Position numbers and translations under genes: made by a program | NCBI GenBank assembly: GCA_963842815.1 | Contig: CAWJHU010000001.1 | Span: 12,866-76,865 of the forward strand | DNA: 64,000 nt | DNA from: Candidatus Nomurabacteria bacterium | GTDB lineage: Bacteria; Patescibacteriota; Minisyncoccia; Phycocordibacterales; UBA9973 | Direction: 5' to 3' | The notes under the pieces: model-generated | The model's input: the letters and a program-made list of their open reading frames with translations, nothing else | What the model was told of the DNA's origin: nothing | Databases searched by the model: none | Shown here: in pieces, positions 1-64,000 of the stretch | Position numbering within the stretch: the stretch's first letter is position 1 | How the letters are laid out: each line of letters begins with the position of its first letter

Positions 1-107
1 AAAGTAGCTAGCAATTAGTTTTATTCCCAGGGGGATTTGTTTTTTATCACTCATTTTATATATATATTTAACTTCTTAATTTTTTCCTTATAAATTACTT
101 TAATCTG

Positions 108-194
108 CGGAGAGAGAGGGATTCGAACCCTCGGTGCCATTTCTGACACACATCCTTTCCAGGGATGCCGATTAAACCACTCTCGCATCTCTCC
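108..194 (-). tRNA. tRNA-Ser (anticodon GGA), type II with long variable arm
   Basis: Reverse complement folds as a cloverleaf: acceptor GGAGAGA/TCTCTCC, anticodon stem CATCC/GGATG with loop CTGGAAA (U33, anticodon GGA), long variable arm, T-arm GAGGG-TTCGAAT-CCCTC. CCA is not encoded. Confidence 0.8.
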
Positions 195-603
195 ATAAAT
201 TTTCAATTATCTTTTGCAACCTTAAAAAATCTTCTTTGCACGAATATCTTATCTTGAACGTTCCAAACGGATTTGCTTTGAATTTACCCATTTTTTGTTT
301 CAAACATATTGACTGTTGAAATTGTTTTAATGGAATAGATGAAGCCTTTGACCAAAACAACTTCAATTTTTTCTCATTTAAATCTGGGTAAAAGAAAATC
401 TGTCCCTTAACGCGTTTCCGATCAGCTTTGATAACTTTTTTTAGAAACAAACTGAAGCTTTTTATGATATATGGGTCGGAATTGGTTAATTCTATTGAAT
501 AAATATATCGACCTTCCCCCCTGTAGTCTCGCCTTGCCTTAGTACCTTCACAAGCATAAAGCGAAGCGCCTAAAATTGTCAACTCTTTAATATTCATTAT
601 CAC
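172..603 (-). CDS. Hypothetical protein, possibly a single-motif LAGLIDADG-like homing endonuclease; its 3' end overlaps the 5' end of tRNA-Ser by ~23 nt
   Basis: 143-aa ORF. N-terminal 'ILGASLYACEGT' loosely resembles a LAGLIDADG motif and the ~150-aa size fits single-motif enzymes. I do not recognise it with certainty. Confidence 0.3.
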   Translation of the reverse strand: MIMNIKELTILGASLYACEGTKARRDYRGEGRYIYSIELTNSDPYIIKSFSLFLKKVIKADRKRVKGQIFFYPDLNEKKLKLFWSKASSIPLKQFQQSICLKQKMGKFKANPFGTFKIRYSCKEDFLRLQKIIENLWRDARVV

Positions 604-645
604 GCTATTATAGCGTAAAAATTATTTAAAGTAAATACAGATATA

Positions 646-1167
646 TTAAATTTTCACTTCTAAAAGAGAACTCTTTTTTAGAACAAAAAATTCTTCTTTA
701 GCCAACCATTTATTTATCAACGGACTTAAGGTAAGAGCAAAACCGATGTTGCCTGCCAGATGCAGGGCAGTAAAAGGAATTTGCATAACAAGGGCGTTTA
801 ATATTGTTTGCCCGAACATCGGAGCAAAGGAAACTCCGGTGATGAGGTCATAAATTATAGTTGCCATAAATGCGAACAAGGCAAAATTGAAAGCGGATGA
901 TTTGAATTTTTTGAAATAGAAAAAAGAAGCCATTCCCACAAGGCCGTAGGATATGCCTGCAACCCATGTCCAGGCTCCAAAATGAGTCAAAAGGTCGTAG
1001 ATAATAATACTAAGGAAACCGAAAATAAACCCTAAAACAGCCCCATATTTGCGTCCTAGGGGCATTATAGAGGCCATTATGGGTTCCACATTGGGGGCTC
1101 TTAGGGGAATTAATCTGAACAAAAGACAACCGGCAAAGATAATAAAAATTTTTGCTTTATCTTTCAT
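646..1167 (-). CDS. Integral membrane protein with about five predicted TM helices, resembling an ECF-transporter S component / small-substrate transporter
   Basis: 173-aa highly hydrophobic ORF with a regular TM pattern. The family assignment is tentative. Confidence 0.4.
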   Translation of the reverse strand: MKDKAKIFIIFAGCLLFRLIPLRAPNVEPIMASIMPLGRKYGAVLGFIFGFLSIIIYDLLTHFGAWTWVAGISYGLVGMASFFYFKKFKSSAFNFALFAFMATIIYDLITGVSFAPMFGQTILNALVMQIPFTALHLAGNIGFALTLSPLINKWLAKEEFFVLKKSSLLEVKI

Positions 1168-1173
1168 GGATTT

Positions 1174-3204
<2,031 letters not shown>

Positions 3205-3223
3205 GACAAAAATAACATTTTAT

Positions 3224-4393
3224 TTATGGCGAAACCGTAACAGTATTTGACCTAAGGCTTTCACTGCCCTGGCCGTTGGGGAAAAAACGGAAATTATAGT
3301 CGCCCGGAGTGCTGGGCATAACAAAAGTACAAGAGCCGGAAGAAATTGCCCCGTCAGCTGGACTTTGAGAACAACCGTTGCCAAAAACCCAGTCGGGGTA
3401 AGGGGGGTCGCTATCAGGCGTAGAAATATTATATTTTCCTATCCAATCCGTAGAAGTTGGGTCGGGAATATCGGCAAAGGTCACTGTAACAGTATCTCCG
3501 GGACTGACGGTGCTGGGGCTGGCTACCAACGTGGGATTATTTTCTGCCGGAGGAGAAGAACTGCTCACCGTAACAGTATTGGAAGCGGTAATTAAAGTAA
3601 GACCATCGTTTTCAAAAATACGGAAATTATAGTCGCCCGGAGTGCTGGGCATAATAAATTTGCAAGAACCGGAAGCAAATGCCGTTCCGTCAACAATTGT
3701 CTGAGAACAATCAGGAGAGCCGTTATCATAAACCCAGGCATAACCATCGGGATAACTGCCATCCGCAAAAGGAGAATTATCTTCCGCAGAAGTGGTATAT
3801 TCCCCTATCCAATCACGAGCAGTCGGTTCTTGAATTCCGGAAAATGTTACCGTAACAGTATCTCCAGGGTTAGCGGCGCTTGGACTGGCTATCAATACCG
3901 GGTTGCTGGAATTGCTGACATAAGTAACCTGCAGTTCGCGTTCAACACGATTGGTGCTGGATGATGCACAAGAGGCATCGCCGATATTGTATCCCTTGGA
4001 GGTAACAACGGTTGTCGGAAAATCGGATTTATCCACAACTACTTTAGCGCAATTTTGTCCATTAGTGCCTAGTCCAGGGACAACGAAACTCCAAAGAGGA
4101 GAAACTCCGGAAAGAGTAATCGGACTTCCGGAACAATTCATGGTTGCCGTCCCGGTAAAAGCATTATCGGCAGGATTTTCTTTGTCATAATAGAGAGCGC
4201 ATTCCGCTCCGGTGTCGGCGGCAAAAAAAGCGTCGTTGGTATCCTTGGCCGAACCGCCAAAATTAATTTCTTTGAGCGCAATACTCATAACGCCCAAGGT
4301 TATTGCCAGAATAATGCTTGAAATCATTACTGCATACAAAAGGGTGAAACCTCTATTCTTTTTTATATCTTTTATTTTCATCATTCTGTCCAA
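3224..4393 (-). CDS. Large pseudopilin / pilus-associated protein with a prepilin-type N-terminus and two internal ~100-aa tandem repeat domains
   Basis: N-terminus 'KKNRGFTLLYAVMISSIILAITLGV' is a class III signal (G|FTLL), though position +5 is Tyr rather than Glu. Two repeats 'NP.L.ASPS...PGDTVTVTF...DWIG.Y......MPSTPGDYNFR.F' are also visible at DNA level (3281-3330 vs 3601-3650). Confidence 0.65.
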   Translation of the reverse strand: MDRMMKIKDIKKNRGFTLLYAVMISSIILAITLGVMSIALKEINFGGSAKDTNDAFFAADTGAECALYYDKENPADNAFTGTATMNCSGSPITLSGVSPLWSFVVPGLGTNGQNCAKVVVDKSDFPTTVVTSKGYNIGDASCASSSTNRVERELQVTYVSNSSNPVLIASPSAANPGDTVTVTFSGIQEPTARDWIGEYTTSAEDNSPFADGSYPDGYAWVYDNGSPDCSQTIVDGTAFASGSCKFIMPSTPGDYNFRIFENDGLTLITASNTVTVSSSSPPAENNPTLVASPSTVSPGDTVTVTFADIPDPTSTDWIGKYNISTPDSDPPYPDWVFGNGCSQSPADGAISSGSCTFVMPSTPGDYNFRFFPNGQGSESLRSNTVTVSP

Positions 4394-4818
4394 TTGAATA
4401 AATCTTCCGAAAAAGTAACGCTAAAATTCCCGGATCCCTGGGTCCAGGAAACGGTTGAATTGATTTTTACTTCATTGGGATTTGAGGGAACCGGCAACAT
4501 TGATATTGTGCGAACGAAATTGGGGTCGGGGCTGGAATAATTTTTATTGGCAGCTAAAAAATTGTTCCAGGTAAGCCCGGTGGTATTGGCAAATAAAACA
4601 TAATTGTCTCTCATGTTTCTGACATATTCAATGCCTCCCTGGGCCAGATATTCGGCTGTAATTTTTGTTTTGGCATAATTTGTATTTGAAATCCCGCTAC
4701 CCAAGATAGACATCAGAGCTACAATGGAGACGGAAAAAATTGAAATGGCTATAAGCGTTTCAACCAGAGTGAAACCGTCGTTCAATTTATTGATTTTTTT
4801 TAAATATCCTTTTTTCAT
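4381..4818 (-). CDS. Type IV pilus minor pilin / pseudopilin
   Basis: N-terminal prepilin signal 'NDGFTLVETLIAISIFSVSIVAL' (G|FTLVE, Glu at +5) followed by a hydrophobic helix. Confidence 0.75.
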   Translation of the reverse strand: MKKGYLKKINKLNDGFTLVETLIAISIFSVSIVALMSILGSGISNTNYAKTKITAEYLAQGGIEYVRNMRDNYVLFANTTGLTWNNFLAANKNYSSPDPNFVRTISMLPVPSNPNEVKINSTVSWTQGSGNFSVTFSEDLFNWTE

Positions 4819-4819
4819 T

Positions 4820-5422
4820 TTAAGGCGAAGTATCTATTAATCTCTGGGATACCGCGGTTTCTAGCGAAAAGGGTGTGCTGATATCTTTATAAGTTATTGC
4901 TCCGGATAGTTTGATTATCGCGAAGGGCTGCAGAGTGTCCGAAGACTCCGCGCCGGTTACCCAAAATCCGGAGTTTGCGTCCAAACTTATTTCACTGGAA
5001 TTCAACTGAGTCCAAGTTGTTCCGCCATTAATGGATTTGCTGATATTATTGGATTCAATTTTATATATCCATTGGTCTTTATTATCTGGATTGCCGGAGG
5101 AAGGTTCAAATGCGATTATAACCCCGCCATTGGAACAACTTAAAGGAGAAAAAGGGATGCCAATATCCGACAAAGATAAATTATTGCTGCAATGATAATC
5201 ATATCCGGTTCGCAAATTTCTAGACATATCTTCCATAATAAAACTTAAATTGTCCATAATGGAGCGCATATCCTGAGATTTTGTATGAATCAAACTGGCG
5301 TTCAAAAGAGCCCCCATGCCAATCATAACCACCACCAAAAAAAGAGAAATGGCTATCATGGTTTCTATGATGGTGAATCCGGCAGTTTTTTTATTATTTT
5401 TTTTTATGTTGAACCTAGGCAT
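4820..5422 (-). CDS. Type IV pilus minor pilin / pseudopilin
   Basis: N-terminal 'KKTAGFTIIETMIAISLFLVVVMIG' (G|FTIIE). Confidence 0.75.
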   Translation of the reverse strand: MPRFNIKKNNKKTAGFTIIETMIAISLFLVVVMIGMGALLNASLIHTKSQDMRSIMDNLSFIMEDMSRNLRTGYDYHCSNNLSLSDIGIPFSPLSCSNGGVIIAFEPSSGNPDNKDQWIYKIESNNISKSINGGTTWTQLNSSEISLDANSGFWVTGAESSDTLQPFAIIKLSGAITYKDISTPFSLETAVSQRLIDTSP

Positions 5423-5994
5423 TGATTTAATTGAATTCTACCCGAAGGATAAACATCTATGCAAGAAGTTATGGAGGATGGAGAAATAATGGTAATTTGA
5501 ATATATTCAAGACCGGGTAATAAACCGCTGGAAGTGAAAATTGCGCCGGAATCCGGTCTGGTAAAAGTAATGGAGAGAGGGTTTGTAATTTGCTGAAGAA
5601 GAGTAGTGCCCGCATAGCTGTCTATTCTGGATATGGAATTATTTTTTGTTATATTTATGGTGTCCAGTGCCTCCCCCGTGTCATAACCATTGGAAGGATT
5701 ATTCAGGTCGGCAAAATAAATAAATTGCTTAGGAGAAGAGGGGTCAAAATATAATCCATAGGACGGTTTCCAGTTTGCGGGAGAACTCAACGGCAATTCA
5801 CCCGACAAAGCCGATTTTTGCGCCTCCACAATTTTCATGGCAATATCGTTGGCTAAAACTTTTATGTCCACCTTTTCCTGAAATCCGCCATAATTAAAAA
5901 GAACAATGGAAGTCATGATGGAAAAAATACTCAAAACTACAATGAGTTCCACATAGGTCATGCCTGAATTATAACTGCGAATTTTTTTAATCAT
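5404..5994 (-). CDS. Type IV pilus minor pilin / pseudopilin (GspH/FimT-like)
   Basis: N-terminal 'SGMTYVELIVVLSIFSIMTSIVL' (G|MTYVE). Confidence 0.65.
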   Translation of the reverse strand: MIKKIRSYNSGMTYVELIVVLSIFSIMTSIVLFNYGGFQEKVDIKVLANDIAMKIVEAQKSALSGELPLSSPANWKPSYGLYFDPSSPKQFIYFADLNNPSNGYDTGEALDTINITKNNSISRIDSYAGTTLLQQITNPLSITFTRPDSGAIFTSSGLLPGLEYIQITIISPSSITSCIDVYPSGRIQLNQCLGST

Positions 5995-5999
5995 TAAAA

Positions 6000-6791
6000 T
6001 TAAAAACCGGCCGGGAAAAGATGCAATTCAAAAAGAAAAGCAATCAACACGCCTAAAACCAAGAATGGAGCAAAGGGAATCTCGCTTTTTATTCCGTGCT
6101 TCTTTGAAAAGGCAATGAGAATGAGCCCCACAATTGCTCCGGACCAAAAAGCTATCACTGCTCCGGAAAGCAATCTGGAAAATCCGAGAAGCCAGCCTAA
6201 TCCCAGCGCGAGTTTTGCATCTCCCAACCCCATCCAGCTGCCCTTGGAGACAAGCCACAAAAAAGCAAAAGGCAGAGCCAGCAGTAATCCGGATAAAAAT
6301 TCCAGTATGGACGGAAGATGGGGATAAAATATAAAATCCGCGAAGAAAAACAACCCAATAAAAGCGATTAAACCGAAAATAAAAGCAAGAGTGTCGGGAA
6401 TGATCTTATGCTTAAAATCATAGACGGCGATAACCAAAAGAATGGAAAACATGGTGGCGTAATAGGCATAGGAAATGGAAAATGCAAATGTGTTTATGAA
6501 AAAAATATCCTGAAACTTCAAAAATAATCCCGCAAAAATCAATCCCGAAAGAAGTTCAACTATGGGATATTGGATTGAAATTTTTGCTTTGCAATTTCGG
6601 CATCTTCCCTTGAGAGCAAAAAAACTAATCAAGGGAATGAGTTCATGCCAACAAAGTTGTTTTTGGCAGGTCATGCATCCGCTTCTTCCGCCGAAAGAAC
6701 GACTGGTATTAAACCTAAAAATAACAACATTCAAGAAACTGCCGATAATAAGACCCAGAATGGAGAAAATAATTGTAAGAGTGAAAGTCAT
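6000..6791 (-). CDS. pilD: Prepilin peptidase (A24 family) PilD
   Basis: Polytopic membrane protein with N-terminal CxxC...CxxC ('CMTCQ...CRNC'), a catalytic Asp region 'GLGDAKLALGLG', and an overall A24 peptidase arrangement. Confidence 0.85.
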   Translation of the reverse strand: MTFTLTIIFSILGLIIGSFLNVVIFRFNTSRSFGGRSGCMTCQKQLCWHELIPLISFFALKGRCRNCKAKISIQYPIVELLSGLIFAGLFLKFQDIFFINTFAFSISYAYYATMFSILLVIAVYDFKHKIIPDTLAFIFGLIAFIGLFFFADFIFYPHLPSILEFLSGLLLALPFAFLWLVSKGSWMGLGDAKLALGLGWLLGFSRLLSGAVIAFWSGAIVGLILIAFSKKHGIKSEIPFAPFLVLGVLIAFLFELHLFPAGF

Positions 6792-6805
6792 AATGATTTT
6801 TATAG

Positions 6806-7285
6806 TTAATTACAAGAAAAAGTCGTAGTACTTATGGCACCAGTGGCGGCATAGGGTTCTTGTTTTGACATTCCCCCGCTATCTACGCACCAAGAAGTAT
6901 TGGCTGTTGATTTCAAGCCGACAGCCACAGCCCAGTTGAGGGAAGAATTATAACAGGAACTTTTATTGCCTCTTTTGACCGCTTCCGTTATGGCATTGGA
7001 AATTGTTTTATCCTTGGCCAGCATATTTGACCCTGAAGCGTTATAGAGCGGACAGTTACCAATGCCGTAGGCAGAACCGCCGGCCGGCAAAAATGAATTG
7101 TCATTATTGGAATAAAAAAGTTCCGTTTGACCTCTGATGGTATCCAGATTACTTTTTACAGCCGCATCGGCGCCTTTGTTTCTGGAACTATCCAATACTA
7201 CTAAAGTAACCGAAACCAGGATAGCGATGATGGCTACCACGACCAAAAGTTCAATTAAGGTGAAGCCCTTTTTGAAGTTTTTCAT
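6806..7285 (-). CDS. Type IV pilin (variant paralog of the triplicated major pilin)
   Basis: N-terminal 'MKNFKKGFTLIELLVVVAIIAILVSV' is almost identical to the three copies upstream. The C-terminal domain is different and contains Cys pairs. Confidence 0.85.
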   Translation of the reverse strand: MKNFKKGFTLIELLVVVAIIAILVSVTLVVLDSSRNKGADAAVKSNLDTIRGQTELFYSNNDNSFLPAGGSAYGIGNCPLYNASGSNMLAKDKTISNAITEAVKRGNKSSCYNSSLNWAVAVGLKSTANTSWCVDSGGMSKQEPYAATGAISTTTFSCN

Positions 7286-7350
7286 ATAAAAATAAAATTA
7301 TAATAATACTTTATAACTTATTAATTATAGCATATCCATAAACAAACAAA

Positions 7351-7385
7351 AACCACCCCAAGTGAAAAATGAGGCGGTTTTTGTT
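7351..7385 (-). terminator. Intrinsic terminator hairpin downstream of each pilin copy (also at 7991-8025 and 8631-8665)
   Basis: The minus-strand RNA has aaccgccuca/uggggugguu as a 10-bp stem (with G-U pairs) followed by UUUUU. On the plus strand it is T-rich as well. Confidence 0.6.
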
Positions 7386-7404
7386 TTTCAGAACTAACCA
7401 AAGA

Positions 7405-7869
7405 TTACGGACAAACTGTAACACCAGAACCCAAAGAAGCTGATTCTTTTGAAGCCCCGGTAGAATCTACACACCAACCATCACTGGCCGTGGCAGGACC
7501 CTTCAAAGATGTAATGGCAGCCCAAGCAGTAGCAGAATCATGACAAACAGAAGAGTTTGCGGCACCTGTGGCGCTGTAGGCAAATGCATTAGAGGTAACC
7601 GTGTTTCCTGATGCTAGCTTTTGCGCAGCATTCAATATCATAGGACCGACACCTCCCGTAGCGGTACAAACACTGGCATATGTTTGGCCTGTATCATAGA
7701 AAAGTTCAGCCTGAGCACGGGCACCGGACATAGCAGCCTTAATGGCGGCATCTGAACCTTTTGTTCGGGCACTATTCAATGAAGCCAGAACAACTGAGGC
7801 CAAAATACCGATGATAGCTACCACGACCAAGAGTTCAATTAATGTAAAACCTTTTTTAAAATTCTTCAT
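7405..7869 (-). CDS. pilA: Type IV major pilin, tandem copy 1
   Basis: 154 aa, 'MKNFKKGFTLIELLVVVAIIGILASV...'. Identical to copy 2. Confidence 0.9.
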   Translation of the reverse strand: MKNFKKGFTLIELLVVVAIIGILASVVLASLNSARTKGSDAAIKAAMSGARAQAELFYDTGQTYASVCTATGGVGPMILNAAQKLASGNTVTSNAFAYSATGAANSSVCHDSATAWAAITSLKGPATASDGWCVDSTGASKESASLGSGVTVCP

Positions 7870-8044
7870 AATTTTTTATTCCGCTATGGCGGAACAACTT
7901 AATATTAACTAATAATTTTTTCCCCATCCTTAAATGGGATTTTCGACTTATTTTAAATACGCATATAATTATACCAAATATAAAAACAAAAACCACCCCA
8001 AGTGAAAAATGAGGCGGTTTTTGTTTTTCAGAACTAACCAAAGA

Positions 8045-8509
8045 TTACGGACAAACTGTAACACCAGAACCCAAAGAAGCTGATTCTTTTGAAGCCCCGG
8101 TAGAATCTACACACCAACCATCACTGGCCGTGGCAGGACCCTTCAAAGATGTAATGGCAGCCCAAGCAGTAGCAGAATCATGACAAACAGAAGAGTTTGC
8201 GGCACCTGTGGCGCTGTAGGCAAATGCATTAGAGGTAACCGTGTTTCCTGATGCTAGCTTTTGCGCAGCATTCAATATCATAGGACCGACACCTCCCGTA
8301 GCGGTACAAACACTGGCATATGTTTGGCCTGTATCATAGAAAAGTTCAGCCTGAGCACGGGCACCGGACATAGCAGCCTTAATGGCGGCATCTGAACCTT
8401 TTGTTCGGGCACTATTCAATGAAGCCAGAACAACTGAGGCCAAAATACCGATGATAGCTACCACGACCAAGAGTTCAATTAATGTAAAACCTTTTTTAAA
8501 ATTCTTCAT
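8045..8509 (-). CDS. pilA: Type IV major pilin, tandem copy 2 (identical to copy 1)
   Basis: Protein and DNA identical to 7405..7869, with a 640-bp period. Confidence 0.9.
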   Translation of the reverse strand: MKNFKKGFTLIELLVVVAIIGILASVVLASLNSARTKGSDAAIKAAMSGARAQAELFYDTGQTYASVCTATGGVGPMILNAAQKLASGNTVTSNAFAYSATGAANSSVCHDSATAWAAITSLKGPATASDGWCVDSTGASKESASLGSGVTVCP

Positions 8510-8684
8510 AATTTTTTATTCCGCTATGGCGGAACAACTTAATATTAACTAATAATTTTTTCCCCATCCTTAAATGGGATTTTCGACTTATTTTAAATAC
8601 GCATATAATTATACCAAATATAAAAACAAAAACCACCCCAAGTGAAAAATGAGGCGGTTTTTGTTTTTCAGAACTAACCAAAGA

Positions 8685-9149
8685 TTACGGACAAACTGTA
8701 ACACCAGAACCCAAAGAAGCTGATTCTTTTGAAGCCCCGGTAGAATCTACACACCAACCATCACTGGCCGTGGCAGGACCCTTCAAAGATGTAATGGCAG
8801 CCCAAGCAGTAGCAGAATCATGACAAACAGAAGAGTTTGCGGCACCTGTGGCGCTGTAGGCAAAATCTCCTGTACCTACTGTATTGGTTGCCGCTAGCTT
8901 TTGCGCAGCATTCAATATCATAGGACCGACACCTCCCGTAGCGGTACAAACACTGGCATATGTTTGGCCTGTATCATAGAAAAGTTCAGCCTGAGCACGG
9001 GCACCGGACATAGCAGCCTTAATGGCGGCATCTGAACCTTTTGTTCGGGCACTATTCAATGAAGCCAGAACAACTGAGGCCAAAATACCGATGATAGCTA
9101 CCACGACCAAGAGTTCAATTAATGTAAAACCTTTTTTAAAATTCTTCAT
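8685..9149 (-). CDS. pilA: Type IV major pilin, tandem copy 3 with a mosaic patch (AATNTVGTGDFAYS vs ASGNTVTSNAFAYS)
   Basis: Identical to copies 1 and 2 except for a ~35-nt substituted block at about 8861-8895. Confidence 0.9.
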   Translation of the reverse strand: MKNFKKGFTLIELLVVVAIIGILASVVLASLNSARTKGSDAAIKAAMSGARAQAELFYDTGQTYASVCTATGGVGPMILNAAQKLAATNTVGTGDFAYSATGAANSSVCHDSATAWAAITSLKGPATASDGWCVDSTGASKESASLGSGVTVCP

Positions 9150-9278
9150 AATTTACTTCTCTTACCCCATCCTAATGAGGTAAATTAACATCAATTAATA
9201 ATTTCGACTTATTCTTAATGAGCATATTATAACTTTTATTCTTACGGATGTGCAAAAGAGTTATCCACACCCGATTTT

Positions 9279-10487
9279 TTATTGTATGCTTCCGGCAAGG
9301 TTGTAAATAGGCATTAGAACAGAAACCAAAAGCACTCCTACGCCCAAACCTAAAACCACAATCATAACCGGCTCAATCAGGCCAACCAATGTGTCAACGG
9401 CGCCATCAACTTCCCGTTTATAAAAATCCGCCAAAGTTTTTAAAATTTCCCCCAGAGAGCCCGTTTCTTCTCCAATTTTAATCATTTGCACCATAATACC
9501 CGGAACCTGGGCCGTATGTTTTTCAAAGGCGGCAGAAAAAGACAGCCCCGATTTTACTCCATCGGCCACGTCTTTTAAAATGTCTCTATAGACTCGGCTA
9601 CCGACAACATCGGAAGTAATATCTATGGCCCGAACTATGGGGACTCCGGAGATAAGCATTGTATCCATATTGTCCGCTATTCTGGAAAGGTAAAGTTTTT
9701 TGTAAAGATTTCCTACGGCCGGCGTGGAGAGACGGATATTGTCCAGATAGATTTTGCCTTTTTCCGTGCTGGAAAGTCTCCACAACCAAATACCCAAAAG
9801 GATTATAAAAATAATGAGGAGAAAACCATAATGCAAGGAAAAATTGGAAAGGGCGATGACTATTTTTGTGTAAATCGGCGGGTCCTGCCCGGAATCAAGA
9901 ATAATAGCCGAAAGCTTAGGAATAACCACCACAAACATAAGTCCCATCACCACAAAAAAAGTGCAAATAACGAATATGGGATAGATAAGCGCATTTCTTG
10001 TTTTGGAAGTGAGAGAATATTGGCGGTCCAAATAATTTGCCAGATGTTCAAAAGTTTCATTCAATTTGCCGGTCTCTTCTCCCACCTTAACCATGTTGAC
10101 ATAAAAATTGGAAAAAACATCCGGGTGCTTGGCCAAGGCTCCGGAAATGGAAATTCCGGCCTGAAGGTCGTCGCTTATTTCCGTAAGTTTTTTGGAGAGA
10201 AGTTTATTTTCCGTATTGGCGGCCAGCATGGTAAAAGTTTTCAAAGCGGAAACTTGGGCGGTAAACAAAGTTGAAATCTGGCGGGAAAGAATCACGATTT
10301 CCTTCATGGAAACTTTTTCAAGAAAAGAAAAAGAGAGGAAGGATTTATTTTTTCCTTCTTCTCTGATGGAAATAATAATCAATCCCCTTCTCTGCAGGCC
10401 ACTGATGGCCATATCGCGGTTGGGCGCATCAATCTCCCCTTCTTTTTCTATTCCTTTGTCGTCTACCGATTTATATTTAAATAACAT
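9279..10487 (-). CDS. pilC: Type IV pilus assembly platform protein PilC (GspF family)
   Basis: 402 aa with two repeated GspF-like domains and three TM segments. Its position between pilT and the pilin genes fits. Confidence 0.85.
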   Translation of the reverse strand: MLFKYKSVDDKGIEKEGEIDAPNRDMAISGLQRRGLIIISIREEGKNKSFLSFSFLEKVSMKEIVILSRQISTLFTAQVSALKTFTMLAANTENKLLSKKLTEISDDLQAGISISGALAKHPDVFSNFYVNMVKVGEETGKLNETFEHLANYLDRQYSLTSKTRNALIYPIFVICTFFVVMGLMFVVVIPKLSAIILDSGQDPPIYTKIVIALSNFSLHYGFLLIIFIILLGIWLWRLSSTEKGKIYLDNIRLSTPAVGNLYKKLYLSRIADNMDTMLISGVPIVRAIDITSDVVGSRVYRDILKDVADGVKSGLSFSAAFEKHTAQVPGIMVQMIKIGEETGSLGEILKTLADFYKREVDGAVDTLVGLIEPVMIVVLGLGVGVLLVSVLMPIYNLAGSIQ

Positions 10488-10499
10488 AAATTATAATTA

Positions 10500-11558
10500 T
10501 TATATTAAGCGTTCAAGGCCTTTGGGGTTAAGGGAAAATTGATAGGCATTTTCTATGGTAATTTCTCCGGCGCGAACAAGTTCTATGAGCGAATGGTTCA
10601 AATCTATCATTCCGGATTCTGTTCCGGTTTCTATAACCACATCTATTTCCTGGGTGCGCTTTTCCCGGATTAAATTAGCAACGGCATTGGTATTCAGAAG
10701 AAGTTCGCAGGCAGGAATGAGTCCGCCGGTTATTCTGGGAATGAGTCTTTGGGAAAAAATGCCCAGCAAGCTTCCGGCCAGCTGGAGACGAATTTGGTCC
10801 TGCTGGCTGCCGGGGAAAGAATCAATAATTCTGTCTATGGTTTGCGAAGCATTGTTGGTGTGCAAAGTTGAAAGCACCAGATGTCCCGTTTCGGCGGCAG
10901 TTACGGCTGTGGCAATCGTTTCCGGCGTGCGCATTTCTCCTATCATTATCACATTCACATCCTCGCGAAAAACCGACCGAAGAGCGGTATGAAAATCCGT
11001 GGTATCAATGCCGACTTCCCGCTGGTCAACTATAGATTTATTTGGGGTGTAGACATATTCAATGGGGTCCTCAATGGTTATAATGTGGCGCGCCTGTTCG
11101 TCATTAATCAGATTTACCATGGCTGACAACGTGGTTGATTTACCCTGTCCAACAGGGCCAACCGCCAGAAAAAATCCCTGTTTCTTGCGAGCCAATTCCG
11201 CAATAATGGGAGGCAGATTCAATTCCGCCAAAGATTTTACTTTTGGAACCAATCGAAAAGCAACGCTAATCAAACCTTTTTGGAAAAAAGCATTGCCCCG
11301 GAGGCGCGCTTCTCCGCGAAAGTCGTAGGAAAAATCTACTTCTTTGTCCTCCATAAATTTATTTAATTTCGCTTTGTCTAAAATTTCATTCAAAATGCCC
11401 ATTATGTCTTCTTTGGTTAGAACCGGATGTTTCAAAAGAAAAGTAAGTTCCCCTGCCACCCGAATAGCCGGAACTTTTCCAATTCCCAAATGCAAATCCG
11501 AACCATTCTCGTGGATAACGGTTAAGATAAGTTCCTCCAATTCTTTTTTATAATCCAT
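10500..11558 (-). CDS. pilT: Type IV pilus retraction ATPase PilT
   Basis: 352 aa with Walker A 'GPVGQGKST', 'IITIEDPIEY', His box 'GHLVLSTLHTN', and the PilT signature 'AVANLIREKR'. Confidence 0.85.
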   Translation of the reverse strand: MDYKKELEELILTVIHENGSDLHLGIGKVPAIRVAGELTFLLKHPVLTKEDIMGILNEILDKAKLNKFMEDKEVDFSYDFRGEARLRGNAFFQKGLISVAFRLVPKVKSLAELNLPPIIAELARKKQGFFLAVGPVGQGKSTTLSAMVNLINDEQARHIITIEDPIEYVYTPNKSIVDQREVGIDTTDFHTALRSVFREDVNVIMIGEMRTPETIATAVTAAETGHLVLSTLHTNNASQTIDRIIDSFPGSQQDQIRLQLAGSLLGIFSQRLIPRITGGLIPACELLLNTNAVANLIREKRTQEIDVVIETGTESGMIDLNHSLIELVRAGEITIENAYQFSLNPKGLERLI

Positions 11559-11634
11559 AAATTTATGTGGCGTTAATCTCGCAGTTAATTTTTATTGATA
11601 ATTTTTATTAATTATACCATAAAACAAAAATCGT

Positions 11635-13389
11635 TTATTCGTTCTCGTTGGTGAAATTGAAAACTTCCTTGTAGGGGATAATACCATCCAGAGCTTTGAG
11701 CATGGCATCCTCTCTCATCATAAGCATTCCATTTCCCCGGGCCACTTTGTAGATTTCGGAATCAACGGGATTTTTTAATATTACTTCCTGCATTTCTTTG
11801 CCTATTTTGAACATCTCAAAAATAGCAATACGGCCTCGGGTCCCGGAAGGACAATCCTGAGTCGGTACCGTATCATACATTTGATCTTTGATTACAATTT
11901 CTTTTCTAAATTTATCGGGTAAATCTTTTATTTCATCTTCAATCTGCAATTTGATGCTCGGGTCCATGGGTACCAGTTTTCGGCAGGAAGGAAAAGTCAA
12001 TCTGGCCAAACGTTGGGCAACGGACAAAATAAGGGTCGGGGCTATCAGGTACGGGTCAACTCCCATGTCCACCAAACGAGGAATGGCCCCAATGGCATTG
12101 TTGGTGTGCAGAGTTGAAAGCACCAGGTGTCCGGTTAAAGCGGCCTGAATAGCCAGCTGGGCTGTTTCCTTGTCGCGTATTTCTCCAACCATAATTACAT
12201 CCGGGTCCTGACGAAGAATGGAACGCAAACCGGAAGCGAATGTATATCCGATTTCTGGCATCATTTGGGATTGATTTATATCGGGCATATGATACTCTAT
12301 CGGGTCTTCCAGAGAAACAATATTGTATTTCTCTTTATCCAGTTCGTTCATCATTGAATACAGGGTTGTGGATTTACCGGAGCCTGTGGGCCCGGTAATT
12401 AAAATGAGGCCATAGGGCTTGGCCAGCGCCTCCTGAAGCATTTCAAGATTTCTTTTTGATAATCCCAGTTGGTCCAACGGCTTCACTCCTTTTTCCGCAT
12501 CCAAAATACGGATTACCACCTTCTCGCCATAATAGGCGGGCATAGTGGAAACACGAAAGTCAATTTTATGTCCGTCAAGATTAGTGCTGAAGGCTCCGTC
12601 CTGGGGTTTTCTTTTTTCATCCAAACGCAATTTAGCCAGAATTTTTACGCGCGCCACTATTCCACTGGCAACATTGGAAGGCAAAACAATGGATGTATGC
12701 AAAATTCCATCCACCCGAAAACGCACTTTCACTTTTTCTCCGGTATTTTCTATGTGTATGTCGGAAGCATTCTCTTCTATGGCATTGCGCAAAATCACGG
12801 CTACAATTTTTATAACCGGAGCATCTTCCACTATTTTTGCTTCCTCGTTTGATTTTACATTTTTAATTTCTTTGCTCAGAGTATTCAATTCGCTTAGGCT
12901 TTTTTCGTCCAGCGTTTCATCCTGATTCAATTCACTCAATGCTTCTTCCACTTGAACCGAAAGGCCTTTATAACTTTCCATTATGCTTTTATAATCGCTG
13001 TTGGAAATAAGAAAAATTTTAAAAGGAACACCCAGCTTGGCTGAAATAAATTGCAGCGCGTCAATCGCCTGAGTATTTTCTCCATTTAGAATGCCAACCT
13101 CCAACACTCCATCCTTAAATTCAATCGGAGCAAAATTATAATAGGTTGCGGCATCTTCCGGAATGTATTTAAGAGCGTCAAAAAAAGATGTGCTTTTAAT
13201 GTCAACCTTTTTTATCGGCATCTGCAAATATTCTCCTTTAATCTCAAGGATTTTTCCTTCCGGAACGCCGGATTCAATTAGGGCTTCATCAATGTTGCCG
13301 CTATACTTTTCTTTGGCAAGATTTTTAATTTCATCTATCTGGCTTTTGTTGATTGCGCCCTTTTTAGCTAATTCTTCTAAAAAACTCAT
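11635..13389 (-). CDS. pilB: Type IV pilus assembly ATPase PilB (GspE family)
   Basis: 584 aa with an N-terminal GSPII_E_N-like domain, Walker A 'GPTGSGKST', 'SLEDPIEY', and His box 'GHLVLSTLHTN'. Confidence 0.85.
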   Translation of the reverse strand: MSFLEELAKKGAINKSQIDEIKNLAKEKYSGNIDEALIESGVPEGKILEIKGEYLQMPIKKVDIKSTSFFDALKYIPEDAATYYNFAPIEFKDGVLEVGILNGENTQAIDALQFISAKLGVPFKIFLISNSDYKSIMESYKGLSVQVEEALSELNQDETLDEKSLSELNTLSKEIKNVKSNEEAKIVEDAPVIKIVAVILRNAIEENASDIHIENTGEKVKVRFRVDGILHTSIVLPSNVASGIVARVKILAKLRLDEKRKPQDGAFSTNLDGHKIDFRVSTMPAYYGEKVVIRILDAEKGVKPLDQLGLSKRNLEMLQEALAKPYGLILITGPTGSGKSTTLYSMMNELDKEKYNIVSLEDPIEYHMPDINQSQMMPEIGYTFASGLRSILRQDPDVIMVGEIRDKETAQLAIQAALTGHLVLSTLHTNNAIGAIPRLVDMGVDPYLIAPTLILSVAQRLARLTFPSCRKLVPMDPSIKLQIEDEIKDLPDKFRKEIVIKDQMYDTVPTQDCPSGTRGRIAIFEMFKIGKEMQEVILKNPVDSEIYKVARGNGMLMMREDAMLKALDGIIPYKEVFNFTNENE

Positions 13390-13397
13390 AATTTAAT

Positions 13398-13832
13398 TTA
13401 GGGTGTTTTTACGGTGGTTGAAGGAGTTGCGGGAATTATAGGTGCTGAAGGAGTTGAAGACGGCGGAGTTGTTATTGTTGCAGGAGTATCATAACCAATC
13501 GGGGCAAATGGATTTGTCCTGCCTTCGTCTCCGGGAGCAGTAAGTAAAATACTGGAATCATGTAAATTGACAAAAGCCGGGTCAGAAAAAATAGTATCGT
13601 CCAGTTTTATGCTTTTAACGCTCAGCAGAACGGAAAGAAAATTTTGAGCTATGGCAGAATTTTGGTCTAGAGTGCTTGTATCCGTTGATGTTGTATCGGT
13701 TGTTGTGGAAGAAGTTGAAGAGGAAACCAGATTTTGCTGTTCCGGGGCCGGTTTGATAAAGAAAATATAAGCCAGAATCAAGATAGCGGCAATTACTGTA
13801 AAGATTATTATGTTTTTTATTTTTGAAGCCAT
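13398..13832 (-). CDS. Pilus-locus membrane-anchored Ser/Thr/Pro-rich protein, possibly PilP-like
   Basis: N-terminal TM helix and low-complexity S/T/P-rich tails. The assignment rests on gene context only. Confidence 0.4.
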   Translation of the reverse strand: MASKIKNIIIFTVIAAILILAYIFFIKPAPEQQNLVSSSTSSTTTDTTSTDTSTLDQNSAIAQNFLSVLLSVKSIKLDDTIFSDPAFVNLHDSSILLTAPGDEGRTNPFAPIGYDTPATITTPPSSTPSAPIIPATPSTTVKTP

Positions 13833-13833
13833 T

Positions 13834-14424
13834 TTAATTTTTTAACCAATAAGTTCTAATTTTAAAATCATATTTATAGGCCTGAGATAAAGACGGATTA
13901 AGCCCTATACTTGTGCTCAAACCTGAAGAAAACTGAATTGAAGATACGTCTACAATTCTAAGATTATTTTCCAAGTCTTTAATAAAATTAATAAAATTAT
14001 TGTAGGTTCCCTGGGTGGAAAATTCCAAATTCCAGGTGCCGTAATCACTATTGGCTCCGGGAGCGGCCACTACAGTCGTTTGTGGTGTTGTACTGCTATC
14101 ATCCGTTACGTCATATTTAACATTTTTAAGCACCATGCCGTAGGGCGACGCTATTTTTTCTATTTCAAGAATCAAGCGGATATTATCAACATTGTCCGGT
14201 AAAAGTTTTTGAAGCTTGGATAGATTTTCCGGGTCAAAAGAATTATATTTTTGAGTTAATTTGTCCCGCTCAGCTTCAAGGGCTTTGGAATTATCAAGCG
14301 CTTCGTTGTAGGAAGCTATTTGCTCTCTTTCCGAGGAAATGCTTTGGTAAAGCGGACTGGTAAACATAAAAAATCCCGCAATGGCAACTCCTATTAAAAT
14401 GACCGGCAAAATATATTTGAACAT
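13834..14424 (-). CDS. pilO: PilO-like type IV pilus inner-membrane component
   Basis: Single N-terminal TM, a coiled-coil, and a position between pilN and pilB. Confidence 0.55.
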   Translation of the reverse strand: MFKYILPVILIGVAIAGFFMFTSPLYQSISSEREQIASYNEALDNSKALEAERDKLTQKYNSFDPENLSKLQKLLPDNVDNIRLILEIEKIASPYGMVLKNVKYDVTDDSSTTPQTTVVAAPGANSDYGTWNLEFSTQGTYNNFINFIKDLENNLRIVDVSSIQFSSGLSTSIGLNPSLSQAYKYDFKIRTYWLKN

Positions 14425-14426
14425 AA

Positions 14427-15068
14427 TTAATTTAATACTTCTCCGCTATTGGGAATTACAATGGAGGAATTTCCGTTTGTGGTCTGAAGCGTTTTTTTAT
14501 AATCAATAAAATTTGGGTCGACCGAAAAATTCAAATCAAAAGTAACGTTGCCTTTGTCGTCCAAAGAAAGATTGGAAAAAACAGGGTCAATCAAATATTT
14601 ATTTTTTGAGAAAAGGTCCGCCTGAAGAGCGATGGAGGTATAACCTATGGCCGTCCCGCTCATTTTTACTATTATTTTTGCATTTGCACTGCCATCAAAA
14701 TCGTAGCTGAATTTGGTATAGCCGATGGTCTTCATTGTAATTGCCTGGAGCGCGTTAAAAATGGGAGAAATGGCAACGTGGTTGGCTAAAATTTCATTGG
14801 AAGCAATCAAACGCTTATCCAGAACCTGAAGCTGGACTATTTTAGACGGTTCAAAACGGTCTTTGGCTAAACTCAAATCATTTTCCATTTGGGTAATATT
14901 CTTTGCCAAAACCCCGTTATAAAAATAAAGAGCTCCCGTGGCGACAATCAGGGTAAAAAAAATAAAAATAGAAATAATAGTAAAGAGACCGATGGGTCGT
15001 GATGAGATGGGTCGCTCCTCTATCATCGGCTTCTTGGGTATAAAAGATGTTTGAAAATCTTGTTCCAT
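14427..15068 (-). CDS. pilN: PilN-like type IV pilus inner-membrane component
   Basis: Short cytoplasmic N-terminus, a single TM helix, a periplasmic domain, and a position downstream of pilM. Confidence 0.6.
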   Translation of the reverse strand: MEQDFQTSFIPKKPMIEERPISSRPIGLFTIISIFIFFTLIVATGALYFYNGVLAKNITQMENDLSLAKDRFEPSKIVQLQVLDKRLIASNEILANHVAISPIFNALQAITMKTIGYTKFSYDFDGSANAKIIVKMSGTAIGYTSIALQADLFSKNKYLIDPVFSNLSLDDKGNVTFDLNFSVDPNFIDYKKTLQTTNGNSSIVIPNSGEVLN

Positions 15069-15090
15069 TTTGTTTATTATATTATCTCAC

Positions 15091-16218
15091 TTACTGCAAT
15101 TTTCGCAAGGCTAATCCCAAAGCAACTGCAAACTCTGGGCCGGTGGTTTCCAATACCTTTCCTAAAAATTCCGGCGCACTAACCTTGGAGAAGGGATGCC
15201 CTATTTCTATTTCAGCCCGGAAATTATTGGAAGCCACTTCCTTTAGCCCTTTCAGGAGAGACCCTCCGCCTGTAAATATTACTTTGCTGATGGTTCTATC
15301 GTATTTTTTCTCGTAACCCAATAATACATTATTCGTTTCCGAAAAGATATAATCAATATGGGTCCTGATGATATCTGCCAACCCTTTTTCGGCGGGATTT
15401 TCAAAAAGACCGTATTCTTTTTTCATTTCCTCGGCTTTGGGGAATGGAATGCCCAGGGATTGAGAAATAGATGAGGAGATGTCCGCTCCTCCGCGGTTTA
15501 TGCTATGGTGATTTTTAACCATACCGAATTCAACTATGGAAAGTTTCGTGCTGGAAGCGCCAAAATCCATCAAAAGTACCGGAGAGAGTTCATGCTCAAA
15601 ATTTGCCCGAATGGAGGAAAAAACTTCAATCTCAAAAAACCCGGCTTCCAGGTTGCACTGGGAAACGATGGAACGATATTTTGAAATCGCGTCATTTTGA
15701 ATTGCCACCACAAGCACTTCTGTTTTTTCCGGCAACATGGCCGGCAAATCCGGATTATTGGTTTCTTCAAAAGATGGCTCCTTTTTGGGTAATATGAAAT
15801 AATCCAAGGAAACTTCCGTGATGGGTAATGGAATATATTTGCGGGCTTCTGTGGGAACAATGGAAGCCACTTCGCTTTCTTTAACCTGGGATGGAAGCGT
15901 AATGGTAAAAATCAAACTTGATTGCACCGGAATAGCAAAAGCCGAAGAGGTTGTGGTTGCGCCGGACTGTTTTAAAACTTCTTTTAGGGCTTCCACTATT
16001 TTTTCAATGGGAAGATTGGTAACGCGACCCACATCAACATCCGCATAGGAACCAAGCTCAATGGCGCCGTAGGTTTCAAGCACTGCCCTGCCTCCTCTTT
16101 TTTTTATTTCAACCACCTTAATGGCGGAAGAACCGATGTCAATGCCGACAGCACTACCACTCTCACCGCCTCCAAAAAGGTTCAAATTGGAAAAAAGTTT
16201 TTTGACTGGATTATTCAT
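15091..16218 (-). CDS. pilM: PilM (actin-like ATPase fold) type IV pilus assembly protein
   Basis: 375 aa with the 'VGIDIGSSAIKVVEI' phosphate-1 motif and 'FGASSTKLSIV'. It heads the pilMNO block. Confidence 0.8.
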   Translation of the reverse strand: MNNPVKKLFSNLNLFGGGESGSAVGIDIGSSAIKVVEIKKRGGRAVLETYGAIELGSYADVDVGRVTNLPIEKIVEALKEVLKQSGATTTSSAFAIPVQSSLIFTITLPSQVKESEVASIVPTEARKYIPLPITEVSLDYFILPKKEPSFEETNNPDLPAMLPEKTEVLVVAIQNDAISKYRSIVSQCNLEAGFFEIEVFSSIRANFEHELSPVLLMDFGASSTKLSIVEFGMVKNHHSINRGGADISSSISQSLGIPFPKAEEMKKEYGLFENPAEKGLADIIRTHIDYIFSETNNVLLGYEKKYDRTISKVIFTGGGSLLKGLKEVASNNFRAEIEIGHPFSKVSAPEFLGKVLETTGPEFAVALGLALRKLQ

Positions 16219-16250
16219 TTTCTTGAATTACGTCTATAATTATAACATAT

Positions 16251-16910
16251 ATGCGTTTTCTAAACACCATATTAAACATAGTTTTCCCTGTGAATTGCGT
16301 TTCCTGCGGGAAAGAGGGTTCGGATTTGTGCTTAAACTGTCTTTCGAACTCTCCTTCGGCGGAAAGGGAAAGCGCCAATTGGATATTTCCTCTGTTTGAT
16401 TACCGTCATATTCCCATTAAAAAATCCATCTGGCTTTTAAAATATAAAGGCAAAAAACATTTGGCGGACATTTTTGCGGAAATTATGTACGACAAAATAA
16501 TGGAGGAGCTTTCGGAATTAAGTCTTCTGAAAAATTTTCGCGAACCAATTTTAATTCCCATTCCCCTTTCTCCAAAAAGACACAGGGGACGGGGTTATAA
16601 CCAGGCGGAGTTAATTTGCAGAGAATTAATAAAAATAAATAATTTGCGCCATGGTGTGGAGATGAAGCTGGAAAAAAATATTTTAATAAAAACAAAAGAA
16701 ACGGAACACCAGGCAAACATCAAAGATAGGAAGGACAGATTAAAAAATCTCACCGATTCTTTTTCTATTAAAAATGGAGAACTGATAAAAAACAAAAATA
16801 TAATTCTGATAGACGATGTCAGCACCACCGGCGCGACTTTAACTGAGGCTAAAAAAATACTGAAACAATCCGGCGCCAAAAAAGTAATCGCTTTCACCGT
16901 GGCGCATTAA
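16251..16910 (+). CDS. comFC: ComF-family protein (ComFC-like phosphoribosyltransferase with an N-terminal zinc ribbon)
   Basis: 'CVSCGKEGSDLCLNC' zinc ribbon, PRTase motif 'IILIDDVSTTGATL', and a divergent position next to the T4P locus. Confidence 0.75.
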   Translation: MRFLNTILNIVFPVNCVSCGKEGSDLCLNCLSNSPSAERESANWIFPLFDYRHIPIKKSIWLLKYKGKKHLADIFAEIMYDKIMEELSELSLLKNFREPILIPIPLSPKRHRGRGYNQAELICRELIKINNLRHGVEMKLEKNILIKTKETEHQANIKDRKDRLKNLTDSFSIKNGELIKNKNIILIDDVSTTGATLTEAKKILKQSGAKKVIAFTVAH

Positions 16911-16945
16911 AAATAAAAAGACTGTCTTACGGGACAGTCTTTCGA
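16911..16945. terminator. Hairpin after comFC (aaagactgtc-ttacgg-gacagtcttt)
   Basis: 10-bp perfect stem. The T-run is better in the minus-strand orientation. Confidence 0.4.
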
Positions 16946-17201
16946 ATGAAATGTGTTATTCCTTTTTTCCCTTTCCTTTTGGTTTAACAAAAAATACAAA
17001 ATAGAATATTTGTAAATAGGGTGCTGATATTAAAACACTCAAAAAGGAGTAAGCTATTGCGTATTGATTCATTTTTTACCCTTTCTTATTTTAATCTGCG
17101 GATTATTTTGACTAAAAGGTGCTGTGATTTCTTTTTAAGATACTTTTTTAATTATAATTTGTCAACGTGTAATGTTTTATAATTTTTGTTATATTTAACA
17201 T

Positions 17202-18389
17202 ATGAAATATTGCAAAGATTGCGAACCGGCTCAGGAAATACACTGGGTGGCCTATATGTCCGTGGTAATGAGCTACATCGGCGAGCCATTTTTTGATTTT
17301 ATGGAAATGCTTTTTAAGAGTACGGCCGAAGCTATTTCCAATAAATCTTCCATTCCCTTTTTGAAATTGATGGTCTTTCTGGGCTTCGGACATTTTTCGG
17401 AAATACCTGATGGGAAAGACACTCTGCGCACAAAATGTTTTTGGGATGAAGCCAAGAGGCGCGGAATAAAAATGGTTGAGTTTCATATGGGAATAATCAG
17501 GGACGCTTTTATTGCGGAATATAAAGGCAAAAAAATAACTTTTGATGGCCTGCCCCGCCCGGGAGAAGCTGAATCCGATTCCTTGGGATGGATGGATAAT
17601 AAAGGAATAATGAAAATAAAATTTCAAAAGGAAGGTTTGCCGGTGGCCAATGGCGGAACGGCTTTTACCAAAAGAAAGGCACTAGAAATTTTTAACCGTA
17701 TTAAAAAACCGGTCATTACCAAACCGAATTTGGGTTCCCGCTCCCGCCACACTCTCATTCACATAGACACTCCCGAAAAATTAATCTATGGATTCAAAAA
17801 AGCAAAAAAACTTTCTCCTTTGGTAGTAATAGAGGAAGAACTTAGAGGTTATCTTTTCCGAGCCACGCTAGTCGGAGGAAAATTGGTGGGCGTAGTCAGG
17901 CGGGACCAGCCGGAAGCCATCGGAGATGGAGTACACACTTTAAAAGAATTAATGGACAAAGAAAATGCAAGGCCGGAACGCAACGGCCCGATTTTTCATA
18001 AAATCATTATTGACCCGGATGCGGAGATAGAATTAAAACGGGAAGGAATCGGAATGAACGATATTCCCCAGAAAGGACGAATAATAACATTTTCCCAGAA
18101 AACCAGCCGAGGCATCGGCGGAACCACCACCGAAGTCACAGATATGATTCATCCGGAAAATGTAAAAATGCTGGAACATCTTGGCGCGTTTTTGAAAGAC
18201 CCGTTGGTGGGCGTAGATTTGATAATAGAAAGAATAGAAGAACCCTGGTATACCGAACAGCATTGCGGAATCATTGAATGCAATAGTCTGCCTTTTATAG
18301 ATTTGCACCACTACCCTCTTTTCGGAAAACCAAACAACGTTGCCGGCAAACTCTGGGATTTGGTCATGCCGGAATCCAAGACGAGCTAA
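17202..18389 (+). CDS. ATP-grasp ligase, cyanophycin-synthetase-N-terminal-like domain (stand-alone)
   Basis: 'GLPVANGGTAFTKRKALEIFNRIKKPVITKPNLGSRSRHTLI' and downstream ATP-grasp motifs. No Mur-ligase domains follow. Confidence 0.6.
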   Translation: MKYCKDCEPAQEIHWVAYMSVVMSYIGEPFFDFMEMLFKSTAEAISNKSSIPFLKLMVFLGFGHFSEIPDGKDTLRTKCFWDEAKRRGIKMVEFHMGIIRDAFIAEYKGKKITFDGLPRPGEAESDSLGWMDNKGIMKIKFQKEGLPVANGGTAFTKRKALEIFNRIKKPVITKPNLGSRSRHTLIHIDTPEKLIYGFKKAKKLSPLVVIEEELRGYLFRATLVGGKLVGVVRRDQPEAIGDGVHTLKELMDKENARPERNGPIFHKIIIDPDAEIELKREGIGMNDIPQKGRIITFSQKTSRGIGGTTTEVTDMIHPENVKMLEHLGAFLKDPLVGVDLIIERIEEPWYTEQHCGIIECNSLPFIDLHHYPLFGKPNNVAGKLWDLVMPESKTS

Positions 18390-18498
18390 AAAATTGCAAA
18401 CAATATTTTTGCCGGTACGGATTTTTTGAAGCTTAAAAAATCCTGAAATTGGCTCGCCGTCGCTCGCCAAACCCCTTAAAAACTTTGTTTGCAATTTT

Positions 18499-18996
18499 TT
18501 ATTTTATTTTTTCTATAGTAATTTCCGACTTAGGATCAAAAGCGTCCGGGTCCATTTTGAGGTGAGAAATATATTTTTCTTGAATAACGAAATCGCCTAA
18601 AAATTTCAGAAAATCTTCTCTTTTGTCTAACTCCCCTTTTTCTTCTAAATGTTCCAACGGGTGCGCCTCCGGAGTATATTCAAAATGCCCGCAAATTTCT
18701 CCGTCTTTGTAAACTCTTAAATGATATTGGTCCTGAAAGTCCGTTAATTTTCTCCAGCTTAAAACCTGGTCTTGGTCTATCCAGGCGATGAAGTGGTTGC
18801 CAAATCCCCATTTTGAATGGAGGTGCTGTTTCAGTTCTTCCAAAGTCCTGCCGGGAGCCAGCCAGCCGATATGATATTTCTGTCTCCCCTTTTTGTGCCA
18901 AATAAACCCAATTTTCAAAAGAAATTTTCGAACCGGCAAAAAGAAGCTATAAATAAAGTCCCAAGTTTTTTGTTTAAATTCATCCCAAAAATTCAT
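18499..18996 (-). CDS. Hypothetical protein
   Basis: 165-aa ORF convergent with the ATP-grasp gene. I recognise no motif. Confidence 0.4.
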   Translation of the reverse strand: MNFWDEFKQKTWDFIYSFFLPVRKFLLKIGFIWHKKGRQKYHIGWLAPGRTLEELKQHLHSKWGFGNHFIAWIDQDQVLSWRKLTDFQDQYHLRVYKDGEICGHFEYTPEAHPLEHLEEKGELDKREDFLKFLGDFVIQEKYISHLKMDPDAFDPKSEITIEKIK

Positions 18997-19056
18997 AAGA
19001 GTACTATACCATAAATCTTAAATTGACAGAATAAATTAAAAACCTATACTTAGATA

Positions 19057-19809
19057 ATGGAAACAGAAACAAAGTTTAATAAATTATCAACCCCCATAGC
19101 TATTATTGTGGTAGGATTATTGATTGCCGGAGCGGTATATTTTTCTTCCACCGCCAAACCCGCAAACACAACCAATACAAAAGACAATGGCATTCCGGTA
19201 AACACAGAAACTTTAGCGCCGGTTGGAGCACAAGACAGAATTCTCGGAAATCCGAACGCAAAAATTACGCTCATTATGTACGAAGATTTCCAATGTGTTT
19301 TTTGCGGAGCGATTGCCGGCTTTCAGCCTGATTTGATTCAATCTTTGAAACAAAGAGACCCGACCTGGGCTCCTTTTATGCCTGCGGTTGTTGATAATTA
19401 TGTAAAAAACGGAATGGTGCAATTAGTATACAGAGATTGGGCATTTTTGGGGCCGGAATCCATCCAATCGGCCGAAGCGGCCAGGTGCGCCGGAGACCAG
19501 GGAAAATTCTGGCAATATCATGATTATCTTTTCGCCCATCAAAAAGGAGAAAACCAAGGAAACTTTTCCGATTCCAATTTAAAATCTTTTGCGAAGGTTC
19601 TCGGCCTGGATACCGCTCTTTTCGACAAATGTCTTGATTCGGGGAAATATGCCCAAGCTGTGGCAGATTCCAAAGATGAGGGAACTAATGCCGGGGTAGA
19701 GGGTACGCCCAAAGGATTTATTCTGAAAGACGGCAAGGTTATTTCAACCATTGACGGAGCCGAATCATTCACTACGGTAAAACAAAAAATTGACTCCGCC
19801 CTTAAATAA
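19057..19809 (+). CDS. DsbA-family thiol:disulfide oxidoreductase (membrane-anchored)
   Basis: N-terminal TM helix and CxxC active site 'FQCVFCG' in a thioredoxin-fold context. Confidence 0.75.
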   Translation: METETKFNKLSTPIAIIVVGLLIAGAVYFSSTAKPANTTNTKDNGIPVNTETLAPVGAQDRILGNPNAKITLIMYEDFQCVFCGAIAGFQPDLIQSLKQRDPTWAPFMPAVVDNYVKNGMVQLVYRDWAFLGPESIQSAEAARCAGDQGKFWQYHDYLFAHQKGENQGNFSDSNLKSFAKVLGLDTALFDKCLDSGKYAQAVADSKDEGTNAGVEGTPKGFILKDGKVISTIDGAESFTTVKQKIDSALK

Positions 19810-19814
19810 AAATT

Positions 19815-20432
19815 ATGAATTCTATATTCAATCTGGATTTGCCGATATTAATTAAGACTATCGGTTATTTGGGAATTTTCTTTTTCATCTTCGCCGAGTC
19901 CGGATTATTTTTCGGATTTTTCCTGCCGGGAGATTCGCTTTTATTTACAGCCGGACTGCTGGCTTCCCAGGGATATTTCAGCATCCCTATCTTGGTTTTA
20001 TTGGCTGTTTTGGGGGCTATTTTCGGCGACCAAATCGGATATTTATTCGGCAAAGAAGTCGGCCCAAAAATTTTCAACCGGAATGATTCATTTTACTTTA
20101 AAAAGAAACATGTCCTTGACGCAGAAAATTTTTATCAAAAATACGGCAAGAAAACCATTATTCTGGCGCGCTTCGTACCCATTGTCCGCACTTTCGTTCC
20201 TATTTTAGCCGGCGTGGGGAAAATGCATTATAAAACTTTTGTCGCTTACAATATTATCGGCGGAACTATTTGGGGAATGGGCATTACCTTGCTGGGATAT
20301 TTTCTGGGTCAAAAAATTCCCAATATAGATACCTATCTATTGCCCATAATATTATTGATAATAATCGTTTCTATCCTGCCAGGAATTTTTTCCTTTATTT
20401 GTGCTAAAATGAAGAAATGTACGAATCAATAA
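19815..20432 (+). CDS. DedA-family membrane protein
   Basis: 'GLFFGFFLPGDSLLFTAGLLASQG' DedA signature with multiple TM helices. Confidence 0.75.
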   Translation: MNSIFNLDLPILIKTIGYLGIFFFIFAESGLFFGFFLPGDSLLFTAGLLASQGYFSIPILVLLAVLGAIFGDQIGYLFGKEVGPKIFNRNDSFYFKKKHVLDAENFYQKYGKKTIILARFVPIVRTFVPILAGVGKMHYKTFVAYNIIGGTIWGMGITLLGYFLGQKIPNIDTYLLPIILLIIIVSILPGIFSFICAKMKKCTNQ

Positions 20433-21382
20433 AAAACTTTAATAAACAATTTTCCTTTGAACCTGAAATTAAAAATCGGGAACACCTTATAAAAAAAACA
20501 AGTTTTGTCGTCGTTGGTATGGGTGGCTCCGCTCTAGCTCCTCTACTTTTGAAAAAATGGAAACCGGAACTTGATGTCCTTATTCATCGGGATTATGGTT
20601 TGCCAAAAATTTCTGCGGAAAAATTAAAAAATAAGTTTATCATTCTGAGTTCCTACTCCGGCAATACGGAAGAAACGCTTGACGCTTTTGAAAAAGCAAA
20701 GGACGGCAATCTAGCAATGGCTATAATTTCAACCGGCGGTAAATTATTGGAGTTGGCCAAAAAAAATAATATTCCCTATATAGAATTGCCCAATACCGGT
20801 ATTCAGCCTCGGATGGCCTTGGGTTTATCCCTAAAAGCATTCTTAAAATTTATGGGAGAGGAAAATGCTCTGAAAGAAATCACTGAATTAGTGGAAAATT
20901 TTAATCCCGTTGACTTCGAGAAAGAAGGAAAATTGTTGGCGCAAAAATTGAAAAATCATGTGCCTGTTGTTTACTCCTCCAATCAAAATTTTTCTATTGC
21001 CTATAATTGGAAAATAAAACTGAATGAGACCGGCAAAATCCCCGCCTTCTGCAATACCCTGCCGGAATTAAACCACAATGAAATGACTGGTTTTGATATT
21101 AAAGATACTACCAAAGAATTAAGTAGCAAATTTTATTTTATTATTCTAAAAGACACCGAAGACAATCCAAAAATTTCAAAAAGAATGGAAATTCTAAAAA
21201 AATTATACGAAGGCCGTAACTTGCAAGTTGAAACAAAAGAGCTCAACGCGGAAAACATTTGGCATAAAATTTTTTCTTCCCTTGTTTTAGCCGATTGGGT
21301 TGCCTATTATACAGCTCTTGAATACGGACTGGAACCGGAACAGGTACCCATGGTGGAAGAATTCAAGAAACTTATTTCATAA
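20417..21382 (+). CDS. Bifunctional phosphoglucose/phosphomannose isomerase (SIS domain, archaeal-type)
   Basis: SIS motif 'VVGMGGSALAPLLL' and ~320-aa size. Confidence 0.6.
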   Translation: MYESIKNFNKQFSFEPEIKNREHLIKKTSFVVVGMGGSALAPLLLKKWKPELDVLIHRDYGLPKISAEKLKNKFIILSSYSGNTEETLDAFEKAKDGNLAMAIISTGGKLLELAKKNNIPYIELPNTGIQPRMALGLSLKAFLKFMGEENALKEITELVENFNPVDFEKEGKLLAQKLKNHVPVVYSSNQNFSIAYNWKIKLNETGKIPAFCNTLPELNHNEMTGFDIKDTTKELSSKFYFIILKDTEDNPKISKRMEILKKLYEGRNLQVETKELNAENIWHKIFSSLVLADWVAYYTALEYGLEPEQVPMVEEFKKLIS

Positions 21383-21388
21383 TTTAAA

Positions 21389-23116
21389 TTATTGTACCAA
21401 AGCGTACATCTTCGCTTTTGTTTTCGGACCGACAAGACCATCGGCTTTGAGACCATAGGCAGTCTGAAATTTCTTTACAGCAAGGAGAGTAGCCCGGCCG
21501 AATTTAGTGGTTTCTTTACCCAGTGATCCAGGACCCGATTGGGCTACAATATAACCGTTAGCATTTAAAAACTTCTGCAATTCTTTAACTGCTTCGCCTA
21601 TACTTCCATTTTTGAGAGTAATAGCGCCAAAATTATAAATTATTTGTCCTAAGATATTTGAAGGGGTTGCTGTCACCATGATTGTCGTTCCGTTTTCCCC
21701 ACATGGCTGGCCTATGGTAGTGCTAAATAAATTACCGACTGGACATCCGGCAATTGTCGGAGTAGTTGGATTAATTGGAATTGGAGGCAGATTTGAAACA
21801 GGAGAAGGAATTGTTGTGGCCGGGGTGGTTGTTGAGGTTATCGGGGTGGTTGTGGCCGGGGTGGTTGTTGAGGTTATCGGGGTGGTTGTGGGTGCAATAT
21901 CAACATACGGTCTTTTGTGTTTCTGAACTGTCGGCGCTGCTTCAAAGAGCCAACCTGTGTTGCTATCTGCTTCATTGATTGAATTTGCTCCGGCATAAAA
22001 GGTTGTCCCGCCGGTAGCAATCGAATTGTATATATCAAGATAGTCGCTATTTACTATTCCCAAAGATTGAGAAATGGTAAATGGGTTAGTATCATCGTCG
22101 CTATCCAGGGTAATAAGATTATCTGCTGTTCCCGACACATCAAATGTCGTAACGGTTTGAGTGGTTCCATTGGTGAAAATCAAGGAGTGGGCCGCAGTTC
22201 CATCATCTTTGAAATCGTTGAAAGTGTTTGAACCTTGGATATAAATCGTACCTGTCCCCGCTCCGGTAAACCAGATATTGTTGTAGGTTTTGCCAACTTC
22301 GGGTGTCTCATTATTATCAACAAACTGAAAAGTTTTAGAATTTTCGCTTGCATCGGTAAATTTAATGATAGAAGTTTCGGGATATATGTTGACAACTTCA
22401 TTATTATTTTGAGCAACAGTCCAAATTGGAGAGTCATAATAATTATTATCGTTTCCGGTCGCTTCCCAGGTGCCACTCCCCATATAAACTGTTGGGGTAA
22501 GCCCTGTATCAGCATAGAAATAAAAATTGTTTGCCGTGATGTTGTGGTTGTTAGCATTAAAAGTGCCGTTCGCTTGCAAAAATTGTCCCGTGACAGTTAA
22601 GTTGTCTTGTAGTGTCCAACCACCAATACCTACAATTCCTAAGTCAAGAATAATGTCTCCATTGGTGGTTATCGTTTGACCGGGAGTTGTTGCTTGTAGG
22701 CGAAAAGAAGTCGTACCGGCAAAAGTTAAACCACTTTCTAATGCTAAAGAACCCGAAACATTTAAACCATAGTAATTAGCACCATCATCAATGGTATAAC
22801 TATGCCCTACAGTAGAAGTAAAATTATTCATAAGAGCACTAAAATCTAGAGTTATCGTTCCCTCTCCACTGTTAAGTCCGGAATTGGAATCAAAATAAAC
22901 ATTATTGGAAGAATCCGGGGCGCTCGCACCGGAAGAACCTCCTGAAGTTGTGCTCCAATGGTCCGTATCTGACCAACTGCCGGAACCACCTACCCAATAT
23001 CTATTTGTGCCATCTGCTCTTGCAACTTTTGCCCAGTCAGTAAAACCTAAACTGATGGCAAAAATAAAGATTGCCATAATTAGAGCTAAGTTTTTTAATT
23101 TATATAATTTTTTCAT
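21389..23116 (-). CDS. Secreted Thr/Asn/Gly-rich surface protein with Thr-Pro tandem repeats and a C-terminal peptidoglycan-binding (PG_binding_1-like) domain
   Basis: Signal peptide, and a 39-nt DNA tandem repeat at 21822-21899 encoding TPITSTTTPATT x2. The C-terminus 'LQKFLNANGYIVAQSGPGSLGKETTKFGRATLLAVKKFQTAYGLKADGLVGPKT' matches a PGBD. Confidence 0.65.
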   Translation of the reverse strand: MKKLYKLKNLALIMAIFIFAISLGFTDWAKVARADGTNRYWVGGSGSWSDTDHWSTTSGGSSGASAPDSSNNVYFDSNSGLNSGEGTITLDFSALMNNFTSTVGHSYTIDDGANYYGLNVSGSLALESGLTFAGTTSFRLQATTPGQTITTNGDIILDLGIVGIGGWTLQDNLTVTGQFLQANGTFNANNHNITANNFYFYADTGLTPTVYMGSGTWEATGNDNNYYDSPIWTVAQNNNEVVNIYPETSIIKFTDASENSKTFQFVDNNETPEVGKTYNNIWFTGAGTGTIYIQGSNTFNDFKDDGTAAHSLIFTNGTTQTVTTFDVSGTADNLITLDSDDDTNPFTISQSLGIVNSDYLDIYNSIATGGTTFYAGANSINEADSNTGWLFEAAPTVQKHKRPYVDIAPTTTPITSTTTPATTTPITSTTTPATTIPSPVSNLPPIPINPTTPTIAGCPVGNLFSTTIGQPCGENGTTIMVTATPSNILGQIIYNFGAITLKNGSIGEAVKELQKFLNANGYIVAQSGPGSLGKETTKFGRATLLAVKKFQTAYGLKADGLVGPKTKAKMYALVQ

Positions 23117-23162
23117 TGCAACACTAGTATTATACTATTTTTTAAAAAAAAGAAATGCGAAA

Positions 23163-23390
23163 ATTTGCGGTGTATGTTGGACAAAGTTCGAAACTATTTC
23201 GAGCTAAATCCAAATGATTAAAGCTAATGTGTACGCTCGACGTTATTCTTAATTTTAATATATCCACTACGCTCGGCTAATATGCTAATTCAAATGGACT
23301 CGGAAAATGGAAACAAATATTTTGGGGATTAGGATTTCCATTTTCCTCGACTGTATCTTTTGGCGAGATTCCGAATTCTGCCCGCAGGAG
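23163..23390. repeat. Left arm of an ~228-bp near-perfect inverted repeat (partner at 31588-31816)
   Basis: Direct comparison: the reverse complement of 31588-31816 matches 23163-23390 with only a handful of mismatches. Each arm also contains an internal 12-bp hairpin (ggaaaatggaaa...tttccattttcc). Confidence 0.9.
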
Positions 23391-23439
23391 AAATTCAAGT
23401 TCAAAATTCAAAACATTGTCTCGGGCAATTATACCATTT

Positions 23440-23880
23440 TTCTATTTTGGTGGTTACGCAAAGTTTTTGAGGTGCACCCTCGGCATCCGCCTCGGGCGTT
23501 TCCGCTAGGGCTACGAGTGCCTAGATGCCTATGAGCGGGCAAGCAAAATAACCGAACGGCTCAAATACCAGGAAATGAGCCGTTCACTAGATTGCCCGCA
23601 ACTTCTTGGGGAGAGGAAGTTTCCTCTCCCCGGGTCGGGCTCTCCTCGATTACGAGGAGTCTGCCCTCGCCATCCCCACTCTACGTTTTTCAATATTATG
23701 TTTGGTGTGTAGCTTTCGCTGTGAAGATTAGTATTTCAATTCGGGTCAGGCACTCGTCCTTTAGTCATGGACACCCTAGCGGAAATGCCCGAGGCGAAAT
23801 ACTCGTGCTTGCCCCGAGTTTTGCGATTACGCAAAACTCTACCCACCCGTGCGTGCACGCAAAATCACTCCCTTATTTTT
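23440..23880. other. GC-rich, densely self-complementary ~440-bp non-coding region (candidate structured RNA or recombination site)
   Basis: Visibly GC-rich compared with its surroundings. It contains a perfect hairpin ggggagagga-agtt-tcctctcccc, ctcctcg-atta-cgaggag, ttgcg-atta-cgcaa, and a long-range pairing of 23480-23518 with 23746-23795. No convincing ORF is present. Confidence 0.5.
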
Positions 23881-23883
23881 AAA

Positions 23884-24507
23884 TTAAATTCTTGAATACG
23901 AAACCGCATGTCCAGTTTTTCCAACTTGCTTGATTTTATTTTCTTTTTCCAAGATTGAAAGATATCGAGTTGCAGTTGCGTCAGAAATATGCAAAAACTT
24001 TTCTACTTCATCATTCGTGATTTTAGATTTTTTCAGAAACATTGCCATAACTTTATCCAACTTTTTCCTTTTTCGGAATTGAATTGCATTTTTTGCTTTA
24101 TTTAATAATTCAAGAACTTTGTTTTTATTTGGAATTATTACGGGAACAGGTTCAGGTTTGATCGGCTCAGGTTCAGAAGCCAACGGCTCATTTACTGGTA
24201 TTTGAGCCGTTCGGGTTTCAGAAGTTTGCACAGGTTTAGAAATTCCTTCAGCTTTTCCGCCTTCGGCGGGTAATTCTTCGGGTTTTGCTTCTTCAGGGCT
24301 AGGGGTAGAAATAGGCTCATTTTGAGGATTGTCATTATTAAGGGAAACGGGTATATCTGCGTTTTTAGGGGATTCTGGGGCTTCAGGGGGCATATTTGAG
24401 GGTTCAGAACCCTTTGCATCTATGGGTATATCAGCCATAGGCTCTTGAGGGCTTATTGGAATAGAGTTTTCTTCTGAAATTGGGTTTTGGGTAGTTTCAT
24501 CGGGCAT
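23884..24507 (-). CDS. Putative DNA-binding protein with a Pro/Glu-rich disordered N-terminus and a C-terminal winged helix
   Basis: The C-terminus 'ITNDEVEKFLHISDATATRYLSILEKENKIKQVGKTGHAVSY' is wHTH-like. Confidence 0.45.
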   Translation of the reverse strand: MPDETTQNPISEENSIPISPQEPMADIPIDAKGSEPSNMPPEAPESPKNADIPVSLNNDNPQNEPISTPSPEEAKPEELPAEGGKAEGISKPVQTSETRTAQIPVNEPLASEPEPIKPEPVPVIIPNKNKVLELLNKAKNAIQFRKRKKLDKVMAMFLKKSKITNDEVEKFLHISDATATRYLSILEKENKIKQVGKTGHAVSYSRI

Positions 24508-24535
24508 AACATGTAAATTATATACTATATCTAAA

Positions 24536-25339
24536 TTAAGTGTTTCGTTTTAAGAAATAAATTAAAACAAAAATCGCCAGCATTATCAAAACTATCGTTC
24601 CGCCAGTAGAAAGATTTAGATAAAAAGATAAAAATATTCCGGATATAACCGAGAACAAAGAAACAAGTTCTGCATATAGAATAGTTTGAGTAAAACTTTT
24701 TCGAAGTTGTAAGGCAGTAACTACTGGTATGACAATTAGGGCGGCGATAAGTAAAACTCCGACAATAGGAATTGAAAGAGAGACAGTCACAGCAGAAAGT
24801 ACAATTAAAATTGTATTAATAAATTTCGTCGGTATACCGCTTACTTTAGCCGCATCTTCATCAAAAGTAACAAATACAAGTTCCTTGTAAAATGCAAAAA
24901 GTGTCCCAATGACGATAATCGCTAGAATTAAAATCGTATAAACGTCATTTTGAGTAACTGTAACGATGCTTCCAAAAAGATAATTAAATAGATTGGTATT
25001 AAAACCATGAGCCAAGCTAAGTATTACTATTGCTAATGCGAGACTCCCAGAAAGGAAAAGAGCCAAAGCAGATTCACCGTAAACTCTTTTAGAATTTCTT
25101 AATTTTTCAATTCCCAAAGAAGCGACAACTGTTACTCCAAGCGCAGTTAAGATTGGATTTAAACCAAAAAGCAAAGCGATGGCAATGCCTGCGAGCGATA
25201 CGTGAGAAAGCGTATCAGCTATCAATGAATAGCGTCTTAATACCAAAAAAATACCGATCAAAGGAGCTATCACAGCTATTATTATCCCTGCTTCTAGTCC
25301 TCTTATGACAAATCCATATTGAAAAATATTTAAAAGCAT
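24536..25339 (-). CDS. znuB: Zinc/manganese ABC transporter permease (ZnuB-like, ABC-3 family)
   Basis: 267-aa polytopic membrane protein adjacent to the ATPase and the TroA-like binding protein. Confidence 0.75.
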   Translation of the reverse strand: MLLNIFQYGFVIRGLEAGIIIAVIAPLIGIFLVLRRYSLIADTLSHVSLAGIAIALLFGLNPILTALGVTVVASLGIEKLRNSKRVYGESALALFLSGSLALAIVILSLAHGFNTNLFNYLFGSIVTVTQNDVYTILILAIIVIGTLFAFYKELVFVTFDEDAAKVSGIPTKFINTILIVLSAVTVSLSIPIVGVLLIAALIVIPVVTALQLRKSFTQTILYAELVSLFSVISGIFLSFYLNLSTGGTIVLIMLAIFVLIYFLKRNT

Positions 25340-26107
25340 TTAATTATGGCGATGGTTAGTGATAATTTTTATGTCTTGACCGGGAATATTTTCAAGTTCA
25401 CTTGATTTCAAAAATTCTTCCACCGATGTATGAGAAACGAGGGTATAATCCACACAGGCAATATGCATTGCTTCTTTGATTATCCTATCTACATCATGAG
25501 TGACTAGAACTAAAGTCAAATCAAGCTCTTTGTTTAATTTTCTTAAGATATCATAAAAATCATCTTGAGATTTTTTATCAATTCCAGTTGTCGGTTCGTC
25601 TAAAAAAATTATTTCCGGTCGTCCTGCCAGAGCTCGAGCGATAAAGACGCGTTGCTGTTGACCTCCTGACAAATCGCCGATTAAACGATCTTTGAAATTC
25701 CACATCTCTACTTGTCTCAGCGACTCTTCTATAATTTTTTTATCTTGTTTGTCAGTGCCGTGGAGTAATCCCTTTTTTGCGAATCTTGCCATAGCCACGA
25801 CTTCTTTCACTGTGGCGGGGAAATTTACATCAAAATTAGTCGCTTTTTGTGGAACATAGCCGATTTTTGACCAATCCTTGAATTTTTTAATATCTTCTCC
25901 AAATATTTTAATTGAACCTTTGACTGGATTTAAAAGTCCAAGAATTATTTTTATCAAAGTTGTTTTTCCTGCGCCGTTCGGACCGACAATACCAATATAA
26001 TCTCCCTTGTGTATATCAAGGGTAATATTGCTCAACACCTCATCGTTATTATAACTAAATGAGATATCTTTAATTTCTATTATGTTTTTTGAGTGATCTA
26101 CTTGCAT
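25340..26107 (-). CDS. znuC: Zinc ABC transporter ATP-binding protein (ZnuC-like)
   Basis: Walker A 'GPNGAGKTT', ABC signature 'LSGGQQQR', and Walker B 'IIFLDEP'. Confidence 0.85.
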   Translation of the reverse strand: MQVDHSKNIIEIKDISFSYNNDEVLSNITLDIHKGDYIGIVGPNGAGKTTLIKIILGLLNPVKGSIKIFGEDIKKFKDWSKIGYVPQKATNFDVNFPATVKEVVAMARFAKKGLLHGTDKQDKKIIEESLRQVEMWNFKDRLIGDLSGGQQQRVFIARALAGRPEIIFLDEPTTGIDKKSQDDFYDILRKLNKELDLTLVLVTHDVDRIIKEAMHIACVDYTLVSHTSVEEFLKSSELENIPGQDIKIITNHRHN

Positions 26108-27018
26108 TGTAGCGCTATTCTTAAATTAGTTAAATTATTTTGCATTTCAGTTAAATAATTATTACCTTGCGCTATTTCGTCATTACTCAAACCCTCTATC
26201 GGATTTAACACTAGAGTTTTTGCTCCGACTTCTGTTGCGATAGTATCAGCCAATTTTGGACTAACTAAACTTTCAAAAAATATATATTTTACGTTATTGG
26301 CTTTGGCAAATTTTACAATATCTGCTAATTGTGCGGGTGATGGTTCGGCGTCAGGAGAAAGACCGGTGATTGATACTTGGTTAAGCCCATATGATGAAGA
26401 CAGATAACCAAAAGCGGCGTGAGAGGTGATAATATTTTTTTCCGAACAACTGCTTAATCCTTGTTTGTATTCTTTATCTAAATTATCCAATTTCGTTTTT
26501 AATGTATTTGTATTTGTTTTATAAAATTCCGTATTTACTGGATCAACTTGAACAAAACTTCCGGCAATTTTATCTACCATTTCTTTTGCAAGTTGTGGAC
26601 TCAACCAAACATGAGGATCAATAACATTATTTCCATTTTCTAGTACTTTTTGATTGGTTAAATTTTGTCCTGCGATTACTACAGTAGTTTTTTGAGGATC
26701 GATATTTTTCTGTATATTATCTCCCCAAGCTTCTAATCCTCCACCATTTAAAACAAGGAGTTTACTATTGTCTATTTGAGCTATATCTAAAGCAGTAGGC
26801 TCATAGTCGTGTGGTTCAGCCCCAGCGGGAGTTATATTCACCACATTTGCTTTATCTCCACCTATTTGGCTTGAAAAGAAATAGAGCGGATAAAAACTCG
26901 TTGTCACTTGTAGTTTATTTGACTGTGCTGTTGGTTTTTGTGCACTATTTATAATAAGAGTTAAAATACCAATAAAAACTACTCCCATTACTAAACCCAA
27001 TAAATATTTTTTATTCAT
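26098..27018 (-). CDS. znuA: Zinc ABC transporter substrate-binding protein (ZnuA/TroA-like)
   Basis: Signal/anchor N-terminus, metal-ligand His/Asp positions ('EPHDYEPT', 'DPHVWLSP'), and its position in the operon. Confidence 0.8.
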   Translation of the reverse strand: MNKKYLLGLVMGVVFIGILTLIINSAQKPTAQSNKLQVTTSFYPLYFFSSQIGGDKANVVNITPAGAEPHDYEPTALDIAQIDNSKLLVLNGGGLEAWGDNIQKNIDPQKTTVVIAGQNLTNQKVLENGNNVIDPHVWLSPQLAKEMVDKIAGSFVQVDPVNTEFYKTNTNTLKTKLDNLDKEYKQGLSSCSEKNIITSHAAFGYLSSSYGLNQVSITGLSPDAEPSPAQLADIVKFAKANNVKYIFFESLVSPKLADTIATEVGAKTLVLNPIEGLSNDEIAQGNNYLTEMQNNLTNLRIALQCK

Positions 27019-27021
27019 AAA

Positions 27022-27459
27022 TTATTTTTTAACACATGATTTACATAAACCAAAAAAATCAAAAGTATGATTTGTGATTTCTGCAAAATCGGGCGTTTGT
27101 TTTAATACTTTGCTAATAATATTTTTTGAACCGCATTCAATAAAATCCTTCACCTTGTCGCATTTGATACACACGATATGGTGATGATGATTTCTTGAGG
27201 CAAGTTCGTACCATCTTTTATTGCCTGTTAATTGTATTTCTAAAATAATACCTTCTTTCTTTAATAGATTAAGCTCACGATATAGAGTAGTTTTGTTTGC
27301 AGATATTTTATTCTTTTTGAGTAACTTCTGAAAATCAGAAGCGGAAAGTGGCTTATCGTTTTTACTAAGCGAATTCAAAACAAAATTTCGCATAGCGCTA
27401 AATCTGTGTCCTCTTTTTTTTAGTTTCAATAAAATGCCCTTTTCTTCAGCCATGCACAC
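27022..27459 (-). CDS. zur: Fur-family metalloregulator, probably Zur
   Basis: N-terminal wHTH and a C-terminal 'HHHHIVCIKC...C' metal site. It lies immediately upstream of znuABC. Confidence 0.75.
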   Translation of the reverse strand: MCMAEEKGILLKLKKRGHRFSAMRNFVLNSLSKNDKPLSASDFQKLLKKNKISANKTTLYRELNLLKKEGIILEIQLTGNKRWYELASRNHHHHIVCIKCDKVKDFIECGSKNIISKVLKQTPDFAEITNHTFDFFGLCKSCVKK

Positions 27460-27465
27460 ATCTTA

Positions 27466-27490
27466 ACGCAACCGTGTTGCGTTTGTCAAG
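27466..27490. promoter_or_regulatory. Putative Zur/Fur operator palindrome (aacgcaac-cgt-gttgcgtt) just upstream of zur
   Basis: Perfect 8-3-8 inverted repeat, 7-30 nt upstream of the zur start on the transcribed side. Confidence 0.5.
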
Positions 27491-27580
27491 AACATATTTT
27501 TATTATTTCAAAATTAATCTTTGAGGAAAATCGGCATTTCTGCATGTTTAGAGTATATCAAAAGTTAAATTAAATAAAAA

Positions 27581-27612
27581 AATAAAGAGGCAACATTCGT
27601 TGCCTCTTTATT
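27581..27612. terminator. Bidirectional intrinsic terminator hairpin (aaagaggcaac-attcg-ttgcctcttt)
   Basis: 11-bp perfect stem flanked by an A-run and a T-run. It lies downstream of the minus-strand 66-aa gene. Confidence 0.6.
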
Positions 27613-27639
27613 TCGCTATTCCGTTTTCCAGAACCTGTT

Positions 27640-27840
27640 TCATTTTCTGTTATAAGGGGATTGGTTCGTTGGATGAAGTGAGATATTTTTCTCACTTGCC
27701 TTTGAGTATACAGCTTCGGGAGTTCTACCTATCTTTAAACTAATGACCCCCGTAGGAGTATTTTTACTCGCAAGCGTTCTTAATTGCTGAACATCTTCTC
27801 TGGTCCAATGTTTGCCAGAATTTCGATTATATTTAGCCAT
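27640..27840 (-). CDS. Small hypothetical protein (66 aa)
   Basis: ORF followed by a terminator. I recognise no motif. Confidence 0.4.
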   Translation of the reverse strand: MAKYNRNSGKHWTREDVQQLRTLASKNTPTGVISLKIGRTPEAVYSKASEKNISLHPTNQSPYNRK

Positions 27841-27874
27841 AAATTACGAAGAATAGTTAATAATAAACAAATTG

Positions 27875-28168
27875 CTATGCTCTACATTCGGGCAATTTTA
27901 GAAGATTGTCCGTTTTCACATCATCAGGTATGGTTTTTACATACTTAGTGCCAAGCGCAGTAATTCCCGTAATAAGGTATGCCTTATTACCATACGCGTC
28001 TTTAACATATGCTTGATTTCCAGCTTTCACGAAATCATATATTTCAAGGCGAGTCGATTTTCCTGTTTCTTGAGAATTTTCATTGATCCACCCTAAGTCT
28101 GTAATTGCAGTATAGGGATTTTCATGATTACCCCCGTCTTTGTTGATACAAATAATTTTAACAGCCAT
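27875..28168 (-). CDS. DUF3892-like small protein
   Basis: 'ICINKDGG...GWINE...KAYLIT...DDVKTDNLLKLPEC' matches my recollection of the DUF3892 pattern. Confidence 0.45.
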   Translation of the reverse strand: MAVKIICINKDGGNHENPYTAITDLGWINENSQETGKSTRLEIYDFVKAGNQAYVKDAYGNKAYLITGITALGTKYVKTIPDDVKTDNLLKLPECRA

Positions 28169-28275
28169 AATTTTTTATTTGGTTACGTTATTGTTTTTAT
28201 AATCTCGACCTTTGTAAATAATTCACTTATTTATCTCTCCAAACATATTTCTTCCCAAAAGGAGCTATTGGTTTT

Positions 28276-28404
28276 ATGGGTCTGATTTGCGGAATTTTGG
28301 GTATTGGTGGTATTCTTGGGATGCGTGGAATTTTCGGTATACTAGGAATTTTTGGAAAAAACTTTGGGTCTTTTGTTAATCTCCATGGCATAAAGTTTAT
28401 TTAA
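28276..28404 (+). CDS. Unannotated small ORF: 42-aa Gly-zipper hydrophobic peptide (MGLICGILGIGGILGMRGIFGILGIFGKNFGSFVNLHGIKFI)
   Basis: AGGAG sits 8 nt upstream of the ATG. The peptide is a strongly hydrophobic GxxxG-repeat. It lies in the lexA-like/DUF3892 intergenic region and is too short for the ORF track. Confidence 0.45.
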   Translation: MGLICGILGIGGILGMRGIFGILGIFGKNFGSFVNLHGIKFI

Positions 28405-28556
28405 AATGTTTATTTATAATGATAATTCTGTCGAGTTCATAGTTTTTAAAAAACTATCAGAATTATTGCCCATTTCAGAATCTATTGATAATCAAAGATA
28501 TAAACTGTGGATAACTAGGGCTTGTTTAGGTTATCTTTAGGTAGTATACTCTAAAT

Positions 28557-29186
28557 ATGTATAAAAAGTCAAGTATTATAGGAATAGGAAAACCATCAAA
28601 ACGTCAAACTGAGATACTTCAGTTTGCTAGGGAGTATCGAAGAGAAAATGGGTACTCTCCAGTCCTTTCGGAAATGGCCAAACATTTTAATGTGTCAATT
28701 CCAACAATCCATCAGCATATTGATTCTTTGCGAAAGAAAAATCTCCTTACTGTTGAAAAAGGAAAAAAAAGATCTATCCAAGAACTTCGCAACCCACAAC
28801 TGCTAGTTGCTGAAATTCCTTTAATGGGGATTATTTCTGCCGGAGGTCCTATTGAAGCAATTAGAGATCCAAAACCAATTGAAGTTCCAAAAAATATGCT
28901 TTCAAGTGGTTCAAATTATTATGCATTAAAAGTTTCTGGACGGAGTATGATTGAGGAAGGAATATCAGATGGAGATATTGTAATAATACGAGAACAGTCA
29001 ACAGTCGATGATGGAGAAAAGGCTGTTGCGTATATGCCAGATAGAAATGAGGTTACATTAAAAAAAATTTATCGAGAAAAAGATCGCATAAAACTTGTTC
29101 CGGCGAATAAATACATGGAACCTTTTTATGAAACAAATGTTGAAATACAAGGAAAGGTTATGGGAGTACTTAGGAAAGAAATTTAA
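28557..29186 (+). CDS. LexA/CI-like autocleaving repressor (HTH + S24 peptidase domain)
   Basis: N-terminal wHTH, and a C-terminal S24 fold with Ser in 'VSGRSMIEEG' and Lys in 'TLKKIYR'. Confidence 0.75.
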   Translation: MYKKSSIIGIGKPSKRQTEILQFAREYRRENGYSPVLSEMAKHFNVSIPTIHQHIDSLRKKNLLTVEKGKKRSIQELRNPQLLVAEIPLMGIISAGGPIEAIRDPKPIEVPKNMLSSGSNYYALKVSGRSMIEEGISDGDIVIIREQSTVDDGEKAVAYMPDRNEVTLKKIYREKDRIKLVPANKYMEPFYETNVEIQGKVMGVLRKEI

Positions 29187-29205
29187 TAAATGTTAAAATA
29201 ATTTT

Positions 29206-30780
29206 ATGTCATTAGTATCAATACCAGAAGCATCAAAATGGGCATCAGATTTTCTTGAAAAAGAAATTTTACCGACAAATATTTCTTATCTTGTTCAATA
29301 TGGAAAAGTAAAAAAACATGGAGAAAATGGCTCCACAATGATTGATTTAAGAGACTTGAAAAAATACTATGATACATATAATGGCAAGCGAGAAGTAAGT
29401 TGGAAAAAAAGTTTAGGTAATGACTTAAACTGGACACTCTCTTTTGATAATTTACGAGAGAAAGATACAACCAAACATGTTCACCGTCTCCATCCATATA
29501 AAGGGAAATATATTCCTCAACTTGTTGAATATTTTATTGATAGTCATACTGATGATTTCAAAAAAGAAGTTTATTTCAAAACTGGAGATATTGTTCTTGA
29601 TCCATTCTTGGGGTCAGGGACAACAATTATTCAATCTTTAGAAATGGGAATTCATTCTGTCGGTATAGATGTTTCTGAATTTAATTGTATGATTTCGAGC
29701 TGTAAGGCTACTCTTTATAACGATGAATATTTACAAAAAGCTATAAAAAGATTAATAGCCTCACTTGATACTTTTGAGCATGACAACAAAATTCAAGATT
29801 TTGAAACTGAACTTTTAGCTGAGCTTGCCAAGTTTAATCTAGTTAATTTTCCAGGATATGATTTTAAATATAAAATTAATCAGGGAAGCTTTAATGAAAG
29901 TAAATTTGCCATTGAAAGAGAAAAAGAATTTTTACTAATTTATCAAAAATTACTTAAAAAATATTCAATAAAAATAAAACAAGATAAAACATCGTCTTTT
30001 CTTGATATGTGGTTTGTAGAAAATGTACGTCGTGAGATTGACCATGTTTTTGAAACAATAAAGCAAGAAAAAGATATAAAAACAAAAAAGATTCTCGCAC
30101 TTATTTTAAGTAGAACGATAAGATCATGCCGAGCTACTACTCATAGTGATTTAGCAACTCTTAAAGAACCACAAATTACGACTTATTATTGTTATAAACA
30201 TAAAAAAATTTGTAAACCTATTTTTTCAATATCAAGTATGCTTAATCGCTATGCCCTTGATACTTTAAATAGGATTAAGGAATTTAATAAATTACGCAAA
30301 CCAGTTCACTATTCAGTATTGGCTGGTGATTCAAGAACAATAAATATTTTTGAAAAAGTAGAAAAAAATAATCCAGAATTTTCAAAAATTCTTAAAAAAG
30401 AAAAAATAGCAGGTATTTTTTGTTCACCCCCTTACGTTGGTCAAATTGATTATCATGAACAACATGCTTATGCTTATGATCTTTTAGGGTTTAAAAGAAA
30501 AGATGAATTAGAGATAGGTCCTCTTTATAAAGGACAAGGGATAGAAGCTAGAAAATCTTATGTGGAAGGTATTTCGGACGTGTTAAATAATTGTAAAAAA
30601 TATCTAAAAAAAGATTTTGATATTTTTCTTGTGGCGAATGATAAATTTAATTTATACCCAGAAATTGCTAAAAATTCAGGTATGAAAATAGTAAATCAAT
30701 TTAAAAGACCAGTGTTAAATCGGACGGAAAGAGATCGAAACCCGTATTCCGAAATTATTTTTCATTTTAAATCAATTTAA
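29206..30780 (+). CDS. DNA N6-adenine/N4-cytosine methyltransferase (alpha-group order: motif I ... TRD ... motif IV)
   Basis: Motif I 'VLDPFLGSGTTI' and motif IV 'FCSPPYVG', with a long TRD between them. Confidence 0.75.
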   Translation: MSLVSIPEASKWASDFLEKEILPTNISYLVQYGKVKKHGENGSTMIDLRDLKKYYDTYNGKREVSWKKSLGNDLNWTLSFDNLREKDTTKHVHRLHPYKGKYIPQLVEYFIDSHTDDFKKEVYFKTGDIVLDPFLGSGTTIIQSLEMGIHSVGIDVSEFNCMISSCKATLYNDEYLQKAIKRLIASLDTFEHDNKIQDFETELLAELAKFNLVNFPGYDFKYKINQGSFNESKFAIEREKEFLLIYQKLLKKYSIKIKQDKTSSFLDMWFVENVRREIDHVFETIKQEKDIKTKKILALILSRTIRSCRATTHSDLATLKEPQITTYYCYKHKKICKPIFSISSMLNRYALDTLNRIKEFNKLRKPVHYSVLAGDSRTINIFEKVEKNNPEFSKILKKEKIAGIFCSPPYVGQIDYHEQHAYAYDLLGFKRKDELEIGPLYKGQGIEARKSYVEGISDVLNNCKKYLKKDFDIFLVANDKFNLYPEIAKNSGMKIVNQFKRPVLNRTERDRNPYSEIIFHFKSI

Positions 30781-30783
30781 TTT

Positions 30784-31566
30784 ATGGCTTTGTCTAAAGA
30801 ACAAATAAAGAATGTTGAGGATGTTTTAAAAGCAAGTTTACGTAATAAGTTTCAAAACTATAGTCCAGAACCAGCATCAATGCCTTTTCATACTAGATTA
30901 TTAGGAAAAGACAGACTCGCTTTGTATTCCTTTATTCATTCATTGAATACGAATTTTGGTACAAGTATTTTTGAGCCAGTAGGACTTGCTTTGGCACAAA
31001 AAAGTTTTAAATTAGCAACTTCACAAGCAACAGCAGGAGATCAAATTAGTGACGAAGCACAGAAAGAAATTCAAAAGATTATAGATGGTCTTAATACAGC
31101 AACAAGTTTGCCAAATAAAAAAGAAGAAATCGAAAGAATAAGAAAAGTTTGTCAAAAAGGACAAATGATAAAAGTTAAACCAACAAAAGTTGACTTAATG
31201 TTTGAATCAAAAGAAGGTGCATATTTTTTATTTGATATTAAAACAGCAAAACCAAATGCTGGTGGATTTAAAGAATTTAAACGCACACTTTTGGAGTGGG
31301 TTGCTGTAATTTTAGCTAAAAATCCAAATGCAGATGTGAATACTTTTATTGCTATTCCATATAATCCTTACGAGCCAGAGCCATATACTCGTTGGACAAT
31401 GCGTGGAATGCTTGATTTAGAAAACGAACTCAAGGTAGCAGATGAATTTTGGGATTTTCTTGGTGGTAAAAATACATATAAAGATTTACTTGATTGTTTT
31501 GAAAGAGTGGGCATTGAATTAAGAGAAGAAATTGATAATTATTTCAAACGTTTCAATAAAAAATAG
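30784..31566 (+). CDS. Putative type II restriction endonuclease (cognate to the adjacent methyltransferase)
   Basis: Immediately downstream of the MTase and roughly 260 aa. The family is not confidently recognised. Confidence 0.45.
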   Translation: MALSKEQIKNVEDVLKASLRNKFQNYSPEPASMPFHTRLLGKDRLALYSFIHSLNTNFGTSIFEPVGLALAQKSFKLATSQATAGDQISDEAQKEIQKIIDGLNTATSLPNKKEEIERIRKVCQKGQMIKVKPTKVDLMFESKEGAYFLFDIKTAKPNAGGFKEFKRTLLEWVAVILAKNPNADVNTFIAIPYNPYEPEPYTRWTMRGMLDLENELKVADEFWDFLGGKNTYKDLLDCFERVGIELREEIDNYFKRFNKK

Positions 31567-31587
31567 CCCGCATTCCTCCCCAAACCC

Positions 31588-31816
31588 CTCCTGCGGGCAG
31601 AATTTGAAATCTCGCCAAAAGACACAGCCGAGGAAAATGGAAATCCTAATCCCCAAAATATTTGTTTCCATTTTCCGAGTCCATTTGAATTAGCATATTA
31701 GCCGAGCGTAGTGGATATATTAAAATTAAGAATAACGTCGAGCGTACACATTAGCTTTAATCATTTGGATTTAGCTCGAAATAGTTTCGAACTTTGTCCA
31801 ACATACACCGCAAATT
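31588..31816. repeat. Right arm of the ~228-bp inverted repeat (partner at 23163-23390)
   Basis: See the left arm. Confidence 0.9.
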
Positions 31817-31832
31817 CTGGGTTAGAGCATTC

Positions 31833-31927
31833 CCGCCAAAAAATGCGTCGGCGCGAAGCGCCGACGATGTGGGCGAATCCGCACCAAACCCAAACCCCGC
31901 CAGGATTTTCCACGCTCCGCGTGGCTC
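31833..31927. repeat. Left arm of the ~95-bp inverted repeat flanking the recombinase gene (partner at 33365-33459)
   Basis: The reverse complement of 31833-31927 is about 90% identical to 33365-33459. Both arms translate to a similar EPRGAWKILAGFGFG...SSALRADAFFGG peptide. Confidence 0.85.
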
Positions 31928-31960
31928 CTCGTTGCCAATGCAAAACACAAGTCGGTAATA

Positions 31961-33535
31961 TTGAACATCATGAATAATCAAACCAAAAAGTTTTTCATAT
32001 ATACTCGCAAGTCCACAGACGACAAAGACAGACAAGTCCGCAGTATTTCCGATCAACTTTCTGAATTAAAGGAATTAGCATTGAAAGGACAAATTGATGT
32101 TGTGGATGTCTTTGTCGAAAAACAGACAGCCAAAATACCAGGCCGTCCTGTTTTTAACGAAATGATGGAGAGAATGGAGAAAGGCGAAGCACAAGGTATT
32201 TTGGCGTGGCATCCGGACAGACTTGCGAGAAACTCGGTAGATGGCGGAAAGATCATCTACCTCGTTGATACAGGGATAATAAAAGATTTGAAATTCTCAA
32301 CTTTTTGGTTTGACCCCACACCGCAAGGAAAGTTCATGCTATCGATAGCATTTTCGCAATCCAAGTATTATGTGGACAATTTGTCGGAGAATATTAAGCG
32401 AGGACACAGGAACAAACTAAAAGAAGGAATATGGCCTCGAAACGCTCCCATGGGATATTTGAATGATAGCGAGAAAAAAATTATCATTCCTGACCCAGAA
32501 CGCGCTCCATATATCAAGAAAGCGTTCGAGGCATATGCAAGCGGTAAATATACTCTCCGACAAATTAGAGATATGATAACCGGACTTGGATTGCGCTCAA
32601 TGAAAAGTGAAGAACTTTCCGTCTCCGTCATGCACGAAATATTAAGAAATCCAATTTTCTGCGGACTTATGCGGTATGGGGGTGAAATACACGAGGGTAA
32701 ACATGAACCGATTATCACAAAGAAACTTTTTGACCAATGTCAGGAAGTGATGATGCGAAAATCAAAACCAAAAGAAACAGGTTTCAAAACATATTTATAC
32801 CGAGGATTTTTCCGTTGCGGAGAATGTGGTTGCTTCATTACTACAGAAACACAAAAAGGTCATAATTACCTCCGTTGTACTAAACGGAAAAATCCTTGTG
32901 CTCAAAAATATGTTCGTGAAGAAATCATCACTTCCCAGATTAAGGAAAATATACAAAAAATTTCTTTGCCGCTCGATTGGGCAAAATGGATGATTGAAGA
33001 AAACAAAAAGGATCAATCATCCGAAATCCAATCGAGCGAGATTTTTTCTCAATCGACCAAAGACGAAATTTCTCTTTTGGATTCTAAAATCGAGAAGCTG
33101 ATGAATGCGTATTTAGAGAACGCACTTTCACTAGAGGAATACAAGGAAAGTAAAAGTGCGTTAGTTAGCTCTAAACAGCTTCTCAAAGAGAAATTATTAA
33201 GTTTTGAGAAAAAATCTCATAATCGGTTCGAACTTACGGAAAAATTCCTAAAGGACAATATTACCAACGTGGAATTGGCAAACAAAAAAACAAATGAAGA
33301 AAATCTTCATTTGTTCCAAAAAGTCGGTTCGAACTTTAAAATTCATAATCGAACCGTACTTTTTGAGCCACGCGGAGCGTGGAAAATCTTGGCGGGATTT
33401 GGGTTTGGCGGGAATTCAGCCCAATCATCGGCGCTTCGCGCCGACGCATTTTTTGGCGGGGGTATTGATTTCAAATTGTTGCGGAGCCGGGCGGATTCGA
33501 ACCGCCGAGGGGTTTTGAAGCCCCTGCCTCTTTAG
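31961..33535 (+). CDS. Large serine recombinase (resolvase catalytic domain + recombinase domain + zinc ribbon)
   Basis: N-terminal 'FFIYTRKSTDDKDRQ..SISDQ' with the catalytic Ser, 'LAWHPDRLARN', and the zinc ribbon 'CGECGCF...LRCTKRK'. The last ~55 codons read through the inverted-repeat arm and antisense into tRNA-Ser. Confidence 0.85.
   Translation: MNIMNNQTKKFFIYTRKSTDDKDRQVRSISDQLSELKELALKGQIDVVDVFVEKQTAKIPGRPVFNEMMERMEKGEAQGILAWHPDRLARNSVDGGKIIYLVDTGIIKDLKFSTFWFDPTPQGKFMLSIAFSQSKYYVDNLSENIKRGHRNKLKEGIWPRNAPMGYLNDSEKKIIIPDPERAPYIKKAFEAYASGKYTLRQIRDMITGLGLRSMKSEELSVSVMHEILRNPIFCGLMRYGGEIHEGKHEPIITKKLFDQCQEVMMRKSKPKETGFKTYLYRGFFRCGECGCFITTETQKGHNYLRCTKRKNPCAQKYVREEIITSQIKENIQKISLPLDWAKWMIEENKKDQSSEIQSSEIFSQSTKDEISLLDSKIEKLMNAYLENALSLEEYKESKSALVSSKQLLKEKLLSFEKKSHNRFELTEKFLKDNITNVELANKKTNEENLHLFQKVGSNFKIHNRTVLFEPRGAWKILAGFGFGGNSAQSSALRADAFFGGGIDFKLLRSRADSNRRGVLKPLPL
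33365..33459. repeat. Right arm of the ~95-bp inverted repeat (inside the 3' end of the recombinase ORF)
   Basis: See 31833-31927. Confidence 0.85.
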
Positions 33536-33570
33536 CAAAGAGGTACGTTAGACCGCTCTGACACGGCTCC
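33482..33570 (-). tRNA. tRNA-Ser (anticodon GCU), type II
   Basis: Acceptor GGAGCCG/CGGCTCC, anticodon stem CCTCT/AGAGG with loop TTGCTAA, long variable arm, T-arm GGCGG-TTCGAAT-CCGCC. Confidence 0.8.
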
Positions 33571-33675
33571 GTTTTACTCAATTACTCTAACATATTCTTA
33601 ATATTTTTCCATTCCCGCCTGCAACGTTATGCATAGCATTGTGGACAGGTTTTCTGCTATACTTTCTGCATAATT

Positions 33676-33762
33676 TTGGAGAGATGGGTGAGCGGTTTAA
33701 ACCAACAGTTTACTAAACTGTCGTCCCCTTAAAAGGACCGCGAGTTCGAATCTCGCTCTCTC
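33676..33762 (+). tRNA. Type II (Ser-like) tRNA with an apparent anticodon ACU (atypical); possibly a variant or pseudo tRNA-Ser
   Basis: Acceptor GGAGAGA/TCTCTCC, 3-bp D stem, anticodon stem ACAGT/ACTGT with loop TTACTAA (U33, A34-C35-U36), long variable arm, T-arm GCGAG-TTCGAAT-CTCGC. Confidence 0.55.
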
Positions 33763-33765
33763 CGC

Positions 33766-35946
33766 ATGGAATTATCCGACAAACTTGAAACAAAATTTCG
33801 TCTGGATGAAAAGCAAAAAAGAGCTTTGCGCAAACTCAATCTTTTTTCCGTGCATGATTTGCTTTTTCACTTCCCTGTCCGCTACAGCGACATAAGTGAG
33901 ATAAAACAAATAGCGGAACTGGTGCCGGGAGAAATAGCCACAGTTTTCGGCAAAATTTCAAAATTAAAAACAAAAAAAGGTTATCGTTCAAAAATTCCCA
34001 TGGGCGAAGCGCAGATAGAAGATTTATCCGGAAAAATAAAAATTACTTGGTTTCATCAGGCATACTTGGCCAAAATGATTCACGAAGGTGAAAATGTAAA
34101 ACTTACCGGCAAGGTGACGGAAAGTAAATATGGCACATATCTGGCAAATCCGGAATTTGAAAAAACTTCAAACATGCCCATAGATTCGCAGGATACTCTG
34201 TTTACCAAAGATGGCGCGGATAATACAGGATATTCTTTTCCCATTTATCGCGAAACCAGAGGCATAACTTCCAAGTGGTTTTATCACGCCATAGAAAAAA
34301 TACTACGAGATAAAACTCTGGATAAAATAGAAGATTATATTCCGGCTGATATTTTGAAAAAATATAATTTGCCGACGCTGAAAACTTCTTTGATTTGGAT
34401 TCACAAACCGAAAAACGCGCGGAACGCAGAATCCGCGCGGAAAAGATTCGCTTTTGAAGAAGTTTTTTGCATCCAACTGGAACGCCAGCATGATAAATTT
34501 GAATACAAAAAAAATAAATCTTTTCAAATAAAAAATGATGAAAAAGAAAAAGAAGAATTTATAAAACGTTTCCCTTTCATCCCGACCACTTCTCAAAAAA
34601 AATCAATTGAAACGATTTTGGACGATATGGGAAAAAATTTTCCTATGTCCAGACTTTTGGAAGGCGATGTTGGAAGCGGAAAGACAGCGGTTGCTGCGAC
34701 AGCCGCCTATGCTGTGGTAAAACAAAGACCCTTCGACTATGCTCAGGGCAAGCCCCAAACTTTTGGGAATCTGCAAGTGGCTTATATGGCGCCGACGGAA
34801 ATTCTAGCCGCCCAGCATTTTGAATCTTTTATCCAATATTTTAGACATCTACCAATCAATATTGGGCTCATAACCGGCTCCGGTTGCCGTAAATTCCCCT
34901 CTAAAGTAAATCCTTTGGGTTGGACCGATATATCAAGGGCACAACTTCTGAAATGGACAGCAGAGGGAATTATCCCAATTTTAATCGGCACCCATGCTCT
35001 TATTCAAAAAACCGTTAAATTTAAAAATTTGGCTTTTGTGGTAATAGATGAACAGCATCGTTTCGGTACGGCCCAGAGAAGAAAATTGGTTCGCAAAGAC
35101 AATATCGCTCCGCATTTGCTTTCCATGACCGCCACGCCTATTCCCCGCACCTTAGCTTTGACAATTTACGGCGATTTGGATTTATCTTTGTTAAATGAAA
35201 TGCCGGCCGGCAGAAAAGAAATCATTACCGAAATTATCACGCCAAATAAACGCAATGAGACTTACGAAAAAGTCAGAGAAGAATTAAAAAATGGCAGACA
35301 GCTTTATGTTATCTGCCCAAGAATAAATGAGCCTGACCCGGAAAAAGAAATGGCCGTCCAAGCCAAGTCTGCCGTGGCCGAAGCGAAGCGTTTGAAAAAA
35401 GAAATTTTTAGAGAATATGAAATTGGCGTGCTCCATTCAAAAATGAGCAAGCAGAAAAAAGAAGAAGTGATGCAAGAATTTGTCAGTGGAAAAATAAATA
35501 TTCTTTGCGCCACATCCGTGGTAGAAGTCGGGGTAAATGTTCCAAATGCAACTATGATAATTATTGAGGGTGCAGAAAGATTTGGTCTTGCCCAACTCCA
35601 TCAGCTTCGTGGACGGGTAATCAGAAGCAATTATCAAGCTTATTGTTATGTTTTTGCCGATGCCAAAAGCGATAAAACAATCCAAAGATTAAAAGCGCTA
35701 AAAACCGCCAAGAATGGTTTTGAATTGGCGGAATTGGACCTCACCCTGCGGGGTTCCGGCGAACTTGGAGGGACAAAACAATGGGGCATTTCCGACCTGG
35801 GAATGGAAGCCATAAAAAATCTAAAAATGGTAGAAGCCGCCCGCACCGAAGCCATCCGCCTGATAACTGACGACCCAGAACTTTTAAAATACCCATTATT
35901 GAAAAACAAAGTAAGAGAGAAGGTAAAAGAATTCCACTTCGAATAA
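33766..35946 (+). CDS. recG: ATP-dependent DNA helicase RecG
   Basis: 726 aa with an N-terminal wedge/OB region, helicase motifs 'GDVGSGKT' and 'DEQHRFG', and a C-terminal helicase domain with 'QLRGRVIRS'. Confidence 0.85.
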   Translation: MELSDKLETKFRLDEKQKRALRKLNLFSVHDLLFHFPVRYSDISEIKQIAELVPGEIATVFGKISKLKTKKGYRSKIPMGEAQIEDLSGKIKITWFHQAYLAKMIHEGENVKLTGKVTESKYGTYLANPEFEKTSNMPIDSQDTLFTKDGADNTGYSFPIYRETRGITSKWFYHAIEKILRDKTLDKIEDYIPADILKKYNLPTLKTSLIWIHKPKNARNAESARKRFAFEEVFCIQLERQHDKFEYKKNKSFQIKNDEKEKEEFIKRFPFIPTTSQKKSIETILDDMGKNFPMSRLLEGDVGSGKTAVAATAAYAVVKQRPFDYAQGKPQTFGNLQVAYMAPTEILAAQHFESFIQYFRHLPINIGLITGSGCRKFPSKVNPLGWTDISRAQLLKWTAEGIIPILIGTHALIQKTVKFKNLAFVVIDEQHRFGTAQRRKLVRKDNIAPHLLSMTATPIPRTLALTIYGDLDLSLLNEMPAGRKEIITEIITPNKRNETYEKVREELKNGRQLYVICPRINEPDPEKEMAVQAKSAVAEAKRLKKEIFREYEIGVLHSKMSKQKKEEVMQEFVSGKINILCATSVVEVGVNVPNATMIIIEGAERFGLAQLHQLRGRVIRSNYQAYCYVFADAKSDKTIQRLKALKTAKNGFELAELDLTLRGSGELGGTKQWGISDLGMEAIKNLKMVEAARTEAIRLITDDPELLKYPLLKNKVREKVKEFHFE

Positions 35947-35974
35947 AAAGCTGGAGAATTTCATTTCGAGTAAG

Positions 35975-36367
35975 CTATTTTAAGAATCCATAAAATGGGT
36001 TAGCATCAAACTCGCGATAATCAATCGTAAGTTCTTCTCCGGCCTGAATGTCACGCGCAGCAACATTTGCAGTATCTTCATCTTCTGGATCTTTTACACA
36101 AGAGGTGTTTGGGGTATTCGAGTGATTAAAAAACCTAGCATCATCAGTACAAAGTACATAATTTAATGTTTTTGGATTTTGATATGCGTAACGCATAAAA
36201 TAACTTTTTGCAGGTTCTTGAAGTTTATCAGGATATTCTTTGCCGACACGCATGTCAAACTCTTTTTTAAACTTCCAAATATATGCTCCTTTTGGAATAA
36301 ATCCATCAGCAAACAATCCAATACCATCAATTTTACTTGGCGCTATTTTAGTTTTAATTAAAAGCAT
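35975..36367 (-). CDS. SET-domain protein (putative lysine methyltransferase)
   Basis: 'FFNHSNTPNTSC' (NHSxxPN) and the post-SET 'GEELTIDY', at 130 aa. Confidence 0.65.
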   Translation of the reverse strand: MLLIKTKIAPSKIDGIGLFADGFIPKGAYIWKFKKEFDMRVGKEYPDKLQEPAKSYFMRYAYQNPKTLNYVLCTDDARFFNHSNTPNTSCVKDPEDEDTANVAARDIQAGEELTIDYREFDANPFYGFLK

Positions 36368-36470
36368 AAAATTTTATATAACATAACTAAAATCTTTTTG
36401 TCCGTCCTCTAGGACTCCCCGCCAGCAACGCCTAAAGCGTAGCTTTTGCGGGCTGGGAACCTAGGACTTG

Positions 36471-36543
36471 TGGGCGTGGAGGGATTCGGACCCCCGGCCA
36501 TTCGTGTATAAGACGAACGCTCTACCAACTGAGCTACACGCCC
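36471..36543 (-). tRNA. tRNA-Ile with anticodon UAU (AUA-decoding)
   Basis: Acceptor GGGCGTG/CACGCCC, D-arm GCTC-AGTTGGTA-GAGC, anticodon stem TTCGT/ACGAA with loop CTTATAC (anticodon TAT), 5-nt variable loop, and a T-arm. Confidence 0.7.
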
Positions 36544-36548
36544 AAGAA

Positions 36549-36785
36549 TCATATTCTTCTTTTTAAATATGCCCTACCAAAACCTGTTTTTAAAGCTTTC
36601 TCTCTTTGTAAGGCCTTCTGTTTACTGCAACAAGCTTCATAATACACTAATTCCAAAGGGCGTCTATCCCGCGTTATTTTAACAAGTCCCTTACTGTGTT
36701 CTATAAAACGTTTCTTTAAATCTTCTGAAAAACCTGTGTAAAATTTATTATCCTTTTTACTTTTTAAAACATAAGTGTAAAACAT
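36549..36785 (-). CDS. Small GIY-YIG nuclease-family protein
   Basis: 'MFYTYVLKS...KFYTGFSEDLKKRFIEHSKG' GIY-YIG motif. The start was chosen at the Met that avoids overlap with ftsH. Confidence 0.6.
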   Translation of the reverse strand: MFYTYVLKSKKDNKFYTGFSEDLKKRFIEHSKGLVKITRDRRPLELVYYEACCSKQKALQREKALKTGFGRAYLKRRI

Positions 36786-36795
36786 AACTAATGTT

Positions 36796-38739
36796 CTATG
36801 CCAATTTCTTTTCTTCCCTGCCTGCAACGCTTTGCGTAGCAATGCGGGCACGGGGTATTATTCCATTGGCAATAATAATTTTGTCGTATTCTTCCTGTTC
36901 CAGTGTTTCAACTTCTATGAGTTTATGGGCAATGGCTTCCAGCGCTTTTTTGTGCTCCTTCAAGACTTTCTCGGCTGACTTTATGCCGTCATCTATAATT
37001 CTCGTAACTTCCGTATCAATTTTTGTGGCAATCGTTTCGGAATATGCTTCTTCCCTGACTTCTCCCCAATTCAATTTTCCGCCATCGTTGCCAAAAGTGA
37101 CCGGACCGATTAAGTCCGACATCCCCCATCTCGTGACCATTGCGCGAGCTAAATTAGTAGCCACCTGCAAATCGCTGGATGGACCAGTGGTAATATCGCC
37201 GAAAATCATTTTCTCGGCAACATATCCCCCCAGAGACATGGCAATATCATCTATAAATTCTTTTTTGGATTGAAGACGTCTTTCCTCAAGAGGAAGTTTC
37301 AAAGTATATCCTCCGGCATTTCCCCGGGCGATAATGGAAACTTTGTGCACCGGGTCGGCATTGGGCAAAACGGAAGCGACCAGGGCATGCCCCGCTTCAT
37401 GATAAGCGGTAATTTCTTTTTCTTTTTTGGAAAGCAAATGGCTTTTTCGTTCGGGACCAAGCATCACTTTTTCAATGGCGCGGATCAAATCAAATTGAAA
37501 AACTTTTTTGCGGTTTTCCCTGCGCAGCCAAGATGGCTCCTTCGTTCATCAAAGAATATAAATCAGCTCCGGAAAATCCGGGAGTTCGTTCGGCAATTAA
37601 TTTCAAATTCACGTCTTCCGCCAACGGTTTTAAGAGCGCGTGAATATTTAAAATTTCTTCGCGGTCACGCGGTCCGGCAAATCAAGAATAACTTTTCTAT
37701 CAAATCGTCCCGGACGAATGAGCGCCGGATCCAAGCACATCCGGCCTGTTGGTGGCAGCCATGACAATCACTTTTTCATTGGGTTCAAAGCCGTCCATTT
37801 CAACCAAGAATTTGGTTTAAGAGTTTGTTCTCGTTCATCATTGCCTCCGCCGAATCCGCCTCCGCGAGTGCGCCCAATGGCATCAATTTCATCCATAAAA
37901 ATAATAGCCGGAGCTGCTTTCTTGGCCATTTTGAAAAGGTCGCGCACACGGGAAGCTCCGACGCCTACGAACATTTCCACGAATTCACTTCCGGAAAAAT
38001 GGAAAAACGGCACACCGGCTTCCCCTGCCACTGCCCGCGCCAGCAACGTTTTTCCGGTGCCCGGAGCCCCGGTCAAAATTACTCCTTTCGGAATTCTCGC
38101 TCCAATGTTTAAAAACTTTTTAGGATTTTTCAAAAAATCCACAATTTCTTTCAATTCTTCTTTGGCTTCTTTACATCCGGCAACATCTTTGAAAGTCACT
38201 TTGTTATTTTTGTCATTTGGGTCGGTAATGCGAGCTTTGGATTGGCCGAAAGTAAATGCCTGCATTCCCGCGCCTTTCACTTGGCGGGAAAGATACCAAA
38301 AGAAAAATATAATGAAAACGATCGGCAAAAGAAACGGCATGATGTTCATAAACCAATACCAAAATCCGCTTTCGTCTTTTACTTGGATATTGGCCCCTGC
38401 CAGTGCGTCTTTGGTTACTCCATAATTAAAAAGAGTTTGAGAAAGAGAAGTCTCCGTTTCTTTTTTGGAATTTTTTACCGTATTATCTTTGTAAGTAATG
38501 GTTAGATTTTCTCCTTCTACCACAATTCTTTTTACTTCTCCAGCCATAACGCTTTTAGCCAAATCGGAAATAGAAACATCCGGCACAACTTTGGAAGTAT
38601 CCGCAATGACCAAATACAGCGCCGTGATAACCATAAAAATCAAAATAGCGCCCAGAATATTGCCGGAAAATTTGGGTGTTTCCATTTTCTTTTTGCCTTT
38701 ATTTTTCGGCTCTTTTTGGTTTAAAAAATTGAAATCCAT
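36796..38739 (-). CDS. ftsH: ATP-dependent zinc metalloprotease FtsH, disrupted by about five frameshifts between ~37500 and 37812
   Basis: N-terminal TM regions with Walker A 'GAPGTGKT' and 'IIFMDEID' in the 323-aa ORF, and 'HEAGHALVA' (HEXXH) in the 230-aa ORF. The SRH and linker ('[37 protein letters not shown]', '[21 protein letters not shown]') are recoverable only by switching frames. Confidence 0.85.
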
Positions 38740-38966
38740 AGTGGTGCATTATAGCACGAAAAATGAAAAAATAAAATCCAAATTTTTACAAAAAAATAAC
38801 CAATAAAAAAATAAATTAATATTGGCTATTTTCGGTTTTTTCTTCTCTCCTGCCATTCATAATGCAAGTGAACAAAAATACCCCATGCTGCTATGATTAG
38901 AATGGTTAGGATAGTAATTAAAAAGTCTCTCATGATTTTCTCCGGTTTATTTTTAAAAAAATTAAA

Positions 38967-39374
38967 GAACTTTCTGTGGAGATGCGGGGAATCGAACCCC
39001 GGTGCAAAAGGTTTTTGTAAAGAAATCTACATGTGTAGCGCGTTTTTGTTTTAGATTAAAAAATTTAAAAACGAGCAAAATATTTTTTAATCGATTCCTT
39101 TTGTTTTGGAAAAAAGCCAGGACACTCTTCTCTCCTATCCCGATAATATTATGCCCGGCTCTCATATATCGGAAGTCTATGAGAAGGACATCAGCTTACG
39201 CCGAAGCGGAAACTGAAGCGAAAGAAAAGTTCGCCATACCGAAATATGGAGAAACAATTGCCTTCACTTTATCAGTCAATTTTGCAATTAACATTTGAAC
39301 GAATTTTAACGAGATTACGTTCATGCTCGACATGCATCCTTGCATTAGACCATTTGTCTATGCCTTGCATCCCC
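38967..39374 (-). ncRNA. ssrA: tmRNA (ssrA), ~408 nt, with predicted tag ANFSFASVSASA
   Basis: Minus-strand 5' GGGGAUGC pairs with 3' GCAUCUCC-A, and the T-arm is GGGGUUCGAUUCCCC. The 5' region resembles E. coli tmRNA (AGGAUGCAUGUCGAGC vs AGGUGCAUGCCGAGG), and there is an internal ORF GCG AAC ... GCG UAA. smpB lies immediately upstream. Confidence 0.7.
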
Positions 39375-39385
39375 AAATTTTATTT

Positions 39386-39832
39386 TCAACGTTCTTTATA
39401 TTCTCGCCTGATTTCACGGTCAGTTTCGCGTTTTTTGATAGTTTCGCGTTTATCTTGTTTTTTCTTTCCCTTAACCAAAGCAATTTCTACTTTGATTTTT
39501 CTACCTTTATTATACACCGAAATCGGCACTATTGTCAAACTCTTATTTTTCTCACTGCCGGCCAGGGTGGCAATTTCTTTTTTAGTCAGCAAAAGTTTTT
39601 TGTTCCTAAGCGGGTCGTAATCTTTGGGCGTATTGTTGGGCTGATAAGGCGGAATATTCGCATTTATTAAAAAAGCCTCGCCTCCCCTCACAACCACGAA
39701 GGCACCTTCTAGAGACATTCTGCCTCCCCGAACTGATTTAACTTCTATGCCCAAAAGCTCAATACCTGCTTCGTATTTTTCCAAAATTTCGTAATTGAAT
39801 CGCGCTTTTCTGTTTTCGGCGTAATGAGCCAT
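39386..39832 (-). CDS. smpB: SsrA-binding protein SmpB
   Basis: 148 aa with 'ENRKARFNYEILEKYEAGIEL...GIEVKS' and a basic C-terminal tail. Confidence 0.85.
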   Translation of the reverse strand: MAHYAENRKARFNYEILEKYEAGIELLGIEVKSVRGGRMSLEGAFVVVRGGEAFLINANIPPYQPNNTPKDYDPLRNKKLLLTKKEIATLAGSEKNKSLTIVPISVYNKGRKIKVEIALVKGKKKQDKRETIKKRETDREIRREYKER

Positions 39833-39898
39833 TATTATATATTATCATATATCAATATATTTATATTTTTCTAGGAAGTTATGATAAAATAAACAAAT

Positions 39899-41219
39899 AT
39901 GCCATTAAACCCCGAATTAAATGTTTCCGGATATAGAGGAGTCTGGGGAGAAAGTTTAAATGATGAAATAGTCACGCGTTTCACCAAGGCTTTCGGTTAT
40001 TTTACTAAAGAAGATTCTGGAAAAGAAAATCCAACTATTTTAATCGGTCGGGATGGTCGCGAAAGCGGACCGAAAATTAGAAAAGTGATAATTAGAGAAT
40101 TGGGGAATCTTGGAATTAATGCCGTTGACGGAGACGTGATGCCGACGCCGACGGTTTTATTTTCTGTCCGCAAACATAAATACGATGGAGCAATTATCAT
40201 TACCGCTTCGCATAATCCGATAGAATACAACGGCCTGAAATTTGTGAACAAGAAGGCATTTTTTACTATGGAAAAAGAAATACAAAAAATAAAAGAATAT
40301 TATGTCCATTCCTAATTTCACAAAAGAACATGCGGACCAAATTTTAGCTAACATAAATGTGGAAGCAATTCGTGCCGAAAAATTCAAGGTAGCCGTCGAT
40401 ATGATAAATGCTTCCGCCTGCGTAATGGACCCGTATCTTTTTGAACAACTTGGCGTGGAATTGATTCCTTTAAACAATATTCCCACCGGTAAATTTGCCC
40501 ATAGGCCTGAACCCATTAAGGAAAATCTAAGCGATATTGCCTATCTGGTTAAAGAATCTAAGGCTGACCTTGGTTTTGTACATGACCCCGATGCCGACCG
40601 GCTGGTGGTAGTGAATGAAAAGGGAGAAGTAATTTCTGAAGAATATTCCGTCGCCATATCCGTAGAAAATATTTTATCTAAAAATCCGGGCAAGCCGATT
40701 GTGATTAATCTTTCCACCTCTCAAATGAGTGCAGACATCGCCCAAAAATATGGCAGTGAATGTTTTCGTACAAAAATCGGAGAGCCGAATGTGGTGGAAG
40801 GAATTATTGAACATAATGCCATTATTGGCGGCGAAGGAAATGGCGGAGTTATCTATCCCCTTATTAACACTGCTCGTGATAGTTTTGTCGGCCTTTCACT
40901 TATTTTGGAACTTTTAGCCGAAAGAAAACAAACAGTAAACGAATGCATCGCCACTCTGCCTAAATATTTTATAAAAAAAGACAAATGGCCCATTGCCGGA
41001 AAAAATTTGAATGAAATATATTCAAAATTGAAATCACATTTCAAAGACGCAAAAATAGACGAACAGGATGGCTTGCGTTTAGATTTACCGAATGGTTCCT
41101 GGCTCCATCTGAGACCATCCAACACAGAACCGATTATCCGGCTTTTCGGCGAAGCTAAGGATGAAAAATCCATAGAAACCTTATTTAATGAAGCTAAGTT
41201 GACTTTAAGCGGAAAATAA
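39899..41219 (+). CDS. Phosphohexomutase (phosphoglucosamine mutase / PMM-PGM family), split by an apparent +1/-1 frameshift near 40300
   Basis: Active-site 'ITASHNPIEYNGLKF' in the 138-aa ORF, and domains II-IV in the overlapping 305-aa ORF. The combined ~440 aa matches a single-chain enzyme. The junction lies in an A-run. Confidence 0.75.
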
Positions 41220-41257
41220 GCTAAACTCTCCGTATAGTTTAAGGTATTAAACATCAA

Positions 41258-41764
41258 TTGCGTGAAAGAATAAACAACCAAATACGAGCACACGAACTTC
41301 GTGTCATAGATAGTGCAGACCAAAATCTCGGTGTTTTAAGCATAAAAGAAGCATTGGAACTAGCCCAAAATAAGGGTCTGGATTTGATTGAAGTATCTCC
41401 CAATGCTAATCCGCCCATCGCGAAGATAATGGATTTTGGCAAATACCAATACGAAGTAAATAAAAAATTAAAGAAGGCCAAGGCGGGCTCCAAACCGACG
41501 GAAACAAAGTCAATTCAAATAAAAATAGGCACCGGCGACCATGATTTGGAACTTAAGGCCAAAACCGCTTCAAAATGGCTGAAGGAAGGACACAGAATCA
41601 AGGCGGAACTCTTCCTTACGGGACGAACGAAGTATATGGATGAAAAATTTTTAAGAGAACGATTGGATAGGGTGCTTCATTTGATTACAGAAGAATATAA
41701 AGTTTCCGATTCTTACAAAAGAACTCCCAAAGGATTGGTTATAACCATAGAAAAAGCAAAGTAG
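41258..41764 (+). CDS. infC: Translation initiation factor IF-3
   Basis: 'ELRVIDSADQNLGVLSIKEALELAQNKGLDLIEVSPNANPPIAKIMDFGKYQYE'. It probably uses a non-ATG start, as infC typically does. Confidence 0.85.
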   Translation: MRERINNQIRAHELRVIDSADQNLGVLSIKEALELAQNKGLDLIEVSPNANPPIAKIMDFGKYQYEVNKKLKKAKAGSKPTETKSIQIKIGTGDHDLELKAKTASKWLKEGHRIKAELFLTGRTKYMDEKFLRERLDRVLHLITEEYKVSDSYKRTPKGLVITIEKAK

Positions 41765-41786
41765 TTTATAAAATAGAAAAAACAAT

Positions 41787-41981
41787 ATGAAAGGAATGAA
41801 AACAAACAAATCATATACAAAGAGATTAAAACTTACCAAAAATGGCAAGATTATTTCCCGTAAGCCGGGGTTTAACCATTTCAACGCCAAGCAATCCCGC
41901 ACCAAGCAGTTAGCCGGCAAAAAAGGCCAGAACTTTTTGATTAAAAATAAGCCCAAAAGTCATTTATTACCATTTAGTTAA
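41787..41981 (+). CDS. rpmI: Ribosomal protein L35
   Basis: 64-aa basic protein in the infC-rpmI-rplT order. Confidence 0.8.
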   Translation: MKGMKTNKSYTKRLKLTKNGKIISRKPGFNHFNAKQSRTKQLAGKKGQNFLIKNKPKSHLLPFS

Positions 41982-41987
41982 AACAAT

Positions 41988-42332
41988 ATGACCAGAGTTA
42001 AAAAGGGAGTACATGCATTAAAAAGACGAAGAAGCGTATTAAAACAGACAAAGGGTTTTCGTCATGGGCGAAGCACCAAGGAACGCCAAGCCAAAGAAGC
42101 CCTGCTTCATGCGGGAAATTATTCTTTCGCTCATAGAAAAGACAAGAAATCTTTTAATAGAAAACTTTGGAATATTAAAATAAATGCCGGAGCCCGAGAG
42201 CTGGGTATGTCCTATTCAAAACTCATGGGCACGCTTAAAAAGAAAAATATTTTGCTGGATCGAAAAATTTTAGCCGACCTGGCCGAAAATAATCCGTTGG
42301 TTTTTGTAAAAATTTTGGAAAGCCTAAAATAA
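41988..42332 (+). CDS. rplT: Ribosomal protein L20
   Basis: 'MTRVKKGVHALKRRRSVLKQTKGFRHGRS'. Confidence 0.85.
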   Translation: MTRVKKGVHALKRRRSVLKQTKGFRHGRSTKERQAKEALLHAGNYSFAHRKDKKSFNRKLWNIKINAGARELGMSYSKLMGTLKKKNILLDRKILADLAENNPLVFVKILESLK

Positions 42333-42334
42333 AT

Positions 42335-42362
42335 ATAAAAAATCCCCGGTCGGGGATTTTTT
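42335..42362. terminator. Bidirectional intrinsic terminator (aaaaatccccggtcggggatttttt)
   Basis: Perfect hairpin flanked by A and T runs, between convergent rplT and the LOG-family gene. Confidence 0.75.
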
Positions 42363-42960
42363 ATTTATTCTGTTCGTCTACTTTATATTTTTTAATAAGA
42401 GCAATGACATCGGCTACCAACTTTTTAATCTCTCCTCCGCTGACAATTTTCTGATTTGGGCGATGGGCCTTGGTAATAATATCCTCCAATTCAGCCCCTG
42501 TGGCCCAGGGCCCTTCCAGAATACCTATGGGCTTATCATCCTCAAAAGCAATGGTAAATTCATGAATGGTGCCAATGCGTCCAGGTCCGCAGATAACCGC
42601 ATCGGAGGAACGAGTGAGCAGAAGGTCGCGCCCAGGATAGCCGAAGCCGGTATAAATAATCAAATCCATATAGTCAATGGGAAGTTTATAAACTTCTATA
42701 TGTTCTTTTTCTGAAGCTGCCGGAGAAAAGCCGATTGATATTCCCCCTTCCTCTTTGGCTCCCATGGCTGCCCAAAAAGGAAATCCGGTGGTTGCTCCCG
42801 TTACCAAAACCGCTCCCTGGCGAGCTATTTCACGCCCAAGTTCTTTTGCTATGTTCAATGTGTCCGGTCCGCAGTTGCTGGTATCTGCCGCTCCGGAAAT
42901 ACATATTTTTATTTGATTGTGCCCGTGTTTATTGTAGGGGTCGGAAGAAATAGTGTTCAT
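42361..42960 (-). CDS. LOG-family / TIGR00725-type Rossmann-fold nucleotide-binding protein
   Basis: 'PGRIGTIHEF' resembles the LOG GGxGTxxE motif, at ~200 aa. Confidence 0.5.
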   Translation of the reverse strand: MNTISSDPYNKHGHNQIKICISGAADTSNCGPDTLNIAKELGREIARQGAVLVTGATTGFPFWAAMGAKEEGGISIGFSPAASEKEHIEVYKLPIDYMDLIIYTGFGYPGRDLLLTRSSDAVICGPGRIGTIHEFTIAFEDDKPIGILEGPWATGAELEDIITKAHRPNQKIVSGGEIKKLVADVIALIKKYKVDEQNK

Positions 42961-42972
42961 ATATTTAATATA

Positions 42973-44409
42973 TCATAAAGAAAGTAAAACACTACTTCCC
43001 TGCAGGGGCGCAGAGGCGTCAATGGCCAAATTATCTCTGATTCTCTGGGCTAAAAACATTGAAGATTTTGGTTCACCCATAACTACGAAAACTTTTTTAA
43101 CCGTATCTTCCATATCTTCTACAAAACCAAAGAGTCCATCTCCATCTTTATGTCCCGAATATCCTAAAATAATTTCAACATGCGCTTTCACATTCACTTC
43201 CTCTCCGGAAATGCGCACTTTTTTTACTCCTTCTTCAATTAAACGTCCCAGAGTCCCGACGGATTGATAGCCGGTAAGCAGAATAGTGTTGTTGGGGTCG
43301 GGTAAATAATGCTTTTCGTGATGGACTATGCGCCCCCCGGAGGACATTCCGGACCCGGCAATAATTATTTTCGGATTGGGCGCTTCGTTGATCATTTTTG
43401 AATCTTCGGATTGCAGAGTGGAATGAAGGCCGGGAAAATCAAATAAATATTTATTTTGGGACAGTTCTTTTTGTGCCTTTTCATTGAAATAACTTTTATA
43501 TTGCTTGAAAATTTCAGTCAGGCGGATAGCCAACGGGGAATCAAAGAAAATAGGCATAATGGGGATGCGGTCATTTTCCACTAAATCATTCAGTTCAAAT
43601 AAAAGTTCCTGGGAACGCTCTAAAGAAAAAGTAGGGATCAGAAGAGCTCCTTTTCTTTTATAATTGTCCTCTATGATTTCTTCCAGAAGTTTTTTACGGT
43701 CGTTTCTGGATTCATGGTTTCTGTCTCCGTAAACGCTTTCCATTATTAAATAATCCGCATCGGTAACTTTTTCCGTATTCGGTAACAGGGGCGACGGCGA
43801 ATTTCCCAGATCTCCGGTAAAAAGAATTTTTTTGCCTTTGTAAACAAATTGAACCATAGCCGAACCTAAAATATGTCCGGCATCTCTAAAAGAAACTTCC
43901 AAATCCGGGCTTATGTTTATTTTTTCGTGGTAATCAAATCCTGTCCATTGTAAAAAGGCCGCACTAATATTTTCCGGAGAATATATTTTGTCCAAATTAA
44001 ATTGCTTATTTTTAGTCAAAATGCTGGCTGTGTCCTCCAACATCGGACCCGTCAAAGCCCGAGTGGGCTTGGTAGAGTAAATTTTCCCATGAAAACCTTC
44101 ACTGATTAATTTTGGAATCTTCCCGATATGGTCAATATGGGCATGAGTGATAAAAAGAATATCTATTTCTTTCGGATCATAAATAAAAGGCGCCCAATTG
44201 GTATCATCCGCCAATTCCATTCCTTGAGTAAGTCCACAATCCACCAAAATTTTTTTATTATCAATTTCCAAAAGAAAATTTGCGCCCGTGACTGAACCTG
44301 TTCCTCCACAAAATGTTAATTTAGCTGTATTTTGCATATGTATATTATACCTTTTAACCAAATTTTTTCCAAAATACATTAAAAATGTTTGAGAAGAAAA
44401 AATCCCCAC
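42973..44409 (-). CDS. Metallo-beta-lactamase / beta-CASP family ribonuclease (RNase J / CPSF-like)
   Basis: 'ITHAHIDHIG' MBL motif, beta-CASP-type spacing, and a C-terminal RNA-metabolising MBL-like region. The true start is probably the internal Met ('MQNTAKLTFCGGTGSVTG'). Confidence 0.65.
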   Translation of the reverse strand: MGIFSSQTFLMYFGKNLVKRYNIHMQNTAKLTFCGGTGSVTGANFLLEIDNKKILVDCGLTQGMELADDTNWAPFIYDPKEIDILFITHAHIDHIGKIPKLISEGFHGKIYSTKPTRALTGPMLEDTASILTKNKQFNLDKIYSPENISAAFLQWTGFDYHEKINISPDLEVSFRDAGHILGSAMVQFVYKGKKILFTGDLGNSPSPLLPNTEKVTDADYLIMESVYGDRNHESRNDRKKLLEEIIEDNYKRKGALLIPTFSLERSQELLFELNDLVENDRIPIMPIFFDSPLAIRLTEIFKQYKSYFNEKAQKELSQNKYLFDFPGLHSTLQSEDSKMINEAPNPKIIIAGSGMSSGGRIVHHEKHYLPDPNNTILLTGYQSVGTLGRLIEEGVKKVRISGEEVNVKAHVEIILGYSGHKDGDGLFGFVEDMEDTVKKVFVVMGEPKSSMFLAQRIRDNLAIDASAPLQGSSVLLSL

Positions 44410-44429
44410 CCAAAGCGGAGAATTTTTCT

Positions 44430-44556
44430 TAGGGTTATTTCCGATGTATTACCGTAGCTTATAGCTAGGTGGGTACCAGACGGATAAGACCAAGGTCAAA
44501 CACGATCGAGGCTCCCATAAAATATTGTTCTAGGTAATAATCGGAAATAACCCTAC
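44430..44556 (-). other. Structured leader/ncRNA candidate upstream of the beta-CASP RNase: ~96 nt enclosed by a 15-bp perfect stem
   Basis: agggttatttccgat (44431-44445) pairs with atcggaaataaccct (44538-44552). There is a nested tattacc/ggtaata stem and a ctag...ctag symmetry. Confidence 0.4.
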
Positions 44557-44617
44557 CTAAAGTCTATGCCTTTTAAAAAAGTTGGCAACTGGACGAAACT
44601 TTTTTTTCGTTTCTGAA

Positions 44618-45202
44618 TTATTCGTCCACTCCGAAACGCTTATAGTTGAAAGTTTTCATGTCGCCGAACCAATGTTTGATTTCATGCTCCGCCTCTTCCG
44701 GAGTTTCAGAACAATGGATGATATTTGTCACGCATCTTTTTTCTTTATTGGCTAAAGCCGGAGAATCTATTGAAAAATCTCCGCGAATAGTACCGACAGC
44801 CGCCTTGTAGGGCATGGTTTCACCGGCAATTTTTCGAACCACATCCACCGCATGCAATCCCTGCACTATCATTTTTACCAGCGGAGCGCTAATCATAAAA
44901 TCAATAAGCCATTTGCGGACTTCCGGACCAATTTTTGCCGGGTCAGCTGTGCCAAAATCTGAAACTAAATCATAACCGTATTTTTGATATGTATCGGAAG
45001 TTTTAGTCCCCAATCTCGTGATCCATTCTTCTTTTTTGGGATAGTGATTGTCCATTAAATCGCGAGTCGGCTGGAACATTTCAAGAGCCACAATCTTCAA
45101 ATCGCGCTGCTCAAAACGCTTAATAATCTCGCCAATCAAACCCTTTCGGATTCCGTCCGGTTTTATCATTACATATGTTTGTTCTTCTTTTGGATGTTTC
45201 AT
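44618..45202 (-). CDS. ndk: Nucleoside diphosphate kinase
   Basis: 'YVMIKPDG' and 'NIIHCSETPEEAEHEIKHWF' (with the active-site His). Confidence 0.8.
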   Translation of the reverse strand: MKHPKEEQTYVMIKPDGIRKGLIGEIIKRFEQRDLKIVALEMFQPTRDLMDNHYPKKEEWITRLGTKTSDTYQKYGYDLVSDFGTADPAKIGPEVRKWLIDFMISAPLVKMIVQGLHAVDVVRKIAGETMPYKAAVGTIRGDFSIDSPALANKEKRCVTNIIHCSETPEEAEHEIKHWFGDMKTFNYKRFGVDE

Positions 45203-45245
45203 ATTTTTATCTTAGCAAAATACATTTTAAAATACAACCTCATCC

Positions 45246-45315
45246 CCCGCCTTCTCCTGAAAGGAGAAGGGGTCAATTCCCTAGTTCCCCCTCTCCTTTC
45301 AGGAGAGGGTTGGGG
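45246..45315. repeat. Two adjacent inverted copies of the GC-rich palindromic element (ctcctgaaaggag core)
   Basis: 45255-45275 'ttctcctgaaaggagaagggg' and 45283-45318 'ccccctctcctttcaggagagggttggggtgaggtta'. The latter is the reverse complement of the ligA-embedded copy. Confidence 0.75.
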
Positions 45316-45338
45316 TGAGGTTATTGTATAATTGCTAT

Positions 45339-45728
45339 ATGCCCAGAATAATAAACAATTTTAAAAGGAAAGAAATTAGAAAAGAATTGCGAAAAAATCA
45401 AACCCCTCAGGAAACTATTCTTTGGGCTAAACTTAGGGACAATCAAACAAAATATAAATGGAAAAGACAAGTTAGTATCGGTCCTTATATTGCCGATTTT
45501 TACTGTTGGAAAAAACTTTTAGTCGTTGAACTTGATGGAGCGCAACATTTAGACAATAAGGAATATGATAAAGACAGAGAGAAATATTTTTTAAGTCTGG
45601 GGATTAAAACAATAAGATTTTGGAATAATGAAGTTAATACAAATATTGAGGGGGTAATTGAATTTATTATAAAAGAACTAGAAAAACAACCTCACTCTAG
45701 TCCTCTCATGAAAGGAGAGGGGAAATAA
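45339..45728 (+). CDS. DUF559 (Vsr/restriction-endonuclease-fold) protein
   Basis: 'IADFYCWKKLLVVELDGAQHLD...DREKYFLSLGIKTIRFWNNEV'. The C-terminal 'PLMKGEGK' is encoded by another copy of the palindromic element. Confidence 0.65.
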   Translation: MPRIINNFKRKEIRKELRKNQTPQETILWAKLRDNQTKYKWKRQVSIGPYIADFYCWKKLLVVELDGAQHLDNKEYDKDREKYFLSLGIKTIRFWNNEVNTNIEGVIEFIIKELEKQPHSSPLMKGEGK

Positions 45729-45868
45729 ATTCAGATTCCTTCTTTCCTCTTAGGAATTACTAATTAAACATTCCACTAGGTTCGGAGCATTGAAAATAAC
45801 CTCATTTTACAAGGAACTTTTTCCCTAGCATCTTAGGAATTATACATAAAGTTCGAACCTAATCGGTT

Positions 45869-46252
45869 TTGGTGTATAATAAACTCATGGTACTAGAATC
45901 ACTAGGAAATCCAAAAGAGATTAAGAAGGAAGAAATAAAAGGACACTTATTATGGACAAGAAAAGATCACTTAGATGTCGGTAGTAGCCATCACATTGAT
46001 AAGAAGTTCGGAGACGATATTCCTTGGGGAGATACTTTAAATGATAGCGATTTAGAAGATTACTGGGTTAAGAAAATAGGGGGAACTCTAAAAATGTTAA
46101 CGATGTCTCCAGAGATCATAGAAAAAATTAAAAAGGACACTGATTTCCTAAGTCCAGAATCTTTTTCTAGTGACTTAGAATACTGCAAAAAAAGAGGATT
46201 AGATATTGCTGAGGGAGAAAAGGTTTTAGAAAAACTTAAATATTTGCGGTAA
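45869..46252 (+). CDS. Hypothetical protein (127 aa)
   Basis: ORF only. Confidence 0.35.
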   Translation: MVYNKLMVLESLGNPKEIKKEEIKGHLLWTRKDHLDVGSSHHIDKKFGDDIPWGDTLNDSDLEDYWVKKIGGTLKMLTMSPEIIEKIKKDTDFLSPESFSSDLEYCKKRGLDIAEGEKVLEKLKYLR

Positions 46253-46299
46253 GTAATATCGTTTCTCGAACTTCCTCCTAGGTTCGGAGGTTAAGAAGG

Positions 46300-46345
46300 G
46301 GGCTAAATCCCCCCTCTCCTTTCAGGAGAGGGTTGGGGTGAGGTT
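46300..46345. repeat. Copy of the GC-rich palindromic element (cccccctctcctttcaggagagggttggggtgaggtta)
   Basis: Near-identical to 45283-45318. Confidence 0.75.
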
Positions 46346-46386
46346 AGATAAGATTGGAGTGAGGTTGAGTACGGGTAAGATAAATT

Positions 46387-49153
46387 TTACTGCATCGAGG
46401 TATACCTAACCATGATTTCTTTCTCCACTTCTTCACGGTCGCGGCCGTATTTCATATAGGAAAGCTGTTTCAAGCTATCTACAATTTCTTTATTCCCCTC
46501 TTTCGGCGCTAATGTTTTTATATTAAAAGGTTTTGTCGGCTGACCATTTACCAGCATACTCATGTAGGCATTATAATTATCCAACTTGGTTATGTCTTGG
46601 GCAGAAAATATTGGTTTAAATTTTGGCTCTAAAAATGTCGCGTCTTCGGTGCCTACTCGGAATACTGCCATTGAGCCGACGTTGCCGAAAACCGCATTTT
46701 TTATATTTTCTTCCAATTGAGTGATATATTGGTGGGCAATGTTTAAAGACAATCTGTATTTTCTGGCTTCGGACAAAATAGAAGCGATAGAGTCAGTGGT
46801 GACATTTTGGAATTCGTCTATATAAAGATAAAAATCATTTATTGGCTTGCCAAACATATCTACCCGAGAAAGCGCCGCCATTTGAATTTTACCGACAAGC
46901 ACCAAACCAATCAGATTCGCATTGATATCACCTAGTCTTCCTTTGGAAAGATTAACTAATAGAATTTTTTTCTCATCCATAATTTTGCGGAAATTGAAAA
47001 CGGAATTTTGCTGAAGCACTACCGGACGCATAATGTCGTTAGAAATAAAATTGTCGAATTTTGAGGAAATATAGGGCACAAAATTTGCCAAAGATTGGTC
47101 TCCTGTTGTTTGTTCAGCTGAAACCCAGAACTGCTTGATGATGGGATTTTTGCATTTAGCCAATTTCATATCGCGGAATTCTTTGTCGGCTAAAACTCGG
47201 GTGATTTCGAGTAATGTCGAGCCCGATTCCGGGTCTTCCATCACCAAGAAGGCGCTATTTCTAAAATATTGTTCAAACATCGCTCCGCCTCCGATTTTCA
47301 TATCAAAAAGTTTGTTGAAAATTCCCATCATTTCATTTACCACAAAAGTTTTCTGCTCCGGATATTTCGGGTCATATTCCAGCATATTAAGTCCCATCGG
47401 CCTTGCCGTGTAAGCCGGGTCAAAATAAATTACATCGTCAATTCTTTCCTTGGGGATGCGAGATAAAATGGTCTGAATATCCGTGCCGTGCGGGTCAATA
47501 TAACAGCAACCATCGCCATTTCTGATGTCCTGGGTAATCATATTGAGCATAATATTTGTCTTGCCCGTTCCCGTCTGGCCGATGGTATAAAAATGCCTCA
47601 TGCGGTCTTCCCGGGACATATGAATCACTGTGTCCTTTCCCCTGATAACTATTTACACCTAAAGTTATTCCTGTTTGTTGCCCTGCTACTTCCAAAGGCG
47701 CTGGGGCAATACCGGCTTTGGCTTCTTTTAATTGAGGCTGGCTTCCTATGCCCACCGGAAAATGAAATACGGAAGAAAGTTCCTTGAGATTCATTGGTAA
47801 AATTTTGTCATCCGAAAATATACGATAAGAAAAATCGTGGAAAAGTTCCTTCAACCCGCTGCCGGAAATTCTCTCAAACAAAAAAGAGTTGCTGGTTGAT
47901 TCCGTAAATTGATTGAAGGAAGATTCTATTTCCGACAAGATCATGGCGGCTCTTTCTTTAGTTTTTGCCGAAGCGACCACGCGAATGTTTGCTTTCATAA
48001 TGGTGCTTTTCATTTTGTTGTTTATTTTCTCCACTGCTCCTTCATCCACTGCACTTCTGCCAGCCATATATTTTTCCTTCACTTCCTCTTTCTTTTTTGC
48101 CCCAAATAAAAAATCTTTTGAGGCTTTAAAAAATGCTTTGTTGAATTTATAAAAATTATCCGCCGCGTGCCTGACAGACATTCCGCTTTTAACATCATCC
48201 AAAATTAAATGAAATTCATCTATGAATTTTTCTCCGGCAGGAGCTATGACCAGCTGAATAGCCGCACCCTCTCCCTGGGTTTCCAATCTTGAAAAAACAT
48301 TCAGCAGTGTGTTCATCGGGTCATGGTCGATTTGGTCATAGGTTTTTATGGGAAGCACGGAACGCTCCGAAAAATTAGCATAGGCCCCGATGGAAGCGCC
48401 TTTTTCATTAAAAATATTATAATCATCCGTTACTTCGCGAATTTTCGCATCATGATAAAAAGCGAGAATTTGCTTTTCAAAAAGCGAGATGTGTTTATTG
48501 GGGATGGCGGCATAAATTATTACTTCGTCCGTGTCGTTGCTGAGGGCTATTTCCAAGGTATAATAATTTTCTTTTTCATTATTTTTCCCCTCCGAAATGG
48601 ACTGCATGCCAGCATAAAATTGTTCCATGGCACCAATAAATTCTTTGAAACTTTTTTGCTTGTCGGCTTCATCTCTGGGAGGCGGAAGAGTTATTTCAAA
48701 AAGGGTCATATTCAGAGATTTATAAAGAGGCGTTCCTTCTTTCAGGTCGGACACTTTGCCAGTTTTCAAATATTGAATCAAGATGCGATGAAAATCGTCA
48801 TCAATGTGCGGATTGGCCATCATTTCTACCACAGAGAGCGCGTTGCGAATTCCCTTGGTTATGACAATACCCAAGAGTTCTTCCATAATGCTGTCGTGGG
48901 TTTCCGGCTTGAGCGCAAGCACTATTTTTTCCGCTTCCTTTTTATTCAGAACATTGTCTTTATGAATAACTTCTTCCAGAGGTTTTTGTTTATATTCTCC
49001 TATGACATCTCTGACTGCATTTTCGTTTGCATGTTCAAAGCGTCCCTTGTCTACGAGCTCCTGTTCCCGCTTGGCCACATGGGCGCGCAAATAATCAAGC
49101 TCTTCTTCCGGAGTTTTGAACTTGGGCATTCCACTCAAAAGTGATCCTTCCAT
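46387..49153 (-). CDS. Large P-loop ATPase with a TraD/VirD4/TrwB-like (DUF87-type) C-terminal domain and a ~550-aa N-terminal extension; split by a frameshift near 47600-47650
   Basis: Walker A 'GQTGTGKT', and a C-terminal 'RKYRLSLNIAHQYITQLEENIKNAVFGNVGSMAVFRVGTEDATFL' typical of coupling-protein ATPases. The two ORFs overlap by 134 nt in different frames. Confidence 0.55.
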
Positions 49154-49175
49154 AAATATATTATAGCACAGCTAT

Positions 49176-49259
49176 TTTGAAAGAATTTTAAGAGTCGTGG
49201 GTTCCCTGTCCTTATGACTCCGAGGGCGAAGGCTCAAAAATTCTTTCAAAATAGCTGTG
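49176..49259. other. 24-bp perfect inverted repeat (gcacagctattttgaaagaatttt / aaaattctttcaaaatagctgtgc) enclosing a 36-nt structured loop, between map and the ATPase gene
   Basis: Read directly from the sequence. The loop itself contains a gagtc...gactc pairing. Confidence 0.7.
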
Positions 49260-49260
49260 C

Positions 49261-50031
49261 TTAGATTTTAGTTAATATTTCAGGCTCACCTTCGGTAATC
49301 AAAATCGTATGTTCAAAATGCGCGCTTCTTTTTCCGTCGGCAGTGCGAAAAGTCCACCCATCTTTATCCAGAACCACATTTTTTGTCCCATTATTCAGCA
49401 TAGGTTCTATGGCTATAATCATTCCGGGCACAAGTTTTGCTCCTGTCCCAGCCTTACCAAAATTCGGCACATAGGGGTCTTCATGGATAGCCCGTCCGAC
49501 GCCATGCCCGGACAAAATTTCCACTATTCCGTATCGATATTTGCGAACAAAATTTTCTATGGAATTTCCAATATCTCCTATCCTGTTCCCTTCCTGGGCC
49601 GCATTGATGCCAACCTGTAATGCTTTTTCGGTTACTTCCAAAAGTTTTCTGGAAGATGCGCTTACTTCCCCCACCGGCACGGTAATGGCCATATCAGTAA
49701 AAAGATTTTTGTGCTTCAACAATAAATCCAGAGAAACAATATCCCCTTCCTGTAAAATTTTATTTTTGTTTGGGATACCATGCACCACTTCATTGTTTAC
49801 CGAAACACACAAAGATGCCGGGTAGGGAGAATCCGCTCCTTCTGGACGATAATGCAACGAGGCCGGCTCATCTCCCATTTCTCTGATTAATTTCTCCGCG
49901 TATTTATCCAACTCCCAAGTGGAAATTCCCGGTTTAACTATTTCTTTTACTTTATACAAAACGGTAGCCAGCCTTTTGCCGCCTTCTCGTATTATTTCTA
50001 TTTCCTTTGGCGTTTTAATTATTATTGCCAT
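49261..50031 (-). CDS. map: Methionine aminopeptidase type I
   Basis: 256 aa with metal ligands in 'DMAITVPVG', 'HGVGRAIHE' and 'EHTILIT' contexts. Confidence 0.85.
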   Translation of the reverse strand: MAIIIKTPKEIEIIREGGKRLATVLYKVKEIVKPGISTWELDKYAEKLIREMGDEPASLHYRPEGADSPYPASLCVSVNNEVVHGIPNKNKILQEGDIVSLDLLLKHKNLFTDMAITVPVGEVSASSRKLLEVTEKALQVGINAAQEGNRIGDIGNSIENFVRKYRYGIVEILSGHGVGRAIHEDPYVPNFGKAGTGAKLVPGMIIAIEPMLNNGTKNVVLDKDGWTFRTADGKRSAHFEHTILITEGEPEILTKI

Positions 50032-50075
50032 ATGTTTACATTACAGAACAAAAACGTAATTTGCAAATATATCCA

Positions 50076-50108
50076 CCCCGCCCTTTGGGCACCCCTCAAG
50101 AGGGGAAT
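50076..50108. repeat. Inverted-repeat arm flanking DUF559 gene 2 (ccaccccgccctttgggcacccctcaagaggggaatt)
   Basis: The reverse complement matches 50505-50552 (aattcccctcttgaggggtgc...gcggggtgg). Confidence 0.7.
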
Positions 50109-50569
50109 TTTAATTCCAACTCATTTTTTCTTTTGCTTATTATTTCTACCACTAATTGATAAACATTGCCTATATTTTTCTTCACATCAATATCAGGTAT
50201 TCTAATTACCTGTAAATTTACACTCTGCATAAAATTGTCTCTTTCAGCATCATATTCTTCTTTATCATCATGACTTGAACCATCTATTTCAAAAACCAAG
50301 CCTAACTCGGGAATAAAAAAATCAACAACATAATTACCTATTATGACTTGCCGATCAATATCAAAACCTAATTTCTTTTTGTCTTTAAATGTTTGCCAAA
50401 ATATAACTTCTGATAAATTTCCTGCTCTTCTTAAATCTTTTGCCCTATCAGTTAATAATTTATTTTTTGGAATTTTCCAGTATGGGTATAAGGATTTTGG
50501 GTCCCATAATTCCCCTCTTGAGGGGTGCTTCGACTTTAGTCGGAGCGGGGTGGGTAATTTATTTTCCAT
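50096..50569 (-). CDS. DUF559 (Vsr/REase-fold) protein, second copy
   Basis: 'VIIGNYVVDFFIPELGLVFEIDGSSHDDKEEYDAERDNFMQSVNLQVIRIPDIDV'. The N-terminus is partly encoded by the flanking inverted repeat. Confidence 0.65.
   Translation of the reverse strand: MENKLPTPLRLKSKHPSRGELWDPKSLYPYWKIPKNKLLTDRAKDLRRAGNLSEVIFWQTFKDKKKLGFDIDRQVIIGNYVVDFFIPELGLVFEIDGSSHDDKEEYDAERDNFMQSVNLQVIRIPDIDVKKNIGNVYQLVVEIISKRKNELELKFPS
50505..50552. repeat. Inverted-repeat arm flanking DUF559 gene 2
   Basis: See 50076-50108. Confidence 0.7.
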
Positions 50570-51245
50570 ATTTAGCTAGTAAATCTTCACGTGTCATAAA
50601 TGCTTTTGCTATGGGTCTGTTTTCTTCAAGAAAATGTTCTTTTCTTTCTTCTTCTGAAATATCACCAACAATAATAAAGCCTAATTTTTCTAAAAGTAAA
50701 GGATTTTTTGCAACTATCCAAGAAATTGCATATACTCTTTTAATATTAGGGTAAGATTTTATTAATTCAGCTAATTTAATTAGACCATTTATTATTTCTT
50801 TTTTAAAATTTCCTATTCCTTCTTTTTTTATAAATTCTGTTGCAGGAAGAAGATGAATAAGTGTTTCGTCTTCTTCTCCTAATCCTGCAAATAGAACTTC
50901 GCTCAGTTTCAAGTTTCCATCCTTACTTAAAATTTCCTGTCTTCCTATTTTTTCAAAAATTTCCGGTTGTGTAGCTTTTATTATTATAAATGGTTCTAAA
51001 ACTTTTAATAAATGAGATATAGAAGTTTGTCTATCTTTTATGTTTACGCTTTCTCTGACTCCTTTAACGATTCCTTCTTTATCAAAAACCAAACCACCTC
51101 TTTGATAGGACTCCAATCTTAAAATAAATTTATCTATATTAGAATCTAATTCTCGTGGATTATCAAAAAGTCTCTCAAGACTATTTTTTAATTCTTCTTT
51201 GGCAGTATTGATTTTTATCTGTTCTGAAAGTGGATTTTGTTCCAT
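50559..51245 (-). CDS. Hypothetical protein
   Basis: ORF of ~228 aa taken from the internal Met 'MEQNPLSEQ'. I recognise no motif. Confidence 0.35.
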   Translation of the reverse strand: MEQNPLSEQIKINTAKEELKNSLERLFDNPRELDSNIDKFILRLESYQRGGLVFDKEGIVKGVRESVNIKDRQTSISHLLKVLEPFIIIKATQPEIFEKIGRQEILSKDGNLKLSEVLFAGLGEEDETLIHLLPATEFIKKEGIGNFKKEIINGLIKLAELIKSYPNIKRVYAISWIVAKNPLLLEKLGFIIVGDISEEERKEHFLEENRPIAKAFMTREDLLAKYGK

Positions 51246-51250
51246 TTTAT

Positions 51251-51931
51251 TTAACTGATTACCGTTCCTAAAAACTTTTCCCCATTTAAACACTTAGCCA
51301 AATTATCTATCGGTTTGCCGTTCATAATAATCACTTCCATTCCTTCTTTTTCTGCCACCTCCGAGGCAACCGGATCAAATGGCGAATTAAGGCCCGGGTT
51401 CCATTCTTTGGGAATTAATTTTCTGTATTCTGGCCAAGAAATTTGCTCAAATTTCTTGGCATTCGGGTTTATCCTTGGATCGGAATCATAGACATAATCA
51501 GTGTTAGATAAATTAATTATCTTTTTTGCGCCAAGTGTTTTTGCTCCTACAACCGCATCAAAATCCGTACTGCGCCCCGGTCCGAAAGCCGAACCGATGA
51601 CAATCGGTTTTTCAAAAGTAAAATGAGTGGAAAGATCCGCGATTACTTCTTTATGCGCATATTCGCCAAAAATAATTCTTAATAATTCCGCATTTAATTT
51701 TAAAGAGGCTATGCCTATCCAATCAAGGTCTTCCGGAGAGGGATTAGACAATTCTTTGGCGGCATCTTGATACTTCCGGCAGATTTTTCCTCCACCGGTA
51801 ATAATCACAAACTTTCTACCTTTCACGATTTGAGAAAGAATCAGGGCTTTAAAATCTCTTAAAAAATTCAGGTCCAAATTTTCAGGGATAATAAGCGAGC
51901 CCCCGAGTGAAATTACTATGGTTTCTTCCAT
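51251..51931 (-). CDS. pyrH: UMP kinase (amino-acid-kinase fold)
   Basis: 'VISLGGSLI', 'VIITGGG', and 'KFEQISWPEY' typical of UMP kinases. Confidence 0.7.
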   Translation of the reverse strand: MEETIVISLGGSLIIPENLDLNFLRDFKALILSQIVKGRKFVIITGGGKICRKYQDAAKELSNPSPEDLDWIGIASLKLNAELLRIIFGEYAHKEVIADLSTHFTFEKPIVIGSAFGPGRSTDFDAVVGAKTLGAKKIINLSNTDYVYDSDPRINPNAKKFEQISWPEYRKLIPKEWNPGLNSPFDPVASEVAEKEGMEVIIMNGKPIDNLAKCLNGEKFLGTVIS

Positions 51932-51934
51932 GTA

Positions 51935-52534
51935 TTAAAAATTTAATGCCTTAATAATATCTTTATGAACATTTTCTATGGTTTGCTCTCCATTTATTTC
52001 AATAAAGTTATATCCGGTTTTATTTTTAAAATATTCAACAGAGGGCAATACATCTCTTTCATACCAGCCAAGTCTATTTTTTATTTTTTCCGGAGTATCA
52101 TCGGAACGTTTTCTTTCCATCATTCGGGCATAGGACCATTCTTTTGAAACATTTATTAAGATAATATTTGGGTTTTTTATTTTATAAAAATCAAAAGCAG
52201 AATCAAGGGCAATCGCTTCTTCTTTTCTTCGGCAAACACCATCTAATATCATATCTTCCTTGCCGGTAAAATTTTTAACCATGAAATCAGTCCATATCCA
52301 TATGGGTAAAAATACTGGAATTAAATGTCCTTCTTTTAAAATATTTTGAATATTTTTATTAGTTAAAGCCTCCCCCTTTGTGAGTTCTCTAAAGGTGCTA
52401 CCTGTTTCAACACACAAAACATCCCTTCCGTTATTTTTTAAGTATTTTGCTAATAATTCGGTTTGGACCCCTTTTCCACACCCAGATCGCCCAAAAAATA
52501 CAAAAGCTTGTGAATTCATACAAAAAGAATACAC
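51935..52534 (-). CDS. adk: Adenylate kinase (short form)
   Basis: P-loop 'FFGRSGCGKG' and a position immediately after secY. Confidence 0.65.
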   Translation of the reverse strand: MYSFCMNSQAFVFFGRSGCGKGVQTELLAKYLKNNGRDVLCVETGSTFRELTKGEALTNKNIQNILKEGHLIPVFLPIWIWTDFMVKNFTGKEDMILDGVCRRKEEAIALDSAFDFYKIKNPNIILINVSKEWSYARMMERKRSDDTPEKIKNRLGWYERDVLPSVEYFKNKTGYNFIEINGEQTIENVHKDIIKALNF

Positions 52535-52565
52535 GTTTTTTCAAAAAAAATCAAGAAAAACGAGA

Positions 52566-53837
52566 TTAGTATTCCCTCATTGATATTTGGGCATCCACTT
52601 TTTTGATGAGGTCAAGCACCACAGAAACAACGATGAGAAGAGCTGTCCCGCCGAGAGCGATGGCGGTAATGCCGGTCAAGGAACGCACAATGAGAGGCAA
52701 AACGGCAATGAAGCCGAGGAAAACTGCGCCGAGCAAAGTAATACGACTCAGAACTTTTGAAATGTATTGAGAAGTAGATAATCCCGGACGGATACCCGGA
52801 ATAAATGCGCCATTTTTTTGCAGATTGGTAGCTAACGCTTCAGGGTCAAAAGTGACCGCAGTATAAAAGTAAGTGAAAAGAAATACCAAAATAAAGTAAA
52901 GCACGGCATAAAGCACGCTGGTTTGGGTAAAGGAAACAAGCACTTTGGAGATGGAAAGCAAAACAGAATTTGTGGAACTTGCCAAGAAATTACCAATCAT
53001 TTGAGGAAAAAGCAGAAGAGAAAGGGCAAAAATTATCGGAATAACTCCGGCTTGGTTAACCCGCAGAGGAATATAGGTTGAACCTCCGCCATACATTTTC
53101 ATTCCTCTTACCTGCTTGGCATAAGTCACCGGAATAGGACGTTCCGCTTCCGTAACCACCACCACTCCGGCAATCACAGCCGCGCCGGCTACGATAAACA
53201 TTAGAAAGAGAGGAATTTGGGAAACATCAAAAGTAAAGAGCAACTGGCTTACTTCCGTCGGAATTCTTGAAACAATACCGGCGAAGATTATTAAGGACAC
53301 CCCATTTCCAATACCGAATTCGGACATAAGTTCACCAAGCCACATCAACAGCATTGAACCTGAAACCACAATAATTAAATTGGTAACGCGGTCAAAAGCC
53401 GTCAAATTTACTAAGATCTTTTGGCCTTCCAAAATAGCCAAAAGGCTAAATCCCTGGATGGCGGCCAAAGGAATGGTAAGCATTCTTGAATATTGGGTGA
53501 ATTTCTTCCTGCCCGCTTCGCCTTCTTCATGATAAATTCTTTTTAAAGCAGGAACCATGATGGTCAGAAGTTGCATGATAATGGAACTGGTGATGTAAGG
53601 CCCCACTCCAAGCATTATAATGGAAAGATTGGAAAGCCCGCCGCCGGAAAATATATTCAGGATGCCGAAGAATTGGTTATTATTGAGAAATTGATTGAGG
53701 GCCACCGTATCAATTCCCGGGATGGGAACAGCGGCCAGTAATCTGAAAATTACCAAAGCAAAAAGAACAAACAAAACTCTCTTTCGCAAAATGGTGTCGG
53801 TCCAAATCAGTTTTATTTTATTCCAAAAATTTTCCAT
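52566..53837 (-). CDS. secY: Preprotein translocase subunit SecY
   Basis: 423 aa with 10 TM helices and a position after rplO. Confidence 0.9.
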   Translation of the reverse strand: MENFWNKIKLIWTDTILRKRVLFVLFALVIFRLLAAVPIPGIDTVALNQFLNNNQFFGILNIFSGGGLSNLSIIMLGVGPYITSSIIMQLLTIMVPALKRIYHEEGEAGRKKFTQYSRMLTIPLAAIQGFSLLAILEGQKILVNLTAFDRVTNLIIVVSGSMLLMWLGELMSEFGIGNGVSLIIFAGIVSRIPTEVSQLLFTFDVSQIPLFLMFIVAGAAVIAGVVVVTEAERPIPVTYAKQVRGMKMYGGGSTYIPLRVNQAGVIPIIFALSLLLFPQMIGNFLASSTNSVLLSISKVLVSFTQTSVLYAVLYFILVFLFTYFYTAVTFDPEALATNLQKNGAFIPGIRPGLSTSQYISKVLSRITLLGAVFLGFIAVLPLIVRSLTGITAIALGGTALLIVVSVVLDLIKKVDAQISMREY

Positions 53838-53838
53838 T

Positions 53839-54150
53839 TTATTTTATGTCTATTTTGCCACCCCTGAGAGACAAACGTTTTCTTATTTCGGAAAAACTTT
53901 CTTGTTTGCCGTCCACGGAAAGAACTTTTTCTTTGGGAAGCAATACTTTCCTGTTGATGGACTTAAATTGATATCCGCGATTTTTGGGTAGCTTCTTAAT
54001 GATATCACGAAGTTCCAGACGGCGCTTATTGCCTGCCCGAGCCGTTTGACCTTTGCCTCCCCGACCGGAAGTTTTAGCGTGTTTTCCCCCGCGTCCTATC
54101 AGGCGGTCTTTTTTATTCTTATGTTGTCTCTTTAAATTATGTATTTGCAT
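53839..54150 (-). CDS. rplO: Ribosomal protein L15 (short)
   Basis: 'GRGGKHAKTSGRGGKGQTARAG'. The start is taken at 'MQIHNLK'. No L30 gene lies between S5 and L15. Confidence 0.8.
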   Translation of the reverse strand: MQIHNLKRQHKNKKDRLIGRGGKHAKTSGRGGKGQTARAGNKRRLELRDIIKKLPKNRGYQFKSINRKVLLPKEKVLSVDGKQESFSEIRKRLSLRGGKIDIK

Positions 54151-54151
54151 A

Positions 54152-54724
54152 TTATTTTTCCTTTTCCACTTCCGGGACAATTATTTCTTTATTGGCAATA
54201 ATAATACTCTCTGGAATAATTTTCGTATATTTTGAGGAAATTTGGGAAAGGGCCGCCATCACCGCTTTGGCATTGTTCAATTTGTTCTTGCTGCCGGAAA
54301 AAATTTTCCCGGTAATATCTTTCAGGCCAGCTAATTTTACAATATCTCGAACCACCGATCCCGCCACCAATCCACGGCCTTTATTGGGCATAAGCATGAC
54401 ATGGGAACTTGAAAATTTGGCGGAAACTTCATGGGGAATAGACATGGTCTTGGTAAGTTTTAATCGAATCATATTTTTCTTGGCATTTCTGACTGCTTTA
54501 TTGATAGCCAGAGAAGTATCTCCCGCTTTTCCCAAACCCAAACCAATGGAACCTTTTTTATCGCCGGCCACCAAAGCAACACTGAAAGAAAATCTGCGTC
54601 CTCCGGCCACCACACGGGTCACTCGGCGAATACTCAAAATTTTCTGGTCAAATTCCGGCTTGGGTCGGCCAAAAGACGATGCTCTTCGTCCGTTATTCTT
54701 TTTTTTGTTTTCTTCTTCTTCCAT
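54152..54724 (-). CDS. rpsE: Ribosomal protein S5
   Basis: 'RVTRVVAGGRRFSFSVALVAGDKKGSIGLGLGKA'. Confidence 0.9.
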   Translation of the reverse strand: MEEEENKKKNNGRRASSFGRPKPEFDQKILSIRRVTRVVAGGRRFSFSVALVAGDKKGSIGLGLGKAGDTSLAINKAVRNAKKNMIRLKLTKTMSIPHEVSAKFSSSHVMLMPNKGRGLVAGSVVRDIVKLAGLKDITGKIFSGSKNKLNNAKAVMAALSQISSKYTKIIPESIIIANKEIIVPEVEKEK

Positions 54725-54738
54725 ATATTTGTATTATA

Positions 54739-55080
54739 TTAAAATTTAAGTCCGGCAACTCGCGCTTCGTCGGCTACTAATTTTATCCGACCGGTATATT
54801 TAAATCCGTTTCGGTCAAAAACAACTTTATCAATTTTTATTTTTTTGCAAGCTTCCGCAATCATTTTTCCAACTTGCTTGGCTCTTTCGGTTTTTGTTCC
54901 TTTGGTCATTTTAACATCACTGGCCTGTGTCAGAGTCTTGCTTTTTTGGTCATCAATAACTTGCGCGTAAATAAATTTGTTGGAACGAAAAACAGAAAGT
55001 CTTGGGCGCGCCAAGGTGCCGGCAATTTTTGCTCTGATTTTGCTTTTAATCTTATTCTTTTTTCATCTTTTTTAATCATA
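54739..55080 (-). CDS. rplR: Ribosomal protein L18, with an apparent frameshift in its N-terminal region (~55030-55045)
   Basis: 'ARPRLSVFRSNKFIYAQVIDD' is in one frame, while the upstream 'MIKKDEKRIRLKAK' and 'KIAGTLARPRL' are recoverable only by a 1-nt shift in an A-run. Confidence 0.75.
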
Positions 55081-55084
55081 TATT

Positions 55085-55618
55085 TTAGGCTGTTTTCTTG
55101 CCTTGTTTTCGTCTAATAACTTCTCCTTCATAGCGCATTCCTTTACCCTTATATGGCTCCGGTTTTTTAAGCGCACGAATCATTGCCGTAAAGCTTCCCA
55201 CTAATTCCTTGTCAATTCCGCTGATGGTAATATTATTTTTTTCGGCTGTGGCAGTAATGCCTTCCGGAATTTTAACAATAACCGGATGAGAAAATCCCAA
55301 AGCAAAAACAAATTCTTTTCCTTTTACTTCGGATTTAAATCCGACTCCTTCCAAGATTAATTTCTTTTGATAGGGCGTCTCCACCCCCTGAATCATATTT
55401 TTTATATGCGAAGCATAAGTGCCCCAGAGAGACTTGGAAAATTTGTCGTTTCTTTTTATATTTAAAGTTATTATTTTATCTCCTATGTTAAAAGTAATAT
55501 CGTCCCGGAAGGTTTTGCTGATGGTTCCCTTGGGGCCTACCACTTTCAAAACAGCGCCACTTTTTGTGACTTGCACTCCTTTTGGTATTTGTATTTCTTG
55601 TTTGCCTATTCTACTCAT
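55085..55618 (-). CDS. rplF: Ribosomal protein L6
   Basis: 177 aa, 'MSRIGKQEIQIPKGVQV'. Confidence 0.9.
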   Translation of the reverse strand: MSRIGKQEIQIPKGVQVTKSGAVLKVVGPKGTISKTFRDDITFNIGDKIITLNIKRNDKFSKSLWGTYASHIKNMIQGVETPYQKKLILEGVGFKSEVKGKEFVFALGFSHPVIVKIPEGITATAEKNNITISGIDKELVGSFTAMIRALKKPEPYKGKGMRYEGEVIRRKQGKKTA

Positions 55619-55623
55619 AAAAT

Positions 55624-56010
55624 TTACCAGATTTTAAATAATGCTTCCCCTCCGACCTGTTCTTTTCTCGCTTCTTTGCCAGACAAAATTCCTTTGGGCG
55701 TTGAAAGTACCAGAAGCCCGGAACTGTTCCTGACCGAATGAATATCTTTCATTTTAAAATAAACGCGTCGGGATTGTTTGGAAACCCTTTCCACCTCCGT
55801 AATTTTCGGCTTTTTATCCGTGTAAACCAATTCAATTTCCAAAACCGGAAAAGTTTTTTTCACTTTCTTTGAAACTTGCTTCACATATCCTTCTTTCTTC
55901 AGGCATTCAGCAATGGCATTTTTCATTTTGGAATATGGAAAAGTAACAGACTCCTTGCCTGCAAGGCTTCCGTTCTTCAGCATTATTATCATGTTTGAAA
56001 TTGAATCCAT
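55624..56010 (-). CDS. rpsH: Ribosomal protein S8
   Basis: 'MDSISNMIIMLKNGSLAGKESV'. Confidence 0.9.
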   Translation of the reverse strand: MDSISNMIIMLKNGSLAGKESVTFPYSKMKNAIAECLKKEGYVKQVSKKVKKTFPVLEIELVYTDKKPKITEVERVSKQSRRVYFKMKDIHSVRNSSGLLVLSTPKGILSGKEARKEQVGGEALFKIW

Positions 56011-56022
56011 AAAATTTAAAAT

Positions 56023-56208
56023 TTACCAACTTGACTTGCGAACACCCGGAAGCATTCCTTCATTGGCTAATTCTCTGAAACAAATTCGACACACTCCGAA
56101 ATCTCGCATAAAACCATTTCCCCGCCCACAGCGAAAACATCGATTTTTCTGTCGAGTGGAAAATTTCGGTTTTTTTGCTGCTCTCGCTTTAACTGATGTT
56201 TTTGCCAT
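56023..56208 (-). CDS. rpsZ: Ribosomal protein S14 type Z (zinc-binding)
   Basis: 61 aa with CxxC...CxxC. Confidence 0.85.
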
Positions 56209-56345
56209 ATAAAATAAGGTCTATTTATAGGTGATATCTTGTGTTTTTTCTTAAAACTTAATAAAAATCTTAAGGAGAAACACAGATCAAACCTAACTCT
56301 CTAGACCTTTACATACTAACAAAAAAGACTTAAAGAGTCAACTTC

Positions 56346-56921
56346 TTATTTCTTCTTTTTCTCTTTTATATCTTCTTCTTTTTTGAAAGGAATACCAATG
56401 AGTTCAAAGAAAGTTTTGCCTTCTTTTTTATTTTTCGCTGTAGAAACAAGAGTGATGGCAAGCCCAAAAACATCTCGGATGTCTTCGTCAGCGGTTTCCG
56501 GAAAGATAGTGTGCTCTTTGATGCCGATGGTCAGATTGCCGATATTGTCCACTGCTCCGGGATTAATTCCGCGGAAGTCTTTGGTGCGAGGAAGCGCCAC
56601 GTTGATAAGCTTTTCCAAAAAGGCATACATTCTTTTTCCGCGCATTGTGACCACAACTCCGATCGGGTCCCCTTGGCGAATTTTAAAGGATGCGATGGAT
56701 TGTTTGGCGCCCCTCAGAGCTCCTTTCTGGCCGGTGATTTTTGCCAAGCGTTCTCCGATGGCATCATTTTTATTTTTATCTTTTTTTATGGCCGTTCCGG
56801 TACCGACATTCAATACGACTTTCACCATTTTGGGCGCAGCCATTGCATTTTTATAATGAAATGTGCTTTTCATTTTTTCAAAACTTTCTATTTCTTTTTC
56901 TTTTACGGTTAAATGTTTCAT
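56346..56921 (-). CDS. rplE: Ribosomal protein L5
   Basis: 'NAMAAPKMVKVVLNVGTG'. Confidence 0.9.
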   Translation of the reverse strand: MKHLTVKEKEIESFEKMKSTFHYKNAMAAPKMVKVVLNVGTGTAIKKDKNKNDAIGERLAKITGQKGALRGAKQSIASFKIRQGDPIGVVVTMRGKRMYAFLEKLINVALPRTKDFRGINPGAVDNIGNLTIGIKEHTIFPETADEDIRDVFGLAITLVSTAKNKKEGKTFFELIGIPFKKEEDIKEKKKK

Positions 56922-56930
56922 ATATAAAAA

Positions 56931-57236
56931 TTAAATTTCTTGTCCGCTTTTTTTGGTAATCCTAACCATTTTGCCACCAACTTCTTTTTTCCCCAGACGA
57001 GTTCCATGGCCTGTTTTTGGGTCCACAATCATAACATTGGAAACATGCAGAGGCATCGGAATATCTATCTTGGAACCTTTTTCTCCGGATTTTCTCGGGC
57101 GCTGGTGTTTTTTCATCATATTGATACCTTCCACCACCACTTTATTTTTATCAACAAAAACAGCCACAATTTTGCCCTTTTTGCCTTTGTCTTTCCCAGC
57201 TATCACTATTACATTGTCTCCTTTTTTTAATTTCAT
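56931..57236 (-). CDS. rplX: Ribosomal protein L24
   Basis: 'MKLKKGDNVIVIAGKDKGKKGKIV' KOW motif. Confidence 0.9.
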   Translation of the reverse strand: MKLKKGDNVIVIAGKDKGKKGKIVAVFVDKNKVVVEGINMMKKHQRPRKSGEKGSKIDIPMPLHVSNVMIVDPKTGHGTRLGKKEVGGKMVRITKKSGQEI

Positions 57237-57245
57237 AAATTTTAT

Positions 57246-57617
57246 TTAAATTACTTCCGGCGCCAAAGAAATTATTTTTTGAAATCCTTTTTCGGCAAGT
57301 TCTCTGGGCATCGGTCCGAAGACACGTCCGGCTTTCGGATCAAGCTTTCCTTTTTCCAACAAAACCACCGCATTGTCGTCAAAACGAATATATGAACCGT
57401 CTTTTCTCCTGTATGCGTTTCTGGTACGAACCACCACAGCCTGATGCACGTCTTTTTTCTTTACCAATTTTCTGGGACTGGCAACTTTTACGGAAATAAT
57501 AACCAAATCGCCCAAAGTGGCGTATCTCTTTTTGGAACTGCCCAAAATCTTGAACACTTTTCCTATGGTGCCTCCCGCATTGTCCGTTATTTTTACTAAT
57601 GTTTCTGTTTGAATCAT
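57246..57617 (-). CDS. rplN: Ribosomal protein L14
   Basis: 'MIQTETLVKITDNAGG'. Confidence 0.9.
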   Translation of the reverse strand: MIQTETLVKITDNAGGTIGKVFKILGSSKKRYATLGDLVIISVKVASPRKLVKKKDVHQAVVVRTRNAYRRKDGSYIRFDDNAVVLLEKGKLDPKAGRVFGPMPRELAEKGFQKIISLAPEVI

Positions 57618-57626
57618 ACAATTATA

Positions 57627-57890
57627 TTAATTATAAACTACTTTAAATTTCTTATCTTTTGAAATGGGCCTGGTTTCTATTATTTCCACTTTGTCTCCTG
57701 TTTTGCATCTGTTTTCTTCGTCATGGGCTTTGTATTTCTTATTTATTTTATAAAACTTCCCGTATTTTGGATGCTTCACAAATCGTGAAACGGAAACCAC
57801 TACGGTTTTATCCATTTTATCCGAAACAACTACTCCCTTCAGAAAGGCACCGTTATTTTCCGTTATTTCTTTTTCAGTTTTCGTTTTCAT
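57627..57890 (-). CDS. rpsQ: Ribosomal protein S17
   Basis: 87 aa, OB-fold S17 pattern. Confidence 0.85.
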
Positions 57891-57892
57891 TT

Positions 57893-58096
57893 TTAATTTT
57901 TACGATTTATTTCTGTTAAAACTCTGGCTACTTGTTTTCTTAAATTTGCGGATTCTTTGACATTTTTTGATTTTGAGCCTTCTGCCTTAAATCGTAAAAT
58001 TCTTATACTTTCCTCCAAATTAATAAGCCTTGCTTTTAGCTCATCTTTTTTCATTCTCTTTAAATCTTCACTTGTTTCTTTTTTTGTTTTAGCCAT
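57893..58096 (-). CDS. rpmC: Ribosomal protein L29
   Basis: '[38 protein letters not shown]'. Confidence 0.85.
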
Positions 58097-58100
58097 ATGA

Positions 58101-58529
58101 TTATATATTATGAACTCTGGAAACAACTCTCGTCTTTACCGGAAGTTTCGTCCCGGCTTTTCTCAGAGCTTCATGGGCTACTTCTTTTTCCACGCCATCT
58201 ACTTCAAAAATAATACGTCCCGGATAAACGTCAAAACAATATCCCTGCGGGTCTCCTTTCCCTTTCCCCATTCCCATTTCTGCGGCCTTAGCGGTAAAAG
58301 GCCTGTCCGGAAAAATGCGAACCCAATATTTTCCAGCCTTGGTTAAAGTACGGGATATTACTTTTCTGGCAGATTCAATCTGATTTGATTTAACGCGGGC
58401 CTGAGTCAGAGCTTTGAGTCCATAAGAACCGAAGGAAAGTTTTGTTCCGCGAGTTTCCGGCGTGGTAGCCTTTGGATTGCTCCGCCCCGTCTGCCATTTT
58501 CTAAATTTTACTTTTTTGGGAATTAACAT
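58101..58529 (-). CDS. rplP: Ribosomal protein L16
   Basis: 'MLIPKKVKFRKWQTGR'. Confidence 0.9.
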   Translation of the reverse strand: MLIPKKVKFRKWQTGRSNPKATTPETRGTKLSFGSYGLKALTQARVKSNQIESARKVISRTLTKAGKYWVRIFPDRPFTAKAAEMGMGKGKGDPQGYCFDVYPGRIIFEVDGVEKEVAHEALRKAGTKLPVKTRVVSRVHNI

Positions 58530-58535
58530 ATAATT

Positions 58536-59213
58536 TTATGTGGAACGGGCAACTTTCTTATCCGCGAATATTTTGCCGCGATAAATCCAGACCTTTATAC
58601 CCACATCGCCATAGGGCAAATGCGCTTTTTCCCTTTTAAAATCAATATCTGCACGGAAAGTTTGAAACGGAATAGATCCTCGTTTTAATTCTTCTGTTCT
58701 GGCAATTTCCGCTCCTCCTAAACGACCGGACAAAACTATTCTCACTCCTTCTACCCCATGGGCCGTCATCACTTTTTCAATCATTTGTTTTATCACTCGA
58801 CGATAGGGTAATCTTTTTTCCAATCCTTCGGCAACCATATAGGCAACAATGGAAGCATCCGCTTCCGGATTTCCCACTTCCACTATTTCAAGTTTAAAAT
58901 CTTCCGGTTTTGTTAATTTTAATTTAGCAATCTTTTTTAAAATATCTTCCTTAAGTTTTGTCACTCCTTCTCCGTTGCGACCGATGATAAGGCCAGGGCG
59001 AGAGGTGTGAATAATAAAACGAGTTGTTTTTTGGTTTCTTTCAATTTCAATGGAAGAGATATACATACCGCGTAATTTTTTTTCCAAGTATTCGCGTATC
59101 AAAACATCTCTTTTTAAATAATCACAATATTTTTTGGGATCGGCAAACCAATGGGATTTCCAATCTCTTAATATTATCAACCTATGCGCATATGGATGGA
59201 CTATTTTTGACAT
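58536..59213 (-). CDS. rpsC: Ribosomal protein S3
   Basis: KH domain, 225 aa. Confidence 0.9.
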   Translation of the reverse strand: MSKIVHPYAHRLIILRDWKSHWFADPKKYCDYLKRDVLIREYLEKKLRGMYISSIEIERNQKTTRFIIHTSRPGLIIGRNGEGVTKLKEDILKKIAKLKLTKPEDFKLEIVEVGNPEADASIVAYMVAEGLEKRLPYRRVIKQMIEKVMTAHGVEGVRIVLSGRLGGAEIARTEELKRGSIPFQTFRADIDFKREKAHLPYGDVGIKVWIYRGKIFADKKVARST

Positions 59214-59217
59214 AAAA

Positions 59218-59622
59218 TTATTTTATTTTCTTTTTCACTACTTTTGATTTTAAAACTTTAACACTTTTGGTTATTTTATTACTTTTTTTAACAGATTGTG
59301 TTTTTTCAGCTAAAACAAGGGTCAAATGACTGGTACGTTTGTTTATCCTATGCCCCGTGCCCATGGCCGCTGGCATCATTCTTTTCATGACAATTCCTTT
59401 GTCCACTCGCAATTCTTTGATAAATAAATTTTCTTTTTCTATTCCCATTTGTTTAGCATTGGCCACTGCCGAAAGCAAAAGTTTTTTAATCGGAACTCCT
59501 GCCCGTTTGGCCAAAAAATCCAGCCGAGCAATGGCTTCCTCCACACTTTTCCCTTTAATCAGTTCGGCAACTAAGCGAACTTTTCTGGGAGCCTGTCTGT
59601 AATTTTTTAAAAATGCTTTCAT
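59218..59622 (-). CDS. rplV: Ribosomal protein L22
   Basis: 134 aa. Confidence 0.85.
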   Translation of the reverse strand: MKAFLKNYRQAPRKVRLVAELIKGKSVEEAIARLDFLAKRAGVPIKKLLLSAVANAKQMGIEKENLFIKELRVDKGIVMKRMMPAAMGTGHRINKRTSHLTLVLAEKTQSVKKSNKITKSVKVLKSKVVKKKIK

Positions 59623-59646
59623 AGTTTTGTGACGTTAAGCTCGTAG

Positions 59647-59997
59647 TTATTTTTTAGTGGTGGCTGCAGCCGCGGCTTCGGTAGCGGATTTAGCTTGGGT
59701 TATTTCGGCTTCTTTTTTCTTTTGTTCAAGTTCTTTTTGCATTTTTCCGCCGTGTTTTATAAATTTCTTGGTTGGAGAAAATTCTCCCAATCTGTGGCCA
59801 ACCATATCTTCGGTCACCAAAACTTCAACATGAGTTTTACCATTATGAACACCGAAGGTGAAACCCACCATTTCGGGCGCAATCTGACAGGCTCTCTTCC
59901 AGGTCTTGATCATTGGAGTCTGAAGCGGGTTTTTACCGGCTATTTTTTCCAATAGCCTTTCGTCTACATTTAAACCTTTTTTGATTGATCTTGTCAT
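59647..59997 (-). CDS. rpsS: Ribosomal protein S19 with an Ala/Lys-rich C-terminal extension
   Basis: 'GFTFGVHNGKTHVEVLVTEDMVGHRLGEFSPT'. Confidence 0.9.
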   Translation of the reverse strand: MTRSIKKGLNVDERLLEKIAGKNPLQTPMIKTWKRACQIAPEMVGFTFGVHNGKTHVEVLVTEDMVGHRLGEFSPTKKFIKHGGKMQKELEQKKKEAEITQAKSATEAAAAATTKK

Positions 59998-60059
59998 AAC
60001 AAAAAGCTCCTAACGAGCTTGTTTTTATAATAGCAAAATACAAAATAAAGTCAAATAAA

Positions 60060-60092
60060 TATTAAAAAACGCCCCTAGGGCGTTTTTTTGAT
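60060..60092. terminator. Hairpin + T-run between rplB and rpsS (aaaaacgcccctagggcgttttttt)
   Basis: Perfect palindrome acgccc-ctag-gggcgt flanked by A and T runs, inside the S10 operon. It may act as an attenuator. Confidence 0.5.
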
Positions 60093-60943
60093 TAGGCTTG
60101 AGATTTTCTGGATTTTCCGGTCTTGCGACGGGAAACCATAAACACATTTGAATATTTTTTAGGATGCCTGGTCTTTCTTCCACCGGTAACTTTACCCCAC
60201 ATGGTCTTGGGGCGTTTGGTTCCACGGCCTTGTCTGCCTTCACCTCCTCCATAGGGATGGTCTACCGGATTCATGGCTGTCCCTCGCACTTTCGGACGAA
60301 TTCCTTTCCAGCGAGAACGCCCTGCTTTGCCATAATTTTCCAAATGATGTTCTTCATTGGAAACTGTCCCGATGGATGCCCAACAATTTTCATCTATCTT
60401 GCGAACTTCGGACGATGGCATTTTTAAATTTGTATAGCCGTCGGCATTGGCCACCACCTGGGCAAAAATTCCCGCGGAACGGCCAATCTTTGCGCCTCCT
60501 TTAGGTTTGATTTCAATATTGTAAACAAAAGTTCCGACCGGAATATTTCTGAGCGGCAATCTGTTGCCTGGATTGAGTTCTGCTTTTTCTGACACCACAA
60601 ATGACATTCCGGGTTTTGTGGATTTTGGAATTACCACATATCTTTTTTCTCCATCCTTGTAAACAACCAATCCGATAAAAGCGCTGCGGTTTGGGTCGTA
60701 TTCAATGGATTTTATTTTGGCTGGAATATCTTTTTTGTCATATAAAAAATCAACATCGCGGTAAAGACGCTTGTGTCCGCTACCTTTGTGTCGCATGGTG
60801 ATGCGTCCGGCGCTATTCCTTCCCACAGAACGCCTGAAACCGTAGGTGAGAGATTTGGTCGGGGTGGAGGCAGTCAAAAACTCACGATAATTGATATTCG
60901 TCATCTGTCTTCTTGATTTGCTTGTGGGTTTGTATGATTTCAT
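60092..60943 (-). CDS. rplB: Ribosomal protein L2
   Basis: 283 aa with the 'GGGEGRQGRG...' C-terminus. Confidence 0.9.
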   Translation of the reverse strand: MKSYKPTSKSRRQMTNINYREFLTASTPTKSLTYGFRRSVGRNSAGRITMRHKGSGHKRLYRDVDFLYDKKDIPAKIKSIEYDPNRSAFIGLVVYKDGEKRYVVIPKSTKPGMSFVVSEKAELNPGNRLPLRNIPVGTFVYNIEIKPKGGAKIGRSAGIFAQVVANADGYTNLKMPSSEVRKIDENCWASIGTVSNEEHHLENYGKAGRSRWKGIRPKVRGTAMNPVDHPYGGGEGRQGRGTKRPKTMWGKVTGGRKTRHPKKYSNVFMVSRRKTGKSRKSQA

Positions 60944-60947
60944 TGTT

Positions 60948-61250
60948 TTAAATAAATTCTATTTTGTCTTCCTTTTTTAAATAAACAATTGCTTTCTTGC
61001 CTCCGCCCCTCACTCCCTTTTTACCTTTGGACATAATATTTTTATGCGGGACTGAAAGTACGTTTATCCTTACAGGTTTTACTTTATAAAGAGCAAAAAT
61101 CGCTTTTTCTATTTCTTTTTTATTGGCTGACGGAGCTACGTTAAAAACGTAAACATTCTGCGCGGTTGCGTCGGTTGCTTTTTCGGTCACTCTCGGATTT
61201 TTAATTGTTTTTAATATTATGTCTGCCATATTATTTATACTTCCCCTCAC
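60948..61250 (-). CDS. rplW: Ribosomal protein L23
   Basis: 100 aa. Confidence 0.85.
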   Translation of the reverse strand: MRGSINNMADIILKTIKNPRVTEKATDATAQNVYVFNVAPSANKKEIEKAIFALYKVKPVRINVLSVPHKNIMSKGKKGVRGGGKKAIVYLKKEDKIEFI

Positions 61251-61270
61251 CCAGGGTCAGGAATGTTATT

Positions 61271-61930
61271 TTACCCTCGTGACTCTAAAAATTTTACACT
61301 CTCCTCCGGATTTTCTATTAAAAGATATTGATAACTCAAAACATCCAATGGATTTATATTTTTAAGAAAGACTATTTCAAGCTGAGGCAAATTTCTGAAA
61401 CTCTTTTCTGTTTTTTCGCTTCGTTCAGACAAAGCAACCAGTACTCTCGGCTTTTTTGAACTAGCCAATGGTTTAAAACCGGAAGCCTTGGAAAGATTTT
61501 TCATAACTTCCAGCGCTTTTTTTGTTTTTGTTTCGGATAAAGAAAGCGAGTCAACAAAAAGTATTTCATTATCTTTCATTTTTTTGGAAAGCACGGAAAA
61601 AAGAGCTTGGGCGCGCATTTTCTTTGAAATTTTTCTTTTGTAATTCTTGTCGGAAAGCGGACCATGAGTAACCCCTCCGCCAACCCAGATGGGAGAACGA
61701 GTGGACCCGTGACGAGCTCGACCGGTTCCCTTTTGTTTCCAGGGTTTCTTGCCTCCGCCAGAAACTTCGCTACGGTCTTTGGTGTCGGCAGTGCCGGCGC
61801 GTTTGTTGGAACGCATTCCTTCCACCACCTGGTGCACCAAATCAGCGCGCCATTTGGCGGCAAAAACTTTTACGGGCAAATTGATTGTTCCTGCGCTTGT
61901 TCCTTTTTGGTTGTATATTTTTGCTTCCAT
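61271..61930 (-). CDS. rplD: Ribosomal protein L4
   Basis: 219 aa. Confidence 0.85.
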   Translation of the reverse strand: MEAKIYNQKGTSAGTINLPVKVFAAKWRADLVHQVVEGMRSNKRAGTADTKDRSEVSGGGKKPWKQKGTGRARHGSTRSPIWVGGGVTHGPLSDKNYKRKISKKMRAQALFSVLSKKMKDNEILFVDSLSLSETKTKKALEVMKNLSKASGFKPLASSKKPRVLVALSERSEKTEKSFRNLPQLEIVFLKNINPLDVLSYQYLLIENPEESVKFLESRG

Positions 61931-61953
61931 TTTTTTAATATTTTTTATGAATT

Positions 61954-62568
61954 TTATCGGCTTATCATTTCCACCAAGCTTCCTCGTCTGCCTGTTATCG
62001 CCCCCTTTACAAGAATCGTATTATTTTCTTTGTCTATAAAAACAACTTTTAAATTCTTCTGAGTAATACGGTCTCCACCCATTCTTCCGGCCATTCTCAT
62101 CCCCCTCGGCACATGGGTTCGCAAACCTCCGCCAATGGAACCCGGCTCTCTTTCGGAATGTTTTTGTCCATGTGAACGAGGACCTCCGGAAAAGCCGTGG
62201 CGCTTTACAACTCCCTGAAACCCTTTACCTTTGGAGATACTTGAAACCTGAAGTTTGTCGCCTATGGAAAAGGTTGAAACGTCTATAACATCTCCTTCTT
62301 TGGCTTCATTTTTATCTGTCGGTTTCAATCTGAATTCTTTAAGAGTTTGATAAAAACCTCCTTTCATGGCACCTTTCGCTCCTTTGGTGATTCTGTGTTC
62401 TTTTTGTACTCCAAAACCAACCTGTACGGCATTGTAACCATCTTTTGATTTTTCAAAAACCTTGGTTACGGTTATCGGTCCCGCAGAAACAATAGTTACC
62501 GGAAAAACCTGCCCCTCCGGGGAAAAGTACTCAGTCATATTTTCTTTTTTTCCAAGAATGAATTTCAT
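61954..62568 (-). CDS. rplC: Ribosomal protein L3
   Basis: 204 aa. Confidence 0.9.
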   Translation of the reverse strand: MKFILGKKENMTEYFSPEGQVFPVTIVSAGPITVTKVFEKSKDGYNAVQVGFGVQKEHRITKGAKGAMKGGFYQTLKEFRLKPTDKNEAKEGDVIDVSTFSIGDKLQVSSISKGKGFQGVVKRHGFSGGPRSHGQKHSEREPGSIGGGLRTHVPRGMRMAGRMGGDRITQKNLKVVFIDKENNTILVKGAITGRRGSLVEMISR

Positions 62569-62586
62569 AAAACTATTTAACTGCGA

Positions 62587-63009
62587 TTAAAGCATCTTTA
62601 CATCAATATCCACTCCCGAAGGAAGAGATAAATTGGTAAGCGCTTCAACCGTTTTCGCGTTCGGGTTTATAATATCAATCAATCTTTTATGCACCCTTAT
62701 CTCAAATTGTTCTCGTGTATTTTTGTAGATGAAAGATGCGCGATTAACCGTGTATTTTTTAATTTCCGTCGGCAATGGTATCGGTCCAACAATCTCTGCA
62801 TCGTAACGCATAGCCGTATCTATGATTTGCTTAACCGAAGCATCTAAAATTTTGCTTTCATATGCGCGAACTCGGATACGAAGAATTACCTTGCTTTCTT
62901 CTTTTTTTTCTTTTGAAGAAACTTTGGAAATTTTGGGCGTTTTCACGGCTTTCACTGCTGCAGTTTTCACCGCTTTAGGCTTTTTTGTTTTTATTTCTTT
63001 AGTTGCCAT
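62587..63009 (-). CDS. rpsJ: Ribosomal protein S10 with a ~35-aa Lys-rich N-terminal extension
   Basis: Core 'ILRIRVRAYESKILD...', preceded by a KKPKAVKTAAVKAVKTPK-type tail. Confidence 0.85.
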   Translation of the reverse strand: MATKEIKTKKPKAVKTAAVKAVKTPKISKVSSKEKKEESKVILRIRVRAYESKILDASVKQIIDTAMRYDAEIVGPIPLPTEIKKYTVNRASFIYKNTREQFEIRVHKRLIDIINPNAKTVEALTNLSLPSGVDIDVKML

Positions 63010-63026
63010 GCAATTTAAATATCAGA

Positions 63027-64000
63027 TTAACCCAGAATTTTTGTAACCACTCCGGCACCGACAGTCTTGCCTCCTTCACGAATAGCAAATCTCTGTGCCT
63101 CTTCCAATGCAACCGGGGTAACCAGTTTGACTGTAATTTTTACCGTATCTCCGGGCATAACCATTTCCGTTCCTTCAGCCAAAGTAACATCTCCGGTAAC
63201 ATCCGTTGTGCGAATATAAAATTGAGGTTTGTAACCTTTGAAAAATGGAGTGTGGCGTCCGCCTTCCTCTTTTTTCAAAACATAAATTTCGCAAGTAAAA
63301 TGGTCGTGCGGAGTAACTGTGCCCGGTTTTGCCAAAACTTGTCCGCGGGTAACATCTTCCTTCTTAAGACCTCGAAGCAATATTCCGGCATTGTCTCCGG
63401 CCATACCTTCTTTGAGGCTTTTGTTGAACATTTCAATACCGGTAACCACTGATTTTTGAGTTGGTTTTATCCCGACAATTTCTACTTCTTCATCAACTTT
63501 TACCACACCTCTTTCAATCTTTCCGGTTACCACCGTACCGCGTCCTTCAATGGAAAAGATGTCTTCCACCGGCATAAGGAAAGGCTTAAAAGTGTCTCGC
63601 ACCGGAATTGGAATATAAGTATCAAGAGCGTTGGTAAGTTCAAGAATTTTCTTTGCCCATTCATCATCCAAAGATTTTGATTCAAGAGCTTTGAGGGCGG
63701 AACCTCGAATAACCGGACAATCCTTGTCAAACCCTTGTTTGGCAAGCAATTCACGAATTTCTTCTTCTACCAGGTCAATCATTTCTTTATCATCAACCAT
63801 ATCGCACTTGTTTAGGAAAACGATTATCTTCGGCACGCCCACTTGCTTGGCAAGCAAAACGTGTTCCCGAGTCTGGGGCATGGCTCCATCCGTAGCGGCA
63901 ACCACCAAAATAGCGCCATCCATTTGGGCGGCACCAGTAATCATGTTTTTAATGTAATCGGCATGTCCCGGGGCGTCAATGTGCGCATAGTGGCGGGCAT
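63027..64000 (-). CDS. tuf: Elongation factor Tu (partial; N-terminus lies beyond the window end)
   Basis: GTPase domain 'HVDHGKT' context (reverse strand), with domains II and III complete. Confidence 0.9.

What the first reader, a model, noticed from the sequence alone, without database searches (positions are those of the whole stretch)
50070..50560. DUF559 endonuclease gene carried between ~35-48-bp inverted repeats, inserted inside the secY-adk...map ribosomal block
The second DUF559 (Vsr-like REase fold) gene is bracketed by inverted GC-rich repeats. The arm 'aattcccctcttgaggggtgc...gcggggtgg' at 50505-50552 is matched by its reverse complement at 50076-50108. The protein N-terminus (PSRGELW...) is translated from the repeat itself. 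Together with pyrH and a hypothetical gene, this cassette interrupts the usually contiguous adk-map stretch. Two DUF559 genes in 5 kb, each married to palindromic repeats, suggests a small mobile or selfish endonuclease cassette rather than a housekeeping function.
Basis: partly seen in the sequence, partly recalled or inferred. Interest (0 to 1): 0.55.

Follow-up and report, generated by a model that had tools for sequence, protein, structure and literature searches.

The report
Hairpin-flanked selfish nuclease gene cassette
A small nuclease gene sits between two inverted copies of a conserved double-hairpin DNA repeat; the same gene-plus-repeat module recurs in about ten bacterial phyla, usually spliced in frame into restriction-modification genes, and I found no published description of it.

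Summary
DUF559 gene 50096-50569 (-) is bracketed by inverted arms at 50070-50109 and 50508-50556: 21/21 nt plus 11/12 nt match, around a non-homologous middle hairpin.

The arms are not a local accident. In 73 of 80 related loci from about ten phyla, the DUF559 gene lies between inverted copies of one conserved unit: ATTCCCCTC-loop-GAGGGG-T-[variable hairpin]-CGGGGTGG. The first hairpin and the tail are invariant. Every pair of the second hairpin shows compensatory changes. The unit variant follows the nuclease clade, not the host phylum. The window's second DUF559 (45339-45728) carries its own variant, one copy of which sits in frame inside ligA.

Relatives show empty sites: pyrH abuts map in most of 71 relatives, and none has a DUF559 there. 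So pyrH is ancestral, and the insert is the 244-aa hypothetical gene plus DUF559.

Outside Patescibacteria (candidate phyla radiation, CPR), 47 distinct copies are embedded in frame, without stop codons, in large host ORFs. Of 18 hosts tested, 17 are restriction-modification genes, hit at recurrent sites. Uninterrupted alleles are the norm (116 of 120).

Best reading: a selfish nuclease-plus-repeat module, REP/RAYT-like in logic and homing-like in behaviour. That the nuclease acts on the hairpins is inferred, not shown.

The parts
50508..50556 (+). 5' arm relative to the gene: one twin-hairpin unit, read here on the + strand (G-rich strand). Sequence: AATTCCCCTCTTGAGGGG-T-GCTTCGACTTTAGTCGGAGC-GGGGTGGGTA. 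On the gene strand it is translated in frame as residues about 5-20, LPTPLRLKSKHPSRGE.
   Evidence: Inverted-repeat pairs I1 and I11. Regex unit W 50513-50553. The DNA fold gives two hairpins, z=-3.6. It belongs to the 41-nt unit class, in which the first hairpin is invariant and all 8 pairs of the second hairpin covary.
50070..50109 (-). 3' arm relative to the gene: the same unit in inverted orientation. On the - strand it reads AATTCCCCTCTTGAGGGG-T-GCCCAAAGGGC-GGGGTGGATA. The gene's TGA stop codon (50096-50098) lies in the loop and 3' stem of the first hairpin.
   Evidence: The protein ending ...LKFPS* or ...ELFPS* is kept in most of the 120 listed homologues. The DNA arm is seen at the 3' end of nearly all Patescibacteria (CPR) loci L001-L018.
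50096..50569 (-). DUF559-2 gene: a 157-aa Vsr-fold PD-(D/E)xK nuclease. Its ATG (50567-50569) overlaps the stop codon of the upstream 244-aa ORF within ATGGAAAATAA, so the two genes look translationally coupled inside the secY-adk-pyrH operon.
   Evidence: Pfam PF04480, E=1.5e-23. PDB 3HRL, E=1.4e-8. The AlphaFold2 core matches 3HRL (TM-score normalised to the target, TMt, 0.85) and I-Bth0305I (TMt 0.77), while residues 1-39 are low-confidence. D83, E94, D96 and H100 are invariant in 80 of 80 sequences. There are 849 homologues.
50559..51293 (-). Hypothetical ORF of 244 aa (the real start is probably the ATG near 51245). It was co-inserted with DUF559-2 between pyrH and map. Function unknown; probably variable cargo or a neighbour.
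   Evidence: No Pfam hit. No tblastn hit in any of 160 related loci. Relatives have pyrH next to map, or other inserts in this slot.
45339..45728 (+). DUF559-1 gene: 129 aa, 33% identical to DUF559-2. Its C-terminal residues ...QPHSSPLMKGEGK* are encoded by an A-variant unit.
   Evidence: Pfam E=1.1e-32. Pairwise comparison. The ending ...PHPSPLLKGEGK* is kept in most of the 120 listed homologues. The copy in L152 is 93% identical and sits in the same slot.
45237..45325 (.). Gene-less doublet of two inverted A-variant units (45237-45280 and 45285-45325), immediately upstream of DUF559-1. The inner copy is the 5' arm of DUF559-1. The A variant is a CCCTCTCC-N5-GGAGAGGG hairpin followed by GGGGTGAGG, with no second hairpin.
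   Evidence: (D5, D17, I8, I24).
45685..45725 (+). A-variant unit that forms the 3' arm of DUF559-1. It lies inside the end of the CDS and is inverted relative to 45285-45325.
   Evidence: I8: 41 nt, 83%.
46308..46346 (+). A-variant unit downstream of orf127 (45869-46252). Together with 45685-45725 it brackets orf127 in inverted orientation.
   Evidence: D17: 37 nt, 100% identical to 45287-45323; I11. orf127 is conserved in L152 at 71%.
2856..2892 (+). Dispersed A-variant unit 42 kb away. It is inserted in frame in ligA (1585-3204, - strand) and encodes [12 protein letters not shown] just before the KxDG adenylation motif.
   Evidence: (D5, I4, I5). Aligned to solved LigA 1B04, the segment is an extra stretch of about 9 aa.

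Best explanation
Window 50070-50556 is one free-standing copy of a widespread composite genetic module: a Vsr-fold DUF559 nuclease gene bracketed by two inverted copies of a roughly 40-nt twin-hairpin DNA unit.

The unit reads ATTCCCCTC-loop-GAGGGG, one T, a variable second hairpin, then CGGGGTGG(A/T). The same unit also exists without the gene, as solo copies, inverted doublets and tandem arrays. It is built so that it can sit in frame inside coding sequence.

In this genome the module arrived together with a 244-aa ORF in the pyrH-map junction of the secY-adk-pyrH-map operon. It is expressed parasitically: same strand as the operon, with its start codon overlapping the upstream stop codon. 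A second, 33%-identical DUF559 paralogue with its own unit variant sits 5 kb away.

Proposed mechanism (inferred, not shown): the nuclease recognises its cognate hairpin unit or an unoccupied target, as folded or cruciform DNA. It nicks or cuts there, and recombinational repair copies unit-bounded DNA. This is homing-like spread of the gene, and REP/RAYT-like or MITE-like spread of the gene-less units.

Shown: the anatomy, structural selection on the unit, co-variation of unit and nuclease, insertion polymorphism, in-frame residence, and an intact catalytic site. Inferred: that the nuclease acts on the units, and how copies are made.
For: 1. The inverted arms are real and non-random.
2. The trait is family-wide. 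In 73 of 80 loci the flanking inverted repeat exceeds the 95th percentile of shifted controls (observed median 20, control median 9, control maximum 14). Of 219 units found in 1.37 Mb, 169 lie within 300 nt of a DUF559 gene end.
3. The unit is under structural selection. The first hairpin and the GGGGTGG tail are invariant. All 4 of 4 pairs (54 units) and all 8 of 8 pairs (22 units, including the window's arm) of the second hairpin show compensatory changes, and 0 of 500 shuffles reach the observed covariation score.
4. The unit variant tracks the nuclease clade, not the host phylum. Within this one genome, DUF559-1 pairs with variant A and DUF559-2 with variant B.
5. Unit and nuclease co-occur. 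In 615 kb of relatives chosen by pyrH alone, A-type hairpins occur only in L152, the only locus with DUF559-1. B units occur only in L143, 59 nt after pyrH at a contig end.
6. Presence or absence varies. The module occupies different slots in the window, L001 and L009, and the pyrH-map junction is empty in relatives. Of 120 type ISP homologues, 116 are uninterrupted at the site filled in L075.
7. There are 47 distinct in-frame embedded copies, and 17 of 18 tested hosts are restriction-modification genes with recurrent insertion sites. Solo units lie in frame in neighbouring restriction-modification genes and in ligA.
8. The nuclease fold is confirmed, and the catalytic-type residues are invariant in 80 of 80 sequences, embedded copies included.
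9. A Vsr-fold homing endonuclease is already known (PMC3239194), as is a non-splicing in-frame homing insert in a methylase gene (PMC11855218).
Against: - Nothing shows that the protein binds or cuts the unit. Physical linkage alone would also produce co-inheritance and co-variation.
- No target-site duplication is detectable.
- No near-identical multi-copy set within one genome was seen. L043 and L047 proved to be the same sequence.
- Two opposite arm orientations exist relative to the gene, which is unlike fixed transposon ends.
- DUF559-1 is 93% identical between the window and L152, while ndk is 82% and pyrH 66%. That looks like long vertical maintenance under purifying selection, closer to a domesticated RAYT-like gene than to a fast-cycling selfish element.
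- The unit census covers only up to 10-kb flanks, not whole genomes.
- Phylum labels come from metagenome bins.
- No copies were found on plasmids, and only one weak phage hit.
Confidence: 0.6

Rival explanations
1. The units are an independent palindromic repeat family (REP-, RPE- or MITE-like) spread by some other enzyme or by replication slippage. DUF559 would be an ordinary repair or housekeeping nuclease whose gene ends merely tolerate or attract them.
For: Units also occur inside ligA and inside restriction-modification genes, away from DUF559. No biochemical link is shown. Two arm orientations exist.
Against: Of 219 units, 169 lie within 300 nt of a DUF559 end. A-type units are absent from 615 kb of relatives except in the single locus that carries the cognate nuclease, and the only B-type unit there lies at a contig end. 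The unit variant co-varies with the nuclease clade across phyla and within this genome. The gene itself is patchy among close relatives.
Confidence: 0.12
2. The arms act at the RNA level, as terminators, mRNA stabilisers or an autoregulatory structure for the DUF559 transcript. They would not be mobile-element ends.
For: They are GC-rich hairpins at both gene ends. One weak terminator-like call overlaps the 3' arm. REP sequences are known to stabilise mRNA (my own knowledge).
Against: - Units occur in both orientations relative to transcription and in different reading frames (FPSxGGV, NSPPLEGW, IPLxxEG, TPPKEGN).
- The second hairpin keeps Watson-Crick pairs almost exclusively, so it folds equally well on either strand.
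- The units lie inside long host ORFs that must be read through.
- In the window, the essential map gene lies downstream on the same strand.
- No Rfam family matches.
Confidence: 0.07
3. The inverted arms are recombination sites of an invertible switch. Flipping the DUF559 segment would turn the host gene or operon on and off (phase variation).
For: Inverted repeats flank a segment inside restriction-modification genes, which are classic phase-variable loci. 'DUF559 domain-containing protein' is 14-fold enriched among predicted programmed-inversion targets (PMC9881135, Table 1).
Against: None of the 47 distinct embedded copies is antisense to its host ORF. The free-standing copies checked are not flanked by antisense host ORF halves. 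No recombinase gene was noticed next to the window's cassettes, but this was not tested systematically. The enrichment in that paper comes from a sequence-feature model and was not validated for DUF559.
Confidence: 0.08
4. In restriction-modification genes the DUF559 segment is a bona fide accessory nuclease domain, fused in by domain shuffling. The 'arms' would be Pro/Gly-rich linkers conserved as protein. The Patescibacteria (CPR) copies would be detached domains.
For: Reading frames are intact and catalytic residues are conserved in embedded copies. Restriction-modification enzymes are modular (my own knowledge).
Against: - The same DNA unit encodes unrelated peptides, depending on orientation and frame.
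- Base-pair covariation shows nucleic-acid-level selection.
- Insertions are found in S, M and R subunits, and in type ISP, IIG and III enzymes, at linker positions.
- 97% of close type ISP homologues lack the segment.
- Units are intergenic in Patescibacteria (CPR).
Confidence: 0.06

Closest known systems
REP / REPIN - RAYT systems (REPtrons)
   Same: A short GC-rich palindromic repeat family. The associated single gene is flanked by inverted copies of its own repeat. Gene-less copies occur as inverted doublets. Repeat variant and enzyme co-evolve. Inheritance can be long-term and vertical (PMC3116915, PMC3337134, bioRxiv 10.1101/2021.07.10.451892; listed).
   Different: The enzyme here is a Vsr-fold PD-(D/E)xK hydrolytic nuclease, not an HUH Y1 transposase. 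There is no GTAG or CGTC tag. The unit has two hairpins plus a conserved G-rich tail. Copy number looks low and local, within a few kb of the gene. Units and the whole module commonly lie in frame inside genes.
I-Bth0305I / EDxHD family of Vsr-like homing endonucleases
   Same: A selfish nuclease with a Vsr-like catalytic core; the window model matches 3R3P at TMt 0.77 (TM-score normalised to the target). Insertion at conserved sites of host genes, with filled and empty alleles (PMC3239194).
   Different: Those enzymes sit in self-splicing group I introns or inteins and carry NUMOD/HTH DNA-binding modules. Here no intron or intein was recognised (no Rfam match in the window region; junction residues do not fit an intein). 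The element is flanked by conserved hairpin inverted repeats, and it is either translated straight through as part of the host protein or free-standing.
[quoted passage not shown]
   Same: An insertion in a DNA methylase gene that leaves the host reading frame open, has no detectable splicing element, carries an endonuclease, and shows homing-like presence or absence (PMC11855218).
   Different: That nuclease is HNH and is encoded out of frame. No flanking hairpin repeat family or gene-less derivatives are described, and it is found in phages. Here the nuclease is Vsr-fold and in frame, the hosts are cellular restriction-modification genes of many types, and a conserved repeat unit co-varies with the nuclease.
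Rickettsia palindromic elements (RPEs)
   Same: Short palindromic repeats inserted in frame into protein-coding genes and translated as extra peptide segments (my own knowledge: Ogata et al. 2000). Here this is seen in ligA and in hsdM and hsdR.
   Different: RPEs are about 100-150 bp, are restricted to Rickettsia, and have no associated nuclease gene. No sequence relationship was tested.
E. coli Vsr (very short patch repair endonuclease)
   Same: The same fold superfamily and the same catalytic logic.
   Different: Vsr is a housekeeping partner of Dcm and nicks at T:G mismatches. It has a zinc site and intercalating tryptophans, and no flanking repeats. The fold match is weak (E=0.38, TMt 0.40).

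Membership tests
DUF559 / Vsr-like PD-(D/E)xK nucleases (Pfam PF04480) | Profile match above Pfam's gathering score | tested here: met
   83.2 bits (DUF559-2) and 112.5 bits (DUF559-1) against a cut-off of 20.6.
DUF559 / Vsr-like PD-(D/E)xK nucleases (Pfam PF04480) | Restriction-endonuclease-like alpha/beta core resembling 3HRL, Vsr and I-Bth0305I | tested here: met
   AlphaFold2 core pLDDT 80-96. Foldseek: 3HRL E=1e-5, TMt 0.85; 3R3P TMt 0.77; 1VSR weak.
DUF559 / Vsr-like PD-(D/E)xK nucleases (Pfam PF04480) | Conserved acidic and histidine catalytic residues (D...E-x-D...H) | tested here: met
   D83, E94, D96 and H100 are invariant in 80 of 80 aligned sequences.
DUF559 / Vsr-like PD-(D/E)xK nucleases (Pfam PF04480) | Nuclease activity | not testable with these tools
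   Needs biochemistry.
REP-RAYT (REPtron) | Gene flanked by inverted copies of a palindromic repeat that also occurs elsewhere in the genome | tested here: met
   the ligA copy lies 42 kb away.
REP-RAYT (REPtron) | The associated gene encodes an HUH Y1 (IS200/IS605-like) transposase | tested here: not met
   The gene is PF04480 with a Vsr fold.
REP-RAYT (REPtron) | Conserved GTAG or CGTC tetranucleotide at the hairpin foot | tested here: not met
   The unit ends are ATTCCCC... and ...GGGGTGG(A/T).
REP-RAYT (REPtron) | Tens to hundreds of repeat copies per genome | tested here: inconclusive
   Only 2 B units and 5 A units in 64 kb. Whole genomes were not available. Copies cluster within a few kb of the gene.
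Homing endonuclease elements (intron-, intein-borne or free-standing) | Filled and empty alleles at the same site of homologous genes or loci | tested here: met
   Type ISP: 4 filled and 116 empty of 120. The pyrH-map junction is empty in relatives.
Homing endonuclease elements (intron-, intein-borne or free-standing) | Recurrent insertion next to conserved host motifs | tested here: met
   Six recurrent sites in type ISP, HsdR, HsdS, type IIG and N6_N4 methyltransferase genes. L067 and L075 carry different element clades at the same site.
Homing endonuclease elements (intron-, intein-borne or free-standing) | Self-splicing intron or intein surrounding the nuclease | tested here: not met
   No Rfam intron family in the window region. 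Junction residues (N or F at the start, GN followed by W, E, L, S or F at the end) do not fit intein nucleophile rules. Embedded loci were not scanned with Rfam.
Homing endonuclease elements (intron-, intein-borne or free-standing) | The nuclease cleaves the empty allele | not testable with these tools
   Needs an experiment.
IS / MITE with terminal inverted repeats | Terminal inverted repeats | tested here: met
IS / MITE with terminal inverted repeats | Target-site duplication | tested here: not met
   No k-mer duplication above shuffled pairing at any offset, for 212 units.
IS / MITE with terminal inverted repeats | A transposase of a known class (DDE, HUH, serine or tyrosine) | tested here: not met
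   The only gene between the arms is DUF559.
Invertons / programmed inversions | Both orientations of the segment observed | tested here: not met
   0 of 47 embedded copies are antisense to the host ORF, and no antisense host halves were found around free copies. Assemblies record only the majority state.
Intrinsic terminators | GC-rich hairpin followed by a T-run on the transcribed strand | tested here: not met
   The position after the tail is A or T, and the following positions are not conserved. Only weak consensus hits. The units lie inside ORFs.

The most novel reading that the evidence does not exclude
This is a previously unrecognised class of mobile element: a non-splicing, in-frame 'parasitic domain'. 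It would consist of a Vsr-fold nuclease bounded by structure-specific twin-hairpin ends and would colonise restriction-modification genes across bacterial phyla, with free-standing forms in Patescibacteria (CPR). It would seed gene-less hairpin units nearby and propagate by a nuclease-plus-repair route distinct from DDE, HUH, serine or tyrosine transposition and from intron or intein homing. If the nuclease reads folded DNA hairpins, it would also be a new kind of structure-guided DNA nuclease.
Probability: 0.35. Interest if true: 0.9.

Novelty: new variant of a known kind. Interest (0 to 1): 0.75.

Why it matters
DUF559 is one of the largest uncharacterised nuclease families. Tying a large branch of it to a conserved, covarying DNA hairpin unit gives the family its first concrete candidate substrate, and it makes the function directly testable with oligonucleotides.

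If the link holds, three things follow:
1. It adds a second enzyme class to the REP/RAYT type of long-lived intragenomic replicator.
2. It explains the unexplained repeat-encoded peptides (PSRGE, PLLKGEG, SPPLEGW, TPPKEGN) at the ends of DUF559 proteins and inside restriction-modification proteins.
3. It probably explains why 'DUF559' appears among predicted inversion targets in PMC9881135.

The in-frame colonisation of type I, ISP, IIG and III restriction-modification genes also raises a question: do these defence enzymes still work with a 150-250-aa nuclease cassette inside them? That matters for restriction-modification annotation and for methylome interpretation.

For annotation of this window, the practical points are these. 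pyrH belongs to the conserved block. The DUF559 N-terminus and stop codon are repeat-derived. ligA carries a repeat-encoded insertion.

Tried and rejected
- Rfam at permissive E-values over 44900-51000: only sub-threshold miRNA-type noise on the hairpins, no family.
- Terminator reading: rejected.
- Target-site duplication: none found.
- Inverted (OFF-state) copies: none found.
- Within-genome duplicate copies, to define the element ends: L043/L047 and L079/L080 turned out to be the same sequence deposited twice, so they were uninformative.
- Plasmid search (none at E<=1e-15) and phage search (one 27.6%-identity hit): no sign of carriage on known mobile replicons.
- Literature: all 25 papers mentioning DUF559, COG2852, REPIN/RAYT, literal unit sequences (0 occurrences of the 12-14-mers), I-Bth0305I/EDxHD, and in-frame or restriction-modification insertion queries. 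None describes this unit or its DUF559 association. Only a table entry in PMC9881135 and the analogous ShiLan element were found.
- Homologues of the 244-aa hypothetical ORF: none in any fetched locus, so whether it is cargo remains open.
- Intein reading of embedded copies: rejected on junction residues.
- I did not build a covariance model; regex plus fixed-length alignments were enough.
Full report
**1. The observation**

The window is low-GC DNA (38.8%) from a Patescibacteria / candidate phyla radiation (CPR) bacterium. Homologues are annotated Paceibacterota or Nomurabacteria. On the minus strand the gene order is:
- secY, 52566-53837
- adk, 51935-52534
- an AA_kinase / pyrH-like gene, 51251-51931
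- a 244-aa ORF with no family, 50559-51293
- a 157-aa DUF559 gene, 50096-50569
- map, 49261-50031

The DUF559 gene is bracketed by inverted repeats. 50089-50109 pairs with 50508-50528 (21 nt, perfect), and 50070-50081 pairs with 50545-50556 (11 of 12). The middles are non-homologous, and each is itself a small palindrome.

The core hairpin CCCCTC-NN-GAGGGG occurs twice in 64 kb, both times here, against 0.08 expected. The 5' arm is translated (LPTPLRLKSKHPSRGE). The TGA stop codon lies in the first hairpin of the 3' arm.

The second DUF559 gene (45339-45728, + strand; 33% identical) is bracketed in the same way by a different repeat, variant A: CCCTCTCC-N5-GGAGAGGG followed by GGGGTGAGG. Five A copies exist in the window. 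Four surround DUF559-1 and the neighbouring orf127. One lies 42 kb away, in frame inside ligA. There it adds about 9 residues relative to solved LigA 1B04, just before the KxDG motif.

**2. The arms are a family trait, not a local accident**

DUF559-2 has 849 homologues. Most of the top 120 start with an arm-encoded peptide (variants such as STPSRLKSSHPSRGE, HPPRLAKASHPSRGE, STPSFDYKVHPSRGE, sometimes 2-3 in tandem) and end with ...LKFPS* or ...ELFPS*. A minority lack the N-terminal arm. DUF559-1 homologues end with ...PHPSPLLKGEGK*, or with related PSPFQEKG or SPQPSPGKER endings in more distant members.

A scan of one genome per species returned 80 loci. In 73 of them, the best inverted repeat between the upstream and downstream flanks exceeds the 95th percentile of shifted controls (observed median 20; control median 9, maximum 14). 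A pattern for the unit finds 219 copies in 1.37 Mb, 169 of them within 300 nt of a DUF559 gene end.

**3. Anatomy of the unit**

Read on the G-rich strand, the unit is ATTCCCCTC(C)-loop-(G)GAGGGG, one T, a second hairpin, then CGGGGTGG(A/T).
- Flank profiles fix the ends at A(-4) and at +1, and show no target-site duplication.
- In 54 distinct 35-nt-class units, the 7-bp first hairpin and the tail are invariant. All four pairs of the second hairpin show compensatory changes (56 cells, 98% paired; 0 of 500 shuffles reach the covariation score; slid controls collapse).
- In 22 Patescibacteria (CPR) 41-nt-class units, including the window's 5' arm, all eight second-hairpin pairs covary.
- As single-stranded DNA the units fold into the two predicted hairpins.
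- Pairing is almost purely Watson-Crick, so either strand can fold.
- Core lengths cluster at 32, 35, 38 and 41 nt, and tandem arrays have periods of 33, 39 or 42 nt. This 3-nt periodicity fits residence in coding sequence.
- In Bacteroidota-type copies, the upstream and downstream arms carry different second hairpins (an NNN-GAA-NNN type against a CCC-TTTA-GGG type). The two ends are therefore distinguishable.

**4. Unit and nuclease travel and change together**

A neighbour-joining tree of 78 nucleases gives four groups.

| Group | Members (by record label) | Unit variant | Arm arrangement |
|---|---|---|---|
| 1 | Brocadiaceae, Gracilibacteria, one Ignavibacteria, some Patescibacteria (CPR) | CCCCTC-2-GAGGGG / GGGGTGG | G-orientation upstream, inverted downstream |
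| 2 | Paceibacteria, including the window | same variant | opposite arrangement; the 3' hairpin supplies a TGA |
| 3 | Methylotenera, one Bacteroidota, Ignavibacteria, Marinimicrobia, Nitrospirota | CCCCTTC-3..5-GAAGGGG / GGGGTAG | mostly as group 1 (downstream arm often not detected) |
| 4 | most Bacteroidota, Desulfobulbaceae, Cloacimonadota | CCCCTCC-3-GGAGGGG / GGGGTGG | as group 1 |

The variant follows the protein clade rather than the host label. The window adds a within-genome control: two paralogues, two variants.

In 615 kb of relatives selected only by pyrH, A-type hairpins occur in exactly one locus. That locus, L152 (three copies), is the only one carrying DUF559-1. B units occur only in L143, 59 nt after pyrH at a contig end.

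**5. Insertion polymorphism**

Two close relatives share synteny with the window but place the module differently:
- L009: pyrH - DUF559-2 type - orf178 - unit - map.
- L001: DUF559-2 type between the VirB4-like gene and ndk, where the window has orf127 plus DUF559-1.
- L009 has an unrelated ORF in that VirB4-ndk slot.

Among the pyrH-selected metagenomic relatives, adk precedes pyrH in 62 of 62. The pyrH-map gap is at most 70 nt in 38 of 71 and at most 300 nt in 66 of 71. None has DUF559 there. The few larger gaps hold other genes, for example a 576-aa Cys-rich ORF in L082.

The window's insert is the 244-aa ORF plus DUF559-2.

L152 shares the orf127 plus DUF559-1 insertion. There DUF559-1 is 93% identical, against 82% for ndk and 66% for pyrH. 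That indicates purifying selection and vertical persistence.

**6. The unexpected wider picture**

Outside Patescibacteria (CPR), 49 of the 80 loci (47 distinct) have the whole module, unit-DUF559-unit, embedded in frame with no stop codons inside a 600-1375-aa host ORF. Pfam on 18 hosts finds restriction-modification domains in 17:
- HsdS
- HsdR (between the HSDR_N and SWI2/SNF2 domains)
- type ISP (splitting Type_ISP_C)
- Eco57I/MmeI-like type IIG enzymes
- HSDR_N_2 + N6_Mtase
- N6_Mtase + Methylase_S
- N6_N4_Mtase

Insertion sites recur next to conserved motifs. Examples are '...LGLxFTxEK | FAPIDxLDYIYAVLHSP' in 12 type ISP genes, '...AAYHQYYAVN...G | ...GVVWHTQGSGKS' in 9 HsdR genes, and '...WFVDFRFP |' in 9 HsdS genes. 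Elements of different clades (L067 and L075) occupy the same type ISP site.

I searched with the L075 host region after splicing the element out. It returned 120 homologues: 116 are uninterrupted across the junction ('...FTNEKETTENTFAPIDIL...') and 4 carry PF04480 there.

Of 36 units lying away from the gene in non-CPR loci, 31 are in frame inside long ORFs. Those inspected are neighbouring restriction-modification genes, for example the same hsdM loop in three genomes in both orientations, and four extra units in one hsdR.

The same DNA unit is read in different frames and orientations (FPSxGGV..RGG, NSPPLEGW..GVV, IPLxxEG.., ..TPPKEGN). Conservation is therefore at the nucleic-acid level, not the protein level.

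Residues D83, E94, D96 and H100 are invariant in all 80 aligned nucleases, embedded or free.

**7. The protein**

- PF04480.
- The closest solved sequence is 3HRL.
- The AlphaFold2 model has a confident core. The arm-encoded residues 1-39 are low-confidence.
- The core matches 3HRL (TMt 0.85), the PvuRts1I nuclease domain and the I-Bth0305I catalytic domain (TMt 0.77), and weakly matches Vsr.

**8. Interpretation**

Shown: a composite of a conserved, structurally constrained DNA unit and a catalytically intact Vsr-fold nuclease. The composite is inherited and transferred as one. It is present or absent at given sites, seeds gene-less units nearby, and is built to live inside reading frames.

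Inferred: the nuclease recognises its cognate unit or an empty site, and copies arise by repair. This would be homing-like for the gene and REP/RAYT-like for the units. A purely hydrolytic PD-(D/E)xK enzyme, together with the absence of target-site duplications, fits nuclease-plus-repair better than transposase chemistry.

In the window the copy is free-standing. It sits in the operon on the same strand, with its ATG overlapping the upstream stop codon (ATGGAAAATAA). Expression is therefore probably parasitic on the operon.

Caveats:
- There is no biochemical link between protein and unit.
- Linkage alone could produce the co-variation.
- Two arm orientations exist.
- Persistence is vertical in at least one case.
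- Only flanks of up to 10 kb were sampled.
- Taxon labels come from metagenome bins.

**9. Rivals**

- Independent repeat family plus a housekeeping nuclease: disfavoured by the co-occurrence and co-variation.
- RNA hairpins or terminators: disfavoured by use of both orientations, several frames, in-ORF positions and the lack of T-runs.
- Invertible switch: 0 of 47 embedded copies are antisense to their host. The enrichment of 'DUF559' among predicted inversion targets in PMC9881135 is probably a by-product of these arms.
- Functional accessory domain: disfavoured by DNA-level conservation, the variety of hosts, and 97% empty alleles.

**10. Comparison with known systems, and novelty**

The closest in logic is REP/REPIN-RAYT. 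The defining HUH transposase and GTAG tag were tested and not met.

The closest in behaviour are the Vsr-like EDxHD homing endonucleases (PMC3239194) and the recently described non-splicing in-frame ShiLan insertion in a phage methylase (PMC11855218). Here there is no intron or intein, the nuclease family is different, and a conserved flanking repeat is present.

In-frame palindromic insertions recall Rickettsia RPEs (my own knowledge).

I found no paper describing this unit or its association with DUF559. I rate it a new variant of a known kind, the selfish nuclease-plus-repeat module. There is a real chance that it is a distinct class of in-frame mobile element specialised on restriction-modification genes.

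Noticed in passing
window 1585-3204 (- strand), unit at 2856-2892: NAD-dependent DNA ligase (ligA) carries an A-variant hairpin unit in frame. It encodes [12 protein letters not shown], about 9 extra residues relative to solved LigA 1B04, immediately before the KxDG adenylation motif. This is an RPE-like insertion in an essential gene.
   Followed up: partly
L019-L025, L035, L038-L061, L063-L077, L079 (related loci): Outside Patescibacteria (CPR), the whole unit-DUF559-unit module is embedded in frame, with no stop codons, in restriction-modification genes (HsdS, HsdR, type ISP, type IIG, N6_N4 methyltransferases) at recurrent sites next to conserved motifs. 17 of 18 hosts tested by Pfam are restriction-modification genes.
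   Followed up: yes
L072 8903-12790 (hsdR) and 5293-5331 (hsdM); L061 7263-7297; L066 5681-5716: Solo units pepper neighbouring restriction-modification genes in frame. There are four extra units in one hsdR. The same hsdM loop ('WFMxRxK | RDRSNEILFID') is hit in three genomes, in both orientations.
   Followed up: partly
window 46387-47628 and 47495-49153 (- strand): A VirB4/TraC-like ATPase is split into two overlapping ORFs (552 and 413 aa). Relatives L001 and L009 have a single 922-924-aa ORF. This could be a frameshift, a pseudogene or a sequencing error.
   Followed up: no
window 45869-46252 with 45685-45725 and 46308-46346: orf127 has no convincing family and is 71% conserved in L152. 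It is itself bracketed by inverted A units, so the local array reads: unit, unit, DUF559-1, unit, orf127, unit.
   Followed up: partly
pyrH-map junction: L082 6719-8449, L131, L101/L102; map-virB4 junction: L001 1015-1527: The pyrH-map junction is an insertion hotspot in this clade: a 576-aa Cys-rich ORF in L082, and 0.8-2.1-kb inserts in the others. L001 has a hicBA-like toxin-antitoxin pair between map and the VirB4-like gene.
   Followed up: no
window 7161-9230: A tandem repeat with a 640-bp period and 3-4 copies, 93-100% identical.
   Followed up: no
window 23162-23390 / 31588-31816, and 31832-31927 / 33365-33460: A 229-bp inverted repeat (98%) brackets 8.2 kb. Next to it, a 96-bp inverted repeat (90%) brackets 1.4 kb. 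This could be a composite element or an invertible segment.
   Followed up: no
L040 60-477 against L049 10036-10453: The DUF559 element is 93% identical at DNA level between a bin labelled Flavobacterium psychrophilum and one labelled Sphingomonadales, with similarity confined to the element. This is either horizontal transfer or a binning error.
   Followed up: no
L028, L029, L032 (Gracilibacteria): The DUF559 frames contain in-frame TGA codons, as expected for genetic code 25. Whether these copies are embedded in host genes could not be scored with table 11.
   Followed up: no
L045 10857-11023; L059 7863-7981; L046 9904-9980: Head-to-tail tandem arrays of units with periods of 33 or 42 nt lie inside ORFs and give repeated peptides such as NSPPQEGQGVV. 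Some units lack the second hairpin, like the window's A variant.
   Followed up: no
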